The notes under the pieces: generated by a model
What the model was told of the DNA's origin: nothing
Database searches by the model: none
The model's input: the letters and a program-made list of their open reading frames with translations, nothing else
Part shown: positions 1 to 64,000 of the stretch, piece after piece
How the letters are laid out: each line of letters starts with the position of its first letter
How positions within the stretch are numbered: position 1 is the stretch's first letter
Position numbers and translations under genes: made by a program
Assembly: GCA_963829655.1 (NCBI GenBank)
Contig: CAWHJG010000002.1
Coordinates: 5,330,786 to 5,394,785 of the forward strand
Reading direction: 5' to 3'
Length of the DNA stretch: 64,000 nucleotides
Origin: Pirellulales bacterium
GTDB taxonomy: Bacteria > Planctomycetota > Planctomycetia > Pirellulales > JALHPA01

Positions 1-187
1 AATCGTCGCTGGATGCGCGAGTTGATCCTGCGTCGATTTGTGGCCGCCGCAGACTACTTCTTAGATGGACGTTGGTCGCACAACTCGGATGAACTGCGAG
101 ACCGACTGGTGGCCGGCGATAGTTCGCGGGATTTCGCATGCCTTCCCGACCGTAGATTTGCGATAAGGGGAGGTCGATCCGGCCGTT

Positions 188-610
188 ATGCCTAGACTTG
201 GCCACCTATTGATCGCGGTTGTGGTTGTTTCGTCCTCGGGTTGTGGCGGGGGAAGCAAGTATCCCACTGCGCCGGTTTCCGGCACGGTCAAATTGGACGG
301 CCAACCCGTGGGAGACCGGTCGGTGACGTATCAGCCGGAAGGCGGCGGAATGGCTTCGGTGGGCACGACCGACGCAGGCGGCCACTACACGCTGAAATCC
401 CTTCGCGGCGATTTCGATGGCGCGGTAGTGGCAAAGCACCGGGTGATCATACGCACAATCAGCACGCGAGTCATTGATACAACTAGTGATAAGCGCGACC
501 CCAAAGCAGTCGATCCAATCCCGAAGAAGTATAACGATGCGACGGAGTTGACGATGGTTGTCCCGGAAGACGGCCGGGATGACGCGGATTTTAATCTGAG
601 CTCGAAGTAA
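188..610 (+). CDS. Small secreted lipoprotein (beta-sandwich, carboxypeptidase-regulatory-like), partner of the downstream DUF1559 gene
   Basis: 140-aa ORF with a signal peptide and lipobox (VVVSSSGC). It has the PVSGTVKLDGQPV...GHYTL motif, and GGGGAGG lies at 167-173 upstream of the ATG. A paralog sits at 2313-2765. Confidence 0.6.
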   Translation: MPRLGHLLIAVVVVSSSGCGGGSKYPTAPVSGTVKLDGQPVGDRSVTYQPEGGGMASVGTTDAGGHYTLKSLRGDFDGAVVAKHRVIIRTISTRVIDTTSDKRDPKAVDPIPKKYNDATELTMVVPEDGRDDADFNLSSK

Positions 611-690
611 GCAGCTTCAAACAAACCCCGCTAAAGTTACGTGCGGGGCGGATGGCGGGAGTGCCGTTTTTCTCAAGGATAGGCGTTGCC

Positions 691-1719
691 ATGCGATTTC
701 GCACACGCGGATTCACGCTGGTGGAGTTGTTGGTCGTGATTGCCATCATCGGCATCCTGGTGGCTATGCTCTTGCCGGCGGTGAACGCAGCCCGCGAGGC
801 GGCGCGGAAAACCGCCTGCATCGACAACATCAAGAACCTGGGGCTGGCGTGTAACAGCCATCTATCGGCGAAGAAAACTTTTCCGCCGGGGAAGGTGGTC
901 GACGTGAACCCCCCCCACGGCGACAACGAAGGCGCCCCCGACATGACCAATTGGGCCATCGAGATCCTGCCCTATCTCGAGGAAGGCGGGCTTTACGATC
1001 GCTACGACCACAAGGTCGAGAATCTGCACGTTCGCAACCGGATCGTGTTGCAGACGAACCTGGCGGTGTTCAATTGCCCGAGCGATCCGAACATGAACTC
1101 GCTGCAAGAGCCGCAGAACACGTCGGCGCGGCCGAACTACCCGAACGATCCCAATTTCCCGCCCAACAGCAACACCAAGTGCGCGACGGGCTCGTACCGG
1201 GCGGTGGGCGGCCAGGGCTTCTCTGGGGGCAGCCCCGACGAAATGTATTGGGACAGCAAGAAGGCACTATACGGCGGGACGAACCAGCTCACGCGCGAGA
1301 AGCGGGGCGCAATGCATATTACTAAGCGGTTCAACTTGAAGCCCGAGGGGGCCGGCAAGGTGAAGGACGGCATGTCGCACACGCTGTTGATTGGCGAATA
1401 CACGGCCGACGTTTCGCAGCCGGGGCGGGCCGCCAACTGGGCCAATAGCAACTTTGGCGTCAACTTGGGAACGATCACGGTCAACACGACGTCGTACGTG
1501 TGGCATCCGGATTACGAACTCTGCCGCAAAAACATGCCGGACCCGTCGTTCCCGCAGCCATGCCGCCGGGCATTTACCAGCCGGCACGCTGGCGGCGGGA
1601 TCATCAACTTCGTGTTCTGTGACGGAAGCGTGCGGCAGTTGACGCCGGAGGTCGATCTGAAAGTGGCCGGCGCGATGGCGACGATCGCCGGGGATGAGTC
1701 GGTGGAGGAGCCACTGTAA
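691..1719 (+). CDS. DUF1559 domain protein with a type IV pilin-like N-terminal cleavage/methylation motif (H-X9-DG-type family)
   Basis: GFTLVELLVVIAIIGILVAMLLPAVNAAREAARK at the N-terminus and HAGGGIINFVFCDGSVRQL near the C-terminus. The ORF is open from 652, but the MRFRTRGFTLVELL start at 691 fits the family better. Confidence 0.9.
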   Translation: MRFRTRGFTLVELLVVIAIIGILVAMLLPAVNAAREAARKTACIDNIKNLGLACNSHLSAKKTFPPGKVVDVNPPHGDNEGAPDMTNWAIEILPYLEEGGLYDRYDHKVENLHVRNRIVLQTNLAVFNCPSDPNMNSLQEPQNTSARPNYPNDPNFPPNSNTKCATGSYRAVGGQGFSGGSPDEMYWDSKKALYGGTNQLTREKRGAMHITKRFNLKPEGAGKVKDGMSHTLLIGEYTADVSQPGRAANWANSNFGVNLGTITVNTTSYVWHPDYELCRKNMPDPSFPQPCRRAFTSRHAGGGIINFVFCDGSVRQLTPEVDLKVAGAMATIAGDESVEEPL

Positions 1720-1725
1720 TTGAAA

Positions 1726-1752
1726 GAACAGGAGCTAACGGAGACAACAGAG
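1726..1752. repeat. Left arm of a 27-bp inverted repeat flanking the GxxExxY gene
   Basis: gaacaggagctaacggagacaacagag matches the reverse complement of 2239-2265 at 24 of 27 positions. Confidence 0.7.
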
Positions 1753-1756
1753 TATC

Positions 1757-2206
1757 ATGCCTCTGTTTCTTCGGTCTTCTCCGTTTTCCAAACCTCTTTC
1801 CGTGCATCCACTTTTCACCCAAGCCTCTGGAATAACCCACGATTGTATTGGCGCTGCCATTGAAGTGCACAAGGACAAAGGACCTGGCCTGCTCGAATCG
1901 GTCTACGAATGGTGTCTGATGATGGAGCTCGGAACTCGGCGTTTTCAAGTGGAAAACCAGTCCGAGGTGGTCGTTCGTTACAAACAGTTCCAAAAGACGG
2001 TGACTCTCAGATTTGACTTGTTGGTAAATAGGTGCTTGCTCGTTGAGGTCAAAGCGGTTGAAGCGGTGCTTCCGATTCATAAAGCGCAACTGCTCAGCTA
2101 TATGAAGCTGTTGGATATTCCGCTCGGTTTGATCGTCAACTTCAATACACCAAAGTTGACGGATGGCATTTCGCGACTGATTCTGCCGGGAGCCAATCTG
2201 GATTGA
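1757..2206 (+). CDS. GxxExxY family protein (PD-(D/E)XK-like)
   Basis: Contains IGAAIEVHKDKGPGLLESVYEWCLMMEL and VEVKAVEAVLPIHKAQLLSYMKLLDIPLGLIVNFN, the hallmark G-x-x-E-x-x-Y and C-terminal signatures. Confidence 0.8.
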   Translation: MPLFLRSSPFSKPLSVHPLFTQASGITHDCIGAAIEVHKDKGPGLLESVYEWCLMMELGTRRFQVENQSEVVVRYKQFQKTVTLRFDLLVNRCLLVEVKAVEAVLPIHKAQLLSYMKLLDIPLGLIVNFNTPKLTDGISRLILPGANLD

Positions 2207-2238
2207 GCCCACAGAGAAGGCAGAGGCAACAGAGGAAA

Positions 2239-2265
2239 CTTTGTTGTCTCTGTTTGCTCCTGTTC
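2239..2265. repeat. Right arm of the 27-bp inverted repeat; it also forms a local hairpin with 2221-2235
   Basis: ctttgttgtctctgtttgctcctgttc. The local stem cagaggcaacaga / tttgttgtctctg pairs with G-U wobbles just after the GxxExxY stop codon. Confidence 0.65.
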
Positions 2266-2312
2266 GATTGTCCGTCAGACGCGCTTGAATTACCGAAGTT
2301 TTTCGTTCTCCA

Positions 2313-2765
2313 TTGCTAATAGGATTGCGGGACGTGCGAAGACTCCTCACGATCGCTTTCATGGTGACCGTTCTAGCCGCCGGGTGTGGGCCGAAGGCGC
2401 GAGATCGCGCCGGTGAGCGGCAAGGTGACGCTCGACGGCAGGCCGCTGGCAAACGCCAACGTTGCGTTTATGCCGCAGGCCACGGCCGGAACGATGGGTC
2501 ACGTGACGTCGCGCGGGCACACCGACGCTCTGGGTAACTACACGTTGAAGACGGCCGACGATCCCCGCGCAACGGCGCAGTTGTCGGCACGCACAAGGTC
2601 TATATCTCAACGCGCGTGTCCGATGCGATTGCGGAGATCTCCGAGGACCAGGGGGGCAAAGGGCCGGTCGAGCGCGTGCCCGCGAAGTACAACACGCAGA
2701 CCGAGTTGAAGCGCGAAGTTCCGCCGGAAGGCAAGGCGAACATGAACTTCGAGCTGGTGAAATAA
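2313..2765 (+). CDS. Paralog of the 188-610 lipoprotein, interrupted by two frameshifts in this sequence
   Basis: The signal and lipobox (VLAAGC) lie in one frame and PVSGKVTLDGRPLANANV...GNYTL in a second. The reading then returns to the first frame for VPAKYNTQTELKREVPPEGKANMNFELVK, with the stop at 2763-2765. Confidence 0.6.
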
Positions 2766-2788
2766 GGGGTTAGGGGTTAGGGGTTAGG
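2766..2788. repeat. Tandem heptamer (GGGGTTA)x3 immediately after a stop codon
   Basis: Direct reading gives ggggtta ggggtta ggggtta gg. Confidence 0.9.
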
Positions 2789-2917
2789 CAGCTAAGGCCA
2801 ACCGACCTTCCGTATGTCGGGTCAGTTTGCTATTACTCCCCTGCCCTATTCTGGGTTTTTATTCGATTGCGCCGATTCTACTTCTCAATCGACCGGCCTT
2901 TCAGATTCGCCGATCGC

Positions 2918-3771
2918 ATGCCTGCTAGCACCTCTGCCGCGTCATTTGTGCTGATGCTTTTTCTGTGCGTTTCCGGCTGCGCCATGACCGGGGCGTCGAA
3001 CCACCGCGATTGGGCATCGGACCAGACGCTGATGCCGACGGCCGAGTTCCGGGGGGATCAGGTGACGATTCGCAACGTCCGCAATTGCTCGTACGCCAGC
3101 GCCGATGATTACGAGCTTAGGTATTACAACAAGACCATCGATCTGGGCGATGTCCAAAGCGTGGATTTCATCCAGATTCCGTTTGCGGACATGCCGCAGG
3201 TGGCCCACGTGATGATGAGCTTTGGCACGCGGGCCGACGATTATACGTGCGTCTCGATCGAGATCCGCCGCGAGAAGGGAGAGAAGTATTCGCCGCTGTC
3301 GGGCTTTATGAACGAATACGAGCTGATCTATGTCGTCGGGGACGAGCGCGATCTGGTGCAGCTTCGGGCGATCCACCGGCTGGACGACGTTTATGTTTAT
3401 CGCACGCGGGCGACGCCGGACCAGGCGCGGCTGTTGTTCGTGGACATGCTCGAGCGGGCGAACAAGCTGCGCGCGAGCCGGAATACTATCACACGGTGAC
3501 CAACAATTGCACGACGAACGTCGTGGATCACATCAACAAGTTCTGGCCGCACCGGATTGCGTACAACGTGCAGGTGCTATTGCCCGGCTACACCGACCGG
3601 ATGGTGTATGAGCTGGGGATGTTGGACACGAGCAAGAGTTTTGCGGAGACGAAAGCGGCGGCGCGCGTCAATCCGTTGGCGTACGTGCATCGCGATTCGC
3701 CGGAATTCTCGGCTCGAATTCGCGAGCCGGTATTGGCGCTGCGGGGGGACGGGGTGAGCCGGTGGCGGTGA
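2918..3771 (+). CDS. DUF4105 (Lnb N-terminal periplasmic domain) lipoprotein, one frameshift near 3475
   Basis: Lipobox LCVSGC, then ...FIQIPFADMPQVAHVMMSFG...YELIYVVGDERD. After the frame change the sequence continues as EPEYYHTVTNNCTTNVVDHINKFWP. Confidence 0.75.
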
Positions 3772-3952
3772 GATTAGCAGCGAGAAGTATGGGGCCGCGA
3801 GAAGGCGCAGCAAGCATTGGCCGCGAATAGATCGCGAATGGACGCGAATCAGAGAGTGGTAGCCGAGCCTTCGCAAACATCTTGCGGTCGACATCTACCC
3901 CGGGCATGATGTTGGGTGGTTAGCATACCACTCACACACGAGGCCCTCTTCA

Positions 3953-4663
3953 GTGGGTTCGTCCATGCGCAGCCTCCTATGCGTTTCGGCATTGATCTGG
4001 TTCATCGTTGGCACACGGATTGAGGCCGACGACGTTAAAAACAAGGATGCGCCGACGTCGAAGACGTCCTCAAAGGACGCGAAAGATGCGAAGGAAGGAA
4101 AGGAGTGGAAGTCGCTGTTTGACGGCAAGTCGCTGGACGGCTGGAAAGTGCCGAACTTCGGCACGCAGGGGGAGGTCGAAGTCGAGGAGGGGAAGATCAT
4201 TCTTGGATTCGGCGACGGCTGCACCGGCGTCACATACACGAAGGATTTTCCCAAGTGGAACTACGAAGTGACCTGCGACGCGATGCGCTTGGACGGAAAC
4301 GACTTCTTCTGCGGGATGACATTTCGCGTGGGTGACGACCCGTGCTCGTTCATTGTCGGCGGGTGGGGCGGCTCGGTGGTCGGGCTATCGAACATCGACG
4401 GGTATGATGCGGCGAACAATTCCACGTCGAGCTTTCACCAGTTCAAGGACAAGACCTGGTACACGATCCGCGTGCGAGTGACGAAGGACCAGATTCAGTG
4501 CTTCATCGACAAGGAGAAGGTCGTCGATCAAGAGCTGGAGGGGCGCAAGATCTCGATCCGGCCGGAGGTTGAGCTGTCGCGGCCGTTTGGCATCGCGGCG
4601 TGGAAGACCGTGGCGGCGTTTCGGAACATCAAGGTTCGCGAGTTTAAGCCGGGCGAGAAGTAG
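3953..4663 (+). CDS. DUF1080 (3-keto-disaccharide hydrolase-like) secreted protein
   Basis: Signal peptide, then WKSLFDGKSLDGWKV...GKIILG...KDFPKWNYEVTCDAMRL...AAFRNIKVREFKP. Confidence 0.85.
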   Translation: MGSSMRSLLCVSALIWFIVGTRIEADDVKNKDAPTSKTSSKDAKDAKEGKEWKSLFDGKSLDGWKVPNFGTQGEVEVEEGKIILGFGDGCTGVTYTKDFPKWNYEVTCDAMRLDGNDFFCGMTFRVGDDPCSFIVGGWGGSVVGLSNIDGYDAANNSTSSFHQFKDKTWYTIRVRVTKDQIQCFIDKEKVVDQELEGRKISIRPEVELSRPFGIAAWKTVAAFRNIKVREFKPGEK

Positions 4664-4853
4664 TTCTTGGTGCGGCAGTGCGGATGTGGTCCAGCGGTAT
4701 GGAAGAACCGTCGGCCGCTTGTCGCACCCTACGCCGCATTCTCGCCGTAGTCCAAGCGCGGCGGGATTGGTAAACTTTACCGTCTAAAATGCGCGGCGAT
4801 GAATCGGCCGCGCCATCGCAGCGACACGCCACCCGGAGCACATTCGTTTGCCC

Positions 4854-7800
4854 ATGTTCGAATCGGTCGCCGGCAACGTCAACTTTCCCAAGCTCGAAGA
4901 GGAGATCGGCCGCTTTTGGCGCGAGCGAAAGATTTTTGATTTGTCGCTGCGCCAGCGCAAGGGTCATCCGCGATTTGTTTTCTACGAAGGTCCGCCGACG
5001 GCCAACGGGATGCCGCACCCGGGGCACTGCCTGACACGCGCGATCAAGGACTTGTTTCCGCGCTATCGCACCATGCGCGGGCTATCTCTGCGAGCGGAAA
5101 GCCGGCTGGGACACGCACGGGCTGCCGGTCGAAGTGGAGGTGTGCAAGGAGCTGGGCATCCACACCAAGGAAGAGATCGAGACGTACGGCGTCGAGAAGT
5201 TCATCCACCGCTGCCAGGCGAGCGTGTGGCGGTACATGCAGGAATGGGAGCGGCTCACCGAGCGGCTCGGCTTTTGGATTCACCTGGACGAGGCGTACGT
5301 CACTTATCACCAGAGCTACGTCGAAAGCGTCTGGTGGTCGCTCAAGGAGCTTTTCGACCGCGGCCTGTTGTACCAGGGGCACAAGATCGTTTGGTGGTGG
5401 GCGCAAGGGGGCACGGCGCTATCCAGCGGCGAAGTGGGACAGGGCTATCGCGAGGTGGCGGACCCGAGCGTGTATGTGCGGTTTCCGCTGCTCGATGATG
5501 CGGGCAAAACGACGAACACTAGCGCTGCTCGTTTGGACGACGACGCCTTGGACGTTGCCGAGCAATCAGTTTGCGGCGGTGCATCCGGAGTTGGAGTACG
5601 CGACGGTGAGTGATCTGGAGCTGCCCGGCGAGCGATTGATCATGGCGTCGGCGCTGGTCGAGACGATCGCCGCGAAAGTAAAGCGGCCGCTTACGGTTGA
5701 ATCGACCTGCAAGGGAAGCGAGCTGGTTGGGAAGCGATATCTGCCGCCGTTTGATTACTATTACAAGACGCGCGGGCAGCGGACCGGTGAGTTGAAATCG
5801 GGTGGTGCGCAGCACGTCGCCTGGCGAGTTGTGGCGGCCGAGTTTGTCACCACCGACAGCGGCACTGGCGTGGTGCATCAGCGCCGGCGTTTGGCGAAGT
5901 GGATTTCGAGGTTCTGCGTGAAGAACAGGGCCGATTCGTCGGCAACCAAGGACCGGAATTGATCTGCGCAGTCGGCCCCCGACGGCAAGTTCACCGCCGA
6001 AGCCCCCGACTACGCGGGCCGCTGGGTCAAGGACTGCGACAAGGACATCACGCGCGACCTGCGCCGCCGCGGGCTGCTCTATCACCAGGAGCAGTACGTT
6101 CACGACTATCCGTTCTGCTGGCGGGCGGAGGAAGATCCGCTGATTCAGTACCCGCGGCGGAGCTGGTTCATCCGCACGACGCAGTTCAAGGACGAGATGC
6201 TGGCGAACAACGAGCAGATCAACTGGCTGCCAGAGCACATCCAGCACGGCCGGTTCGGCAATTTTCTGGAATCGAACGTCGATTGGGCATTGTCGCGCGA
6301 ACGGTACTGGGGCACGCCGCTGCCGATCTGGGTGTGCGATAAGACCGGCAAGATGGAAGCGATCGGCAGTTACGACGAGCTCTTGGCGAAGCCGGGCAGC
6401 TGCGCGGCGCCGAAGTTTGGCTGAACGCGAAGAAGGCAAATCCCGAACTGGTGGACGACCTCGAAGTTCACAAGCCGTACATCGACGCAGTCACGTACAA
6501 GTCGCCGTTCGCCGACGACGGGCGGATGGAGCGCGTGCCGGACGTGATCGACTGCTGGTACGACAGCGGCGCGATGCCGTTTGCGCAGTGGGGCTATCCG
6601 CACGCGGGGCAGAGAGAAGGTTCACCGAGCAGTTCCCGGCCGACTTCATCAGCGAGGCGCTCGACCAGACGCGCGGCTGGTTTTATAGCCAGCTGGCGAT
6701 CAGCACGTTGTTGTTTGGGAAGCACGCAACGCGTACCCTCACCCTTTCAAGAACTGCATCGTGCTGGGGCTGATGCTGGGCGAGGACGGGCAGAAGATGT
6801 CCAAAAGCAAGCGGAACTACCGCGAGCCCAACGAGATCTTCGACCGATACGGCGCCGACGCGCTGCGGTGGTACTTCTTCGCCACGCAGCCGCCGTGGAC
6901 GACAATCCGCTACAGCGAGCAGGCGATCAAGGACAGCATCCCGGAGTTTTTGCTGCGGCTATGGAACGTGTATAGCTTCTTCACGATCTACGCGAACATC
7001 GACGAGTTCGATCCGTCACGGACGCTGTCTGGGGACGTGGGGCAGCTTGAGAGCGAAGTGTTGCAGACTTCGCAAGGGTATCGGCCGTTGAACCAGCGGA
7101 GCGAGCTGGATCGGTGGATCACGAGCGAGCTGAATCGCACGGCGGCGATCGTAACCGAGCGGATGGACGCGTACGACAACTACGCCGCGTGCAGTCGAGA
7201 TCACTGAGTTTGTCGATGCGCTCTCGAACTGGTACGTCCGCCGCAGCCGCGACCGCTTTTGGTCCGAGGACAAACTCGATCCCGACAAGCTCGACGCTTA
7301 CTGGACGCTGTATGAATGTTTGTTGACCACGGCGAAGGTCATCGCGCCGTTTGTGCCGTTTATGGCTGAAGCGATGTGGCAGAACCTCGCCGCGAAACCT
7401 TTTGGGAAGCGTACGTTGGAGAGCGTGCACTTGTGTGACTATCCGACGGGAGACCGCCGGGCCGTCGATGAGAATCTGTCGCGGCGCATGAAACTGATGC
7501 GAGAGATTTCGTCGCTTGGCCGCGCGGCACGCACGGGCGCGAAGATGAAAGTGCGGCAGCCGCTGAAGAAAGTTGAAGTCATCCTGGCTGAGCGAGGCGA
7601 GCAGCCGTGGCTTGAGGAGCACTGCGGGCTGATCGCCGAGGAGCTGAACGTGAAAGAGGTCGAGTTCGCGGCAAAAGCCGACCAGTACATCACGTACACT
7701 GTACTGCCGGATCTGAAGCGGCTTGGCCCGCGGCTGGGTAAGCGGCTGCCGGCGCTCAAGGCGGCGCTGGCGAAGGCGGACGGGGCGGCGCTTTTGAACG

Positions 7801-8220
7801 AGCTGGAGTCGAACGGCCAGGTGTCGTTCAAGCTGGACGGCGAATCGGTCCCGCTCGACAAAGACGATTTGCAAGTTCGCTTGCAGGCGAAACCGGGCTG
7901 GGCGGCTGCACAAGGCAAGTCGTCGGTAGTCGTGCTCTCGACAGAGTTGAACGAGGCTCTCGTGCGCGAAGGGCTGGCGCGAGCTGGTCCACGCCCTTCA
8001 ATCGCAGCGCAGGGACATGGCGCTGAAATACACGGCGCGGATCCGCGTGGGGCTGGTGACGGAATCCGCGGACCTTAAGACTGCGGCGAAAGAGTTTGTG
8101 ACATACATTCAGGGCGAGACGCTGGCTAGCGAATTTGTGTTTGAGCCGCTCTCGGGCGTCGCGGCGACGCAAGTGGAGGTCGGCGACTTCGCTTCGCAAT
8201 TGTTTGTTGCGCCGGCGTGA
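4854..8220 (+). CDS. ileS: Isoleucine--tRNA ligase, split over about 10 frame segments (about 9 apparent frameshifts)
   Basis: Ordered class I aaRS motifs lie across ORFs 4848, 5134, 5474, 5899, 6197, 6451, 6417, 6761, 7320 and 8017. They include [86 protein letters not shown] and GADALRWYF. Confidence 0.9.
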
Positions 8221-8234
8221 TCAAACCCGCGAGT

Positions 8235-8846
8235 ATGGCTGTGTCCAAGAAACTCCGGCTGGCGGCGCTGATTTCAGGCGGTGGCACCACGCTGCGCAAT
8301 TTGATCGACAAGATCTCGGCCGGGCAGCTTCGCGCGGAGATCGCCGTTGTCGTATCGAGCAATGCCGAGGCGAAGGGACTGCGTTATGCGGCGGGCGCCA
8401 ATATTCCCACGCACGTAGTTGAACGGCAGGGGTTTTCCTCGATCGAAGAATTCTCCGCGGCGGTTTTTGATCGCTGCCGCGCGGCCGGCGCGGAACTCGT
8501 CGTGATGGGGGGGTGGCTCAAATTGGTCGCTATCCCCGATGACTTCTCCAAACGCGTCATCAACATTCATCCCGCGCTGATCCCGATGTTTTGCGGCAAG
8601 GGTATGTATGGGCCCGCCGTCCATCGCGAGGTGCTTACGTCCGGTGCGAAGATCAGCGGGTGCACGGTTCATTTCGTGGATAACCAGTACGATCACGGCC
8701 CGATCATCGTGCAGCGCACGGTACCGGTACTTGAGGGAGATACGACCGACTCGCTGGCGGCGCGCGTGTTTGCCGCGGAGTGTGAACTGTATCCGTCGGT
8801 AATCAATTTGATCGCTGACGGCGATATCAAGGTTGGGCGTCGGTGA
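8235..8846 (+). CDS. purN: Phosphoribosylglycinamide formyltransferase
   Basis: Contains LAALISGGGTTLRNLID, VINIHPALIPMFCGKGMYG, SGCTVHFVDNQYDHGPII and LAARVFAAECELYP. An alternative GTG start at 8217 overlaps the ileS stop. Confidence 0.9.
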   Translation: MAVSKKLRLAALISGGGTTLRNLIDKISAGQLRAEIAVVVSSNAEAKGLRYAAGANIPTHVVERQGFSSIEEFSAAVFDRCRAAGAELVVMGGWLKLVAIPDDFSKRVINIHPALIPMFCGKGMYGPAVHREVLTSGAKISGCTVHFVDNQYDHGPIIVQRTVPVLEGDTTDSLAARVFAAECELYPSVINLIADGDIKVGRR

Positions 8847-8849
8847 TTG

Positions 8850-9380
8850 ACGGTCACGTAGCCGAGCGGCGTCGTAGAAAGCCGCGGCATCTTTCCAGTT
8901 GCTGTGAGTTTCCAACCAAATCTGTCGGTGGCCCGCGTCCCAGGCCGCGCGCTCCAGTGTGTCCATCAGTAGGCGGCCGACTCCACGTCGCCGCCACTCG
9001 GGTAGCACGCACAGCCAATGCACCGCGGGCCGCAAGCCCGAGGGTGTTTCGCGGACCGCCAGTGTGACGGTGCCAACGGGCGATGTCGCTGAGCCGTCGA
9101 TGAAAGGAACCGCGAACCACATCCAGCTGGGATTCCACCACGGCTGAGCTAGAAACTCGCGGCGGAAGTCGGTTCGGGCCCAAGCGCGGGCGCCTATCGA
9201 CTCACTTGCAAATGCACTGTTTCGCAAGGAGAGCCATTGGTCGATGTCGGCTTCGTCGCAGTATGGCCGCACAGAAGCGCTTGGAGTCACCGGAGCGACC
9301 GGCAGCCCTTGCAATGTCCGCATTCGCTGCACAATTGGCATCATCGTCGTATCTTCGTTTTGCGACGGCACTTCCGCCAC
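8850..9380 (-). CDS. GNAT family N-acetyltransferase; the 3' end is uncertain
   Basis: Contains WLCVLPEWRRRGVGRLLMDTLERAAWDAGHRQIWLETHSNWKDAAAFY. The ORF formally runs on to 8274, antisense through purN, as Arg-rich junk. The true stop is probably near 8830-8880, possibly after a frameshift. Confidence 0.55.
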
Positions 9381-9428
9381 GGTGTCAGAAAAATGCCCTA
9401 GTAGTGACTGACTTCAATCAAAATATGC

Positions 9429-9457
9429 TTGCAATAGTGACCGATATACGTCATAAT
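9429..9457 (+). promoter_or_regulatory. Candidate sigma70-like promoter for the DeoR/BMC operon
   Basis: TTGCAA (9429-9434), a 17-nt spacer, then CATAAT (9452-9457), in an AT-rich gap 20 nt upstream of the GTG at 9477. The direct repeat TAGTGAC[T/C]GA lies at 9402-9411 and 9435-9444. Confidence 0.3.
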
Positions 9458-9476
9458 CTCACCGGTACGGGTAGTT

Positions 9477-10273
9477 GTGCGACCGGAGTCTGTCATTGTG
9501 GTAGTGGACGAGCGCCGATATCGCTTGCTGGAACTCATTAGAGCGAAAGGGTTTGCGTCGTTGCCGGAGCTGATGGAGGAGCTGGAAGTTTCCGAGTCCA
9601 CCGTCCGACGGGACTTGGACTACCTGGAAGTGAGCGGGACTGCCAAGCGAACGCATGGAGGAGTCTTCTACACGGGTGCCAGCCCCAAACTGCCGCACTT
9701 TGAGGAGCGCGAGCCCGCGAACTGGGAGCGAAAGCGGGCGATCGCCGAGCGTGCGGCCGAGCTCATTCAGAACGGTGACACGGTCTTGCTGGACGGTGGA
9801 ACAACGACCTACGAAGTGGCGCAGATCTTGGTCGGCCGGTCGTTGCAGGTGGTAACCAACTCGCTGCCGGTGGCGAACCTTTTCGCCTCGCACAGTAATA
9901 CGGACTTAGTGTTGTTGGGCGGCTACATCTACCCGCGAACTGGTGTGGCCTTGGGCCCCTACGCGAACGAGATGCTGGCTCACCTGAATGTGCACAAGAC
10001 CGTGCTCAGCGTCGCGGGGATCAACGAGCGGGGCTTTTACAACAGCAATCTGCTGCTGGTGGAAACCGAGCGGGCGATGATGCGCCAGCCGACGAAGTGA
10101 TCGTGGTAGCCGACAGCACGAAGTTCGGTCGCCGGAGCCTGGCGCATCTGGCGGCGCTCGGCGATGCGCATTGCATGGTCGTAGACGACGGGATTAGCGA
10201 GGAGTGGAAGGGCAAAGTGGAAGAAGCGGGCGTGAAACTGTTGATCGCTGCCACGTCAGGGACCGTATCGTAA
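9477..10273 (+). CDS. DeoR/GlpR family transcriptional regulator (one frameshift near 10085)
   Basis: HTH region [37 protein letters not shown] and sugar-binding region [14 protein letters not shown]...VVTNSLPVA. It continues in another frame as [21 protein letters not shown]... Confidence 0.85.
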
Positions 10274-10279
10274 TCGAAC

Positions 10280-10945
10280 ATGGCGACCGCAACATTAGAT
10301 CGAAGGAACGTCGAGCGGATCGTTCGCGAAATCGTACTTGCGCACCATTCCGCGCCCACCGGAACGCCGAAGCTGGTCGTGAGCATTTCGGCCCGGCATT
10401 GCCACCTGACCGACGAGCATGTGGAAATGCTGTTTGGGCAAGGTCAAAAGCTACGGTCCATAAACCGCTGTATCAGGACGGTTTCTTCGCCGCCGAGCAA
10501 ACGGTGATGATCGTCGGCCCGAACAAGCGGCGGATGCTGCCGAGCGTGCGCGTGCTTGGACCGACGCGGCCGGCAAGCCAGGTGGAGCTGGCGTTCACCG
10601 ATGCGATCTCGCTGGGTATCGAAATCCCGGTGCGGCCGAGCGGCAAAATCAGCGGCACGCCGGGTTGCGTGCTGGTCGGCCCGGCGGGCGTCGTCGAACT
10701 GAAGGAAGGCGTGATTCGCGCCGAGCGCCACGTGCACATGCACGACGATCATGCCAAGTTATTACGGCGTGAAGAACGGCGACCGGATGAGCCTGCGAAT
10801 CGAATCGACGTGCACGACGGTGTTCGAAGACCTGCTCGTGCGGGCAGACGCGACGAGCAAGCTCGAAGTGCACATCGATACCGACGAAGGCAACGCGGCG
10901 GATTTGGATCACGCGACGAAGGTGGAGTTGCTCAAGCAACGGTAA
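10280..10945 (+). CDS. pduL: PduL-type phosphate acyltransferase (two frameshifts)
   Basis: Contains [22 protein letters not shown], then [38 protein letters not shown]...ERHVHMH, then [14 protein letters not shown]...[23 protein letters not shown]. Confidence 0.85.
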
Positions 10946-11013
10946 GTGTATTTCATAGTCCATGACTGCGACCGAGTTCCGTCGCAGCGATTCCTTAACC
11001 CCGGAGAGCACCC

Positions 11014-11343
11014 ATGGCGAAACAGATGGAAGCGCTCGGCATGATCGAGACCAAGGGCTTTATCGCCCTGGTCGAGGCCAGCGACGCAATGATGAAGGCC
11101 GCGAACGTCGATTTTCTCGGCTGGGACAAAGTCGGCAGCGGGCTGGTGACGGCGTTTGTCACCGGCGACGTGGCCGCGGTGAAGGCCGCGACCGACGCCG
11201 GCGCGACCGCGGCCGGCCGCATCGGCGAGGTCGTCAGCGTGCAGGTCATTCCCCGCCCGCACGAAGAACTTGACGTGGTGTTGCCGGTCGGCCGCAAGAG
11301 CGGCGCGAAGAGGCGCAAGACTGAATCGCGGACGTGTCTTTGA
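11014..11343 (+). CDS. BMC-H shell protein (Pfam00936-type) with a basic C-terminal tail
   Basis: [27 protein letters not shown]...[21 protein letters not shown]...VIPRPHEEL, followed by the tail [18 protein letters not shown]. Confidence 0.9.
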
Positions 11344-11376
11344 ACCCTAAACCCTGAACCCTGAACAGTAAACCCT
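11342..11376. repeat. Degenerate tandem heptamers (R)AACCCT x5 between the two BMC-H genes
   Basis: gaaccct aaaccct gaaccct gaacagt aaaccct, starting within the stop codon of the first BMC-H gene. Confidence 0.85.
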
Positions 11377-11380
11377 CACT

Positions 11381-11650
11381 ATGGCTACAGCAATTGGATT
11401 GATTGAAACGAAGGGCCTTGTGGCCCTGGTCGAAGCCACCGACGCGATGGCCAAGGCGGCCAACGTGCAGATCGTCAAGCGAGTGTCGATCGGCGGCGGT
11501 CTGGTGACGACGGTCGTCACCGGCGACGTCGGCAGCGTCCGCGCCGCGGTTGAGGCCGGCGCACAGGCGGCGCAGCAGATCGGCGAGCTCGTCGGCAGCC
11601 ACATCATTCCGCGGCCGGCGGAAGGTTTGGCCGCAGCGTACTTTTCCTAG
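11381..11650 (+). CDS. BMC-H shell protein
   Basis: AIGLIETKGLVALVEATDAMAKAANV...GLVTTVVTGDVGSVRAAVEAG...IIPRP. Confidence 0.9.
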   Translation: MATAIGLIETKGLVALVEATDAMAKAANVQIVKRVSIGGGLVTTVVTGDVGSVRAAVEAGAQAAQQIGELVGSHIIPRPAEGLAAAYFS

Positions 11651-11697
11651 TCTTCTGGTAAACCGATCTCCTTCGACAACCGTTGATTCCGGCGATC

Positions 11698-12890
<1,193 letters not shown>

Positions 12891-12894
12891 ACGC

Positions 12895-13208
12895 ATGTTT
12901 GTCGCCAAAGTCACCGGTTCGGTTGTCGCCACGCAAAAGGTGGAGGCGATGACCGGCCACAAGCTGCTGGTGGTCGAGCCGTATCGCCTCGATCCGCAAG
13001 CGCGCAAGGGCCTGGTCACGACCGGGCGCACGTTTGTCGCCGTCGATACCGTCGGCGCGGGCGAGGGCGAGTTCGTGCTGATCACGCAAGGCTCGAGCGC
13101 CCGCCTGACGCCGGAAACCAAGAACCTGCCGATCGACGCGGTGATCATCGGAATTATCGACGCGGTGCAAATTGATCGGAAGCGAAGTGTTCAAAACAGT
13201 CCAAATGA
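12895..13208 (+). CDS. BMC-P (EutN/CcmL) vertex protein; C-terminus reconstructed across two indels
   Basis: MFVAKVTGSVVATQKVEAMTGHKLLVVEP...VDTVGAGEGEFVLITQGSSAR...IDAVIIGIIDAV. The printed 149-aa ORF extension is the out-of-frame aldehyde dehydrogenase N-terminus. Confidence 0.75.
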
Positions 13209-14660
13209 GCGAACCAACGATGCAAGCCACCGAACAACTCATCAAGAACGTCGTCGAACAAGTGCTCAAGCAGCTTGGGCCAGCGCGCCCACGCGTCGAA
13301 TGGTCACAAGACGAGCGGCCGCAATGGCGTGTTCCACGATGTGAACGAGGCCGTTGAAGCCGCGACCGTGGCGTTCGAGCAGCTTAGCGAGCGGACCATC
13401 GACGAGCGCAAGCGGATCATCGACCACATCCGCCGCATCTCCATCGACCAGTGCGTCGAGCTGGGCACGATGGAGATGGAAGAGACCAAGATCGGCCGGC
13501 TGGAGCACAAGATCGAGAAGCTCAAGACGCTCGGCGAGCGCACGCCGGGCGTCGAGTTCTTGCGAAGCGAAGTCTTCAGCGGCGATCACGGCCTGGCCGT
13601 GATCGAGCACGCCCCGTTCGGCGTGATCGTGGCCATCACGCCGGTCACGCATTCGCTGCCGACGATCACCGGCAACGCGATCAACATGATCGCCGGCGGC
13701 AACACGGTCGTCGTCAACCCGCATCCCAGCGGCAAGCGCGTCGCGGCCGAAGGCGTGCGGCGGTTCAACGAGGCGATCCATCGCGACCTCGGCATCGACA
13801 ACCTGATCTGCGTGATCGCCGAGCCGACGCTGGAAACGGCCGATCAGCTCTTCAAGCACCGCGGCATGCGGCTGATCTGCGTCACCGGCGGCCCGGCCGT
13901 GGCCCGCGCGGCGCTGCAATCGAGCAAGCGGGCGATCGTCGCCGGTCCGGGCAATCCGCCGGTCGTCGTCGATGAGACGGCCGATCTCGATCGCGCCGCG
14001 CGGTCGATCATTCAGGGCGGATCGTACGACAACAACCTGCTCTGCATCGCCGAGAAGGAGGTGTTTGTCGTCGGCCAAGGTGTTCGACGACATGATGCAG
14101 GCGATGGAGCGGGCCGGCGCGGTGCGGCTCAATGACCGCGAAGTCGAGGCGCTGACCAAGAAGGCGATCGTGAAAGTCGGCGAAGGCGAGCACAAGCACG
14201 ACGCGCCGTGCAAGGACTTTCTCGGCCAGGACGCGGCGGTGCTCGCGCGAGCGGCCGGCAAGAACGTTTCACCGCAAGACCGAACTGCTGTTCGGCGAGA
14301 CCGACGAGAGCAACCCGTTCGTGCCGGTCGAGCAGATGATGCCGTTCGTTCCGTTCGTGAAGTGCCGCGACGTGGACGAAGCGATCGACAAGGCCAAGCA
14401 GTACGAGCACGGCTTCCGCCACACGGCGATCATCCACAGCAACAACGTGCGGAACATGACCAAGATGGGCCGCGCGATGGACACGACGCTGTTCGTCAAG
14501 AACGGCCCGTCGCATGGCGGCGCTCGGCCTCGGCGGCGAAGGATACCTGTCGTTCTCGATCGCCACGCCGACCGGCGAAGGCGTGACGACGCCGCTGACG
14601 TTCACGCGCGAGCGGCGCTGCTCGCTGATCGACGATTTGCGGATCATTGGAAAACCATAA
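13205..14660 (+). CDS. CoA-acylating aldehyde dehydrogenase (PduP/EutE-like) with an N-terminal encapsulation-peptide-like helix; 4 frameshifts
   Basis: N-terminus [25 protein letters not shown], then [13 protein letters not shown]...[16 protein letters not shown]...VVVNPHPSG...[11 protein letters not shown]...[15 protein letters not shown]...[12 protein letters not shown]...MPFVPFVKC...HTAIIHSNN...PTGEGVTTP. Confidence 0.85.
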
Positions 14661-14689
14661 CGCGGAAAATAACGACGGCATTTGCGACC

Positions 14690-14947
14690 ATGCAGCTCGG
14701 TGAAGTAATTGGAACGGCGACCGCCACGGTAAAGCATCCATCGATGAATGGATGGAAGCTGCTGGTCGTGCAGCCGTTCCTGGTCGATGGCCGCACGGTG
14801 GACGGCGACCCTGTGTTGGCGATCGACCACCTGGGCGCGGGCCGCGGCGAGCGCGTGATTATCACCAGCGACGGCGCCGGTACACGAGCATTGCTCGGGA
14901 CCGACGCGACGCCGGTTCGCTGGAGCGTGCTGGGAATCGCAGATTAG
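14690..14947 (+). CDS. BMC-P (EutN/CcmL) vertex protein
   Basis: [29 protein letters not shown]...[19 protein letters not shown]...RWSVLGIAD. It sits inside ORF 14321-14947, whose upstream part is frameshifted aldehyde dehydrogenase. Confidence 0.85.
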
Positions 14948-14956
14948 GAGACGTGT

Positions 14957-15238
14957 ATGCGGATCGGCAAGGTAATTGGAACCGTATCGCTGAGTCGCTC
15001 TCATCCGACGATGCAGGGCGGCGCGGCTATCCGCCTGGCCGTGCCGCTGTCGCTTGCCAACCTGCGCGGCGACTCATCGGACGAGGCCGAGGAACTTGTG
15101 GTGTACGACGAACTTGGCGCTGGAATTGGCAGCTTGATCGCCATCAGCGAGGGGGGCGAAGCGGCCCAACCGTTTCGGCCGAACATGAAGCCGGTTGATG
15201 CATACAACGCCGCGATCCTCGATCGCATCGATCTCTAA
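14957..15238 (+). CDS. BMC-P (EutN/CcmL) vertex protein
   Basis: MRIGKVIGTVSLSRSHPTMQGGAAIRLAVP...YDELGAGIGSLIAISEGGEAA...VDAYNAAILDRIDL. Confidence 0.85.
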   Translation: MRIGKVIGTVSLSRSHPTMQGGAAIRLAVPLSLANLRGDSSDEAEELVVYDELGAGIGSLIAISEGGEAAQPFRPNMKPVDAYNAAILDRIDL

Positions 15239-15269
15239 CGCAATACATCACACGACAATTCACAACATC

Positions 15270-16178
15270 ATGCAACTTCATCAAATCAAAGAAGAAATCT
15301 GCGACATCGGCCGCCGGATCTATGCCAAGGGCTTTGCCGCCGGCAACGACGGCAACATCAGTTATCGCCTCGGCGAGAACCAGGTGCTCTGCACGCCGAC
15401 GATGATCTGCAAGGGTTTTATCAAGCCCGCCGATCTTTGCATCGTCGATATGGAGGGCAATCAGGTCGCCGGCCAGAAAAAGCGAACCAGCGAAATCCGA
15501 CTGCACCTGGCGATCATGAAGGCCCGGCCGGAGATCAAGAGCGTCGTCCATTGCCACCCGCCGCATGCCACGGCGTTTGCGGTCGCTCGCGAGCCGATTC
15601 CGCAGTGCGTGCTGCCCGAGGTGGAGGTGTTTCTCGGCGACGTGCCGATCACGAAATACGAAACGCCCGGCGACCAGGAATTCGCCGACACGGTGCTGCC
15701 GTTCGTGCACAAGGCAAACGTGATCATCCTCGCGAACCACGGCACGGTGAGCTTACGGCGACACGGTCGAGAAGGCGTACTGGTGGACCGAGATTCTCGA
15801 CGCGTATTGCCGAATTCTGATGCTCGCGCGCGACCTCGGCCGAGTGACGTACTTCAACGAGCGCGAAAGCACGCGAGTTATTGGACCTCAAGAGCAAAGT
15901 GGGGCTACACCGATCCGCGGCTGGCGCAGGGCATGGAGAACTGCGACATCTGCGCGAACGACATCTTCCGCGACAGTTGGCAGCAGTCGGGCGTCGAGCG
16001 GCAAGGCGTTTGAGCCGCCCGCGGCGATGGGCGATCGCGCAAGTCAGAGGGACGCGTGGCCACGGCGTTGCCTACTAGCAACGGCAAACCGAGCGACGCT
16101 GGATCGTCCGGCGGCGTCGATCAGGAAGCGCTGATTCAGGCAATCACGGACCGAGTGATGGCGGCGCTTGCGAAGTGA
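15270..16178 (+). CDS. Class II aldolase/adducin-family aldolase (fuculose/rhamnulose-phosphate aldolase-like), with a C-terminal encapsulation-peptide-like extension beyond an in-frame TGA
   Basis: FAAGNDGNISYRL, TSEIRLHLAIM, VVHCHPPHATAF and VIILANHGTVS, with 3 frameshifts at 15750-15900. A stop lies at 16011-16013, and the same frame then stays open for 54 more codons ending ...SSGGVDQEALIQAITDRVMAALAK (stop 16176-16178). Confidence 0.75.
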
Positions 16179-16212
16179 CGCGATCACGGTTTTATCACAC
16201 CGGCTGAAACGC

Positions 16213-17157
16213 ATGAAAGTCAGCATCATCGGCGGCGGCGGATTGGTCGGCTCTTGCACGGGTTTTGCCCTGCAAGCCGGCGGGATCGTGCGCGAGATTG
16301 TGCTGATCGACGCCAACGCCGAATTGGCGGCGGGGCAAGCGCTCGATCTGTTGCACGGCAGCTCGCTTGTGGCCGATCAGATGATCCGCTCGGGCGGGTA
16401 CGACGAGATACCGGCGAGCGATGTGATCTGCATCACCGCCGGCCTGCGGCGAAAGCCCGACGAAAGCCGGCTGGATCTGATCAATCGCAACGTCGATCTG
16501 TTCCTCGGCATTCTTGAGCGAAATTCAGAAAGCGGGCACCAAGCCAGGCGCAATCATCGTCGTCGTCTCGAACCCGGTCGACGTGCTCACTTACCTCGCC
16601 GCGCAGCGACTCGACCTTCCGCCGTCGCAAGTCATCGGCCTGGGCACACAACTCGACACGCTTCGTTTCCGCAGCCTGATCGCCGAGAAACTTGGCGCGC
16701 CGCCGACGCAAGTGTCGGCCGTGATCCTCGGCGAACACGGCGACAGCATGGTGCCGATCTGGTCGAGCGCGACGGTCGGCGGCCTGCCGCTGGAGAAATA
16801 TCCCGGCTGGTCGATCAACACTGCCAACGAAGTGTTCAACCGCACGAAGGGCTCGGGCGCGGAAGTCATCAAGAAGAAGGGGGGGCCGGCTTTGCCGTCG
16901 GCCTGGCGATCAAGGAAGTCATCGAAGCGATCGCGCTCGATCGCAATGCCTGCTGCCGGTTTCCAGCGTGCAAAACGGCTGCTACGGTCTGCGCGACGTG
17001 TCGATCTCGGTGCCGACCGTCGTCGGTCGCAAAGGCGTTGTCGCGACGCGCGAGATCGAGCTTTGGCCGCAGCGAAGCTGCAAGGGCTTCGCCAGAGCGC
17101 CAAGTGTTGCGACAGACGATCGATACGGTCCTCGCGCGGATTGGAAAGGCAAGCTGA
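16213..17157 (+). CDS. L-lactate/malate dehydrogenase family oxidoreductase, about 5 frameshifts
   Basis: MKVSIIGGGGLVGS...EIVLIDAN, ICITAGLRRKPDESRLDL, IVVVSNPVDVLTY, VIGLGTQLDTLRF, VILGEHGDSMVP and GVVATREIELW lie across alternating frames. Confidence 0.8.
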   Translation: MKVSIIGGGGLVGSCTGFALQAGGIVREIVLIDANAELAAGQALDLLHGSSLVADQMIRSGGYDEIPASDVICITAGLRRKPDESRLDLINRNVDLFLGILERNSESGHQARRNHRRRLEPGRRAHLPRRAATRPSAVASHRPGHTTRHASFPQPDRRETWRAADASVGRDPRRTRRQHGADLVERDGRRPAAGEISRLVDQHCQRSVQPHEGLGRGSHQEEGGAGFAVGLAIKEVIEAIALDRNACCRFPACKTAATVCATCRSRCRPSSVAKALSRRARSSFGRSEAARASPERQVLRQTIDTVLARIGKAS

Positions 17158-17170
17158 CGGTTCGGCCGCA

Positions 17171-18451
17171 ATGCAAAAATCTCTCGATCGCAAAACTCGC
17201 CAACATTCACGCCGATCCATCGGGCGCGAAGGACTTCATCCTCGCCGACGCCAAGGACGCCGACATGGCGTTTGGCATCGGCGCACCGGGCCAGTCGCCC
17301 GAGACGCATGCCGGCGAGCTGCGGTTCCGGACGCTGGTCGGACTACCGCGAGCAGATTCGTCAGATCGTCGAGCAAGGGCTTGTCGATATCATGCTGATG
17401 TCGCGCGAGCACCAACGACGTGCTTGCGCACCAGGAGCGGCTGTTTGAGGCCAGCCACGTCACGCCGGCCGCCCGCGCGAACGACGCGACCGACATCTTC
17501 GCGATCCGCGGCAACCGGTACATCGACCAGCCCGCGCGGCCGCACCGCACGGCGCTGTTGGACCACATTCAATGCGGCCACGTGGCGTGTGACGAAGCGG
17601 AGCGCCGACGCGGAACGAACCTTGGGTTGTACAGCGTCACGTTCAACAATCGGCTCGACGACGACCTGCAAACACTGGAAGAATATCGCCGCTTCCGCGA
17701 GGAGGCCGAGAGCAAGGGTTTTCGGCACTTCCTCGAGGTATTTGACCCGAACTCGCCGTGCGACCTGCCGCAGGACAAAGTTCCGGCGTTTATCAACGAT
17801 CAGATTGCTCGCACGCTCGCGGGTGTGGCTTCTGCCGCGCGGCCGGTGTTTTTGAAGATCGTTTATCACGGGCCGAAGGCGATGGAGGAGTTGGTTGCGT
17901 ATGACCCGCACCTCGTCGTTGGAATTCTCGGTGGCAGTGCGGGGACGACGTACGACGCGTTCAAGCTGATTGCCGAGGCGCAGAAGTACGGCGCTCGCGC
18001 GGCGCTGTTCGGCCGGAAGATCAATCAGGCAGAGTGCCAGCTTGCGTTTGTGCAGTTCCTGCGGCTGATCGTCGATCGCGAGATTTCGCCGGAAGAGGCG
18101 GTGCGTGCTTATCACGCGGTGTTGGAACGCCTTCAGATCAAGCCGCGCCGGAAACTCGAAGACGATTTGGCGTTACAGACCGGTGTGATGAGCTATGGCG
18201 GCGGTTCGAGCGTTGTTGTGCCGGCCGCAATACCTGGCAATCCGCAAAAAACGGATTCCTCGCACTCGTGCGGATGCAGTAGCCCGAAACCGGAGGAGTG
18301 CCACTGCAAGCATGAGAAACCTGCCACGGCGGCGGCGGCCAATTCGCAGTCGGCTACGCACCAGAATTCGCGTCCCGACTTCTCAAAGATGACGCGCGCC
18401 GAAAAGCTCGCCTGGAACAAGGCCGAGCGGGATCGCATCTTTGGGCAGTGA
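17171..18451 (+). CDS. Aldolase-like TIM-barrel protein (DeoC/FbaB/LacD-like) with a Cys/His-rich C-terminal tail; specific function unknown
   Basis: Contains ADAKDADMAFGI, LGLYSVTFNN, RHFLEVFDPN, FLKIVYHGP and VVGILGGSAGTTYDAFKL...GARAALFGRKINQAE, which resembles the class I aldolase GA.G...GR.I.Q end. The tail is SHSCGCSSPKPEECHCKHEKP. There are 3 frameshifts in the first 250 bp and none after. Confidence 0.45.
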
Positions 18452-18455
18452 TCGC

Positions 18456-19560
18456 TCACTCGCCACAGGTCTCGGCCAACTCGCGCAGATACGCGAGAGC
18501 TTCCTCTAATTCGCTCGCCGGCACGCCCGGCTGCCGCCCCAAACGGTCGCACTTGCTCAAAAGCAGAAGCTCTTCAAAACTTTCGTTTGCCGCCAGCCGC
18601 TGCCGCGCCCGCGCGCAAGCGAGCCCTGGTGAAGCTCGTGCCCCAGCATGTGATTTTCGATTAACCAGTGCGTTCGCTCCGTGATATAACCATTGAGCGC
18701 ATCCAAACCCGCGGCGATATGGTCTTCCGGGTCAATCGCCTTTCCCACGTCGTGCAACAGAGCCGCAAGCAAGAACTCCTCGTCGTACGGCAGCTCGTCG
18801 CGCGCAAGTCGAACACTTGCAGGCTGTGATACAGCGCCTCGCCCTCCGGATGCCACTTGGGATTTTGTTTCACATTCTCCAGCGGCAAGAGCAGCATTTC
18901 GTAGATCTGAAACCGATCGACCTTGTTCTCGGCCTCCAACATTTCCTGATCGAGATCGATTCCGGGATACTCGTTCCGCAGCAGTTGCTCGAGCTCGCGC
19001 ACGCTCGCGCGCTCGATCGGCTTGCCGGTGATCGAGCTCTTGAACACAAAGTGCGCCAGGTTGGCCGCGTAGATCGTCAGCTCGAAGTTAAACCGGTCTC
19101 GCACGTGCACGTGCGTAAAGACGCGCTCCTCGCCGTGCTTGCGGACGCGCTTTCGCTCGAGATCGAACACCATTCCTTCGGCCTCCAGCGCCGAGGTCAC
19201 CGCCTCACTGCTGTCGGCGAACAGGTGGATATCGATATCCGATCCGGCGCGCACGTGACCGGTCATCGTGCTGCCGATTAACCGCGGCCGAAACACGGCG
19301 AGAATCCGCATTAGCCGCAGCGCGTCGAGCCGCATCTCGCGGAGGCGGTCCAGCCGGGCGTTGCCTTCATAAAGCCGGGCAAACGACTGGATCTGGTCGC
19401 GGATTTCCGCGTTGCTGGGCAAGTCGGCCGGCTTCACCCAGCCGCCGCAGATGCGTTTTCCGGCCTTGAGCTTGGCCCGGTAATATTCAGACTCCTGCCG
19501 CCCGTACATGAGCCGCGCGGCCTCGAAGGCAATCTGCCTCCGCAGTTTGTCGTTCGACAT
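18456..19560 (-). CDS. Nucleotidyltransferase-domain + HD-domain protein (2 frameshifts)
   Basis: The NTase-like part is IGSTMTGHVRAGSDIDIHLF. The HD part is KWHPEGEALYHSLQVF...LLAALLHDVGKAIDPEDH. The C-terminus ...LAYLRELAETCGE was reconstructed in a third frame. Confidence 0.65.
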
Positions 19561-19681
19561 GCTTGTGGTGCGCCGATATTAGCCATTCGCGCGGCGCCAG
19601 GCTGACACGATTATACTCAGCGCAGAAAGAAAAACATCGCACGTTCCTTGGCCGCCGCGGTGATATCGGGCTGCCGGCTGG

Positions 19682-21415
19682 TCAGGGCTTCAGCTTCGGC
19701 GGCGCGGGGGCCGGCTTCGCGCCGACCGGAGCCGACTTGGGAGATGTAGACGCGGGGCTGACCTTGGGAAGCTCCGGTGGTTTACCAACAACCGTTGGCT
19801 TTGCCGGCTCGCGCGGAGGGGTGGCCTTCGCTTGCTGAGACGAGGGAGTTCGCGCAGGAGCCTGCGCCGCGCCGACGGGCTTCGCGCCGCTCGCTATCAC
19901 GTCGCTTATTCGCCGACCAGATTGTTCACCGCGCCGCTCGCGTTCCGAGGGTGGGTCGCTCCCGCGACGTCCCATTGAGTTGCCCGAGTTGGTTCCGGTG
20001 GTCGTCGGTTTCTGATCGACCGCCCGGCGGCCTGCGCCCGCATGGTCGCTCCAGCGCCGGCCCCAAAGATTGCCAATGGGCGCGACGAGAAACACCAGCC
20101 CAAGTCCGAGCATCAAACCGCCGCCCAAACCCGCGGCAACGATCACCGGAAAGGATGGGCCAACCGGTCCGTTGCCTGGATCCGGCTGATCCAGGCGGGT
20201 GATTACGCTGGCCGATAAGGCGGCCGCCTGGCTTGCCCGGACGTCAGCCAGGTCCTTTTGCGCTTTGGTTAACGTTTCGGTCTTCTGGCGGACGTCGGAG
20301 AGCTGATTGGCGTATTCCGCTCGAAGGAGCGCAACTTTTTCGATGCGATCGTCGATGTTTGACAGTTCCTTCTGCAGCGACTCAATTTGCGCGGCGCTTA
20401 CCTTGAGATCGGCGTCAAGGTTCCCGATTACGCCGTCGATCTCCGCGTTCAATTGATCACGAACTTCCTTCTCTCCGAGCTGCGCAGCGCGAAACTCTGG
20501 ATGGTCCGGCGCAACCGGCCCGCAAGCTGGGCCGTTCGAAGCTGCGCATCGACGAGCCCATCCTTCAGCCGCCGCAGCGCCGGATGCTGATCGAACAGCC
20601 GGTGCGGCGCCTCAAGCAGGCGATTGTGATCGTGCTGCGCCTCGGTCAGCAGTTTGAGTGATTCGGTATTCGATTTCTTGCGCGAGCGCGTGGTCTCGAA
20701 TCTTGTCCTTCAGGTTATTGCTTGCCGCACGCAGATTGCTGGTGCCGGCCGTAGTTTCCACGAGCGCGCGAAGTTCATCGATATCGCCGCCGACTTTACT
20801 TTCGGTGGCCTGCAATTTTTCGGTTGTCGCCTCCAAGTCAAACTGGGACAGCGATACACTTCGCTCGAGCTCCGTGATCAGGCTCTGCGCTTTCGCCTGT
20901 CGGAAAGATTGCATTTGTCGCTCGAGCTGATCACAAACCGCCGTTGCCAAGGCGACTGCGCGCTCCTTCGTCGGCGCCGTCACTGAAAGGAAAAGCACTT
21001 CATTCCGGCCAAACTCGCTGCCTTTGGGCGGGCTCACGGTGATGGCGCCCTGTAACCCTTCCACGTCGGCGTCGGTGGGCCAGTCCTCCGATGTCTGTCC
21101 GTCGTCCTCAGGCCCCGCGGCCGTAAGCGCTGCGGCCACCACACCAGGATTGTGCGACATCTGCACGATCGTTTCCTGCGCTGTCTTCAGTGCCTCGATC
21201 GTGTCGAATCGTCCCGCTCGGTTGGTCGTGCTGCCGCCCGTCTCGTCGCGCACGACGAGCGCCTGCGATGCCTTCCACCTTTCGGGCCGCACGAGGCCGT
21301 AAGCCGCCGCCGCCAGCGTAATCGCTACCGCCGGAATAACCCACAATCGGGAATGCCTCCGCAACGTGCTAAGCAGTTGTTGCGGGCTAATCACGGAGCG
21401 TCCAGGACCAGTCAT
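19682..21415 (-). CDS. Polysaccharide chain-length determinant (Wzz/GumC-like, no kinase domain) with a Pro/Ala/Lys-rich tail; 2 frameshifts
   Basis: N-terminal TM segment (LWVIPAVAITLAAAAYGLV), a long coiled-coil region, a second TM segment (PVIVAAGLGGGLMLGLGLVFLV), then the low-complexity tail ...AKPTVVGKPPELPKVSPASTSPKSAPVGAKPAPAPPKLKP. Confidence 0.7.
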
Positions 21416-21657
21416 GGTGAGATGCTCTCTTGACGTACGAGCCGGCCTGCTTCAGCCGGAAAAGCCGCGACCTCGCTTGCGATCTCCGAAAGAGAAGCGA
21501 CGCGGAGCAGACAAATATACGTTGCATTCGACCGCGATTTTAGGACCCATCCTGCTTTCACGGACTAAACTTGCGCCGACGGGTTTGTCGTTCGACCGCG
21601 CCTGTTGCAAATGTGCAACGCACTCCAGACGGCGCGAAACTCACATTGCGAACGCTC

Positions 21658-22865
21658 ATGCACGCGCTGCAATCCGCTCAACAGAACGACGAAACCGGCT
21701 CGCAGCTTCACCTCGCGACTGAACCGGCGAACCGCGCCAGGCAGTGCCAGTTTGCCGTCCATGAAGTCAACAGTCTGAGCGCACTGGTGCAATTTCGATC
21801 CCGGTGGCATGAATTGCTCGCCTCCACGCCGGGCGCGTCCTACTTCCAGTCGTTCGACTGGTTTGCCACCTACTGGAAGCACTACGGCGCTGAGCAACGG
21901 TTGAGGGCAATGATTGTTACGTCGGGTACGAAAATCGTAGGCATCGTGCCGCTGGTCGTCGCGCGGCAAAAAACGCGCGTGGGCCGGCTGCGCGTGCTGA
22001 CGTATCCGCTCTCCAGTTGGGGTAGTTTTTACGGGCCCATCGGCGAGGACGCACACGGCCTACTGACCGCCACGTTCCAGCACATTGACGACACCGAGCG
22101 TGATTGGGACTTGATTGATCTTGTGTGGGTGGATGCCGAGGGCGCCGACGCGGGGCAAACGCGCGACGCGCTGGCCGACGCCGACCTTCCATGCGCGAAT
22201 CTGCGTGGCTTGCCAGCGTCCAGATCGAGCTCGACAGTGGTTGGGAGACTTATTGGGCCAGCCGAAAATCGCACTGGCGGAGCAACGTCCGGCGCTGCGA
22301 ACGCCTGTTGCGCGAGCGCGGCCCGGTCGAATACGTTCGCTACCGTCCACGCGGCGCTGCCTTTTGCGACGGCGATCCCCGCTGGGATCTGTACGATGCC
22401 TGTGAACAGATCGCGCGGCGAAGCTGGCAAGGCGATTCAAACACGGGGACAACGCTGTCTCATGAGAGCGTCCGACGCTATCTGCGCGAAGCGCATCAGG
22501 CGGCCGCGGAGTTTGGCGCGGTGGACCTCAATCTGTTGTATGTGAATAACCGCCCTGCCGCATTCGCCTACAACTATCGTTATCGCCACTACGTGTTCGG
22601 GCTAAGGATAGGCTTCGATCACCGGCTGGCTCACGACGGCGCCGGAACCGTGCTTCAACGGCACATGATCGAAGACTCCTGTCACCGTGGTGACCGGATA
22701 CTGGACCTTGGCCCCGGTTCGCTCGATTCGAAGCGGCATTGGCAATCGCGGTTGGCGGTTGCCTATCGGTACACTCACTATGCTACTTTCTCGCCGCGCG
22801 CTCAGATGTTGCGCGTGCTCCATGGCCTGAAGCCGCAACGCGCCAAGACGCCGTTTGGCGAATAA
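21658..22865 (+). CDS. GNAT-fold acetyltransferase of the CelD/BcsL (FemAB-like) type; 1 frameshift near 22195
   Basis: Contains SYFQSFDWFATYWKHYG, RVLTYPLSSWGSFYGPIG and WETYWASRKSHWRSNVRR...LNLLYVNNRPAAFAYNYRYR...GFDHRLAHDGAGTVL. Confidence 0.7.
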
Positions 22866-23036
22866 CGGATCGCGCATCTTCGCGCTTCCTGAAAACCGCG
22901 CCCAACGCCGCCGCTAGCCGGCATCGCGTTTGCACGCCGAACGGAAGCGGTATAAGCCGGTTGCCAGTTCATTCTCAGTGGGCGATGAACGGCCGAACTG
23001 AGTGCCCTGTTACCCCATCACAAAGGAGCGTTTCAA

Positions 23037-23573
23037 ATGGCCGTTGGATCATGGATTAAACAAGCCGTTGGCATGGGCCTTACCTTGGAGAACCTCCAGG
23101 ACTTGCTCGTTCACCAGCTCAAAGACCTGTATAGTGCCGAAGAACAGCTAATCACCGCATTGCCCAAGATGTCGGAAGCGGCCAGCTCATCGGAGCTCAA
23201 GCAGGCTTTTGATCAGCATCTGGGCGAAACGCGGCGCCAAAAGGATCGCCTCGATCAGGCGTTCCGAATGCTCAATTGTCCGGCCGAGTCGGAAAGCTGT
23301 CCGGCCATGGAAGGATTGGTCGAGGAGGGAAGCGAGATCATTGCCGCCAAGGGCGATGCCGACGTGAAGGATGCCGCGCTGATTGCCGCTGCTCAGCGTG
23401 TGGAGCACTATGAGATTGCCGCGTACGGATGTGCTCGGACGTTTGCCCAGCGTCTGGGCCGCAGCGACGTGGCGAACTTGCTCCAGCAGTCACTGGACGA
23501 GGAGGGGAACGCTGACAAGATCCTCACCGAGATTGCCGAGAGCTGGGTCAATCAGGAAGCCGCCCAGTCTTGA
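23037..23573 (+). CDS. DUF892 (YciE/YciF ferritin-like) protein
   Basis: LQDLLVHQLKDLYSAEEQLITALPKM...QHLGETRRQKDRLDQAF...AAAQRVEHYEIAAYG. Confidence 0.85.
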   Translation: MAVGSWIKQAVGMGLTLENLQDLLVHQLKDLYSAEEQLITALPKMSEAASSSELKQAFDQHLGETRRQKDRLDQAFRMLNCPAESESCPAMEGLVEEGSEIIAAKGDADVKDAALIAAAQRVEHYEIAAYGCARTFAQRLGRSDVANLLQQSLDEEGNADKILTEIAESWVNQEAAQS

Positions 23574-23638
23574 GAGAGCGCGTCAGGACTTTGATGAAAG
23601 TTTAAATTGCCCCGGCGGAAACGTCGGGGTTGCTTTTG

Positions 23639-24337
23639 CTACTGGACCTTCTTCTGCCGAAATTCGTGTTGTTCTACAAACCGCATCAGTTCCTGCTGCA
23701 AGGGCGAGGGCTTCTCGCCCTTTTTTGGCTGATGGCCCGTCAATAACTCGACGTCCACCTCCTTGGGCACCTCCAGCCGATCGAGATCGATTGACTCGTG
23801 CTCGACATAGATCGTCAAGTGGGGCGGCGCCGCCGTTGGCCGCTTGTCAATCTTTTGAGCGCCAAACTGCTTGTCGGCGGGCAACTGGTCATACCATTCG
23901 TCAAGGCGCCGTTGCGAGCCGATCATGAATACTGCGGCGACACGAATCTTTTCATGGGTTGGCGGCTCCCCGGCCGAGAGCACGACCACATGCCGCTTGC
24001 TGGCGATTGCCGCGATGCGCTCGATCAGGCGATTAGCTTCGGCCGTGTCCTTCACCTCGTAGTCAAACCAATTCGCATCGTTCGGCAACTCGCTGAACCA
24101 GTGATGCCATCCAAAGCGGCGCGCCTCGTCGTTGATCATTGCCAGCGTCCCGGGGGGCCAGTCGTACCACCTCGCACGCTGCTCGTTGAAAGGTTTACCT
24201 GGCTCAGCGATGCGATCGGTCCCAGAGATCGCACAAGCGGCACGGGGCATTGCCGAGACAATTGCCACCGCTATTCCAAATGACGACAGCCAATCGCGAA
24301 AGCGAGGGCATATCCTAATCATTGGGTTCCCTGGCAC
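23639..24337 (-). CDS. Hypothetical secreted protein
   Basis: 232-aa ORF with an N-terminal hydrophobic signal-like segment (FGIAVAIVSAMPRAACA). I recognise no family. Confidence 0.5.
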   Translation of the reverse strand: MPGNPMIRICPRFRDWLSSFGIAVAIVSAMPRAACAISGTDRIAEPGKPFNEQRARWYDWPPGTLAMINDEARRFGWHHWFSELPNDANWFDYEVKDTAEANRLIERIAAIASKRHVVVLSAGEPPTHEKIRVAAVFMIGSQRRLDEWYDQLPADKQFGAQKIDKRPTAAPPHLTIYVEHESIDLDRLEVPKEVDVELLTGHQPKKGEKPSPLQQELMRFVEQHEFRQKKVQ

Positions 24338-24418
24338 GACGTTGAGAAGTTGGAAACAGCGTCCTCTTTCCCAATAAGACGGCGCTGCCGGCGGCGCAGT
24401 TTCCTGTCTACCGGAGAC

Positions 24419-24775
24419 TTATTTCTCGTAAATCGCCCACAACAACAAGCCCAGTCCCACCGCGGCAATGAGTCCGTGTACGAACATGAACGCCAGGGGA
24501 ATGACGCGGTTTCGCAGGTGAAACAGCGTAAACATGCCAATGCCGCCCAGAGCCGCAACCACAAAGACTCCGATTGCCCAGTTCACTTCGTTGGGCATCG
24601 GTGGCGTTGTCACGGTCAACCGTTGGTAGATCAATGTGATCAGACCGGCCGCCGCGATTCCGCCATGGCCAAGCGCCAGCGCCGTCGGCGGATTCCGGTT
24701 CTTGCTCGCTCGAATGGCAACCATCAAGAGACCACCCACTGCCGCCAAACCCAACAGAATTGCCGCGATTTGCAT
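24419..24775 (-). CDS. Small integral membrane protein (about 4 TM helices)
   Basis: 118-aa ORF made almost entirely of four hydrophobic stretches separated by short polar loops. Confidence 0.6.
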   Translation of the reverse strand: MQIAAILLGLAAVGGLLMVAIRASKNRNPPTALALGHGGIAAAGLITLIYQRLTVTTPPMPNEVNWAIGVFVVAALGGIGMFTLFHLRNRVIPLAFMFVHGLIAAVGLGLLLWAIYEK

Positions 24776-24868
24776 ATGCCGCCTCCGATTTTATCCGGGT
24801 GTGACAAGTAAAAACTGAGAGTTTGATGTGCAAACGTAGTGCCGGGTATGTGGTCTTTATCCATCGGT

Positions 24869-25426
24869 TCAGTCATGTAACGCACCGGGCTCCGCACCCA
24901 ACAACCCCCGATAACTAAGTTGACCATCCACGACTTGTGCTGCGGACGTATACGGATGGGGCTTCGCGGGTGCGACACTCGTAATATGCAGCACTTCAAC
25001 GCCGCGGACCTTGAGGTAATCGGACACGAGTGAGCGGTGGCAGCGCCACCACACGGCCTCGGAACACATGATTGCCGTGCGCCTTTTTCGGGCGGAATCG
25101 AGCAATTGTCCAATTGCAAACGCGAATCCCTCGGTCTCCATGTAATCCGCGTAGCCGCGAAACTGGTCGCTTCGCCAAGCGGTGTTGTGCGATTCGGAAC
25201 TCGGTCGCCTGCGTCCTCCCAAATCCGTCATCAGAGCATAATCGATCCCCGCAAGGGTTAACGATTCATGAAGCGCCGGTTGGTTGAATTGTGGCTGCGA
25301 TCGGGAAGCGGGATAGCGGCGAATATCAACCACGAGTTCGATTCGATGCGCGCTCAAGAGATCGATGAATGCATCGATAGAACGATTCGAGTGGCCAATG
25401 GTCCAGATGGTGAGTGTGTCGGACAT
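24869..25426 (-). CDS. DUF488 domain protein
   Basis: LTIWTIGHSNRSIDAFIDLL...LVVDIRRYPASR...FRGYADYM...AIMCSEAVWWRCHRSLVSDYL. The ORF is open to 25480. Confidence 0.85.
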   Translation of the reverse strand: MSDTLTIWTIGHSNRSIDAFIDLLSAHRIELVVDIRRYPASRSQPQFNQPALHESLTLAGIDYALMTDLGGRRRPSSESHNTAWRSDQFRGYADYMETEGFAFAIGQLLDSARKRRTAIMCSEAVWWRCHRSLVSDYLKVRGVEVLHITSVAPAKPHPYTSAAQVVDGQLSYRGLLGAEPGALHD

Positions 25427-25643
25427 CGCCAAATTGTACGCGGTTGCGGGACCGAAGAATTTTTTCAAAAGGCGCGACACCGAGAGAAATACTTGGTGTT
25501 TACGTTAGAAGTGCGAGAGCGCTTAGACCAAGCGTCTCGCACCGAGCATTCTTACGTCGGCGCGATTAACGTTCGCGTTCTCACCTGACGTCGCGGCGCG
25601 CCGAGGTGCGTGCGTTCTCATTCCAACTCAAGGAGTTGCTAGC

Positions 25644-26204
25644 ATGACGCTACCGGTGCGCGCTCGTCGTTTACTTCCCCGCGGTTTTACGCTGATTGAA
25701 TTACTGGTTGTGATTGGCATCATCGGCATCCTGGTCGCGGCCCTGTTACCCGCCATCAACTATTCGCGCGCTGCCGCGCGGCGCGTGCAATGCGCGAGCA
25801 ACGTGCATCAGATCGGCGTGGCACTCGATAATTTCCTGACCGCAAAGAACGGTGGAAAATATCCCGACGTTGCCCAATTGCCGAGCGTTGTGCCTTTCCG
25901 GCCAAGCCTGGTGAAGGTGCTCGCGCCGTTCATCGAAGACAATCAAGCGGTATTTCTCTGTCCTGAAGATGAGAAGTTCTTTCCCGTCGAAGGACTGAGC
26001 TACGAGTATCGCAACAGCCGGCTGGCCAATAAGAACCGCAAGCAGGCGCTAAGGCGATCGAACGGCGAGCAGGTCAGCAGCACGCGAATGATCCTTCTCT
26101 ACGATTTTGAGTCGTTCCATGGACCCGAAGGCGAGCCAGGCGCACGAAACTACCTGTTTGCCGACGGTCATGTGGACAGCGAGGTCCCGGAGTTCAATTT
26201 TTAA
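25644..26204 (+). CDS. Short prepilin-type N-terminal methylation-motif protein (DUF1559-like)
   Basis: [37 protein letters not shown] near the start and ...[12 protein letters not shown] near the end. Confidence 0.8.
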
Positions 26205-26214
26205 GGACGATCCA

Positions 26215-26844
26215 ATGACCAACCGACGAGTATTGAGGAAGGAGCCGCCGCCAAAACGGCGCAGCGAGAATCATTGTCCCCTCGGCAATCGTTGCGCTAG
26301 TGGGGATTGCCATCTGGTGGTTCATAGCGAGCAGAGCGCCCGCTCGGCCGCCCGAGATTGAAGCGCCGCTGGCCGAGATGCAAAAGATCCGCGAACTGCC
26401 GGCCGACAAACGCGGCGAGAAATTTCGCGAAATCCGTGAGCAGGTGTCGCAGTTGAGCCCCGAGGCACAGCGCGCGTTTCGGCGTGAAATGGGCAAAGAG
26501 CGCGCCGCCGAAATGGACAACCGTCTGAACGCGTTCTTTGCGGCGCCTACGCCGGTGGCCCGAAAAAAAGTACTCGACCAGCACATCAAGGAGACGGAAA
26601 AAATGCGAGCGCAACGAGAGGCCCGGCGACAATCGCAACCACAACAGATAGCGCAGGCGTCCGGTGCCCGCGCAGGGTCTGGCGACGGCCCATCGCGCGG
26701 CGGCCGGCGTGGTAACTTTCAGGATCGACTGGATCGCAGCTCCCCCGAAGAGCGCGCAAGCGGAGCGAATACTTCCGCGCAATGCGCGAGCGCCGCCGCG
26801 AATTGGGATTACCCGAAAACCCGTGGCCGAGGCCGCGAGCGTGA
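26215..26844 (+). CDS. Hypothetical membrane-anchored, highly charged protein (2 frameshifts)
   Basis: MTNRRVLRKEPPPKRR, then a TM segment (VALVGIAIWWFIA), then a Glu/Arg/Lys-rich region. The C-terminus ...SEYFRAMRERRRELGLPENPWPRPRA was read in a third frame. Confidence 0.4.
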
Positions 26845-26883
26845 GCAAACAGAATGTCGCGGCGATCCGGTTGAACAAATGAA

Positions 26884-27768
26884 TTACTCGACCGACTTAT
26901 CCGGCGGCAGGCCCAGCCGTTTGTACAGGTCGCGCCGGCCGGCTTTGTCCTTGTCTAGCGTTTCGCGTGCGTAGCGCGCTACCTGTTCGGCATGTTTTCG
27001 AGGAACGACGATCACACCGTCGCCATCGGCGACAATCACATCACCCGGCATTACCAACACGCCACCGACAACGATCGGCCGGTTCACGCTTTCAATCTCA
27101 TTGCGACCCGGGCGGATTCCGCGACCAACGCGCTTGAAGTATAGCGGAATGCCTTCGGCAATGATCTCGTCGGTGTCGCGGGCAGTTGCGCTGGTGACAA
27201 CACCGACGCAGCCTCGGAGCTTCCATGACATGATGTTGTTCGAGCCAATGCTTCCCACATCAACGCTTTCGGCATCCTCAATCACCAGGGCCGATCCCGG
27301 GCGAAGCAGTGGCACAAACGGTTCCGGTGAGACTTTCGAATACCAATCGCCCACCCAGCGGTCAAACTCTTTACTTTCGGCGGCCGGCTGAACAGGGCGA
27401 TTGGTGGGCACATAGCGCGCGGTGACGGCAATCCCGATGAAACGGTGCTTGTACTCCTTGGTATCGCGCGAAAGCGGAGCAACGTCGGCCGAAACCAGGC
27501 CAGTGTTCGTCAGGCCGGCCTGGTCCATGCCATCGCTGACGTCGGCGACTCGCAGGCCGTCAAACGACGCCAGGAGCTTTTGATCGCTGTCATGACGAAA
27601 GACTTCGGTCGCAATGAAGTTCTTACCGGCTCGAAGAACGGCTGCGGCGTCATTTGGCGCGACGGTTTCGCGGCTGGGAGCTTGAGCGCCCAGGCGATGT
27701 GCGTGTATCGCCGCGGCAACAAAAATTGCGATTCCTCCCATGAGCAGTGCAGTGCGACCATGGATCAT
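26884..27768 (-). CDS. RraA family protein (RraA/HMG-aldolase fold) with a signal peptide
   Basis: Contains VADVSDGMDQAGL, GSALVIEDAE, LRGCVGVVTSATARDTDE and VMPGDVIVADGDGVIVVP. Confidence 0.8.
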   Translation of the reverse strand: MIHGRTALLMGGIAIFVAAAIHAHRLGAQAPSRETVAPNDAAAVLRAGKNFIATEVFRHDSDQKLLASFDGLRVADVSDGMDQAGLTNTGLVSADVAPLSRDTKEYKHRFIGIAVTARYVPTNRPVQPAAESKEFDRWVGDWYSKVSPEPFVPLLRPGSALVIEDAESVDVGSIGSNNIMSWKLRGCVGVVTSATARDTDEIIAEGIPLYFKRVGRGIRPGRNEIESVNRPIVVGGVLVMPGDVIVADGDGVIVVPRKHAEQVARYARETLDKDKAGRRDLYKRLGLPPDKSVE

Positions 27769-27967
27769 GCTGGGACTCCTTTTTCAGACGAGAATACGAC
27801 GTGGCGGATTCCTAAGAATCGAAATGACGGACGCCGCACGCCGGGATGTGGAAATGCGGCACGGACGCCGCCGGCGACCGCCACTCTAGGAGATTCAACC
27901 ACAAGCCGCCAGCGCTACAACAGGCGCGCGGCAACTACCGGCTGGTCGACAGGCTGCACGACTTTGC

Positions 27968-28291
27968 TCACGAAGTGCCGCGCTTCATTCGAAATAAGAC
28001 GATGTAGCTGGCGCTCAGCAGAACGGTGAGCCACCCGATCCGGAGCATCATTGGCAGGCTCAATAGGCTCGGCGGCATTGGAGGAATCCAAAACGCCGTT
28101 GCAAGCAAAAAGAACAAGGCCAGCGAAGGCCAATCGAAACTACGTCCCGGTACGGATTTTTCTTCTTGGTTCGGTGTCATAATTTCGGCCACCGCTTGTC
28201 CAATGACTTGCCAAAAGGTGAGGTTAGATGCGTTTTGCTCGATGCTCATAAGATCCTCCGCAATGCTGCAACGAGGCGGCATGTTAATCAT
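27968..28291 (-). CDS. Hypothetical small membrane protein (weak call)
   Basis: 107-aa ORF with two hydrophobic segments in an otherwise gene-free gap. No family recognised. Confidence 0.3.
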   Translation of the reverse strand: MINMPPRCSIAEDLMSIEQNASNLTFWQVIGQAVAEIMTPNQEEKSVPGRSFDWPSLALFFLLATAFWIPPMPPSLLSLPMMLRIGWLTVLLSASYIVLFRMKRGTS

Positions 28292-28499
28292 AGGACGTGA
28301 TCGGGAAAGCGGGCCGTTGATCGGGCTGTTTGGCGACCGCCGCTTGCAACGCCTTTACACTTAGGAGGTTAGGCTTCCGTGAGTGGCCAAATTCCGGTGG
28401 CCTTGCCACGTCAACTCGAATAGGATTAGGGACGATCCTCAGCTGCCCCGTGACGCAAACTGTGTTTTCTTACGAGTAAAGAGCTTGCCAAAACCATCG

Positions 28500-29120
28500 A
28501 TGATACCAACGACTGTAGGGATTGCGACGACGCTTCTCGTTCTGTGTGTTTCGCCGAGCATTGGCGTGACGGCGGAATTGACGGCGACCCGCGGCGGTGT
28601 GTTGCCCGAGAAGGCTCGCCAACTGGAACTCGCCAGCGTGAATGGGACAAAAGTTCGCCCGTTGGACGCGCACGAAGGCAAGCCGTCGGTCGTTGTCTTT
28701 GTGCTTCACGATTGTCCGATTTCAAACAAGTACGCGCCGGAAATCCAACGATTGGCCGATGAGTTTGGAAAGAAGAGTGCGCGTTTTTACGTCGTGCACG
28801 TGGATCCCGAGCTGACCGATGGTGACGCGGCAAAGCACGCCGAAGAATATCGGTACAAACTTCCGGTGCTCGTGGACCGAAAGCACGATCTGGTACGCGC
28901 ACTGAGAGCAACGACCGCGCCCGAGGCGTTTATCATCGGCAGCGATAGCAAGGTGCAATACCGCGGACGCATCGACGATCGCTATGTCGCCTTGGGTAAG
29001 CCGCGACACGAAGTCCGCGAGCGCGACTTACGCCGAGCGCTCGAGGCGGTGATCGAAGGCCGCCAGGTGGAAGTCGCGGAGACGAAGCCGGTTGGATGTT
29101 TGATACCGGAAATAGAGTAG
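28500..29120 (+). CDS. Thioredoxin-fold (redoxin/AhpC-TSA-like) secreted protein
   Basis: Signal peptide MIPTTVGIATTLLVLCV, then GKPSVVVFVLHDCPISNKYAPE...APEAFIIGSDSKVQYRGRIDD. The ORF is open from 28383. Confidence 0.7.
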   Translation: MIPTTVGIATTLLVLCVSPSIGVTAELTATRGGVLPEKARQLELASVNGTKVRPLDAHEGKPSVVVFVLHDCPISNKYAPEIQRLADEFGKKSARFYVVHVDPELTDGDAAKHAEEYRYKLPVLVDRKHDLVRALRATTAPEAFIIGSDSKVQYRGRIDDRYVALGKPRHEVRERDLRRALEAVIEGRQVEVAETKPVGCLIPEIE

Positions 29121-29240
29121 CGAATTCGAGCGACTACCCCCCTTCACCGTCCGAGTCTGGAAAAAAACGGGTCGCTACGTCGTCGCCAAGCCCCTGATTG
29201 GCGCATCGAATCGCAGCGACCCGTGTATCGAGACCAAGCG

Positions 29241-29858
29241 TCAGTTCTTCCCGTTCTTGCGTTGGTTGAGCTCCAGACTCCGCCAGCAGTACCAACTTCC
29301 GACCGAGGCGTACGGCCGCCAGCGCTCGGCTACTCGGTGGCTGGTTTCCTTGTCGGGCAAATCCGCCAGCCCGTAGAGACGCCGGATCGCCGAACGTACA
29401 CCAAGGTCATCGTGGGGGAACACATCCAGCCGGCCGGCCGAAAAGATTAAAAACATCTGCGCCGTCCAGCGTCCGATCCCTTTTACCTGCGTAAGTTCGG
29501 CGATGACCTCTTCGTCCGAGAGGCGATGGAAGCTGCGAAAGCGAATCGTCCCATCGACCGTCTTTTGTGCCAGGTCGAGCAGGTAACCTGTCTTCTGCGG
29601 CGAAACTCCGAGCGCACGAAGCTCGGCCGGGCGCATCTGTGCGATCATTGCGGCCGTGAAGCGTGTAGTACCGAGCCGCTTTTCCAGCCGCTTTCGAATC
29701 GAGCGCGCTGCGCTTGTGGAGATTTGCTGAGAAAGGATCGAGCGGACGAGCATGCGAAACCCGTGCCCACGCGGCTTGAGCGTGAACGGACCGACCGCTT
29801 CTATCACGCGCCGCATGGCGGGGTCATTTGCACAAAGGTGCGCAATCGCGGCATCCAC
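29241..29858 (-). CDS. DNA-3-methyladenine glycosylase II family (HhH-GPD)
   Basis: [18 protein letters not shown]...[34 protein letters not shown]...[13 protein letters not shown]. Confidence 0.85.
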
Positions 29859-29861
29859 GGC

Positions 29862-31310
29862 TCAGTCTCGCGGCTTTTTGGCGAAGCAGTACAACGCCGC
29901 TTCGGTGCGAATGAACAACTGACCGTGGTCGATCACCGGGGTGGCCACCGATCGCTCCGCAAAGTCGTGCGAGTGGAGCACTGCCCACTTGCCGGCGGCC
30001 TTGAGCACCGTCAGCACACCCTGCTCGCTGAGCAGGTAGACCATACTGTCGCCCGCCACCGGCGATGCATAATAGGAGCCCGTTCCCGACACGCGCGCCT
30101 GTTTCTGCAAGTCGCCAGACTTTGCATCGAGCGACGTGACGATGCCGCCGTCTTTGACTACGTACACGCTGTTTCGGTAAACCACTGGGCTGGCGACATA
30201 GGGAACGCCGCGGTCGTACTGCCAAACGACTTGCGGCGTGGAGTCTGCGTCACCGAGCTCCAAGGCCATCACCGAATTGCGCGCCACGTCGAACACGCGG
30301 CCGTATCGCGTCCACTCGGATTCGTCGATGCCCTGATCTTGGTTGATATCGATGCGGAAGAATCGGTCGAGCACGTCCTTGTTGTCGGTTTCGGCGCGGG
30401 CAATGCGACCATCGCCGTTGGCGTCCCACTTCCGCGCCGCCTGAAACCAGGGGTCCATCGCAATCCGTCCTTCCCTGTCGGCGCCCGGCGACCAGGTGGC
30501 GACGAACAAGCGATTGCCCTCTGCAACCGGTGTGGTATTGACGATCCGGGCCAGCCCGTCGATCGTCCAAAGCAGTTTGCCGGATTCCAAGTCGTAACCA
30601 GATAACTGCAGCGCCCCTGCGACCACGGCGATCTTTCGACCGGCGATCGTCCAAATCGTGGGCGTCGAATAGCTCCGCAGTCCCTCGCGCGGCGTCTTCC
30701 AAAGTGGTTCGCCGGTCGTCGCGTCGAGGCACAGCAGAAAGCTGTCGGCATCGTGATCCTCGGCCAACAGCAACTTTCCATCAACAAGCACCGGCGAGCT
30801 GGCCGCGCCAAATTCGTCTTGGAATGGGCCAAGCGGCTTCGACCACAGCAGGTCGCCGCCCAGGTCGTAGCACAGCAGTCCATAGCTGCCGAAGAACGAA
30901 TACAGTCGCGTTCCATCGCACGCGGGTGTGGCGGCCGCCGGACCACCGGTTGCGTGGGTGGGCTCGATTCGCGTATTGGGCGCTGCTTGGCTCCAAAGTC
31001 GTTTGCCTGTCGCGCGATCGAGCGCCAGCGTGAAGAGCGTGCCGTCCTCGTACGTGGTTAGGTAAATGGCGTCGCCATAAACGCACGGTGTGGAGTGACC
31101 TTTGGCGAGCGGCATTCGCCAGACCAGTTGCGAAGAGTCGTCGAATCGATCCGGCAAGGTCGTCGCGCTGCCAATGCCGAGGCCGGAGTCGGAACGGAAG
31201 TAGCGGAGCTCATCGGCACGTGCGGCGAACGCAAGAGAGAATGCCGAAATGAGCCCTACGGTGCCGACAATCAGATTTCGCATGCGGACAACTCTCCTTA
31301 TCGCGTGCAA
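29862..31310 (-). CDS. PQQ-like beta-propeller repeat protein with EF-hand-like loops
   Basis: Signal peptide and repeated ...G..LW... propeller blades. Calcium-loop-like DANGDGRIARAETD and DINQDQGIDESEW. Confidence 0.8.
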   Translation of the reverse strand: MHAIRRVVRMRNLIVGTVGLISAFSLAFAARADELRYFRSDSGLGIGSATTLPDRFDDSSQLVWRMPLAKGHSTPCVYGDAIYLTTYEDGTLFTLALDRATGKRLWSQAAPNTRIEPTHATGGPAAATPACDGTRLYSFFGSYGLLCYDLGGDLLWSKPLGPFQDEFGAASSPVLVDGKLLLAEDHDADSFLLCLDATTGEPLWKTPREGLRSYSTPTIWTIAGRKIAVVAGALQLSGYDLESGKLLWTIDGLARIVNTTPVAEGNRLFVATWSPGADREGRIAMDPWFQAARKWDANGDGRIARAETDNKDVLDRFFRIDINQDQGIDESEWTRYGRVFDVARNSVMALELGDADSTPQVVWQYDRGVPYVASPVVYRNSVYVVKDGGIVTSLDAKSGDLQKQARVSGTGSYYASPVAGDSMVYLLSEQGVLTVLKAAGKWAVLHSHDFAERSVATPVIDHGQLFIRTEAALYCFAKKPRD

Positions 31311-31465
31311 TTGTAGCCGGGATTTTGGCTATTTGTCGAAGCACGGCTTTGGCGCCCCGTTTATCGCCAATTCACAGTCGCAACGGTTATACTCAAATCA
31401 AGCCGCAGATCGCAAAACCTCGCCTCGCTTGACACCGTTTTACCACCCTGCCCTGCACCGCTCGT

Positions 31466-34400
31466 ATGCCATTCGCAGCACGAATACGCCACAGGCAGCT
31501 TCGACTCGCTGCCGTCGCGCCGTGGTATTTTGCCACCTTCGGCGTCGGTGCATTGGTTTGGACCGTGATCTCGGCCGCTGACGCGGTCGAACCGCAAGTG
31601 GTCGAAAAAGTCTCACGCGTCCCTGACGCTGAACGCAAGTTTTCTCTGGAAGAAATTGAGTTTTTTGAGAAGCACGTGCGGCCGTTGTTGGTGAAGCGAT
31701 GCCATGAGTGCCACGCTAACAAGGAGGAGCCCGAAGGGGGGCTGCGCCTGGATTCGCGCGAACGCCTTTTGAAAGGCGGCGACACAGGCCCGGCCATTGT
31801 TCCAGGAAAACCAAAGAGCAGCTTGTTGATCGGTGCAATCAACTACGGCGAGCTGTTTCAGATGCCGCCAAAAACCAAGCTGCCCGCCGAGGAAATTTCG
31901 ACTCTGACAAAATGGGTCGAGATGGGGGCGCCGTGGCCGCTCGAAAAGACAATTGAACCAACGAGCTACGAAAAAGCATTCGACCTGTACGAGCGCAAGG
32001 CAGCGCATTGGGCGTGGCAGCCGATTATCGCAGCGCCCGAGCCGCCGCGGACCAAGAATAACGACTGGCCCGCGGGCAACATCGACCGCTTCATCCTTGC
32101 GCGGCTGGAAGCGGAAGACGTATCGCCGGCGGCAAGTGCGGACCGGCACGCGCTCATCAGACGAGTTTACTTTGACCTCGTCGGGCTGCCGCCGCCGCCC
32201 GAGGCTGTGGTGCGATTCATTCTTGACTCCTCGCCTCAGGCACTTGAGAACCTTGTCGATCGGTTGCTCGCGTCGCCGCGATTTGGCGAACGCTGGGTGC
32301 GCCATTGGCTCGATCTGGTGCGGTACGCCGAGACAGTCGGGCACGAGTTCGACTATCCGATCGAGCATGCCTGGCAATATCGCGACTACGTGATCCGGGC
32401 GCTCAACAAGGATGTGCCCTACGACCAATTCATTACGGAGCAGATCGCCGGCGACCTGGTGCAGGACCCGCGTTTGCACCTAACAGAGAAGTTCAACGAG
32501 TCGATCATTGGAACCGGGTTCTGGTTCTTTGGAGAGCAAGTGCACGCGCCGGTGGATGTGCTGCAACACGAGGCGGACCGGGTGGACAACCAGATCGACG
32601 TATTGGGTAAGGCGGTGCTGGGACTGACGATCGGCTGTGCCCGCTGCCACGACCACAAGTTCGACGCGATCTCGACTCGCGATGTGTATGCACTGTGGGG
32701 AATTGCCAAGAGCACGAGGCCGCAAACGGCATATCTCGATCCTCACGCCAAGATTGGGGAGGCTAAGAATCACCTCGCTGCTGGCCGCGCCGAGGCCGAC
32801 GCACAATTCAACGCGCGGCTTCGAGAAGCCCGCTGGCTCTCGGCGGAGGAGTTCGCGGCTGGACTGTTGAACGCGGCGCCCGCGCCCTGGCAGGCGGCGC
32901 TCGACGACAAAACGACCTCGAAGCCAGGCCATCCGTTGTGGGGCTGGCAACGATTGAGCGGAATCGGCGATGGCGAATTCGCTCAAACCCGTGAGAAGCT
33001 TGTCACGGAAATCGACGGGAATGTAAAGCATGCCGGCCAGCGGGACACCAACGAATTGTTCGCCGAGTTTTCGGACGAAAGTTTCGGTAACTGGTTTCGC
33101 ACCGGTCATGCTTTCAGCGAGCGGCCGACTAAAAAGGGTCAATGGGACTGGCGCAGCACCCTGCCCCGCGCATTGCCGCCCGGCGTCGCACATAGCGGCC
33201 TGAACTCCCATCGGCTTTGCGGCGCGATCCGTTCCAAGTCGTTCACGATTTCCCGGGGACGGATTTTCTATCGCGTGGCGGGCAAGAACGCTCAAATTCG
33301 GTTGGTGATTCATGGCTACCGGATGAATGACTTCCACACTCTGCTGTTTAGCGACTGTGCTCTGAAAGTAGACAACGAGCAATTCGTGTGGCGCGAACAG
33401 GCAGGCGATCTGCCGAACCACGTCGGCAAGCGGGCACACATCGAGTTTGTGGACGACGGAGATGGCTGGATAGCAATCGACGAGATTCGCTTCGCCGACG
33501 CCGGCTGGAAACCACCGGACGAGCTGAGCACTGTCGCCGCGAAAGTGCTCAACGCAGGTGAGAATGAGTCGCGTGAGAAGCTCGCGCACGCGTACGGCCG
33601 GGTTTGGCAGAACGCGGTGGACCGTTGGAAAGCAGGTACCGCGGATGGCGCGGAAACTGAGCTGATTGAGTGGGCGATTGAAAATGGGTTGGCGTTCGCG
33701 GATCAAGAAATAGCCGATTCGATCAAGACGGATTACAAAGACAAGGCAGCGGAGCTTAGTGAGCTGGCCGCCAAGGTTCCGGCGCCGATGCGTGTCTTGG
33801 CGGCAGCGGATGGGGATGGAACCGACGATCGGATACACATCCGGGGTAATCATCGGACGCTTGGCGATGTCGCGCCGCGGCGATTCCTCGAAGCGATTGC
33901 CGGCGCGGATCAGCCGGACATCTCGACGGCCGCCGGCAGCGGACGCCTGGAGCTGGCACGGCGCATTACCGGACCTGACAACCCGTTGTTTGCGCGCGTG
34001 GCGGTCAACCGCGTGTGGCATCACCTTTTCGGCCGGGGGATTGTCAGCTCGACGGACAACTTCGGCGTGTTGGGCGAGCGGCCGACGCACCCGGAGTTGC
34101 TCGATCATTTAGCCCAGCAATTCATTGAGGACGGTTACTCGTTGAAGCGATTGATCCGGACCATTGTGTTGTCGCGCACCTATCAGATGGCGAGCCGCGG
34201 CGACGCAAGCGCGAGCGAAAAGGATTCCGCAAATCGCTTGTTCCACCGGCAAAACGTTCGGCGGCTGGAGGGGGAAGCGATACGTGACGCAATGTTGGCC
34301 GTCTCCGGGCGGCTCGACGACACGATGCACGGCCCGCCGGTGAAAGTGCATCTGAGTGAGTTCATGGTGGGGCTCGGCCGCCCGAATGAATCGGGACCTC

Positions 34401-34822
34401 TCGACGGCAATGGGCGGCGAAGCATTTATCTCGAAGTGCGGCGAAACTTTCCGCCGCCGATGCTGGTGGCGTTCGACACGCCGACGCCATTGGGGACTGT
34501 GGGTCGGCGCAACGTGTCGAACGTTCCGGCGCAGGCGCTGATGTTGATGAACGACGCGTTTGTTTCCGAGCAGGCGGGGCGCTGGGCAGATCGATTGATG
34601 AAGGATTCTGGCAGTGGCGTGGAAGCAACGATCGCGGCAGCGTATCGACAGGCATTTTCGCGAGAGCCAAGCGACGGGGAAGCAGTAACGGCGCTGGAGT
34701 TTCTGCGGCAGCAGGAAACAGCGCACGGCCACCAATCGAACGACGGGCAGTTTTCGCAACAGGCTTGGCGTGATCTTTGTCACGCATTACTAAACGCCAA
34801 AGAATTCGTGTTTGTATATTGA
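31466..34822 (+). CDS. PSCyt1/DUF1549/DUF1553 protein (planctomycete cytochrome-c-domain family)
   Basis: CHECH heme motif (LLVKRCHECHANK), DUF1549-like RRVYFDLVGLPPPPE and DUF1553-like RCHDHKFDAIS...NRVWHHLFGRGIV...LLNAKEFVFVY. The 1,118-codon ORF is intact. Confidence 0.9.
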   Translation: MPFAARIRHRQLRLAAVAPWYFATFGVGALVWTVISAADAVEPQVVEKVSRVPDAERKFSLEEIEFFEKHVRPLLVKRCHECHANKEEPEGGLRLDSRERLLKGGDTGPAIVPGKPKSSLLIGAINYGELFQMPPKTKLPAEEISTLTKWVEMGAPWPLEKTIEPTSYEKAFDLYERKAAHWAWQPIIAAPEPPRTKNNDWPAGNIDRFILARLEAEDVSPAASADRHALIRRVYFDLVGLPPPPEAVVRFILDSSPQALENLVDRLLASPRFGERWVRHWLDLVRYAETVGHEFDYPIEHAWQYRDYVIRALNKDVPYDQFITEQIAGDLVQDPRLHLTEKFNESIIGTGFWFFGEQVHAPVDVLQHEADRVDNQIDVLGKAVLGLTIGCARCHDHKFDAISTRDVYALWGIAKSTRPQTAYLDPHAKIGEAKNHLAAGRAEADAQFNARLREARWLSAEEFAAGLLNAAPAPWQAALDDKTTSKPGHPLWGWQRLSGIGDGEFAQTREKLVTEIDGNVKHAGQRDTNELFAEFSDESFGNWFRTGHAFSERPTKKGQWDWRSTLPRALPPGVAHSGLNSHRLCGAIRSKSFTISRGRIFYRVAGKNAQIRLVIHGYRMNDFHTLLFSDCALKVDNEQFVWREQAGDLPNHVGKRAHIEFVDDGDGWIAIDEIRFADAGWKPPDELSTVAAKVLNAGENESREKLAHAYGRVWQNAVDRWKAGTADGAETELIEWAIENGLAFADQEIADSIKTDYKDKAAELSELAAKVPAPMRVLAAADGDGTDDRIHIRGNHRTLGDVAPRRFLEAIAGADQPDISTAAGSGRLELARRITGPDNPLFARVAVNRVWHHLFGRGIVSSTDNFGVLGERPTHPELLDHLAQQFIEDGYSLKRLIRTIVLSRTYQMASRGDASASEKDSANRLFHRQNVRRLEGEAIRDAMLAVSGRLDDTMHGPPVKVHLSEFMVGLGRPNESGPLDGNGRRSIYLEVRRNFPPPMLVAFDTPTPLGTVGRRNVSNVPAQALMLMNDAFVSEQAGRWADRLMKDSGSGVEATIAAAYRQAFSREPSDGEAVTALEFLRQQETAHGHQSNDGQFSQQAWRDLCHALLNAKEFVFVY

Positions 34823-34829
34823 GGTCTGC

Positions 34830-36235
34830 ATGAGCAGCTCCTGCTGCGGACGGTATCTGAACCCGCTCAACCGCCGCGAGATGCTCGCCCGGTGCGCCAA
34901 CGGCTTCGGCGCGTGGTGCTGTCGGCGCTGTGGGCGGGCGGAAAGTCGAGTTCCGCAACCACGCATCACTCTGCAAAAGCCACAAACGTCATTTTCCTGT
35001 ACATGGACGGTGGCCCGTCGCAGATGGATACGTTTGACCCCAAGCCGCGGTTGAACGCCGAGCACGGCAAGCCGTTTGCCATGACCATCGAGCCGACGCA
35101 ATTCAACAACAATGGCTCGACGTTCGGCTGCCCCTGGAAATTCAACCAATATGGCCAGAGCGGCGCGTGGGTGAGCGATCTGTTCCCGCATGTGGCACAG
35201 TGCGTGGACGACATGGCGATCGTGCGCTCGATGACCTCGAACTTTTCGGAGCACACGACGGCCAACTATTTCCTGCACAGCGGCAGCGGTTTGCAAGGCC
35301 GGCCGTCGATGGGCGCGTGGGTGAGCTACGGTCTCGGGAGCGAGTGCGACAACCTGCCGGGGTTTGTCGTGCTCAACGGCGGCCTCGCGCCGCCGGGCGG
35401 ATTGGACAATTTTGGAAACGGATTTCTGCCTGCAACTTACCAGGGATCGCTATTTCAACCGAAAGGCGAAGCGGTCGCCAACACACGGCCGCGGGAATCG
35501 AAGGCGGTGATCCAGCGAAACAAGCGGGGGTTGATCGCGTCGCTCGACGAGGGTTTTTCGCAGCGGCTGGGGGAGCCGGACGAAGTTGAAAGCGCGGTCG
35601 CCAATGCCGAGCTCGCGTTTCGGATGCAGGCCGCCGTGCCCGAGCTGGTGGACCTGAGCGGAGAGACAACGGCGACCACTCGTGCGTACGGCATGGAAGC
35701 AGAGTTCGAGCCGACGCGGATTTTTGCCGCCGAATGTCTGTTGGCCCGGCGGCTAGTCGAACGCGGCGTACGGTTTGTCGAGCTGACCTGCCCCAAGGTC
35801 AAGGGCGCCGATCGCTGGGACGCGCACAGCGGCCTCAAACAAAACCATCAGGACAACGCGCGGGCGGTCGACCAGCCGATCGCGGCACTCTTGCGCGATC
35901 TGAAGCAGCGCGGACTGTTGGATTCGACCTTGGTGTTGTGGGCGGGCGAGTTCGGCCGCACGCCGTTTGCGCAGGGTAGCGACGGGCGCGATCACGACCC
36001 GTTCGCGTTTACAGTTTGGCTTGCCGGCGGCGGCGCGCGTGGCGGCACGGTCTATGGCGCGACCGACGAGTACGGCTACAAGGTGATTGAGAACCGGCTG
36101 ACGATGCACGACCTTCACGCGACCGTGTTGCATTTGCTTGGTGTTGATCACAAGCGGCTCACGTTCCGCTTCGGCGGCCGCGACATGCGCCTGACCGATG
36201 TGCATGGGGAAGTGGTGCGAGAGATCCTTGCATAG
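34830..36235 (+). CDS. DUF1501 (sulfatase-fold) protein with a Tat-like N-terminus; 1 frameshift near 34905
   Basis: LNRREMLARCANGFGA, then (after the shift) NVIFLYMDGGPSQMDTFDPKP...GRDHDPFAFTVWLAGGG...HDLHATVLHLLG. This is the canonical partner of DUF1553 genes. Confidence 0.9.
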
Positions 36236-36255
36236 GTCAGGCACCCGTGCCTGAC
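36236..36255. repeat. Palindromic element GTCAGGCAC-CC-GTGCCTGAC directly after the DUF1501 stop
   Basis: Nine-nt arms. The same arms recur at 36854-36881 and 37301-37328. Confidence 0.8.
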
Positions 36256-36382
36256 GATCAGCGTATATCATTGGCTTCGCCAATGTCGGGTGCCTGTGTT
36301 TTGCAAGCTAAACACAGTCATATACCGGTCTCCCCCGCTACAATCTGGTCCTCGTCACTCGCGTCCTCGCTAGGAGCTGCCC

Positions 36383-36799
36383 ATGCCCGACCTCGCCCTC
36401 GACGACCCGCGTCTCGCCACCTTTGGCCAACTCGGCTTTGACCGCTCGCTCGCCGGCATGACGATCGACATCGTGGAGCCCGGGCGCGCGGTGGTCCGGC
36501 TGCCCGTGACCGAGGCCGTCTGCAATCCCGGCGGCACCCTGCATGGCGGTGCGATCGCCACGCTCGTTGACGACGCCGGCACGATCGCCCTCATGACGAC
36601 CGACGCGGAGTCCCGCCCCGGCGTAACCACCGACCTCACGGTCTCCTACCTCTCCGCCGCGTCCAAAGGCGATGTCGTTCTGGCCGAAGCCCGCACCCTC
36701 AAGGCCGGCCGCACCCTGGCCTTCGTCGAGGTCGCGATCAAGGGCGCGAACGGAAAATTCATCGGGCACGGCCGCATGACAAAGTTCATGGGCCGCTGA
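36383..36799 (+). CDS. PaaI-family hotdog-fold thioesterase
   Basis: NPGGTLHGGAIATLVDDAG...VTTDLTVSYLSAA...AGRTLAFVEVAI. Confidence 0.85.
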   Translation: MPDLALDDPRLATFGQLGFDRSLAGMTIDIVEPGRAVVRLPVTEAVCNPGGTLHGGAIATLVDDAGTIALMTTDAESRPGVTTDLTVSYLSAASKGDVVLAEARTLKAGRTLAFVEVAIKGANGKFIGHGRMTKFMGR

Positions 36800-36853
36800 C
36801 CCGTGCGCCTGCCACGGCCGCATCGGCCGAGCCGGTTGGGAACAGTTTACGCC

Positions 36854-36881
36854 TGTCAGGCACGCGGCGTGCCTGACCTAC
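36854..36881. repeat. 28-bp repeat with a palindromic core (copy 1)
   Basis: tgtcaggcacgcggcgtgcctgacctac, identical to 37301-37328. Confidence 0.9.
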
Positions 36882-36884
36882 CTT

Positions 36885-37226
36885 TCAGTCATCGTCCAAT
36901 TGTTGAGAGAGGCTTTTTGGCGCAGTGCTTCGCCAGGCGGAGGTAATCGCCTCGCGGACGATCGGCTTTTTTGCCTTGCGAAGGGGGACCATCGTGCAGC
37001 CGCGACGACCCCAGGCGCCGCTGGCGGGACAGAACGCAGCCGGGTCCGCCTGGATGAACGACGCTTGCTCCTCGGGCGTGAGCTTGACCATGCCCGAGTC
37101 TTCGTCCGGCCACCCGAGCGACGCGAAGATTTTTCCGCGCACACGGAAGTCTGGGTGGCCCATGTGCGAGTTTTCCGACGTTTCGGGAAAACCGAGAGCG
37201 AGTTTGCGAAAGTCGGAGGAGGTCAT
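36885..37226 (-). CDS. MmcQ/YjbR family protein
   Basis: MTSSDFRKLALGFPETSENSHMGHPDFRVRGKIFASLGWP...MVKLTPEEQ. The ORF is open to 37337, but that extension reads through the 28-bp repeat. Confidence 0.8.
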   Translation of the reverse strand: MTSSDFRKLALGFPETSENSHMGHPDFRVRGKIFASLGWPDEDSGMVKLTPEEQASFIQADPAAFCPASGAWGRRGCTMVPLRKAKKPIVREAITSAWRSTAPKSLSQQLDDD

Positions 37227-37300
37227 GGGTGGCGGACCTACTGCGTCAGTCGTTTCGCGCAGTATATCACTGGCAAGCCAAGTGGCACACGTACGGCAAT

Positions 37301-37328
37301 TGTCAGGCACGCGGCGTGCCTGACCTAC
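37301..37328. repeat. 28-bp repeat with a palindromic core (copy 2)
   Basis: tgtcaggcacgcggcgtgcctgacctac, in the same orientation as copy 1. Confidence 0.9.
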
Positions 37329-37333
37329 AGATA

Positions 37334-38212
37334 TCACCAGCGCCTTTGCGGCCTGCTGGTTGAGGAACTCAGAAGGCGGCCGTAGCCGAGCTCGGCGGTG
37401 GCGTCGGTGAGCCGAAGCGTGTGCTTCGTGCCGCCGAGCGACGAGTATTCCATCACTAGCTCGTCGAAGAATTGGCTGGTGGAGCTGCCGTGGAGTGCGG
37501 ACACGGCGTGCTCGACCACAACCGTCTGATTGTCGCGGGTTATGCGAGCGACGATTCCGGGTTGCGAGTCGAACCAGTCTTGCAACGCCTGGTCGGTGGC
37601 CGGCAGCGCGGCGAAGTCGAGGCGAAGCGTCATGGTGTTGGTCGCGTTGGCGAGCCGGAAGCCGAGCCAGCCGACAAGAGCGGCCCAGACTAGCAGCACC
37701 GCAATCGGCCGGATGCGGGCGAATGTTGGCTGCAAATCGGAATCAGAGCGCCGGGACTTATCGAGCAAGTGCCGAACTCCGAGCCACGGGAACAGGGCGA
37801 TGACCAAGATGATGCCCATCAACAGCGAGACCATCGCAAAAGCCAGCCAGTTTTCGCCGAGGTTTTCCGGCGTAAAAAAGTCGGCCTCCATCGACGCCAC
37901 GGACCAGGCGATGAAGGAAGTGATCATCGCCATCAGGCTGAGGACGAAACCGGTGGCGAAGGCATAACCGGAGGTGAGGGTGCTTCGTTTGATTGCGTCG
38001 TCGATCTCGGCCTGCGACCGCGTGGCGAGCTTTTCGAAGACGGGGCCGACCATGCCGAGCATGAGGCTCGGGATCAGCAAGAAGTAGGCGAAGACTCCGA
38101 AGGCGATCATCCACGACGAGCGGTCGTCGGGTTCGACGAGAACCCAATGGATGAACCCGAGGCCGAACAGGATGTACCAGCCGCCGAAGTAACCGGCGTA
38201 GAGCCAGTTCAT
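37334..38212 (-). CDS. Hypothetical multi-pass membrane protein
   Basis: 292-aa ORF with about 6 hydrophobic helices in the first 200 aa and a soluble C-terminal part. No family recognised. Confidence 0.55.
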   Translation of the reverse strand: MNWLYAGYFGGWYILFGLGFIHWVLVEPDDRSSWMIAFGVFAYFLLIPSLMLGMVGPVFEKLATRSQAEIDDAIKRSTLTSGYAFATGFVLSLMAMITSFIAWSVASMEADFFTPENLGENWLAFAMVSLLMGIILVIALFPWLGVRHLLDKSRRSDSDLQPTFARIRPIAVLLVWAALVGWLGFRLANATNTMTLRLDFAALPATDQALQDWFDSQPGIVARITRDNQTVVVEHAVSALHGSSTSQFFDELVMEYSSLGGTKHTLRLTDATAELGYGRLLSSSTSRPQRRW

Positions 38213-38387
38213 GGAGTGAAATCCGAATGACGAAGTTCAGGTCAATCAAGTTTAGGTCACGGAGGAAACTGCTTGCCTTGGTGACTGCGGCGGGTCACAA
38301 TTTTTGAGCAGGTTCTAACTGGGCGGCAGCCGGGACGGCTGCACCACAAAGCCAGCCGAGACGGCTGCATTACAAGTTGAGGTAAGC

Positions 38388-39772
38388 ATGGCGTCGTTTG
38401 GGGTTTCTCGTCGCAGGTTCCTTGCGACCAGCGCCGCAGCGGCAAGCGCCGCGACGCTGACCGCGGCCAGCTACGCGCGAGTGATTGGGGCGAACGAGCG
38501 AATCGGCGTGGGGTTTATCGGGTACGGACTGATTGGGAAGCGGCACGTGCAGGATTTTCAGGCGCAGGAGGATGCGGCGCTTGTGGCGATGGCGGAGACG
38601 CATCGCGGACGGCTGGATGAGGCCGTGGCGACGATCGGCAGCTCCTGTCAGAGCTATTCAGATTTTCGCAAACTGCTGGACAACCGCGACGTGGATTCCG
38701 TCGTCGTTTCGACGCCGGATCACTGGCACGCGCTGTTGACGATGATGGCGTGTGCGGCCGGCAAAGATGTTTATGTGGAGAAGCCGCTGACGCTGTTCGC
38801 CGCCGAAGGAAGGTGGATGATCGACGTGGCGAAGCGCCACGGGCGCGTGGTGCAGGTCGGGACCCAGCAGCGCTCGGGAACACACTATCAACGGGCGCGC
38901 GAGCTGATACAGCAAGGCGCAATTGGAAAAATTGTTTCAGTGAGAATGGAAGCGGCGCGGAATATTCTGCCGGGCTACGGAGCGCCGGCGGATGGAAACC
39001 CGCCTCCGGAAATCGATTGGGAAATGTGGCAAGGACCGGCGCCGTTGCGAGCGTATAACCCGCAGCGGTGCATCTATCATTTTCGGTGGTTCTGGGATTA
39101 TTCGGGGGGGCAGATCACGAACCTGGGACAACATTCGCTCGATATTGTGGACTGGTGCGTCGGTTTGGGTTCGCTGAGGTCGGTAGTGAGCGGCGGTGGT
39201 CGATTTCATTTGAAGGACAACGGAGAGACGCCGGACACGCAGGACGCGATTTTTGAGTGCGACGGCTGGACGGCGACGTGGTCGCATCGTGAGACGGCGC
39301 GGGGGCAAACGCCGCAGTATGGCCTCGAGTTCTATGGCACTAAGGGGAGTTTGGGGATTTCGCGCCGAGGGTTCCGGATTCTGCCTGATGCCATGGTGCC
39401 TCCGGATGAGACGATACCCAGCTTCACCGGCGATGCGTGCGCAGCGCGACCCTGAGGCGGTTCTGGCGGGTCGCAAGCTGCGCACTGAACGAGTCGAGGA
39501 CCGCAGCGGCGATCAGCGCGAGCAGTTTCGGGAGCATGCGCGGAATTTTCTGGATTGTGTGAAGTCGCGGGCGTACGCCGATCTCGGACTTGGAGAGCGG
39601 TCATCGCGTGGCGGCGGCGTGCCATCTGGCGAACTTGTCGCTGCGGCTGGGGCGGAAGGTGCGTTGGGATGCCGAGCGCGAGACGATTGTCGGCGACGCG
39701 GAGGCCGCGCGGATGCTGGTTCGCGAGTATCGGGCGCCGTGGGATCGAGAGTTGAAGGCGGTGGTTTCGTAG
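38388..39772 (+). CDS. Gfo/Idh/MocA family oxidoreductase with a Tat signal (2 frameshifts in the 3' third)
   Basis: [42 protein letters not shown] and DVYVEKP. The C-terminus was reconstructed as ...NFLDCVKSR...[27 protein letters not shown]...YRAPWD. Confidence 0.85.
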
Positions 39773-39810
39773 GGTTCAGGATTCAGAAAAGGCAGCCAGG
39801 CGAGCGCGAT

Positions 39811-41157
39811 ATGAAACGAAGACGATTCTTGAAGACCGCGGCAGCGACGGCGTTGACATTCGGGACACTATCGAGCGCGCGGGCGTTTGGCGCGAATGAG
39901 CGGGTTCGCGTGGGCTTGATTGGTTGCGGGACTCGAGGGCGGCTGGTGGGCGGGCTGGTGAGCCGCGTTGAGGGAGCGGAGATTACGGCGCTGTGCGATC
40001 TGTATGAGCCAAACCTGGCGCGGACGCGCGAGGCGATTGCGCCGCGGGCGGAGTCATTTCGCGATTTTCGCAAGCTATTGGATCGCGAAGACATCGACGC
40101 GGTCCTCATTGCCACGCCGGACCATTGGCACGCGATACCGACGGTTATGGCGTGTGCCGCGGGGAAGGACGTGTACGTTGAGAAGCCGCTGGGGCACAAC
40201 ATTCGCGAGGGTCAGGCGATGGTGGCGGCGGCCGAGAAGCACAAGCGGATCGTGCAGACGGGGACCCAGCAGCGATCTTCACCGCACTTTGAGCAGATGC
40301 GCGAGATTATCCGGAGCGGCGAGCTGGGGAAGGTGCACTTTGTGCGGATCTGGAACTTCACGAACATGTACCCGCGGGGGATGGCCGAGCGTGTGCGTGG
40401 TTTCACGCCGAGCGACGCCGACTGGGATTTCTTCCTGGGTCCGGCGCCGATGGTTGCATATGACCCCAAACGGTTCGTGGGGACATATCGATGGTTCTTT
40501 GATTATGCGGGTGGGATTTTAACGGACTTCGGCACGCACCGGATCGACAGCATGCATCAGGTGATGGGCGTGGACGCGCCAACGGCGGTGAGCGCGTTGG
40601 GGAGCCGATTTGAAATCGACGATGGGGGTGACACGCCCGACGTGTTGCAAGTGACATACGACTATCCGGGGTTTGTCCTGAGCTACGAGGCGTGTGCGTT
40701 GAACGGGCTGGGCGCAGGCGGGCAGACGCCGGGGCGGAAGTATTATCGCGCGATGGGAGAACACGATCGGCCCAACGGGCATGCTTACTATGGGACCAAT
40801 GGAACGCTGATGGCAGATCGAATTGGGTTTGAGATCTTTCCGGAGATGGAGCCGAGCGAAGGCGAGCGTCCGCGCGAGGCGGCGCGGCAGTATCGCATGA
40901 AGCGCAAGGAGGCAGCGGCCGAAGATACGACCGATCTGCACGTGAAGAATTTCATTGAGTGTGTGCGGTCGCGGGCGAAGCCGATCGCGGACGTGACGGT
41001 TGGGCACAAGGCGTCGAACGCGTGTCATCTGGGGAACATCGCGTACCGCACGGGGCGTAAGCTGCGGTGGGACGCGAAGAACGAGCAGATCGTCGGCGAC
41101 GCGGAGGCAGCGAAGCTGCTCGGGCGCGAGGCGCGGAGGCCGTGGGACATAATTTAA
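39811..41157 (+). CDS. Gfo/Idh/MocA family oxidoreductase with a Tat signal
   Basis: MKRRRFLKTAAATALTFG, VGLIGCGTRGR, LIATPDHWHAI, DVYVEKP and HKASNACHLGNIAYRTGRKLRWDA. ORF 39253-41157 is longer only because it reads the out-of-frame tail of the previous gene. Confidence 0.9.
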   Translation: MKRRRFLKTAAATALTFGTLSSARAFGANERVRVGLIGCGTRGRLVGGLVSRVEGAEITALCDLYEPNLARTREAIAPRAESFRDFRKLLDREDIDAVLIATPDHWHAIPTVMACAAGKDVYVEKPLGHNIREGQAMVAAAEKHKRIVQTGTQQRSSPHFEQMREIIRSGELGKVHFVRIWNFTNMYPRGMAERVRGFTPSDADWDFFLGPAPMVAYDPKRFVGTYRWFFDYAGGILTDFGTHRIDSMHQVMGVDAPTAVSALGSRFEIDDGGDTPDVLQVTYDYPGFVLSYEACALNGLGAGGQTPGRKYYRAMGEHDRPNGHAYYGTNGTLMADRIGFEIFPEMEPSEGERPREAARQYRMKRKEAAAEDTTDLHVKNFIECVRSRAKPIADVTVGHKASNACHLGNIAYRTGRKLRWDAKNEQIVGDAEAAKLLGREARRPWDII

Positions 41158-41170
41158 CGTTCGGCCGATT

Positions 41171-42239
41171 ATGAAAACAGAAATAAACCGGCGCGAGGCA
41201 ATTGCTGTGATCGGCGGCGGGGCGATTGCGTGCTTGCGTCGAGGCGTGCAGCGGCCTCTGAAGCGCCGAAGACGCGGTTGGGGATCGGGATGCATTCGTT
41301 CGGACTGCACTGGTCGATGGCCAGACGGAGCACGGAACAGGCGCCGTTTAGTGACGCGCTTGGGTTTCTCGATTTTTGTCACGGTCTGGGCGCGGCGGGG
41401 ATCCAAGTGGCGATGGGGGCGGATGTGGAATCGCGCGGGTCCACCGCGAGAAGGCTGAGAAGTATGGGATGTATTTGGAAGGGCAAACGTCGCTGCCGAG
41501 GGATGAGGCGGACGTTGATCGATTTGACGCCGATCTTCGAGCGGTGAAGACAGCGGGGGCGACCGTCGTTCGCACAGCGATGCTCAGCGGCAGGCGATAC
41601 GAGACGTTTGATTCGCTCGAGAAGTTCAAGGAGTTTGCGGAGCGGTCATGGCGCTCGTTGGTGCTGGCCGAACCGGTCGTGAGAAAGCAAGGTTTGAAGC
41701 TGGCGGTCGAGAATCACAAAGACTGGCTCGTGCCGGAACTAGTGTCGATGCTCAAGCGGATCGAGAGCGAATATGTGGGGGTGTGTATTGATACGGGAAA
41801 CAGCATTGCGCTTTTGGAAGATCCAATGGCAGTGGTAGAAGCATACGCTCCGTATGCGGTATCGACGCATTTGAAGGACATGGAGGTAAGCGAGTACGAG
41901 GACGGTTTTCTCTTGTCGGAGGTGCCGTTGGGAACGGGATATTTGGATTTGAAGAAGATGATCGAGACATGCCGGCGCGGTAATCAAAAGGTCCAGTTCA
42001 ATTTGGAAATGATCACGCGCGATCCGCTGCGAATTCCCTGTCGCACCGAAAAATTCTGGGCGACGTTCCCCGGGAGGCGCGGGGCACTTTTAGAGGAGGC
42101 TTTGACTGCGGTCAAAAAACGATCGTCGAAGCTGGAATTGCCCGTGCTGACAGGAATGTCCGACAAGGCAAAAGCCAGGAAAGAGGTGGACAACGTTCGT
42201 GAGTGTTTGGCCTATGCGCCGCAACAACTTGGGTTGTGA
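41171..42239 (+). CDS. Sugar-phosphate isomerase/epimerase (xylose-isomerase-like TIM barrel) with a Tat-like N-terminus; 2 frameshifts
   Basis: INRREAIAVIGGGA, then RLGIGMHSFG...FLDFCHGLGAAGIQ, then LKLAVENHKDW...VCIDTGNSIAL...VSTHLKD. Confidence 0.8.
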
Positions 42240-42529
42240 GCGGAGTCTTCTGCCGAAAATCGGTCGGCAAGCTGCTATTTCGTTGTTGGACTATCGGTCT
42301 GTGTGATAAACTGTGCTGCGTTTTTCAGTCGTCGTCCGTGAGTTGGTCGGACGGCAAAACGGGATCGTTTTCGGTTCCGCGGCTGATGATTGTTGCGCGA
42401 ACGCGAAGGGCACAGTTTCTAGGATAGGGTCAGAGCTGCTCGGTCGTCGATCAGGCATTCAGCGAGGGCCAGCAGCGGGTCTCTTGGGTTGCATCACGGA
42501 TTGATCGACCGATACCGGGAGTTTCTTCT

Positions 42530-45500
42530 ATGGCCATGCTGCAAGCGCGCCGTCTGGCGCTGCGCCGACCGCGATTTCGTTTTGAGATTCTTGAGGATCG
42601 GACGCTGCTTGCGGCGTCGATCATTCGACCGGGGATTCCGGACTGGACCGAGCGGGGTCCTGGGCCGATTCAGAACGGGCAGGTCGAAGGGTTGACGAAC
42701 AACCCGGTGACCGGCGCAATCGAAGCGATCGCTGCTCATCCGACCAATGCGAATATCGTTTACATCGGCGCGACGAACGGCGGCGTGTGGAAAACGAGCA
42801 ACGCGACGGCGGCCAGTCCGGGCTGGACGACGACGATGGACCAGTATCCAACGTTGTCGATTTCGGCGCTGGCGATCAGCCCGTTGAATGCGAACACGGT
42901 TTATGCGGGGACCGGGCGAAGCAGCAGCGGGTTTCAGGGGGGCGGTGGATTTGGGCTGCTGAAGACCACCGACGGCGGCGACAATTGGACTCAGCTTGGC
43001 CGCGACACGTTTGATGGGATGCGGATCCGGACGATCATCCCGACGGTGAACGACGCCACATCTGGCCAGCAAATTGTGCTGGTGGCGGCGGAAGACACGA
43101 ACATTGGCGACGGCAACGATCGCGGCGGCGTGTTTCGCAGCGTGAACGGGGGCGTGGATTGGACGCGAGTGAATGGCAGCGGGATGTTGCCGCTGGGAAG
43201 CGCAACGCATCTGGCTATCGATCCGGCCGACACGACGATCATCTACGCGGCGCTGGCGGGCAACTATGATCTGAACAGCGACGGGATCGACAACGAAGGA
43301 CCGGCGCAAGCGTGGAGCAACAAAGGCGTCTACCGCAGCAACGACCGCGGCATGACGTGGACGAACGTGAGCGCGGGGATCGTGCTGCCGGCTGATACCG
43401 ACACTGTGGACAACGACGGCGATGGTTTGATCGACGTCCACGACCCGCGAGAGGGTTTGCAGATTTCCACGAAGATCGAGTTGTCGGTTAGCGCGGCGGC
43501 GGGGAGTCCGATATACGCGCTGGCAATTCAGGGGTCGGCCCTGCGGGGAGTGTTTCGCGGAACGAACAGCGGCGCGAATTGGACGTCGATCTCGAATCTG
43601 CCGGCGCTTGCACAGGGGACGTTGCACGTGTCGATGCTGGCGCATCGCACGAACGCAGATGTGTTCTACTTTGGCGGGGATGTATTTTCTGGCGGGCCGC
43701 CATGGGTGGGCGACATCTATCAGGTCACCGCCTCGACAAATACCTGGACGCCCTTCGTAATGGGTGGGGCCAACGGGTCGGCGCCGCACGCCGACTCGCG
43801 CGAGATGGTGTTTGACGCGAACGGAGATTTGCTGGAGGCCGACGACGGGGGACTGTATCGATTGGAAAACGCCGGGACGGCCGGCACGCGGCATTGGGAA
43901 AGCGTGAACGGCAACCTGCGGATCAACGAGCAAAACTCGATTGCTTATGACTCGTTGAGCGGAATTCTGTTTACTGGGAACCAAGACACGGGCAGCTCGG
44001 AACAGATTAGTTTTGGCAACACGACGTGGCGGCAGGTGAATCGTGGCATTGTCAGCGGCAACGGCACGGGTTCGCCGGTGAGCCGCTATATGCAGGGGGA
44101 CGGCAACTTCTCTCAGCAGGTGGATAACACGGTCGCCGGGACATCGCTGCGGTATTCGATGTCGAACAATTTTTCGGGCTTCTATCGGCGTTCGTTCAAC
44201 AGTTCGAACGTGCAACAGGATTTGCGGCCTGATGCAGGCGAGCCGGCCGGACAGGACATGCTAGACCAGCAAGTGATGCTGGCGGCCGCCGCCACGCCTG
44301 GGACGGCGCGAGCGGGCTGAATGCGGCCGATCAGGCGTTTGCCAACTTCGACCGCATTCCTTTTGTGCTCAACGCGACCGATCCGACGCGCATGCTGATC
44401 GGTTACAACGGGCTATATGAGGGCACGAATCGCGGCGATCTGATCACCGAGATTCCGGTTGTTGCAGCAGACGGGACCAGAAGGGTCACGGCGCTGGCAT
44501 ATGGCGGGCGGGAACTGAATACGACGACGCCCGATCCAAACGACACCATCGCAAAGTATGAGGTGTATTACGCGGCGCGTGGCAACGTGATCACCGTGCG
44601 CGCGTCGCTCAATGCGGCGGATCCGTTGCAATTCCGCCGCACGACGCCGAGCGGGGCGGCGACGATCACGGATATCAAGCTTGATCCATCGAACTGGCAG
44701 ATCGCGTACGCGGTAGACGCCACGCATTTATATAAGACGGTAGACGGCGGGCAGACCTGGGACGACGTGAGCGGCTTCTTGCCGATCCGCGAATTGCGGA
44801 CGCTGGAGCTGTATAAGACGGCAGCCGGCGATCACGTGGTGTTAGTCGGCGGCCAAGGCGGTGTTTATCGCACGACGAATCCAAACTTCCTCAGCACATG
44901 GACGGAGTTTGGCGCGGGGCTGCCGAACGTGCTGGTGACGGAGGTCGAGTACAACGCTCCGGCGAATCTGTTGTACGTGGCCACGTTTGGCCGAGGCGCG
45001 TGGACAATCTCGAACGCCAGCGCCGCGTTGAACCAGGCCAGCAAGCTGGAGATCAACGGAGACGGGGCGGCCGACACGGTGCGCCTGGTGCGAAACGCGA
45101 ACAACCCTCTAATGGTGGATGTTTTCGTGAACAACGCTGGGGTGAACCCTACGTTGCGGATTGCGATGCCCACGATGGAGCAGATTATCTTCCGCGGGGG
45201 CGGGGGGGACGACACGTTAACCATTGATACCACCAACGGCGTGATCGAACTGCCGCTGGACATCACGTTTGAAGGTGACGCAAACACCGACCACCTGATC
45301 ATCAACGGGCCGGCAATCAACTTTGGGACGTTTGGCCCGGACGGAGACGGATTCACGGTCACTGTCGCGGCGTCGGGGGAGGACAATCAGACCGTTAAGT
45401 ATCGCAACGTAGAGGATGTGCAGAACAGTTTGCTGGGAACGATCGATCGCCTGATCACCGTGGGCAGCGGATTGAACGCGATGACCAGCAGCCTGAATAC

Positions 45501-48500
45501 GTCGGACGCGCTGGCGCTCAACTTTCCCGCCTTGGGATCATCGTTGGGCCGAGCACTCGCGGGCGAGCCGGTGGTTCAGCCCGATCCCACGGGTACGCGC
45601 AGCGACATTGCAGTGTTTCGCACACTGCGCGCGGAAGGCAGCGACATCATCCGGCGGATGATCGAGGACGGGTTGGGGGGATTCTCGATTCAGGACATCG
45701 GCTCGAAGATTGCGAGCGCCGATGCGCTGCGCGAGAAGCTGGATGCACTGGACAGCACGCCGAACAACGTGGTGTTTACCGATATCAACGGCGTGACACG
45801 ATTTGACGTGGAAGTGCGTAAGTCGTTGTCGGGCGATGCAGACTTGGAATTGAGCGCTCTGGACGGGGCAGTCTCGTTGGGCGGCGTGGTGCGAGCGGCG
45901 GCCGACCTGGTCATGCACGTGGTGTTCGGTGTGGATGACAAAGGATTCTTTATCGAGGCCAGTGCGGCGGGCGAGCCGCTGGTCAGCGTCGAGAATGTGC
46001 GGATCAGCGGCAACGTGCAGGGGACCGGCAAATTCGGTTTCCTGGAAGTCACTGTTGAAGACGCGACGCTGACGGTTGACCCGGATGTTCGCATCAACGT
46101 GCAGTTGACGGAACCGGGGGTTGACCCGCACACCGGCGTGACGGATGGGCTCATACGGCTGTATGAGCTGCGGAGTGTGAGCGAGTTGTTCGACGTGACC
46201 GTCACTGGCGACCCGACGGTGGATGACGTTGTGCTGAACGTTACGGCCGAAGTGGCGGCATTGCTGCCCAGTGGCATTCCGCCGTTTACGCTGGGCAACG
46301 CGCAGGTGACCGCGCGGTGGGCCGATGTGACCGATCCAGCGACACTGACAGTCACGGCTAGCGCCGGACCCGGGCAGGAGCTGTTGAATTTCCTGGAAGC
46401 GACGACGACGCAGATTGTCAGCGGGATCAGCAACCTGGCGGCGTTCACCAACCAGATCGCGGGCATCGACTTGATGGCGGTGAAGATACCGCTGGTGGAC
46501 AAGACCCTCGGCGAGATCCTGGGCGGGACGGCGGACGAGCTGGCGATCAACAACGCCTCGGTCGTCGATATTTCGCCCGAGAGCATTCAGGAGACATACA
46601 AGAAGTTTACGGTCACGTTGTCGGAGATAAACCTCCAGGAGCTGTCGGTTGCGATCGGCGATGAAGTCCTCTACCAGGATACGACAAACACGGCGCGGAC
46701 CGCGACGGTGGATAGCGTGGACGGCGGTAAGCTGGCGCGTGCGCTACCCGAGCGCCAATCCGACGCAACGCCCGCACGCGACGGCGCCCAACTTCAAGGT
46801 GCAGCGAGGCGGATCGCTGGAGCGGCAGTTGCGATCGATTCTGGGCAAATTCGCGAACCCAGTGACGGTGACGCAGGAGATCCCGACGCTGCAAAGCCTG
46901 GTAAGGGCGTTGGCCGACCAGATCGGCGTGGACGTTTCCGCGATCGGCCTGACGGTGAGCGGCACGGGGGCGAACCGCGTGATCGAGATCACGCCGGTGT
47001 TCGATCTTGACCCAATTACGTTCAGCCACACGCTGAATTTTGGCGCGGGAATTCCTGGTTTGAGTTTTGCGGCGACGGGCAATTTCGATTTCACGATCGA
47101 TCCGACGTTCCGGCTGCCGCTGGGGCTGCGGATCGGTCCGGGGCTGGATTTTCAAGACCGATTCTACGTGCGGGCCGACGGGCCGGCGAACAAGGAGATA
47201 TCGCTGGCGGTTACAGCGCAGCTCAACGATCCGAACCTGACGGCGACGATTGGCTTTTTGGACGTGCGGATGACCGAGGATTCGGCGGTGACGCCGAACG
47301 ATGGGATCACGATCACGGCGAACATTGGCGTGGATTTGACCGACCCGGGGACCGCGGCGCGGACAATCGGATTCTGTTCGAGGAGTTCCTGGGGCCGAAC
47401 CCGCTGAACTTGTTCGATGTGTCGATCGACGGAGTGTTCGACATCGACGGGCTGAAAGTGTCGGCCGATGTCGGGAGCTCGACGCTTGGCTCGATCCTGA
47501 TTTCGCTGGATGGGGAGAGCGGACCCGCGGCGCCGGGGCATATCACGAGTCTGTCGCAGCTTCAGAACCTGGCGTCGGCGATTCAGATCACCGGCGAAGA
47601 GAGCTTTTTGGATTTCAACAACATCACGCCGGAAGTGATCATTCAGATGATCTCGGCGCTGATCGACCGGTTGCAGGCGCTCGACAACGGCGGCGTGTTC
47701 GACACCAAGATTCCAATCATCAACAAGAAGCTAGGGGAGATCGTCGATCTGCGCAGGGGCTGGCGGATAAGTTCGGTGATACGAGCGGGGTGCAGGGCGC
47801 TCTCGTTTCGTCGGCCAAAAAGCTGGAGACCTGGCTCAACAGCAAGCTCACGCCGGTCACGGTCACCGTTACGGTTGCGAACGGGCAGATCCTGTTTGCC
47901 TTTGGCTACAGCAAGACATTCGCAAAAACATTCCCGCTGTCGTTCGATGTGGGCGCGCTGGGCGGGCTGGTGGCAACATCGGGGACGGCGAACTTGAACG
48001 TTGCGGCCAGTGCGCAGGTAAACCTCGGGTTGGGGATCAGCACGGCGCCGGGCTTGCCGATGTTGGATCGAGTGTTTTTCGACGCGACCAGCCCGAGCGA
48101 AATCACGGTAAGCGGCACGGCGAACATCGGCTACGACCTGGACAACGATGGCAACACGACGGACTCCAACGAATCGGCGGCGGCGAATTTTGGGGCGAGT
48201 GTCGGCCCTGTGACGATCCAGGCGCGAAACGTGCGCGGGCTGATCGACCTGGGTTTGTCGGGGGATATTAAGGCGGGCGCGAACAACGACGGCAAGCTGA
48301 CTTTGCAGGAGATTGTGACCAATGCGTCGGCCGGGACGTTCGGCAACATCATCGGCGGGTCGTTCACCGGCAACGTGCAAGCGCGAATTCCGCTGGACGG
48401 CAACAACAATGGGAATGTCTCGAACGATCCGGCCACGTTGGAACCGAGCGACGCGATCGTGCTGGTGGCTGGCCGACTGTTGAACCTGGGCAATATTCAG

Positions 48501-51500
48501 TTCGACACGGTGACGCCGCCGGTGAACACCGGAAACGCGAGCGTGGCCGGTGGAACGCCGGGCATCGACGATCCGCTGACCAGCTCTCAACTAGACACGC
48601 TGGGTAATGCATTTGCGATCAAAACTTACAATCTCGCCGGACTGGCGCAGAGTGCATTGAATTTTGGCGATCTGTGGACCGGGATCGACAAGCTGCTGGC
48701 GATCTTGCAGTCGGCGTTGAGCAATAAGGTGCTCTCGCAGAAGCTGCCGTTCTTGGGCGACAAGCTGAAGAACACAGTGGATTTTCTGGTCGATATTAAG
48801 ACGAAGTTGAATGGGGCCTCGTCCAGCACTTACGACACGGTGCGACAAACGCTGTTTAACCTGCTGGGTCCGGGCGCCGGCGGCCTGAACATCATCAAGG
48901 ACCAGAACTCGTCGGGCACCATCACGATTGAGGACATTGGCGGCACCAACAACGCACCGAACGAAATCAGCTTCGACTTGGACTTGGGAGGGACGCTGCT
49001 GAGCACCGACTTGCCGATCGATTTCGATATCGGCATTCCGGGACTTGGCCTGACGGTGCGTCCGCCGTCCGCGGTGAACGTGACGCTGGCGTGGACGTTC
49101 GATCTGAATGTTGGTCTCAGCCGCACAGACGGCTTTTACTATGTCACGTCCGACACAGAAGAGTTCGACCTCGATCTGTTAGTCTCGATCCCGGGGTTCA
49201 ACGCGGAAGGGCGCTTGGGATTTTTACAGTTGGATGTGACCGACGATCTGGCTTCGCCGTCGAACTTCAACTTAGGCTTTTCGGTCGATGTGAAGGACCC
49301 GATCGGCACGAATAATCGTATTTCGACAAGCGAGATCGCGCAGATCTTCAGCAACCTCGCTTCGTACAACCTGTCGCAGATTCTGGGGGCCAAGGCGACC
49401 GGCGTTGCTCATGTGAACCTGGACATCAACGTGAACTTCGGCTCGGCGAGCTTCCCGTCGCTGTTGGCCGATTTCATGCTCGACTGGAACTTCCTGAATG
49501 CGAGCACGGACGCGGGGGCGCTCGACTTCGGCAGCGCGCCGCAAGTAGCGTTTAAGAACATCCGGCTGGATGTGGGCAGCTACTTCGACAAGATGATTCG
49601 GCCGATACTCGATACGGTGTGCGATGTTCTGGAACCGATCCGGCCGATCATCGATATCTTTACGACGCGGCTGCCAGTGCTCAGCGATATCGCGCCGCGC
49701 GGGCGATTGTGGATACCAACGGCGACGGCAGCGTCACGCTCTTGGAGTTGGCGCAGAAGTTCAACAGCCCGTATGTGGGATTCATCGAGGCGGCAGTCTT
49801 CGTGGCACAGCTTTGCGATCAGATCGACGGCATCGGCTCGGGCAACGTTTACATCCAATTGGGGGACTACGATCTAGGCGGCACCGATCCGCGGTCGGTC
49901 GGCAGCCTGACTACGGTGACGCCGCGACTGACCAGCGCGGTGGCAGATACGCTCGCACAATTGGAAGCATTGACGGGCGAGTTCGCCGACGATGCGTACG
50001 CGTTCTTGCAGGACGTGGCTGGCATGCCGGGCGAAGGGGCCGCCAAACCAATCAGCTTCCCGCTGTTTGAGAACCCGGCGTCGGCGGTCAATTTGCTGTT
50101 CGGACGGGACATCAATTTGTTCCTGTTCGACATGCCGCCGCTGAAGTACGACCTCGTGATGGAGATTTTCTTCCCGTTGCTTGGCCCCTTGGGCATCCAG
50201 TTGGTCGGCGAGCTGCACGCATTTGCGGACTTTGCTTTCGGCATGGACACGCGCGGGCTGCGGCAAGTAATCGATACCGGCGATTTCAGCAAAGTGTTTA
50301 ACGGGTTTTTCGTGAGCGATCGGAAGAACGCGGACGGCACCGGACCGGATGTTCCCGAGATGGGGTTGACCGGAAGCATCGATGCCTACGGCGCGATCGA
50401 CTTGGTGGTAGCGTCGGCTGGCGTCGGTGGCGGACTCGCGGCGGAGGTGTACGCGAACCTGCTCGATCCCGATCCGGACGGACCCGGCGGTCCGTTGCAG
50501 CCGGACGGGAAGGTCCACTTCGATGAGATCCTCGAAAACTTCCCCGAATGCGTGTTTGAGTTCACCGGCAAGTTTACGGCGGGGCTGAGCGCGGATCAGC
50601 GTGGGCGTGTGGCCGCTCAAGAAAACGTGGAAGTTCAAGATCGCGGAAGTGACGCTGCTCGACTTCACTTATTCCTGTGTTGACCCGCCGACGCCGCCGG
50701 TGCTGGCGACGAAGACCGATTTCGACACGCTGCGATTGAACATGGGTCCGAATGCGGATGCTCGCGGGCCCGGCCATGGCAGCGGCGGCGACGATGAGAA
50801 GTTCGACGTGCGGCAGAAGTTGGACGATGTCGGCAACCCGGTGCCTGGCATGGTCACCGTGCAGTGGAAGCATTACATCCAGGAATTCAGCGGCGTCGCT
50901 GATATTTTTGCCGACGGCGGCGGTGGCAACGATGAGATATTGATCGCGCAGGACCTGCCGGTGACGAGCAACATGTTCGGCGGCAGCGGTGACGACACGA
51001 TGGTGGCCGGCGGATTGGCGGCGACGCTGCGCGGCCAGGACGGCAATGACACGATCACCGGCAGCCCGCAGAACGATTTTATCTATGGCGACGATCACGA
51101 CGATTTGTTGATCGGCGGCCCGGGGGCGGACCGAATCGAAGGCGGGGCGGGCAACGATGAGCTGCAAGGGCACGCCGGCGCCGACCTGTTATTTGGCCAA
51201 GCGGGGAACGACGCGTTGATCGGCGGGGAAGAAAACGATTTCATGGTCGGCGGCGCACCGAACGAAGCCGGCGAGGACAAGGACGAGCTGTTGGGCGACG
51301 CTGGGAACGACACGATGTTGGGCGGGGCGGACGACGACGTGATCGAGGGGAGCGAGGGAGACGACCAACTCTACGGCGAAGCCGGCAACGACTTTATGCA
51401 GGGGGACGCCGGCAGCGACACGCTCGAAGGCGGATTCGACCATGACAATATTGCCGGCGGAGATGGAGTTGACACTCTGCGCGGTGGCGGCGGCAATGAT

Positions 51501-54500
51501 CGACTAGACGGCGACGGCAGTAACGATCAACTGTTTGGCGATGCCGGCACAGACACTATTCGCGGGGGAACCGGCGACGATCAGCTTTTTGGCGGCGACA
51601 ACAACGATCGGCTGTATGGCGATTCGGGAGTTGACACGCTGCGTGGCGAGCTAGGTGATGACGAACTGTACGGCGGGCTTGGCGTCGATACTCTTCACGG
51701 CGACGCGGGGGCGGACTATCTGAGCGGCGGGTCGTCGAACGACTTCCTGTTTGGCGGAACGCAGAATGACACCCTGTATGGTGATTCGGGGAACGACCAG
51801 CTTTCTGGCGACGATCACGACGACACGCTGCATGGCGGCACCGGCGTTGACACGATGCACGGCAACGCCGGCCAGGACAAGCTGTACGGCGGCGATCAGG
51901 ACGACGTGTTGTTTGGCGAGGCCGGCAATGACCAAATCTATGGCGATGCGGGTAACGACAATGCGCAGGGCAACACCGGCCTCGACACGATGTACGGTGG
52001 CCTGGGGAACGATACGCTTGCCGGCAACGAAGACAGCGATACGATCCATGGCGACGACGGCAACGATTTGATTTCGGGCAATGTTGGCGGCGACTTTTTG
52101 TGGGGTGACGGCGGCGCCGACACGATCGACGGCAACGAAGACGGCGATGAGATCCACGGCGGCGCCGGGATCGACTTGATCCACGGCAACACGGGCGCCG
52201 ACACGATCTTCGGCGACGGCGACGCCGATGTAATCTTCGGTGACGAGCAACAGGACACGATTCAGGGCGGCGATGGCCCCGATCGGCTATACGGCAACGA
52301 CGACATCGACACGATTCACGGCAATGCCGGCGACGACTACGCCGAAGGAAATGCCGGCGGAGATCTGATGTTCGGTGAAAGCGGTCGCGACGTGATGTAT
52401 GGCTTGGCCGGGTTGGACATCATGCACGGCGACGAGGGAGAAGATCACGTTTACGGTGGAGTGGACGATGATCAGCTCTTTGGCGACGAAGGCAGCGATG
52501 TTCTGGAAGGGAACGACGGCAACGACATGTTGTCGGGCGGCGAAGAGGGGGATTTTCTTTTCGGCAACGCCGGGGCGGACACGCTTGCGGGCGATGCAGG
52601 AGACGATCAGCTCGACGGCGGGATTGGAATCGATACGCTTCAAGGTGGCGACGACAACGATCTGTTGTTTGGTGGCGGTGGCGTCGGCGACGTGCTGCAC
52701 GGTAACGCCGGAGATGATCGCATTTTTGGTTCGGACGATGGCGCGGACGACCCGAATTTGTTGGATGCGATTCGGTTTGGCGATGTAATCGACGGTGGAA
52801 CCGGTAAGGATGAAATCTATGGCCTTGGCGGCGCGGACGATATACAAGGTGGAGACGACAACGATCTAATCGACGGCGGCGCGCGGGGTGATCTGGCGCG
52901 CGGCGGATTGGGACGCGACACGATCTACGGCGCTGTCGGCAACGATAATCTGCAAGGTGGCGACGACAACGATCGAATCTTCGGTCAGCAAGGGGCCGAT
53001 CTGATTTCCGGAGAAGCGGGCGACGACATTCTCGATGGCGGCACCGGCACGGACAATATCTCGGGCGGCACGGGGAACGATGAGCTGCTCGGCGGCGGAG
53101 GCGCGGGAGATGTGCTCGACGGCGGCGACCAAGACGACATTTTGCGCGGCAGCAACGACGGCGCGGATGTGATGACTGGCGGCGCGGGCGCGACCGATTG
53201 CTTGGAAATGCCGGGAACGACTCGCTGGGCGGCGGCACGGGCGATGACATTCTGGAAGGCGGCCTCGGCGATGACACGCTCAGCGGCGACGCGGGCAGCG
53301 ACGTGCTCTTAGGCAACAATCAGCACGACACGCTTTACGGGCATTCTGTCAGCGGGTTGGGCGACGACAATGCAGTCGATTATGTGTATGGCGACTTTGG
53401 CACGAACGCAGACGAAGCTGGTTCGGGGCGCGACCGTTTGTTTGGCCAAGGGGGCAATGACCTGCTGTTTGGCGAGTCCGACGACGATTTTATCGACGCC
53501 GGCGCTGGCACGAGCAACATCGTTGATTTTGGCACTGGAGAATCGGGGACGCCGAACGACTTTGTGCCGCCGACACCGACGGCAAACCCGCCGCTCACCG
53601 CTGTCGATATTGATCGAGCAGCCGCTTCGCTGCCGACGGGGGCTGATGGACGTGGCCGCTGGGTCGAATATGCGCTTTCGGCATCCGGCCGCGGAACCAG
53701 CGGCGACGCGGGTCTAGCGCTCGAGCCGAGCACCGTTGCCAGTGTAGCCGGCGGTCAATACGTTGCCTGGTCGGACTCGCGGAACGGCAACTTCGAGATT
53801 TATCTCGCGCGGCATATGGCGGGCGCATGGCAGCAGTTGTCCAACAGCGCAGAGCGCGGCGGCATCAGCGCAACGCTTGGTTCTCGCGCAGACCATCGAT
53901 CGCATTGGATGCCAGCGGCGTGCCGCACGTGGCCTGGACCGAGGCGACAGCCGCCGGCACCGACATTTATGTTGCACGTTACGATGCGGCTGCGAATGGC
54001 GGGTTGGGAGCGTGGGTGGCGGTTGGTTCGTCGCTGTCGGCCGGCGGAATCAGCGCAACCGGCGGCGCTGACAATGCATCGTTGTTGTTCACCTCGGCCG
54101 GACCGGTGGTTTCGTGGCTCGATTCGTCGTCGGGCGTGACGCAGGTGTATGTGCGCCGATTCACGGCGGGGACGTGGCAGGCTGTGGGCGCAAGCGGTGC
54201 AAGCGGCGGTGGCGTGTCGAACTCGTTGACCGGCGTGAGTGAATTATCGATGGCGGCGGACGGCGCGAAGCTGGCCGTAACCTGGACGCAAACGGTTGGC
54301 AGCGGCCGCGAGATCTATTTGCGCGAATACGCGGGCGTTGCGTGGAATGAGCTTTCCGCAAGCGCAATGGGTGGCGGGTTGAGCAACACCGTCGGTGACA
54401 GCACGTCGCCCACGGTTGCCTATCATTCCGGGTCGCCGTATGTCGCTCTGGCGCGACAACACGGACGGTCGCTACGCGATTTTTGCGCGGCGTCACACGG

Positions 54501-57500
54501 GCGCGGCATGGGTGACCGCCGGTGCGAGCGTCAACGTGAGCGGCTTCCATTCCGGCGCGATGAATGAGGCCAGTCGGCCGAAGCTGCAATCGTTGGGCGG
54601 CCAGTTGTTTCTGATTCACGTATTCAACATTCCGGACGACACACCGACGAAAGATTCGCAATCCCCGCCGGCGATCGAGGCACTGCACGCAATGCGGTGG
54701 AGTGGCTCGGCGTTTGTGGAACACTTGCCGGGCGATGCCCGCGGACAAGGAATCAGCCCAACGGGCGGCGTGATCCAGAACCTGGCGGTGTCGGTGGATA
54801 CGGCAGGGCGTCCGTTTGTCGCGTGGCAAGATGCGCGGCACGGAACGCCTGAGGTTTATGTTCGCGGCAACACCTTCAACGTCGGCACGATTTATTTTGT
54901 GAACGATGCATCGTTAGTTGGTGATATTGCGACGACCGCGGCTGGCGCGTCGGGCAACACCGGACTTACGCCGTCAAGCCCGAAGGCATCGGTTCAGCAA
55001 GTGCTGGACACGTTCAACGTAAATCCGGGGGACGTGATCTTTGTCGATACCGGGATGTATAGCGCGGCGATCACGATCGGCGGCGACGACGAGGGAGCGA
55101 CTATTATCGGCGCGATTGGGCAGACGGCAACCTTTCAGCAACTGGTAACGGTCGGCGTGCCGAACGTGACGCTGGAGCGGATCAATCTATTCGGTGGCGC
55201 GACGGTGACGGCCAACAACTTCACGGCGACCGACAATCGCTTTTATGGAGCCTTGCTGCTAAGTGGAGGTGACGGCGCACAGCTCTCGCACAATTTGATC
55301 GAGTCCACTCTCACGCTAGCCGGCGGCGTGAGCGGTGCGATCATCCAGCACAATGAACTTGGCGGAAACGGTGACGCGATCGTGGTATCGGGGGCGGTGG
55401 GGATCACGCTGCTTGGCAACCGGATCCTGCATGATGACGACAAGGGGATTCGAATTGCGGCGCCGTCGAGCGGAATCATCCGCGGAAACCGGATTGAAGG
55501 CGGCGACGTGGGCCTGGACATCGCCGCAGCGTTTAGCGGGATGATTGAGGGCAATGAGATCAGCGGAGTCAGCATCGGCGTGAACTATTCCGCGCCCGCC
55601 GCATTGAGCGGCAACCGTATTCACGGTGCTTTTGTTGGTGTTGAGAGCACGGTCGCGGGAACCACGAATGGTTTTGGTTTCGTTGGAACGACCGAGCCGA
55701 ACGAGATTTATGACAACACCACCGGGGTGCAGCTCACCGGGCAAATGCGCCACCAGTACATCCATCACAACACGACAGGCGTGGCCGGATCGGGACTGCT
55801 CGACAGCGGCGATCTGGAACACGCCAACCGGATCGAGCACAACACAACGGGCGTCAATTTCAGCGGACCCGTCCTGTTCAACCGGATTGCAAATAACGAA
55901 GTCGGAATCGTGGCCGTCAATGGACAGCTCATCGCACACAACCTGATTTATCGCAACGCGCAGACCGCGCTGCGCGTGCAGGGTCGCAACGACGTACGAA
56001 TCTTCAACAACACGTTTTATGCACCGGCGGGGGACAATATCCGCATCGACGGATCGTCGCGCGAGGTGGAGATTCGAAACAATATCCTGTGGGCCGAGGC
56101 CGGCTATAACATTCACGTTGCCGACAACAGCACGGCCGGTTTCTGGAGCGACTACAACGTGCTGCATGCCAGCGGCACGGGCAAGCTGGTGTATTGGACG
56201 CGCGATTTCACCGACATCCTGGATTGGCAGGAAGATGTCTTCCGGTTCGACCTCAATTCGATCGGTTATACGGTGGTCAACCCGCTGTGGTCCGAGCCGC
56301 GGTTCTTCAATCGCGGCAACGATGATTATCGCGTATTCGACCAGGTTGCGCGGCTGCGGTTTACCAGTCCTACCATGGATGCCGGCGACCCGCGGGCCGA
56401 TCAGGCGTTGCCTGCGTACTACAACAACCTGCTCACGAACCCTGGATTTGAGAGTGGGATCACCGGCTGGACGGCAACGCCGAGCGGCGGAACGCGCTCG
56501 ACCAATCCGACGCCGTGGAGCGGCGGAGCGTATTTCTTTGCACAATCGAACGCGGTCACGTCAGTCGAGCAGACGGTGGACTTGATCGCGAAGGGGTACA
56601 CCGCGGCGCAAATCGACAACTCAAACTTGTCGTCCGTCTTTGGTGGGCGAGTGCGAAGTGCGGCCGAGGCACTGCCGGACCGGGGCGAGCTGACGCTGAT
56701 CTACGTGGATGGAGTGGGTACGGAGATCAACCAGATTACGGCCAAGGCAGTGAACGTAGCAGACCGCTGGGAGTTGGTGGGAACGCGGCAGCCGGTACCC
56801 GTGGGGACGCGCACGGTCAGGCTGCGCTTTACGGCCATCACACCGACCGGTGGCGAGAACAACAGCTATCTCGACAGCGCGTTTTTGTACGTCCATCCCA
56901 ATAGTGAAGCGCCGAACCTGGGCGGCTACGGCAATACAACTCACGAACAAGCTCAGAACCTCAATCAGCATCTCGTAATGCGCTCGCCCGACCTATACAA
57001 GGACTGGGAGCGCGACAAGCCGCTGACCATCCGCTGGGATTCGTTCGGGAATACAGCCAACGGTCCAGTCAAGATTGACTTGTATCAAGACGGCGCACGG
57101 GCCGCAATTCGTCACGAACATTGTTCCGGTTACGGCGGACACGGGTGAGTTTCCCTGGATCGCCGGCAACAGCGGCGTGAACTTCGCCACATATGGCTTG
57201 CGGATTCAGGTTTCGCTGATCGGCAATCAAACGATCCATGACCGCAGCACTGAAACGTTTACGGTGCCGGAGAATACTAACACGTTCTTCGTCAACGATA
57301 GCAGTCAAGCAAATGATCAATACACATCAACAATCGGTGGCAATCGCAATACCGGTAAGCTCGCCGACCGGCCGAAGCCGTACCCGAACAATGTCCTTCG
57401 CATCTACTCGCTCGGGCCATCGCAGACGCTGTTTGTCGATACGGGCGACTACCGTTTGCTCAGCCCGTTGGTGTTGTCGAACGTTGTCGGAGTTGGCGAC

Positions 57501-60500
57501 GACGAGGGTTTCACACTGACAGGACCCTCGATCGCGGGCCGTACCGCGCTGTTGCATCACGCGAACCAGTTTACGGTAGCGCCGCTGGTGACACTGATCG
57601 ACGCCGACTTCGTGACGCTCGCGCACTTGACGCTGGATCGCGGGCAATACGGACTGTGGGCGCGCGACAGCAGCACGAATCTGGCGTTGACGAATATCAC
57701 GGTCACCAACAGTACGCTTGACGGATTCCGCGTCGAAGGCGGCTCCACCGGGCTGTTGTTTGATCGGCTGACCAGTGACAACAGCGGCCGCTACGGAATG
57801 GTGCTGTTCAGCCCGCTTCAGGCATTGCGGAACAGCGTGGCATCGAACAGCGGATTGACCGGCATTTATTTTGATCAGCCGGGGAACGTGTCAGTCGAAC
57901 GGACCGAAGTATTTGGCAACGATGAGTATGGGATTTACATCATCAACGCGGCCGGAACAACCTCGGTGATTGGCGACGCCGATTTATCGCAAGGCGACGG
58001 CAACAAGGTCCACGACAACGCGCGCGACGGAATCTATGCCAGCGGCTCCGTCGTCGTCGCGGGAAATCACGTCTATAACCACCTCGGGACGAGCGACATT
58101 GGCATCGGCGCCTACAACGGAGCGCAAGCGATCCGCAACGCCGTTCACGACAACTATCTGGGCATCGACGCTCAAAGCGGCGGTCAGATAGTCGAGAACC
58201 GCGTGTATCACAACACAACCACCGGAGTTCAAGGTGGAGGCTCTTCCGCACAGTTGTTGGGTAACGTCATCTACAGCAATGCGGTTGGCGTGCTGTTGAT
58301 CTACAACTTCGGGGGATCGCTGGTCAATAACCTGATCTATTCCAACCTGACGCACGGCATCCTTGCACAGGCTTACTTCGCTATCGGCACCAATATCGTC
58401 AACAACACCATCTATCAGCCGACTGGAACCGGCATACGCATCGACAGCGGATCGCGCAATGTGCGTCTGCGGAACAACATTATCTGGGTGCTGAGCGGGT
58501 TTGGAATTTCGGTCGCGAACGATGCGCAAAGTGGTTTCGCGAGCGACTACAACCTGTTGTATGTCACCGGAACCGGTCAGATCGCGGAATGGCAAGGCAT
58601 CGGGCGGCCGACATTGATCGCCTGGCAAAACGCCGGATTCACGGACGGAAACAGCCTGTCGCAAGACCCTTTGTTCGTCGATCTCGACGGCGCGGACAAT
58701 CAACTTGGGTGGGTTTCGCCCGCGAACGATGGCCGCGACGACGATTTTCACCTGAAGAGCCTTTATGGGAGTTTCCACGGTGGCGCGCTGGCGCCGGCGG
58801 TAAACGCTGTCTCCGGCTTGCCACAGTTTCTGACCGCAACGTTGCTGGTCGATGCGTCGCAATCGCCGGCAATCGATCGCGGCGATCCGCTTGATTCACC
58901 GATTAACGAACCGGCGAACAATGGTGGCTATGTCAATCTTGGCGCTTATGGAAACAGCGCCCAGGCGTCGAAGAGCCCCGCGGAATACGTTCTCGTTACG
59001 CGCGCCGACGGCGGCGAAGTCTGGCCGGCAACGCAGACCTTCCCGATCCGTTGGCGGACGAATCGCGATCCATCACAATATGCGCTCCGCTTCGACGGGG
59101 TGGACGATTATGTGGGCATGGGCGATCCGGCGAACAACTCGCTTGATATCGGCCCCAATGGAACGCTTGAAGCGTGGGTGCGGTTTGACCAGCTACCCTC
59201 CGGCAACCTTTACACGATCGCCAGCAAGGATGCGGGTGGCGGCGGAACCAATAAGTGGATTTTTGGTTATGGCAACAGCTACAGCAACGTGACCAATTCC
59301 ACGTTCCTGCACATCAATCGAGCGGCGGGCGGGTCGGTATTCTTGACCTCGAATCCGTGGACGCCGGTCATTGGCCGCTGGTATCACCTGGCGGTCGCGA
59401 AGAGCGGAGACAATTACAGCTTCTATCGCGATGGAGTGCTGGAAGGCACGCCGACGACCACCGTGCAAGTACCCGATGTGGCCGCGCCGTTCGAAGTGGG
59501 GCGCGGAGGGCGATTTCCATTTCCGCGGTTCGATCGACAACCTGCGGCTGTGGAACGTTGTGCGCACGCAGGTTGAGATTCAAAACAACATCGATGAAAC
59601 ATTGCCACCAGCCACGTCCGGATTGGCCGGATATTGGCGGTTCAACGATGCTTCGGGCACGACGGCGACGGACGGCACCGCCAACGCAAACCACGGCACG
59701 CTGGGCGGCGGCGTAGTCGCGCGGCAACCCGCTTGGACCGCCTCCGATGTGCCGTTTGGCAAGGTGGACGTGGAGCTGCTCGATGGAGCAACACCGGTGG
59801 CATTATTGGCCGACGACACGCTGAATGACGGCGAATTCGTGTGGACGATTCCGGAAGCCACGCCGCCGGGGACAAACTATCGTATTCGTGTAACGCGCGT
59901 GGGGACGGCCGTGACCGATACGAGCAACGCGGCCTTCACGGTAACGCTGCCGATCACCGTGTACTACGTGAACGACGGGACGGTCGAGGCGGGCGATTGG
60001 ACGACCGCGCCTGGCAACGACGCGAACGACGGACTGTCGGCGGCGACACCCAAGTCGTCGATCCGCGCGGTTTTGGAGACTTATGACCTGGATGCCGGCG
60101 ATGTGGTTCGTGTGGATGCCGGCACGTATGCGATTGGAACGAACATCATCCTCGCCGCGAACGACGCGGGCGTGAAGATCGAAGGTTACCACGAGGCAGC
60201 GTTCCCAACGCGGCGGGCTTTGATCAATCGCGGCAACGTAACCGCCGGCAGCTTCGCTTTCGAATTACAGAACGCGGACGATGTGATTCTGGATTACCTG
60301 CACGTCACTGGGGGACAACAGGGGATATACGCTTCGGCGAGTTCTGACAGCGACCGTGTGACGATTACCAACAGCGTGTTGTTTGGCAATTCGAGTGCTG
60401 GCGTGTATTTGGAGGGTACGAACGACTTTGCGACAGTCAGCGGCAACCGGTTCTTTGGTGTATTGGACAACGCGTCGGGGAACGACAATCAGCCGTATGG

Positions 60501-63500
60501 CGTGATCCTGACGGGCAACGACGGGACGGTGACGCTCAACACGCTCATCGGCGGCGGCTCGAATGAAGGGATCACCGTCGGCGGCCTGCGGCACACGGTC
60601 ACTGGCAACGACGTCAGCGGGCACAACTCGGGCATCTATGCTTACAGCGCGGGACCGGGTGCGGATCGGACCACGGTCAGCGGCAACCGGGCGCACGACA
60701 ATGCTTCGTGGGGTATTTACGCCAGCGGCAACATCCTGGTCATCGGCAATGATGTTTTCGGCCAGGAGGCTCAGAACGCCCACGGAATGTATATCGCTGC
60801 GAGCGAAGCGCGCGGCAACCTGGTGCACGACAACTGGCACGGGCTCCAGATCAGCGGCAGCCTGGTCGAGGACAACACGATCTACAACCAGCTACAGACG
60901 GGCGTGAACGCGTACGACTCCGCAGTGCTTCGCGGCAACCGGATTTACGACAGCGCGACCGGCGTGTACGTGGCCTACAACTATTCCGGCGAGGTGGTCA
61001 ATAACCTGATCTACGATCAAAGGACCACCGGTGTTTTGGTGGAGGCCTACTTCGGCCTCGGCACACGGATCACAGGCAACACGATCTACCAGCCGGGCGG
61101 GGCCGACGCGGTACGATTGCAGGCCAACACGCTCAATGTGACGTTGGTCAACAACATCCTGTGGGTGGGCGGCGGTTATGCGTTGTCGGTCGATCCCAAC
61201 AGCCAGCGGGGGTTGGTCAGCGACTACAACCTGTTCTACACGACCGGCACGGGCAAGCTGGCCTTGTGGGAGAACCGCGACTTCACCAGCCGGGTGGATT
61301 GGTTCTACGAAGTCGGCTTCGATGAGCACAGCCGGGTGGCCGATCCGCTGTTTGTCAATCCGGCGGGGGCTGACGGGATTTTGGGTTATCGCGCGGGCGG
61401 CTTGTCGGCCAGCTACTACAACAATATCAACTGGACCGATCCGCCGGTGCTGACGCGGATCGAGCCGCTGATCAACATGAATCTGGGGGGCGCAAGCCCG
61501 CAACCCGGCACGGTCAATGCGGACAACTTCTCGGTCCGCTGGCAGGGGCAAGTGTTCATCCCGGCCGACGGCCAGTACACGTTCTACACGCAGAGCGACG
61601 ACGGCGAGCAGTTCTTTGTCGACGGCAACTTGCTGATCAACCAGTTGGTTTGGGACGGCGGGTTGGAAAACTCGACCACGCTGGTGTTGACAGCCGGCTG
61701 GCATACGATCCGCTACGACCTGCGCGAGAACACCGGCATGCGCGGGCGGAGCTGCGTTGGAGCGGTCCGGGGATCCCCAAGCAGATCATCCCCGAGCCGT
61801 ACCTGGCGCCTTTGGGCGGTCCGCCACCGCTCAACGCGGGCGCGGACGACGACTTCCATCTCTTGTCCGGCTCTCCGGCGATCGACGCCGGCAGACTGCA
61901 GTATTACTACCTGGAAGAGCAGTTCCCCAACGGCGACCGCGCGGACATTGCTGCCTATGGCAACACGGCGCAAGCTTTCCTCAGCCCCCAACAGATTGTG
62001 CAAGTGCTCTCACCGAACGGGCTGGAGAAGTTCGAGCAAGGGCAGCAGGTGCAGATCGATTGGCGGAGGGCGGGATTGACACAACAGCGGCCGGTGGCGT
62101 TGATCAACGCCGGCGGTCCGGCGTTGGACAACTATCTGGGGGATCGCTATAGCACGGCGCCGTCCACGTTTACCTCGATTGGCAACGCGATCGACCTGAC
62201 GGGCGTGACCGATCCTGCGCCGGCGGCTCTGTATCAAACATTGCGCTATACGTCGAGCGGCGCGGTGGGTTTCCGCATGGGCTACGAGTTGCCGGTTCCC
62301 GACGGCAGTTATACGGTGCGGCTGCACTTTGCCGAGCCGACCTACAACACCGTCAACCAGCGGAAGATGGACATCTACTTGCAGGGCGCGTTGGTGCAGA
62401 ACGATTACGACGTGCGGGCGGCTGCCGGCGCGATCTACAAGGCCACCACGCTCACGTTCCCGGTGACCGCCAGCGCCAATGGCGGGATCTTGTTGGAGTT
62501 GGAGAACGTGCTCAACCAGGCGTTCATCAACGGGATCGAGATTTTGGCGGCCAACCCGCTGGGTCAGGCCAACCCGACGGTGAACCTGGAGCTGTCGAGT
62601 AATGATGGCGCCAGTTGGAGCCCGTTGGCCAATAACCTGACGATGGATCGGTTTGGCCGCGGCAGCTATCTGTGGAACGTTCCAGCCGGGCAGGCCGAAA
62701 GCAGCCAGTACCGGATTCCGCGGTGGCCAACGTAGGAGGCACAGTCCAAGACACCAGCGACGAAGCGTTCCTCGTCGCCAACAGCGGACAGCACTACTAC
62801 GTCAACGACGCCTCCACCGCCGGAGACTCCTTCACCTCGGCAATCGGGAATAACCTCAATAGCGGGAAGTCACCAAGCCAGCCGATGGAGAGCTTGTTTG
62901 CGCTGTTCTCTGCCTACGATCTCAGCGCGGGCGACGTCATTCACGTGGATGCTGGAACGTACATCCAGATCAAGAATATTCTAATTACGAACCAAGACAG
63001 TGGAGTTCGAATCGAGGGTCCGGCGACAGGGGTTGCGCCTATCAGTCGCGGCAATACCAACGCTAGCCAGTACACCTTCGAGCTGGTGAACGCGGATGAC
63101 ACTACTTTTGATCGGTTGCACGTCACTGGGGGACAACAGGGGATATACGCTTCGGCGAGTTCTGACAGCGACCGTGTGACGATTACCAACAGCGTGTTGT
63201 TTGGCAATTCGAGTGCTGGCGTGTATTTGGAGGGTACGAACGACTTTGCGACAGTCAGCGGCAACCGGTTCTTTGGTGTATTGGACAACGCGTCGGGGAA
63301 CGACAATCAGCCGTATGGCGTGATCCTGACGGGCAACGACGGGACGGTGACGCTCAACACGCTCATCGGCGGCGGCTCGAATGAAGGGATCACCGTCGGC
63401 GGCCTGCGGCACACGGTCACTGGCAACGACGTCAGCGGGCACAACTCGGGCATCTATGCTTACAGCGCGGGACCGGGTGCGGATCGGACCACGGTCAGCG

Positions 63501-64000
63501 GCAACCGGGCGCACGACAATGCTTCGTGGGGTATTTACGCCAGCGGCAACATCCTGGTCATCGGCAATGATGTTTTCGGCCAGGAGGCTCAGAACGCCCA
63601 CGGAATGTATATCGCTGCGAGCGAAGCGCGCGGCAACCTGGTGCACGACAACTGGCACGGGCTCCAGATCAGCGGCAGCCTGGTCGAGGACAACACGATC
63701 TACAACCAGCTACAGACGGGCGTGAACGCGTACGACTCCGCAGTGCTTCGCGGCAACCGGATTTACGACAGCGCGACCGGCGTGTACGTGGCCTACAACT
63801 ATTCCGGCGAGGTGGTCAATAACCTGATCTACGATCAAAGGACCACCGGTGTTTTGGTGGAGGCCTACTTCGGCCTCGGCACACGGATCACAGGCAACAC
63901 GATCTACCAGCCGGGCGGGGCCGACGCGGTACGATTGCAGGCCAACACGCTCAATGTGACGTTGGTCAACAACATCCTGTGGGTGGGCGGCGGTTATGCG
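42530..64000 (+). CDS. Giant multidomain secreted or surface protein (at least ~7,150 codons, 3' end outside the window), read through about 13 apparent frameshifts
   Basis: Fourteen abutting or overlapping same-strand ORFs continue into each other's reading frames at every junction. The N-terminus is MAMLQARRLALRRPRFRFEILEDRTLLAA (LEPR-XLL-type motif). Domain content is listed in the sub-features below. Confidence 0.7.
42780..45010 (+). other. BNR/Asp-box beta-propeller region of the giant protein
   Basis: Asp-box-like motifs KTTDGGDNWTQ, RSVNGGVDWTR, RSNDRGMTWTN, GTNSGANWTS and KTVDGGQTWDD. Confidence 0.75.
45010..50900 (+). other. Uncharacterised region of the giant protein built from 3-4 divergent ~330-400-aa modules
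   Basis: Recurring motif pairs are GFLEVTVEDA (~46040) with KIPLVDKTLGEILGG (~46490), and GFLDVRMTED (~47250) with KIPIINKKLGEIVDL (~47710). A third pair is GLIDLGLSGD (~48240) with KLPFLGDKLKNTVDFL (~48750), and a fourth is GFLQLDVTDD (~49215) with RLPVLSDI (~49670). EF-hand-like loops are ANNDGKLTLQEIV and DTNGDGSVTLLELA. Confidence 0.5.
50910..53530 (+). other. RTX (hemolysin-type calcium-binding) nonapeptide repeat block, about 870 aa
   Basis: An uninterrupted series of GGxGxDxL/I/F-type repeats, for example GGAGNDELQGHAGADLLFGQAGNDALIGG and [28 protein letters not shown]. Confidence 0.9.
53654..54870 (+). other. Six to seven ~55-60-aa repeats, probably a beta-propeller of an unnamed type
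   Basis: Recurring pattern ...VAW.D....G..EIY[LV].R...G.W..[LV]G.S...GG[IV]S... Examples are YVAWSDSRNGNFEIYLARHMAGAWQQL, HVAWTEATAAGTDIYVARYD, VTQVYVRRFTAGTWQAVG, REIYLREYAGVAWNEL, YAIFARRHTGAAWVTAG and FVAWQDARHGTPEVYVRG. Confidence 0.55.
54887..56404 (+). other. Right-handed parallel beta-helix (PbH1/NosD-like) module 1
   Basis: TIYFVNDAS...PGDVIFVDTGMY..., then repeated GN.I....GI.. coils (GNRILHDDDKGIRI, GNRIEGGDVGLDI, GNEISGVSIGVNY), then IRNNILWAEAGYNIHV...SDYNVLH...SPTMDAGDP. Confidence 0.8.
56420..56900 (+). other. CBM4/9-like (galactose-binding-like jelly-roll) domain
   Basis: NLLTNPGFESGITGWTA...AYFFAQSNAVTSVEQTVDL...VRLRFTAI...YLDSAFLYV. Confidence 0.6.
57282..58965 (+). other. 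Parallel beta-helix module 2
   Basis: TFFVNDSS...LFVDTGDYRL..., coils (GNHVYNHLGTSDIGI, RNAVHDNYLGIDA, ENRVYHNTTTGVQ), LRNNIIWVLSGFGISV...SDYNLLY...SPAIDRGDP. Confidence 0.8.
59076..59590 (+). other. LamG / concanavalin-A-like lectin (Laminin_G_3-type) domain
   Basis: ALRFDGVDDYVGMG...GTLEAWVRFD...WYHLAVAKSGDNYSFYRDGVL...FRGSIDNLRLWNVVRT (crosses one frameshift). Confidence 0.75.
59959..61395 (+). other. Parallel beta-helix module 3
   Basis: VYYVNDGT...AGDVVRVDAGTYAIG...LHVTGGQQGIYAS..., coils, LVNNILWVGGGYALSV...SDYNLFY...DPLFVNPAGADGILGY. Confidence 0.8.
60299..61182 (+). repeat. Copy 1 of an exact direct repeat of at least 884 bp
   Basis: Base-for-base identical, by visual comparison of every line, to 63117-64000 (offset 2,818 bp). 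Confidence 0.9.
61399..61805 (+). other. PA14 domain inserted in the tail of beta-helix module 3
   Basis: GLSASYYNNINWTDPP...ADNFSVRWQGQVFIPADGQYTFYTQSDDGEQFFVDGNLLIN...GWHTIRYDLRENTG..AELRWSGPG. Confidence 0.8.
62094..62552 (+). other. Malectin-like carbohydrate-binding domain
   Basis: VALINAGGPAL...ALYQTLRY...YTVRLHFAEPTYNTVNQRKMDIYLQGALVQNDYDV...AFINGIEILA. Confidence 0.75.
62792..64000 (+). other. Parallel beta-helix module 4 (truncated by the window end)
   Basis: HYYVNDAS...AGDVIHVDAGTYIQI...LHVTGGQQGIYAS..., identical to module 3 from 63117 onward. Confidence 0.8.
63117..64000 (+). repeat. Copy 2 of the exact direct repeat of at least 884 bp (runs into the window edge)
   Basis: Identical to 60299-61182. 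The 320 bp upstream of each copy are homologous at the protein level but clearly diverged. Confidence 0.9.

Follow-up and report, generated by a model that had tools for sequence, protein, structure and literature searches.

An in-frame TGA in a microcompartment class II aldolase gene of a Pirellulales bacterium is most probably created by single-base assembly indels

A class II aldolase gene within a microcompartment locus

The stretch of DNA analysed here, referred to below as the window, comprises 64,000 nucleotides from a Pirellulales bacterium. On its forward strand, at 15270-16178, it carries a whole class II aldolase gene that is written in three reading frames, as seen from its PF00596 domain, from orthologs and from DNA alignment. 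Neighbouring genes on the same strand encode DeoR, the PduL phosphotransacylase (PTAC; PF06130, from 10204), BMC-H (PF00936, 11381-11647), acetate kinase (PF00871, from 12191), three BMC-P proteins (PF03319; from 12895, 14690-14944 and 14957-15235) and an aldehyde dehydrogenase (PF00171, from 13275), with the domain assignments made by Pfam. A class II aldolase is the signature enzyme of the PVM-type microcompartment (PMC4594438, PMC8217296), and the locus around the window gene has the corresponding content of shell genes and core enzymes (BMC-H, three BMC-P, aldehyde dehydrogenase and PduL). Judged by its sequence, the gene is a standard PVM (Planctomycetes/Verrucomicrobia-type) microcompartment class II aldolase and as such a typical representative of an already known type. 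Among solved structures, aldolases and L-fuculose-phosphate aldolases come closest. As the window protein stays below all NCBIfam equivalog cut-offs, including those of the FucA and RhaD models, no substrate is assigned by these models.

Two further observations concern the shell genes. The first BMC-P ORF (12895-13344) has 149 codons, with the EutN/CcmL domain covering residues 1-89 only, and its excess length is consistent with a run-on from the same kind of indel error that is described below for the aldolase. In the same-genus genome G001, about nine or ten other contigs carry look-alikes (36-50 bases, 84-89% identical) of the C-rich spacer between the two BMC-H genes (11341-11388). Because of these copies elsewhere, the spacer appears to be a short, dispersed repeat or a motif of low complexity and not an operon-specific element. 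Outside the locus, an ORF of 186 residues with a prepilin-type N-terminus lies on the forward strand at 25644-26204, where no tRNA is present. The first ~140 bases of this ORF match many contigs of two related genomes. It belongs to a large paralogous family typical of Planctomycetota, which explains the scattered DNA matches.

The aldolase gene is distributed over three reading frames

The preliminary description of this DNA had reported a TGA at 16011-16013, followed by 54 open codons up to a second TGA at 16176-16178. Translation in the frame of ATG 15270 confirmed these letters: the 54-codon stretch translates as AARGDGRSRKSEGRVATALPTSNGKPSDAGSSGGVDQEALIQAITDRVMAALAK, and the +1 frame across 16003-16050 gives KAFEPPAAMGDRASQ. 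The length of the open stretch is not significant against all stop-to-stop stretches of the window (G+C content 60.7%), 26% of which reach at least 54 codons. The tail is therefore taken as real because of homology and not because of its openness. The sequence ahead of the TGA had also been treated as a single aldolase frame. The stop does lie in the frame of ATG 15270, but the gene switches frames upstream of it: this frame is the true one only at 15270-15754 and 15897-16001, and the other two frames are used in between.

Aligned to the same-genus ortholog, the gene resolves into six pieces (A to F), which follow each other in the frame order 0, +1, +2, 0, +1, 0 and align in order without any base being changed or any residue being lost at the junctions. 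Read in its proper frame, none of the six pieces contains a stop codon. Indels were called from a DNA alignment of the window gene with four close orthologs. Piece A (15270-15754), in the frame of the ATG, encodes residues 1-161 of the catalytic domain and is identical to the same-genus ortholog at 145 of 161 positions. PF00596 matches it at 15270-15752 over profile positions 1-159 of 183 (E 1.2e-42, 146 bits), and the remainder of the domain sits in piece B, in another frame. At approximately 15755 the window has one base more than all four aligned orthologs, and the protein continues in the next frame as GDTVEKAYWWTEILDAYCRILMLARDLGRVTYFNE; piece B (15757-15861, frame +1) shares 32 of 35 residues with positions 163-197 of the same-genus ortholog. 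A second extra base, at approximately 15863, leads into piece C (15866-15892, frame +2), in which KARELLDLK is identical to the orthologs in nine of nine residues. A third one, at approximately 15894, leads back into the ATG frame for piece D (15897-16001, KWGYTDPRLAQGMENCDICANDIFRDSWQQSGVER), which is identical to residues 209-243 of the same-genus ortholog at 29 of 35 positions.

The last two frame changes flank the reported stop. One extra base at approximately 16002 (within 15999-16003) shifts the gene into piece E (16003-16041, frame +1), with GVER passing into KAFEPP without a missing residue, and owing to this change the downstream TGA falls into the reading frame of piece D. Piece E (KAFEPPAAMGDRA) is the true frame across the supposed stop; it is identical to the same-genus RAFEPPPPMGARA at 9 of 13 residues, and its motif is kept in all 19 orthologs described below. 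One base is missing at approximately 16042-16044, which restores the ATG frame, as MGDRA x SEGR in the window and MGARARIEGR are of equal length. Piece F, with 33 of 47 residues identical to the same-genus ortholog, begins with a poorly conserved linker rich in Gly, Ser, Pro and Ala (16044-16121, SEGRVATALPTSNGKPSDAGSSGGVD), variable among the 19 orthologs and also apparent by AlphaFold2, and continues into a C-terminal helix (16122-16172, QEALIQAITDRVMAALA). The true stop codon of the gene is the TGA at 16176-16178; the orthologs stop at the same place or at most 3-4 codons later in the alignment. The aldolase thus contains five single-base indels, four extra bases and one missing base, which are seen only in the window and in none of the four aligned orthologs.

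Orthologs are continuous across the reported stop

A best match with 65-91% identity is present in 39 of 40 related genomes, and the ortholog set used here consists of the genes extracted from the 19 loci that were fetched out of these 40 genomes. All 19 orthologs are single open frames of 281-328 codons, and none of them stops at the position corresponding to 16011. Alignment of PVM orthologs through this point, which the preliminary description had suggested as a check, showed every one of the 19 to be continuous there. From the NCDICAND motif on, the orthologs read ...FRDSWxxxGVxR(K/R)AF(E/D)xPP..., then a linker that differs greatly between them in length and sequence, and then a conserved DQEALIQAITDRVMAAL-like helix, which stands at the C-terminus of 19 of 19 proteins. 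In the alignment, the counterpart of the bridge KAFEPPAAMGDRA in the relatives is the conserved (K/R)AFEPPPPMG. The orthologs offer no match for either QGV just before the TGA or AARGDGRSRK after it, but they match the +1 frame perfectly. AARGDGRSRK (16014-16043), corresponding to about the first ten residues of the tail, is out-of-frame text, and real protein within the tail is restricted to 16044-16175 (SEGRV...ALAK). In the true frame, 16009-16014 reads ttt gag and encodes Phe-Glu within the conserved AFEPP motif, so that the reported TGA is composed of the third base of the Phe codon (16009-16011) and the first two bases of the Glu codon (16012-16014). The ortholog alignment shows the arrangement that the preliminary description had taken as its default, two indels that compensate each other and are bridged by the +1 frame AFEPPAAMGDRASQ. 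From these alignments, the in-frame TGA appears to be an artefact of two single-base assembly errors and no real feature, read as a stop because the sequence gains a base near 16002 and loses one near 16042-16044.

Between the aldolase domain and the variable linker, an extension of ~45 residues (15897-16030) is strongly conserved in all 19 orthologs. Its consensus, WGYTDxRLxPGMENCDICAND(V/I)FRxSWxxxGVxRxAFxxPP, includes a CxxC pair. A survey of encapsulation peptides from 2015 reported 5.5% Cys in the aldolase linker (PMC4594438), and it seems that this survey counts the conserved extension as 'linker'. Metal binding, oligomer contact or shell contact are perhaps candidate roles of the extension.

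The tail ends in a conserved C-terminal helix

The C-terminal helix is seen in all 19 orthologs, in AlphaFold2 and in the literature. A single-sequence AlphaFold2 prediction of 16044-16175 placed a helix at residues 27-43 of 44, corresponding to QEALIQAITDRVMAALA, with a core pLDDT of about 95, and showed the first 26 residues without secondary structure and at lower confidence. The helix is near-invariant among the 19 orthologs and the linker before it is not conserved; relative to the same-genus ortholog, 16 of 17 helix residues are identical and the preceding linker has freely diverged. Retention of the helix while the linker diverges indicates continuing selection on the helix. The description of this helix as amphipathic held in one respect: five bulky aliphatic residues (L/I/V) lie inside a 120 degree arc of the helical wheel, an arrangement found in 3% of shuffles. 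It did not hold for the Eisenberg hydrophobic moment, which is not above that of shuffled controls (36-61% of shuffles of the 17- and 19-residue peptides reach it) because Ala and Met occupy the polar side.

A C-terminal extension of ~17 residues with the properties of an encapsulation peptide was reported for 21 of 23 BMC-associated class II aldolases, with a linker of 23-81 residues between the aldolase domain and the encapsulation peptide (PMC4594438). Position, conservation and literature support a reading of the tail as a linker followed by a putative encapsulation-peptide helix, and on this point the preliminary description agrees with the orthologs, the AlphaFold2 helix and the published description. 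This targeting helix is a real and conserved feature that earlier literature has described.

Frame breaks recur across the assembly

The assembly (G000) consists of 3 contigs with 6.3 Mb, yet has a marker completeness of 79%. Few contigs combined with low marker completeness typically point to a long-read assembly that was insufficiently polished. At C2:671943-679831, on the same contig as the window and 4.7 Mb away from it, rpoB comes in 3 pieces and contains an internal TGA (about 2-3 indels in 3.7 kb), and rpoC comes in 8 pieces and contains TAG as well as TGA internally (about 7 indels in 4.3 kb). Each of the two genes is one open frame in the relative G003; in the same-genus genome G001, rpoB is one open frame and the rpoC match is only partial. 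As a cell could not live with rpoB and rpoC broken in this way, these indels are to be placed in the assembly and not in the organism.

Within the window, the genes for DeoR, PduL, acetate kinase and aldehyde dehydrogenase, as well as an LDH-like gene and the gene following it, show 1-4 frame switches each compared with the intact genes of G001 and G002, with aldehyde dehydrogenase divided into five frame segments. The same number of switches, 1-4, applies to a minus-strand gene at 18459-19575. Most of the longer genes checked at 9477-19575 are frame-broken in the window and intact in relatives, and the indel load of the microcompartment locus is roughly 2 per kilobase. The density in the aldolase gene, 5 in 0.9 kb, exceeds that of rpoB and rpoC and is at the high end, but it is not out of line with the locus. 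Most frame shifts in the examples from this genome are in the extra-base direction. Four of the five aldolase indels are insertions outside long homopolymers, which is not the commonest nanopore error pattern. Each kilobase of the genes examined in this assembly holds roughly one to five indels of a single base.

Discussion

Our analysis suggests that the window very probably contains one continuous class II aldolase gene with a linker and a ~17-residue helix, in which five single-base assembly indels create the stop. Indels 4 (near 16002) and 5 (near 16042-16044) would put about 40 bases out of frame, and the T and GA that belong to the Phe and Glu codons of AFEPP would then read as a stop. 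The organism most likely makes one polypeptide of about 300 residues, as inferred from the 19 intact orthologs. Published work on this enzyme class suggests that the C-terminal helix would dock the aldolase in the compartment lumen, beside the aldehyde dehydrogenase and PduL inside the shell. According to the PVM model in the literature, the encapsulated aldolase would cleave a deoxy-sugar phosphate (fuculose or rhamnulose phosphate) to lactaldehyde.

Strong, if indirect, evidence indicates that the indels of the aldolase arose in the assembly and are not real mutations. Real indels would make the aldolase a pseudogene, perhaps along with the entire microcompartment locus, in keeping with five frame-breaking indels in 909 bases and with breaks in most of the longer locus genes that were checked. 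However, the essential rpoB and rpoC genes are broken alike far away on the contig, which would be intolerable for a living cell. Moreover, the aldolase pieces are free of in-frame stops, are 69-100% identical to the same-genus ortholog and keep the invariant motifs; such high identity and motif retention would be unexpected had decay proceeded far enough to produce five indels. We thus regard a pseudogene as very unlikely.

Two other readings take the TGA at face value. A genuine stop at 16011, followed by the decaying, untranslated remnant of a former tail, was among the possibilities raised in the preliminary description and agrees with the literal sequence. It is extremely improbable, as none of the 19 orthologs stops there, the bridge is conserved when read in the +1 frame, and the helix has remained almost identical to that of the same-genus ortholog under continuing selection while the linker diverged. 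Programmed readthrough of the TGA, by which one gene would yield a free aldolase core as well as a longer, encapsulated form, would draw on the in-frame TGA and the open tail, the only features that speak for it. This TGA lies outside the true frame, being the ttT-GAg of AFEPP, its flanking residues QGV and AARGDGRSRK are unmatched in orthologs that the +1 frame matches, the stop occurs at this position in none of the 19 orthologs, and TGA is the ordinary terminator of the same gene at 16176. The proposal of readthrough with two isoforms is therefore dropped, its probability being negligible, and we see no basis for two aldolase isoforms. Practically no credence attaches to the more general idea that the printed sequence is correct, with a real TGA before the tail and low-level readthrough or frameshifting that splits the enzyme between cytosol and compartment. 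Recoding of TGA or an alternative genetic code was also considered and rejected, as the aldolase itself ends on TGA and the internal stops of rpoB and rpoC, located in frame-shifted segments, are TAG as well as TGA.

With assembly errors as the most probable source of the stop, in-frame stops, odd extensions, "hidden" N-termini and gene fusions in the window should be presumed to be artefacts pending a check against relatives or reads, and frame-based oddities anywhere else in this genome are equally suspect. The real biology at this locus is that of a PVM-type microcompartment aldolase with a targeting helix, which has already been described, and the locus adds one more member to a family of hundreds of known loci.

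The likeness to programmed readthrough or selenocysteine-type recoding of TGA is only superficial, consisting of a TGA that is followed by an open frame; unlike in those systems, the TGA of the window is neither in the true frame nor conserved in orthologs. The E. coli L-fuculose-1-phosphate aldolase FucA (PDB 1FUA and relatives) is of the same fold family (E 7e-13 over residues 4-160). Unlike the window protein, FucA, with 215 residues, has no C-terminal extension or encapsulation peptide. With the class II aldolases of PVM-type microcompartments (Aussignargues et al. 2015, PMC4594438; Sutter et al. 2021, PMC8217296), the window gene shares the domain, the locus content and the terminal helix of ~17 residues. 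Compared with the linkers in PMC4594438, that of the window is within the range of 23-81 residues if everything after the catalytic domain is counted, as the survey appears to do. Relative to these published PVM aldolases, nothing biological differs, and the only difference is the five single-base indels in this assembly.

Follow-up and report, generated by a model that had tools for sequence, protein, structure and literature searches.

A single gene in fourteen reading frames

From 42428 to 64000, the plus strand of the window (the whole 64,000-nucleotide stretch of Pirellulales DNA that was analysed) is covered by 14 stop-free stretches that overlap one another and alternate between frames; every span that an earlier note had listed in this run of abutting and overlapping ORFs is present. 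Repair of 13 indels of 1 or 2 bases converts the run to a read-through of 7,171 residues with zero stops in any segment. This single ORF (42530..64000, +; 14 segments and, once repaired, 7,171 codons up to the end of the window) is the 5' part of a gene whose 21.5 kb in the window exceed the 5 kb that define a giant gene by the criterion of Reva & Tummler, as applied in PMC5177795. All 13 junctions were placed at the DNA level by comparison with a relative of ~90% nucleotide identity. One base is missing in the window at 44311, 47356, 47751, 49694, 53186, 53881, 61739 and 62719, two bases are missing at 50592, 57093 and 59501, and one extra base is present at 46739 and 54448. (The earlier note quoted three junction peptides correctly, give or take a few residues; its first junction actually reads ...AAAATPGTAR followed by SGLNAADQAF and lies at 44311, ~20 nt downstream of the position given there.)

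The fourteen frames belong to a single gene, as that note had argued, because an uninterrupted homologue of 6,007 aa from a Pirellulales MAG (MCC6127522.1, P0123) is collinear with 42581-60384 across 11 frame changes, at 50-73% identity along the alignment, and the last two junctions are spanned by an ORF from a second Pirellulales MAG (contig L003), which aligns in order with 60073-63997. To judge from the protein alignment, the 6,007-aa homologue puts the single-gene result far beyond chance. The relative used for junction placement, on ERZ25039565:contig_83013 (L001/L005; 90.7% and 89.8% nucleotide identity in two alignments), is likewise collinear, and both it and MCC6127522.1 have the domain order of the window gene. 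Annotations of these two orthologues are hypothetical only, MCC6127522.1 being entered as 'right-handed parallel beta-helix repeat-containing protein, partial'. As had been claimed, the window does not reach the 3' end: the read-through has no stop, and the relative predicts one ~5.8 kb beyond the window end. The full gene would then measure ~27 kb (~27.3 kb from the relative), or ~9,100 codons. The gene caller's database entry for one fragment is P0001, of 596 aa.

Domain organization

The order of domains is as the earlier note had it. At the N-terminus, an arginine-rich stretch and a putative planctomycete cell-surface export motif occupy 42548..42616 (+; RRLALRRPRFRFEILEDRTLLAA). Read directly, residues 19-28 (EILEDRTLLA) fit exactly the ExLExRxLLA core of the consensus RRLxxExLExRxLLA, which was taken from PMC8567305; the Pfam model PF07595 (Planc_extracel) scores the same N-terminus at 17.2 bits (E 0.004) against a cut-off of 25.5. 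The motif is likewise present in 19 of 29 homologues, and a classical hydrophobic signal peptide is absent from the N-terminus. The earlier assignment to the LEPR-XLL type is not borne out by the family model. LEPR-XLL proteins and the window motif have the LExR.LL core in common, and the motif fits the related export consensus, yet NF012209 (LEPR-XLL; criterion at least 17 bits) does not match the window N-terminus even at E <= 10, whereas three homologues with the same propeller and core, taken as positive controls, match at the same N-terminal position (P0170, 32 bits; P0206, 23.4 bits; P0178, 37 bits).

The motif is followed by a predicted beta-propeller region of BNR/Sortilin-Vps10 type (42647..45015, +; ~790 aa, with junction 44311 inside), the size of which fits a double propeller. 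Sortilin-Vps10 (PF15902) scores 22.9 bits here, below its cut-off of 33; the region has 1,770 homologues, the majority with PF15902. A PDB sequence search with it gave no match. By Foldseek, the part of it that was modelled resembles the propellers of GH74 and Ycf48 (E about 1e-6), the similarity of the modelled blades to GH74 being a fold-level match only (E 7.7e-7, TM 0.23).

Next comes a conserved core of ~1,900 aa (45043..50759, +; junctions 46739, 47356, 47751, 49694 and 50592), consisting of three sub-modules that are weakly similar to each other. The description of this part as unknown modules is accurate: the core has no Pfam, NCBIfam or PDB sequence match, and a Foldseek search of the PDB with its model (pLDDT 83) gave no fold match. 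The model contains 22-residue beta-hairpins, and gives weak Foldseek hits to folds of the gasdermin, leukocidin and BPI type, none of them significant (E >= 0.034, TM <= 0.2, probability <= 0.07). At E<1e-30 the core is present in 245 clusters.

The RTX block of calcium-binding nonapeptide repeats (50907..53575, +; ~890 aa, junction 53186) has ~42 matches to GGxGxDxUx; PF00353 (HemolysinCabind) scores 450.6 bits over 31 stretches, and 57.8 bits over 3 further stretches in the adjoining frame. Together, the N-terminal 2,750 aa and the RTX block constitute a chassis that is common to hundreds of database clusters, where it is called 'Ca2+-binding RTX toxin-like protein' or 'hypothetical protein'. 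On the evidence of sequence comparison, this chassis is kept across many giant proteins and the C-terminal half is variable.

The C-terminal half begins with six internal repeats of ~57 aa (53723..54874, +; pattern (V/A)xW...G..E(I/V)Y..R; junctions 53881 and 54448) that probably constitute a six-bladed propeller; BNR_4 scores 22.5 bits on them, below the cut-off of 27.3. Four right-handed beta-helix modules follow, as had been claimed, each of them over the Pfam cut-off (PF13229/PF05048). The first (54887..56419, +; PF13229 61 bits, NosD 45 bits) is separated from the second (57285..58937, +; PF13229 95 bits) by a domain of no identified family and a Kre9_KNH-type Ig-like domain (together 56432..57272, +; junction 57093; Kre9_KNH 28.4 bits, with Pfam FBA at 15.5 bits, far under its cut-off of 32.4). 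A concanavalin-A-like lectin domain, Laminin_G_3 (59097..59600, +; 48.1 bits; junction 59501), and another Ig-like domain (59734-59916, +; Kre9_KNH 22.7 bits) precede the third beta-helix (59983..61365, +; PF13229 87 bits). A PA14 domain (61399..61698, +; 55.3 bits), which matches the PA14 domain of RsgI3 in PDB 6qe7 (E 1.9e-22) as well as 6qdi (E about 2e-22), and a Malectin domain (62100..62471, +; 62.7 bits; flanking junctions 61739 and 62719) lead to the fourth beta-helix (62795..64000, +; 83.8 bits), which is cut by the window end. PA14, Malectin and Laminin_G_3 are all over the Pfam cut-off, and these domains predict carbohydrate binding. (The families that the earlier note had named for an HMM scan were thus largely found, HemolysinCabind and Beta_helix/NosD among them; the propellers are sub-threshold and CBM_4_9 was not found in the Pfam scan.)

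A perfect direct repeat of 884 bp (60299..61182 and 63117..64000, both +, the second copy running into the window end) recurs with a period of 2,818 bp, the length of a single [beta-helix-PA14-malectin] supermodule. The relative carries the same 2,818-bp tandem duplication at 92.4% identity; perfection of the 884-bp repeat is a feature of the window copy, unlike MCC6127522.1 and the contig_83013 orthologue. The relative's array has five beta-helix modules, each after an Ig-like domain, with LamG, PA14 and malectin domains interspersed. The L003 orthologue has Dockerin_1 (PF00404; 37.8 bits, 4 stretches) and Big_5 at its C-terminus; in the close relative (L005), dockerin is sub-threshold at 14.9 bits.

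Known giant proteins and putative function

The remark that this architecture could not be placed in a described family was overstated. Genes longer than 20 kb are documented in Planctomycetes (PMC5177795, Kohn 2016; PMC8567305), as are giant proteins with the N-terminal RRLxxExLExRxLLA motif (PMC8567305, PMC5177795), a motif found on planctomycetal surface proteins by Studholme 2004, as cited in PMC8567305. In T. immobilis, 8 of the 10 longest proteins bear it, and the SDS-soluble fraction of the envelope was found to contain motif proteins (PMC8567305). The window gene resembles this group in its size of >20 kb, its planctomycete context (PSCyt/PSD1, DUF1501, DUF1559), an N-terminal motif that fits the consensus, and domains that predict adhesion and carbohydrate binding; it differs in that its motif lies under the Pfam HMM cut-off, and the combination of chassis (propeller, 1,900-aa core, RTX) with beta-helix/lectin payload is not described in PMC8567305 or PMC5177795.

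RTX adhesins and T1SS substrates of the LapA, MpIBP and FrhA type are very large proteins with RTX repeats, a PA14-type sugar-binding domain and Ig-like or ligand-binding modules. The window protein is like them in size, RTX, PA14-type domain and modularity. Their RTX repeats, in contrast, adjoin a C-terminal T1SS signal; here the block is internal, ending at ~residue 3,690 with ~3,480 more residues in the window and ~5,400 after it in the full-length relative. Moreover, they have an N-terminal retention module where the window protein has a putative export motif, and the window protein lacks their long run of BIg extender repeats. Linked ABC transporter, MFP or TolC genes were found neither among the subset of window ORFs scanned nor downstream in the relative, whose neighbours there are DLH, Fer2 and MoCoBD; such genes may lie elsewhere. 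With no C-terminal secretion signal beside its RTX block, the protein does not qualify as a T1SS-type RTX toxin or adhesin.

A surface, glycan-binding role, as the earlier note proposed, is a sensible reading of the domain content. The arginine-rich ExLExRxLLA motif would steer the protein to the cell surface, where the RTX block would fold outside the cell into calcium-bound beta-rolls and stiffen the molecule. The conserved propeller and core region might serve as a common base or stalk from which the C-terminal array presents lectin-type domains that bind polysaccharide (the beta-helices possibly cleaving it too), and the terminal dockerin-like calcium-binding repeats of relatives could tether the chain. 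The net outcome would be a fibre for multivalent attachment or glycan capture.

The one intact gene might instead encode a mainly enzymatic or toxic protein: a secreted polysaccharide depolymerase array of beta-helix lyase/hydrolase modules with CBM-like helpers, or an RTX-type cytolysin-like effector with a membrane-inserting core. Pectate lyases and phage depolymerases have the Beta_helix/NosD fold, and GH74 xyloglucanases resemble the N-terminal propeller at fold level; nevertheless, PDB sequence searches with beta-helices and propellers gave no match, no lyase, GH74 enzyme or toxin of solved structure matches in sequence, and lyase or hydrolase activity of these modules is speculation. The beta-hairpins of the core model, its pore-former-like matches and the 'RTX toxin-like' label would suit an effector, except that those matches are non-significant, the RTX block is internal rather than C-terminal and the scanned neighbours hold no T1SS genes. 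On balance, a mainly enzymatic or toxic protein is an appreciable though minority prospect. More doubtful is the proposal that the ~1,900-aa core is a structurally new module family, common to hundreds of giant proteins and always placed between an ExLExRxLL-type leader with propeller and the RTX block, that might do the work in a device dedicated to the self-export or surface anchoring of megadalton proteins, with the beta-helix/lectin half as exchangeable payload.

Origin of the frame disruptions

The preferred account, at a probability of about 0.88, is of a single intact giant gene of a Pirellulales-type planctomycete, encoding a predicted exported protein and broken up in the assembly, where 13 small consensus indels divide it into 14 ORFs. 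Thirteen frame disruptions in the deposited sequence could also be those of a true pseudogene, a once-giant gene decaying by genuine frameshift mutations, and the relative is out of frame at 61739 too (with an indel of different length), where a real lesion is possible. Decay is nevertheless very improbable. Against the ~10% diverged relative, codon position 3 takes 75% of the substitutions overall and 57-92% in the 14 individual segments, a pattern of purifying selection on every segment, and in-frame stops and large deletions are absent from all of them. Break sites differ among three related assemblies: contig_83013 is broken at sites other than the window junctions, its 2,407-aa ORF reading through 50592, 53186, 53881 and 54448, and the cluster mates P0121 and P0122 are broken at yet different sites. 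The same type of lesion leaves an essential isoleucyl-tRNA-synthetase-like (ileS-like) gene at 4.8-8.1 kb in 4 or more pieces and cuts a neighbouring GFO_IDH_MocA oxidoreductase gene at 38.4-39.8 kb twice (its orthologue is intact at 460 aa); since these genes of the same window are also broken, the frameshifts are not peculiar to the giant gene. Lesions concentrate, moreover, at a single sequence context. GCGC lies within 4 nt of 8 of 9 junctions (10% of background positions) and near 17 of 27 isolated indels (15% background), and the four junctions left over have GCGC contexts as well (~12/13 overall); GGCC, CCGG and GCCG are not enriched in the same test. The frameshifts are assembly-wide consensus errors rather than decay.

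An operon of adjoining surface-protein genes, or ORFs linked by programmed frameshifting, can be dismissed: gene callers do give separate proteins (P0001; called genes in L001 and L005), but start contexts are absent at the junctions, which interrupt domains and repeats (RTX at 53186, Laminin_G_3 at 59501, propeller blades at 53881 and 54448) and differ between relatives with no common slippery motif found, and both versions are ruled out by the uninterrupted collinear homologue, the L003 ORF and the differing breaks of contig_83013.

In this assembly, runs of abutting ORFs are consensus indels. Giant proteins are therefore undercounted in whatever is drawn from it, be it gene calls, counts of pseudogenes or protein catalogues; the database copy of this one consists of fragments of 596 aa and similar. 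Giant genes of this type were already recognised as common in Planctomycetes, and current understanding is not overturned; one reconstructed example of ~9,100 aa is added to the planctomycete giant surface proteins. Its N-terminal 2,750 aa and RTX block are a widespread chassis on which C-terminal payloads vary, and the structurally uncharacterised middle of that chassis is a reasonable target for domain definition and structural work.

Reading frames of the giant gene and the cause of their breaks

Fourteen overlapping stop-free stretches, stepping among all three frames, cover 42428-64000 (+), and every ORF span quoted in an earlier note is present on that strand. The note had taken these abutting ORFs for a single gene (42530-64000, +), and correctly so. 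In tblastn, P0123 (MCC6127522.1), a Pirellulales MAG protein that runs for 6,007 aa without interruption and is named 'right-handed parallel beta-helix repeat-containing protein, partial', forms one collinear chain over 42581-60384 with 11 frame changes, at 50-73% identity. An ORF of L003 (JALHLM010000236.1, a contig of a second Pirellulales MAG) extends the chain over 60073-63997 across two further frame changes.

Relatives from a contig scan are only 62% and 50% identical. All 13 junctions were placed as indels against a closer relative, ERZ25039565:contig_83013 (loci L001 and L005; 90.7% and 89.8% nucleotide identity in two alignments). Compared with it, a single base is missing from the window at 44311, 47356, 47751, 49694, 53186, 53881, 61739 and 62719, and two are missing at 50592, 57093 and 59501, whereas 46739 and 54448 each carry a surplus base (all +). 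Repair at these 13 junctions yields a stitched protein of 7,171 residues, none of whose segments contains a stop.

The fragmentation is caused by sequencing error that touches the whole window and not the giant gene alone. Three other readings have to be weighed: that this is a true pseudogene, that the segments are separate genes, or that programmed frameshifting accounts for the changes of frame. Four lines of evidence (unshared breaks, codon-position bias, damage to other genes and a common GCGC context) make all three unlikely.

First, the breaks differ among relatives. A 2,407-aa ORF of the close relative crosses the window's junctions at 50592, 53186, 53881 and 54448 unbroken, and the relative's own breaks lie elsewhere. 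(For example, an L005 ORF ends at 6905 through the relative's own indel at window-equivalent 56959, and the window's junction at 57093 is read through.) P0121 and P0122, cluster mates of P0123, are broken at still different sites. The sole shared break is at 61739 (L005 11562): there the frame is lost in both long-read assemblies, by base numbers that differ by one, and either CATGCGCGGG is a hot spot for errors or the lesion is real.

Second, the share of substitutions relative to the close relative that fall on third codon positions is 57-92% per segment in 14 of 14 segments and 75% overall (33% would be expected without constraint). Each segment has therefore been maintained as coding since the lineages split.

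Third, other genes of the window are also frameshifted. At ~4.8-8.1 kb (4800-8078, +), the gene for a class I aminoacyl-tRNA synthetase, ileS-like because tRNA-synt_1, Anticodon_1 and DUF5915 are present, is split among four or more ORFs whose frames differ, and such a break in an essential gene points to assembly-wide indel errors. The GFO_IDH_MocA oxidoreductase gene at 38388-39769 (+) has two frame changes (~39434 and ~39574) relative to an intact 460-aa orthologue in L001.

Fourth, the indels share a sequence context. GCGC lies within 4 nt of eight of the nine junctions first located (background, 10% of positions); the remaining four are likewise in GCGC contexts, making ~12 of 13 overall. 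Of the 27 isolated indels that separate the two assemblies, 17 are also near GCGC, against a 15% background (window 38264-64000 versus L001/L005), and GGCC, CCGG and GCCG are not enriched near these 27. Judged from context, this clustering looks like what systematic consensus error would leave at one particular motif, which is possibly methylated and possibly subject to a basecalling artefact. Homopolymer slippage was rejected as the source of error, the indels lying in GCGC contexts outside homopolymer runs.

Full length, domain order and the core

The frame is open to 64000, in agreement with the note's placement of the 3' end outside the window. L005 is collinear with 50178-64000 in one alignment, and because of this collinearity its stop at ~L005 19635 predicts a stop near window-equivalent 69.8 kb. 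The giant gene would thus span ~27.3 kb, or ~9,100 codons. (An L003-based length, ~740 aa beyond the window, is superseded; the closer relative has the window's 2,818-bp duplication and continues for ~5.8 kb.)

That duplication appears in the window as a perfect 884-bp direct repeat inside the gene (60299-61182 = 63117-64000; period 2,818 bp), whose second copy reaches the window's end. In the relative, a [beta-helix-PA14-malectin] supermodule is likewise duplicated in tandem, again with 2,818 bp (92.4% identity over 3.3 kb); set against this, the perfection of the window's repeat could reflect gene conversion or consensus collapse in assembly. Past the window's end, the relative's frame (its own errors included) encodes PA14 and malectin for a second time, then a fifth beta-helix and an Ig-like region, followed in the C-terminal part by strand-rich repeats and then three dockerin-like loops of type GDGNLDGLVNFDDY. 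Dockerin_1 is sub-threshold in L005 and above cut-off in the L003 orthologue.

Residue numbers below refer to the stitched protein. Residues ~40-830 constitute a BNR/Sortilin-Vps10-type propeller region (sub-threshold in Pfam), modelled blades of which resemble GH74 and Ycf48 propellers at fold level. The core (~840-2750), with three weakly similar sub-modules, is without match in Pfam, NCBIfam and PDB-sequence searches, and phmmer against the PDB gives zero matches for propeller region, core and beta-helix module 1. RTX nonapeptides occupy ~2800-3690 (450 bits, 31 stretches); six repeats of ~57 aa at ~3740-4125 (BNR_4, sub-threshold) probably form a six-bladed propeller. From ~4130 there are, within the window, four right-handed beta-helix modules, each preceded by an Ig-like domain, with Laminin_G_3, PA14 and malectin domains between them; the PA14 domain is related to that of C. 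thermocellum RsgI3 (E 1.9e-22). Among the domains named in the note, the HMM scan thus recovers beta-helix, Laminin_G_3, PA14, malectin and RTX, and the propellers at sub-threshold level only.

The AlphaFold model of residues 840-1404 (window 45043-46737; 37 homologues) is confident (pLDDT 83, pTM 0.66). It opens with a small beta-sandwich, which leads into a helical region and then into a sheet whose very long hairpins have strands reaching 22 residues. Foldseek of this model against the PDB finds nothing significant (best E 0.034, TM ≤ 0.2), its weak, non-significant matches being to pore-former and BPI-like folds. (The fold search with an 809-aa model was dominated by propeller blades, which the model of 840-1404 leaves out.) The large conserved core has neither a described family nor a described fold.

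A shared chassis with variable payloads

When residues 596-1404 are the query of an exhaustive HMMER search, 7,377 representative clusters match at E<1e-3 and 245 at E<1e-30. Proteins of 2,000-7,876 aa matched across the entire query are numerous among them. (A word-index search with the core piece 47751-49694 gave 2 matches only, a limit of the index; it is the exhaustive representative search that revealed the large family.) Source names of the homologues include 'Ca2+-binding RTX toxin-like protein', 'autotransporter-associated beta strand protein' and 'hypothetical protein'. By blastp, the top 150 share the propeller, the core and in most cases the RTX block with the stitched protein, but not its beta-helix half. 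Within the family, therefore, the N-terminal chassis is conserved and the C-terminal payload varies.

N-terminal motif, planctomycete setting and class

Residues 7-29 consist of an Arg-rich stretch followed by FEILEDRTLLAA. The earlier note assigned this N-terminus to the LEPR-XLL type. The NCBIfam model NF012209 does not match it, but matches three chassis homologues at the equivalent position (23-37 bits), and the window's N-terminus fits the ExLExRxLLA core of the published consensus RRLxxExLExRxLLA. Pfam PF07595 (Planc_extracel) scores it at 17.2 bits (cut-off, 25.5), and LE.R.[LVMF][LMF] occurs near the N-terminus in 19 of 29 homologues inspected. The consensus is a putative planctomycete-specific cell-surface export signal, carried by eight of the ten longest proteins of Tuwongella immobilis (4,016-10,566 aa; PMC8567305).

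Other genes of the window (PSCyt1/PSCyt2/PSD1, DUF1501, and DUF1559 with N_methyl) are consistent with a planctomycete. At 31433-36235 (+) a DUF1501 gene (470 aa) comes directly after a PSCyt1/PSCyt2/PSD1 gene (1,129 aa) and shares its frame, the usual planctomycete pair; aldehyde dehydrogenase, EutN/CcmL pentamer and class II aldolase genes at 13209-16013 (+) resemble a planctomycete-type bacterial microcompartment locus.

The N-terminal motif may direct export, and the RTX block would then fold in a calcium-dependent manner outside the cell. PA14, malectin and LamG domains, carried on beta-helix and Ig-like spacers, would provide multivalent polysaccharide binding, and the C-terminal dockerin-like repeats may serve for tethering. 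The protein differs from the T1SS RTX toxins and adhesins and is not a member of that class as defined, because its RTX block lies in the interior of the chain and the neighbours scanned include no T1SS genes. The phylum typically has giant genes (>5 kb in 29 of 29 genomes examined and >20 kb in 15), with predicted roles in adhesion and carbohydrate binding (PMC5177795), and it is to the known planctomycete giant surface proteins that this protein belongs.

Follow-up and report, generated by a model that had tools for sequence, protein, structure and literature searches.

Concerted evolution as the probable source of an exact 884-bp repeat within a giant modular gene of a planctomycete

The question raised by this locus is how two stretches of a single coding region, each preceded by sequence that has clearly diverged from its counterpart, come to be identical over hundreds of bases. 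Within the window, that is, the 64,000-nt stretch of DNA under study, to whose positions all coordinates refer unless stated, a direct base-by-base comparison finds 60299-61182 equal to 63117-64000 at 884 of 884 bases with an offset of 2818 bp, and copy 2 remains identical through 64000, so that the original prediction was right both about the identity and about its reaching the last base. It had likewise described a sharp onset of identity after some 320 bp of diverged homologous sequence, and this picture holds: the first mismatch to the left of the repeat is C at 60298 against T at 63116, at the L/HVTGGQQGIYAS codons. Ungapped identity between the copies upstream is 53% in the nearest 60 bp and about 20-30% farther out, and we regard the upstream stretches of about 330 bp as homologous but diverged because a gapped alignment of the 300 bp before each copy gives 50% nucleotide identity and the approximately 110 amino acids encoded there are 45% identical (E 5e-31). 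An exact repeat of 884 bp cannot have originated by chance, and a repeat scan found no second long exact repeat elsewhere within the 64-kb window.

The repeat lies in a giant modular gene, whose N-terminus at 42530 reads MAMLQARRLALRRPRFRFEILEDRTLLAAS and across which, in an ORF scan, long stop-free stretches overlap in a chain with shifting frames. The comparison relies on two related metagenome contigs from different samples, L001 and L002, whose accession numbers are neighbours and whose contigs follow one naming scheme. The principal features are as follows.

42530 to 64000, plus strand: giant modular gene, still open at 64000 and read through about 11 frame changes.
50589 to 54136, plus strand: mid-gene region of RTX calcium-binding nonapeptides (Pfam HemolysinCabind, 27 stretches, E 1e-138).
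54923 to 56300 and 57291 to 58700, plus strand: two older, diverged beta-helix modules (Pfam Beta_helix, NosD).
59959 to 60298, plus strand: segment 'a', the N-terminal rungs of the copy-1 beta-helix, position-specific and unhomogenised (50% nucleotide and 45% amino acid identity to the segment before copy 2).
60299 to 61182, plus strand: copy 1, a beta-helix core with its exact twin visible (884/884; Pfam Beta_helix).
60299 to 62874, plus strand: putative extent of homogenised block U, copy 1, as judged from L001 and L002.
60765 to 60777, plus strand: in-frame 6-nt insertion of the window lineage (L001 and L002 are gapped at 60771 and 63589).
62875 to 63116, plus strand: segment 'x', between the blocks, approximately residues 37-117 of the copy-2 beta-helix, unhomogenised in every genome.
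63117 to 64000, plus strand: second copy of block U, truncated at the last base of the window (884/884 match to copy 1).

The RTX region is also seen as a repeat family (D1) in multiples of 27 nt, and a LamG domain (Pfam Laminin_G_3) follows the second older beta-helix module within the 54923-58700 region; over a 65-nt motif (repeat family D4), these older modules are only 63-72% identical to the copy-1 module. An AlphaFold model of 59947-61345 is a right-handed beta-helix (pLDDT 92.4). By Pfam, block U comprises the beta-helix core, PA14 (61399-61698), malectin (62100-62471), an Ig-like spacer and the first 30 or so codons of the next beta-helix, and its PA14 portion finds a match in C. thermocellum RsgI3 (6qe7), namely in the PA14 domains of that protein (E 8.5e-23). 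The 6-nt insertion sits in both window copies, the second at about 63589, exactly 2818 bp off. The product is predicted to be an exported glycan-binding protein of an uncultivated member of the Planctomycetota; the context is that of a planctomycete (DUF1559 with N_methyl; PSCyt1/PSCyt2/PSD1 with DUF1501), and the upstream neighbours encode GFO/IDH/MocA oxidoreductases and a xylose-isomerase-like TIM barrel. From collinearity with L001 the gene would end about 4.7-5.4 kb past the window, giving a total of about 26-27 kb; the last large gene of the L001 chain stops at 18570 (L001 numbering) and is followed by an ORF of 240 aa, ending at 19340, in which no domain matches were found, and the genes farther downstream in L001 and L002 include DLH, Fer2 and MoCoBD.

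L001 is collinear with window 50178-64000 at 89.8% identity, and L002 is collinear with the window at 87.2%; both space their repeats by 2816-2821 bp and share the layout a-U-x-U-y, with a block of about 2.57 kb, a period of about 2818 bp and a position-specific segment of about 245 bp; a third, diverged module is also present in both, and the protein clusters of P0001 and P0019 have members solely from these two contigs. In an identity matrix of the three genomes, the 300 bp upstream match at 89-95% between orthologues and at 50-54% between copy 1 and copy 2; in the 884-bp block, identity within a genome is 100% for the window, 99.5% for L001 and 96.6% for L002, and copies in different genomes match at 84-95%. 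The same switch appears in four-sequence site patterns, for which informative sites were scored as grouping either by genome or by position: the upstream 400 bp gives by-genome to by-position counts of 0:141 (window/L001), 0:132 and 0:142 (L002 quartets), the block gives 132:0 (window/L001), 116:0 and 95:0 (L002 quartets), and downstream of the block the L001/L002 quartet flips back to 3:112. Because the flanks follow orthology, the duplication is taken to be ancestral, and the event is, as far as these alignments indicate, no fresh duplication: an older one, present before the three genomes split, has been homogenised. The segments outside the block conform to this pattern, segment 'a' being 90% identical to its L001 and L002 orthologues, and segment 'x' 89-93% identical to its own, 50-54% to 'a' and 67-71% to the equivalent in the third module.

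The limits of the homogenised tract differ between the lineages. Its left end lies at 60299 in the window, at about 60305 in L001 and at about 60308 in L002, the window copy 2 encoding LHVTGG where L001 and L002 encode LQITGG, and near-identity between the copies ends at window-equivalent 62874 in L001 and 62887 in L002, such that the block would measure about 2.57 kb, short of the whole 2.82-kb period. Since the tract ends shift by 6-13 bp from genome to genome and are thus lineage-specific, the homogenising events were independent. Over the whole block the copies are 99.9% alike in L001, about 95% alike and mosaic in L002, and 100% alike in the part visible in the window. The L002 mosaic consists of about 260 bp at 100% followed by 80-99% per 100 bp, with 135 substitutions between copies; of these inter-copy sites, 118 have the L002 copy-1 base in both L001 copies and 9 the L002 copy-2 base, and at 35 the window sides with L002 copy 2, which argues that the L002 differences are inherited and not noise.

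We therefore hold that the repeat in all likelihood goes back to an ancestral tandem duplication, in frame, whose copies have evolved in concert through gene conversion, unequal crossover or both. The original prediction had already put forward gene conversion or unequal recombination among beta-helix modules as one option, and flanks that follow orthology, a block that groups by genome and lineage-specific tract ends support the proposal, recombination being the mechanism of homogenisation that we infer. An in-frame tandem duplication with a period of about 2820 bp would have arisen before the split of the window genome, L001 and L002, and RecA-type homologous recombination would since have repeatedly overwritten the block of about 2.57 kb between the two copies, the tracts halting where neighbouring sequence is too diverged (about 50-70% identity) for strand exchange; such halting would create the sharp diverged-to-identical switch at LHVTGG. 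With zero differences over 884 bp, the latest homogenising event in the window lineage would be recent, and the identity of the window copies should continue to about 65.7 kb, copy 2 of the block being predicted to extend to about 65.69-65.71 kb.

A more speculative extension, which we consider doubtful, concerns the segments 'a', 'x' and 'y' of about 245 bp (approximately residues 37-117), which cover the cap helix and first rungs of each beta-helix and might be kept different by selection as specificity or assembly determinants. The first- plus second-position substitution ratio is about 0.7 in the duplicated modules against 0.24-0.29 in the older modules. Were selection at work, the sharp boundaries would reflect selection against tracts that cross them, not sequence heterology alone, and the ratio of about 0.7 would be a sign that diversifying selection acts on the distal part of a giant surface fibre, the end facing outward.

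The original prediction also regarded the locus as a hotspot for module-number variation and suggested a comparison of module number and identity in relatives. That comparison finds the same layout in L001 and L002, with block identity that is lineage-specific, and no copy-number variation among the three close genomes, which have two block copies each (for the window, in its visible part), and so the notion of a hotspot is not borne out. Module number differs only in distant homologues: L013, L014 and L015 have three tandem modules of about 1.88 kb, along which identity jumps sharply between 100% and 40-80%, and the middle module of L015 equals module 3 in its left part and module 1 in its right part. 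The distant homologues come from Planctomycetaceae and Stieleria, and matches are only 30-37% identical in GTDB (one genome per species) and only 28-37% in JGI metagenomes; none of the homologous proteins was identical to that of the window, and an exact look-up of a putative gene call at 62094-62732 gave no match.

An assembly or polishing artefact would require that one module's consensus was written over the other, the source containing one copy or two differing copies. The assembly is indeed prone to error (about 11 frame breaks over 21.5 kb), and the perfect identity reaches the window edge; yet a-U-x-U-y occurs at the same period in two further assemblies from different samples, the inter-copy segment is 89% identical to its orthologues and runs in frame into copy 2, the left boundary in the window is displaced by 6-9 bp relative to L001 and L002, consistently with the codons, and the 135 inter-copy substitutions surviving in L002 indicate that such a pipeline does not automatically homogenise copies. 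The shared layout and the L002 substitutions weaken the earlier suggestion that an assembler had copied one module onto another, and we consider such an artefact unlikely. Polishing may still have erased a few real differences between the window copies, and a pipeline bias common to L001 and L002 is conceivable, given their neighbouring accessions and contig naming. At roughly one frame-breaking indel per 2 kb of the window assembly, about one such error is expected in 2 x 884 bp and none was found; as the probability of this is about 0.4, an error-free pair is unremarkable. Calling both copies from a common pool of reads would yield an error-free pair just as well.

The frame breaks themselves bear on whether the repeat is in frame at all. 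As assembled, copies 1 and 2 are read in frames 1 and 2, respectively (2818 = 3 x 939 + 1), and the arithmetic of the original prediction, an offset that is no multiple of 3 with two frameshifts between the copies, is correct; the frameshifts themselves are, judging from the relatives, most likely 1-base consensus deletions in GC-rich (CGCG-type) runs. Three of the breaks are these.

59503 to 59507, plus strand: frame change 3 to 1, a 2-nt deletion in the window only (CGCG--GAGGGC against CGCGCCGAGGGC in L001 and L002).
61735 to 61760, plus strand: frame change 1 to 3 inside block copy 1, at the GC-rich run GCGCGCGGGCGG.
62716 to 62720, plus strand: frame change 3 to 2, a 1-nt deletion in the window only (GGATTC-CGCGG against GGATTCGCGCGG in L001 and L002).

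Relative to L001 and L002, two 1-base deletions lie between the copies, at 61735-61760 and 62718, and if both were restored the true repeat period would be 2820 bp, or 940 codons; provided that the frame-breaking indels are consensus errors, the copies form a head-to-tail direct repeat in one reading frame. If, alternatively, the breaks were real, the locus would be a pseudogene in decay or a series of individual ORFs, a reading compatible with the loss of frame near 61740 in all three assemblies and with the several breaks that each contains. Yet only the window has the breaks at 59505 and 62718, just as L001 and L002 have breaks peculiar to themselves, and the one shared site, at 61735-61760, has a different length in each of five copies (one in the window, two in L001 and two in L002), ENTGSARAELR reading in frame only in L001 copy 2, which then carries an extra C of its own. 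Moreover, L001 has a single ORF over the equivalent of window 50178-57082, and substitutions between window and L001 fall mostly at codon position 3 in every frame segment (35/12/197 for the three positions in 57200-59400), a bias which implies constrained coding sequence on both sides of each break. The 59-64 kb region is devoid of any promoter-like site or terminator-like excess. Altogether, real breaks are decidedly improbable, and the view that the 21.5 kb or so within the window is one gene, which holds only if the breaks are errors, is supported by these comparisons. Two further candidates were rejected: a programmed or conserved frameshift at 61735-61760, as the run length varies in five of five copies with one in frame, and separate genes with their own signals, on the grounds of the same lack of such signals in 59-64 kb.

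A single, very recent duplication by unequal crossover in the window lineage only, involving neither an earlier duplication nor recurrent conversion, would account for the 100% identity expected of brand-new copies and has a precedent in L015, where unequal crossover makes new modules in this gene family, but it is barely tenable given that the two-copy layout and the orthologous spacer 'x' also occur in L001 and L002, that the identity should then span the full 2.82 kb and stops about 245 bp short in L001 and L002, and that parts of the L002 copies are 13-20% different per 100 bp, exceeding the 7-14% by which window and L001 diverge, so that the duplication predates the split. An origin of copy 2 as the left part of module 3 joined to the right part of module 1, after the manner of L015, was set aside because 'x' and 'y' are only 67-71% identical.

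Concerted evolution of this kind has parallels in several systems. DNA-identical repeats are a feature of Gram-positive adhesins such as Rib/alpha C, Esp and Aap/SasG. Intragenic tandem repeats under concerted evolution are described in spider silk spidroins (PMC3933166) and in the yeast FLO adhesins (PMC3512402). As in those repeats, the units here are head-to-tail and in frame, copies within a genome are closer than orthologues, identity is mosaic with sharp switches, and homologous recombination would be the homogenising agent; in contrast to them, a very long unit (2.82 kb, four domains) occurs in just two copies, an internal piece of about 245 bp remains position-specific in all three genomes, and copy-number polymorphism, common in that family although not required, is not seen in the three close genomes. 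Planctomycete 'giant genes' (> 5 kb) are abundant across the phylum (PMC5177795), and a passage of that article cites Reva and Tummler 2008 for giant genes. The present gene resembles them in its planctomycete context, its coding chain of about 26 kb and its predicted exported surface-type domains; the giant-gene literature covers gene sizes and domain contents, and a brief literature search found no description of module homogenisation in these genes.

At the level of fold, the protein is akin to the Azotobacter AlgE mannuronan C-5 epimerases, modular proteins, secreted in the case of AlgE, which also combine right-handed beta-helix modules with RTX nonapeptides, and the A-modules of AlgE4 and AlgE6 are among the top Foldseek matches (2pyh, 2pyg, E 3.9e-6, TM 0.33-0.48). 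The resemblance is one of fold only (12-15% identity, TM 0.2-0.5), and, unlike AlgE, the window protein is far larger and adds PA14, malectin, LamG and Ig-like domains. The AlgE-type catalytic motif is YG(F/I)DPH(D/E), and the absence of any DPH or DP[HY] from the four beta-helix modules leads us to reject an AlgE-type epimerase. Giant RTX adhesins of the LapA, SiiE and MpIBP type, exported by type I secretion, are similarly giant and repetitive, with RTX repeats and lectin-like domains, but in those with C-terminal RTX the order is different, the RTX block here being mid-gene with about 15 kb of beta-helix-module coding after it. No ABC transporter, membrane-fusion or TolC-type genes were found beside the gene, either among selected window ORFs or downstream in L001 and L002, and a classical C-terminal RTX adhesin is ruled out by domain order and neighbouring genes.

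The value of the finding is more practical than conceptual, the event being of an ordinary kind that invokes no new mechanism. The window ORFs of 42.5-64 kb are better annotated as one gene with consensus indels than as a dozen genes, and short-read assemblies will collapse or break at the repeat locus. Since orthologous positions of window and relatives are 84-85% identical in the block (73-79% in places) against about 90% in the flanks, phylogenies and orthology calls made from such modules will mislead. The locus, in which flank and block serve each other as a clean internal control, indicates that recombination continues to homogenise modules within planctomycete giant genes.

Positions 60299-61182 and 63117-64000 of the window agree at 884 of 884 positions, at an offset of 2818 bp, and the match reaches the window's final base. 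The base preceding each copy differs (C for copy 1, T for copy 2); upstream of it the ungapped identity is 53% over the first 60 bp and then falls to about 20-30%, a gapped alignment of the preceding 300 bp gives 50% identity, and the ~110 residues encoded there are 45% identical (E 5e-31). The original prediction, made from the sequence alone, had described the exact match, the offset, the sharp boundary and the diverged upstream sequence, and was right in all checkable details; the feature is real. No other long exact repeat was found within the 64-kb window. Two weak direct-repeat pairs of 70-73% identity (families D3 and D5) occur at 11132-11266 / 11490-11624 and at 706-807 / 25680-25781, the latter starting within a DUF1559 gene and perhaps marking a paralogue.

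The repeat belongs to a modular coding chain on the + strand, where long stop-free stretches, overlapping end to end, shift in frame between about 42.5 kb and the end of the window.

Features of the giant gene and its surroundings
595-1716: DUF1559 protein with N-terminal methylation motif (N_methyl), from domain matches
31433-36232: PSCyt1/PSCyt2/PSD1 protein adjoining a DUF1501 protein, from domain matches
38319-42236: genes for two GFO/IDH/MocA oxidoreductases and a xylose-isomerase-like TIM barrel, immediately before the giant gene
42530, + strand: start of the giant-gene chain, N-terminus reading MAMLQARRLALRRPRFRFEILEDRTLLAAS
50589-54136, + strand: RTX nonapeptide block, 27 HemolysinCabind Pfam stretches

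The N-terminus MAMLQARRLALRRPRFRFEILEDRTLLAAS (42530-42620), which resembles the export-associated N-terminal motif common in exported and giant planctomycete proteins, likely marks the true gene start. It is followed by large unannotated regions, the RTX block and, 3' of the latter, four beta-helix modules, every one of them with an Ig-like (Kre9_KNH-type) domain in front; module 2 is followed by LamG, and module 3, which is copy 1, by PA14 and malectin. The RTX array sits mid-gene, not at the C-terminus, and with the beta-helix modules coming after it a classical C-terminal RTX adhesin is ruled out; the ORFs scanned in the window and those downstream in L001 and L002 included no type I secretion genes. 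The DUF1559, PSCyt1/PSCyt2/PSD1 and DUF1501 hallmark genes fix the planctomycete taxonomic context, and the distant homologues that carry an organism name belong to Planctomycetaceae, Stieleria and Planctomycetales. Planctomycetes are known to carry giant genes of such size (PMC5177795).

Only at the level of the fold does the beta-helix model resemble beta-helix proteins that act on polysaccharides (E 6e-7 to 1e-4, TM 0.2-0.5), among them the A-modules of the AlgE4 and AlgE6 epimerases, PL6 lyases, phage tailspikes and GH136 enzymes; the AlgE-type DPH motif is absent from the beta-helix modules. For the PA14 part the match is to PA14 domains in C. thermocellum RsgI3 (6qe7; E 8.5e-23), which are polysaccharide-sensing domains, and the malectin part weakly matches carbohydrate-binding malectins. 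A reasonable reading of these domain and model matches would be a giant exported surface protein that binds or modifies glycans, to which the sugar-metabolism genes at 38319-42236 could possibly be linked.

The databases hold only two close relatives, both metagenome contigs collinear with the window: L001 (ERZ25039565 contig_83013, 275,837 bp; 89.8% identical over window 50178-64000) and L002 (ERZ25039494 contig_31757, 42,672 bp; 87.2% identical). The repeat is present in both, spaced at 2816-2821 bp and with the copy number of the window genome. The original prediction had proposed a hotspot for module-number variation; among these three genomes the copy number is constant. When the two copies of each contig are aligned with one another, a near-identical block of about 2.57 kb emerges, with copy-to-copy identity of ~50% before it and ~60-70% after it; the layout is a-U-x-U-y.

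Elements of the repeat
Block U, from 60299-60308 to 62874-62887 in window coordinates: beta-helix from LHVTGG on, PA14, malectin, Ig-like spacer and the ~30 initial codons of the beta-helix that follows
Segments a, x and y: mutually homologous stretches of ~245 bp that cover about residues 37-117 of the respective beta-helix and are never homogenised

The edges of the block lie within the beta-helix domain (near residues 37 and 117 of the AlphaFold model, pLDDT 92.4) and not at domain borders, the outcome expected of recombination guided by DNA homology. In the window genome the copies are predicted to stay identical past 64000, to about 65.7 kb (65.69-65.71 kb), after which a diverged segment y and a third beta-helix core, about 64% identical to the block, would be expected.

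The relationships among the copies change at the block edge. Grouping is by position over the 300 bp upstream, where orthologues are 89-95% identical and copy 1 and copy 2 only 50-54%. It is by genome within the 884-bp block, where the copies of one genome are 100% (window), 99.5% (L001) or 96.6% (L002) identical, against 84-95% between genomes. Four-sequence informative sites for the window and L001 (genome:position) stand at 0:141 in the flank but at 132:0 within the block; both remaining genome pairs flip likewise, and for L001 and L002 the count reverts to 3:112 once the block has ended. Across its full length, L001 shows 6 substitutions between its copies, 3 at the left edge, plus 3 indel columns at an error-prone run, and L002 shows 135 substitutions distributed as a mosaic. 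At the 131 L002-variable sites scorable in all sequences, both L001 copies match L002 copy 1 at 118 and L002 copy 2 at 9; in L001, therefore, copy 1 seems to have overwritten copy 2. The window carries the L002 copy-2 base at 35 of these sites, which indicates that the differences between the L002 copies are inherited and not noise. Tract ends differ among the genomes by 6-13 bp, and a window-specific 6-nt in-frame insertion is present in both window copies. Taken together, the patterns show a duplication that is ancestral and has been homogenised independently and repeatedly in each lineage.

The assembler copying one module onto another, an option that the original prediction had also allowed, has to be weighed in two forms. 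The assembly of the window is error-prone, and erasure of the last few differences between the copies by assembly or polishing is possible. Wholesale copy-and-paste is unlikely, however, given that the layout is conserved in both relatives, that L002 keeps differences between its copies, and that the boundaries are lineage-specific and codon-consistent.

A real pseudogene, which the shifting frames might bring to mind, is argued against by the nature of the breaks. Each of the three assemblies has a set of 1-2-nt indels of its own in GC-rich runs; the window breaks near 59505 and 62718 are missing from both relatives, and window 50178-57082 is a single ORF in L001. The break at 61735-61760 lies within a GCGCGCGGGCGG run whose length differs among all five copies available in the three assemblies, L001 copy 2 alone reading in frame there (ENTGSARAELR); the run is an error hot spot mimicking a conserved frameshift. 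Further, substitutions between the window and L001 fall mostly on third codon positions whichever frame segment is taken (24/13/133, 28/19/163 and 35/12/197 are examples), which implies coding constraint on either side of each break. Within 59-64 kb there were no promoter-like sites and no excess of terminator-like sites. Probably, then, the chain is a single gene, about 26-27 kb long, that carries the kind of consensus indel error common in long-read assemblies; with the two bases missing between the copies restored, the period would be 2820 bp (940 codons). The breaks at 59505, 61735-61760 and 62718, together with those at about 44.3, 47.0, 49.7, 50.6, 53.2, 53.9, 54.4 and 57.1 kb, would then be expected to resolve into one ORF of about 8,700 codons. 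Frame-breaking 1-2-nt indels occur about once per 2 kb across 42530-64000, mainly in runs rich in GC (CGCG/GCGC-type); about 12 ORFs make up the giant gene as assembled, and a tRNA-ligase gene at 7155-8075 looks split too. Systematic long-read consensus error may be their source, possibly tied to methylation motifs.

A duplication new to the window lineage is contradicted by the layout common to L001 and L002. Most likely, homologous recombination between the two U copies would have homogenised them, in tracts bounded by the diverged segments a, x and y, either by non-reciprocal conversion or by expansion and contraction through unequal sister-chromatid exchange, both of which fit the data alike. 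The gene conversion or unequal recombination originally proposed is supported, by the contrast between flank and block grouping and by the lineage-specific tract ends, and sharpened. A one-step unequal crossover as the origin of the layout was rejected, x and y being only 67-71% identical. The ratio of first- plus second- to third-position substitutions relative to L001 is about 0.7-0.77 in the duplicated modules (59600-64000) and 0.24-0.29 in the RTX region and two older modules (50700-59400); the distal modules may therefore be under relaxed or diversifying selection.

Module homogenisation of this kind is a well-known type of phenomenon. In more distant homologous giant genes, found in three further assemblies (L013, L014 and L015), three ~1.88-kb Ig-plus-beta-helix modules stand in tandem and switch abruptly between ~100% and 40-80% identity. 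Transposase genes (DDE_3 with IS630-type HTH; rve) lie within a few kb downstream of such genes in two of them, at L013 14395-15331 and L015 18581-19954. In L015 (8600-14240) the middle module equals module 3 over the first ~700 columns and module 1 thereafter, a textbook product of unequal crossover between neighbouring modules. The pattern in these three genes indicates that recombination between adjacent modules recurs in the giant-gene family.
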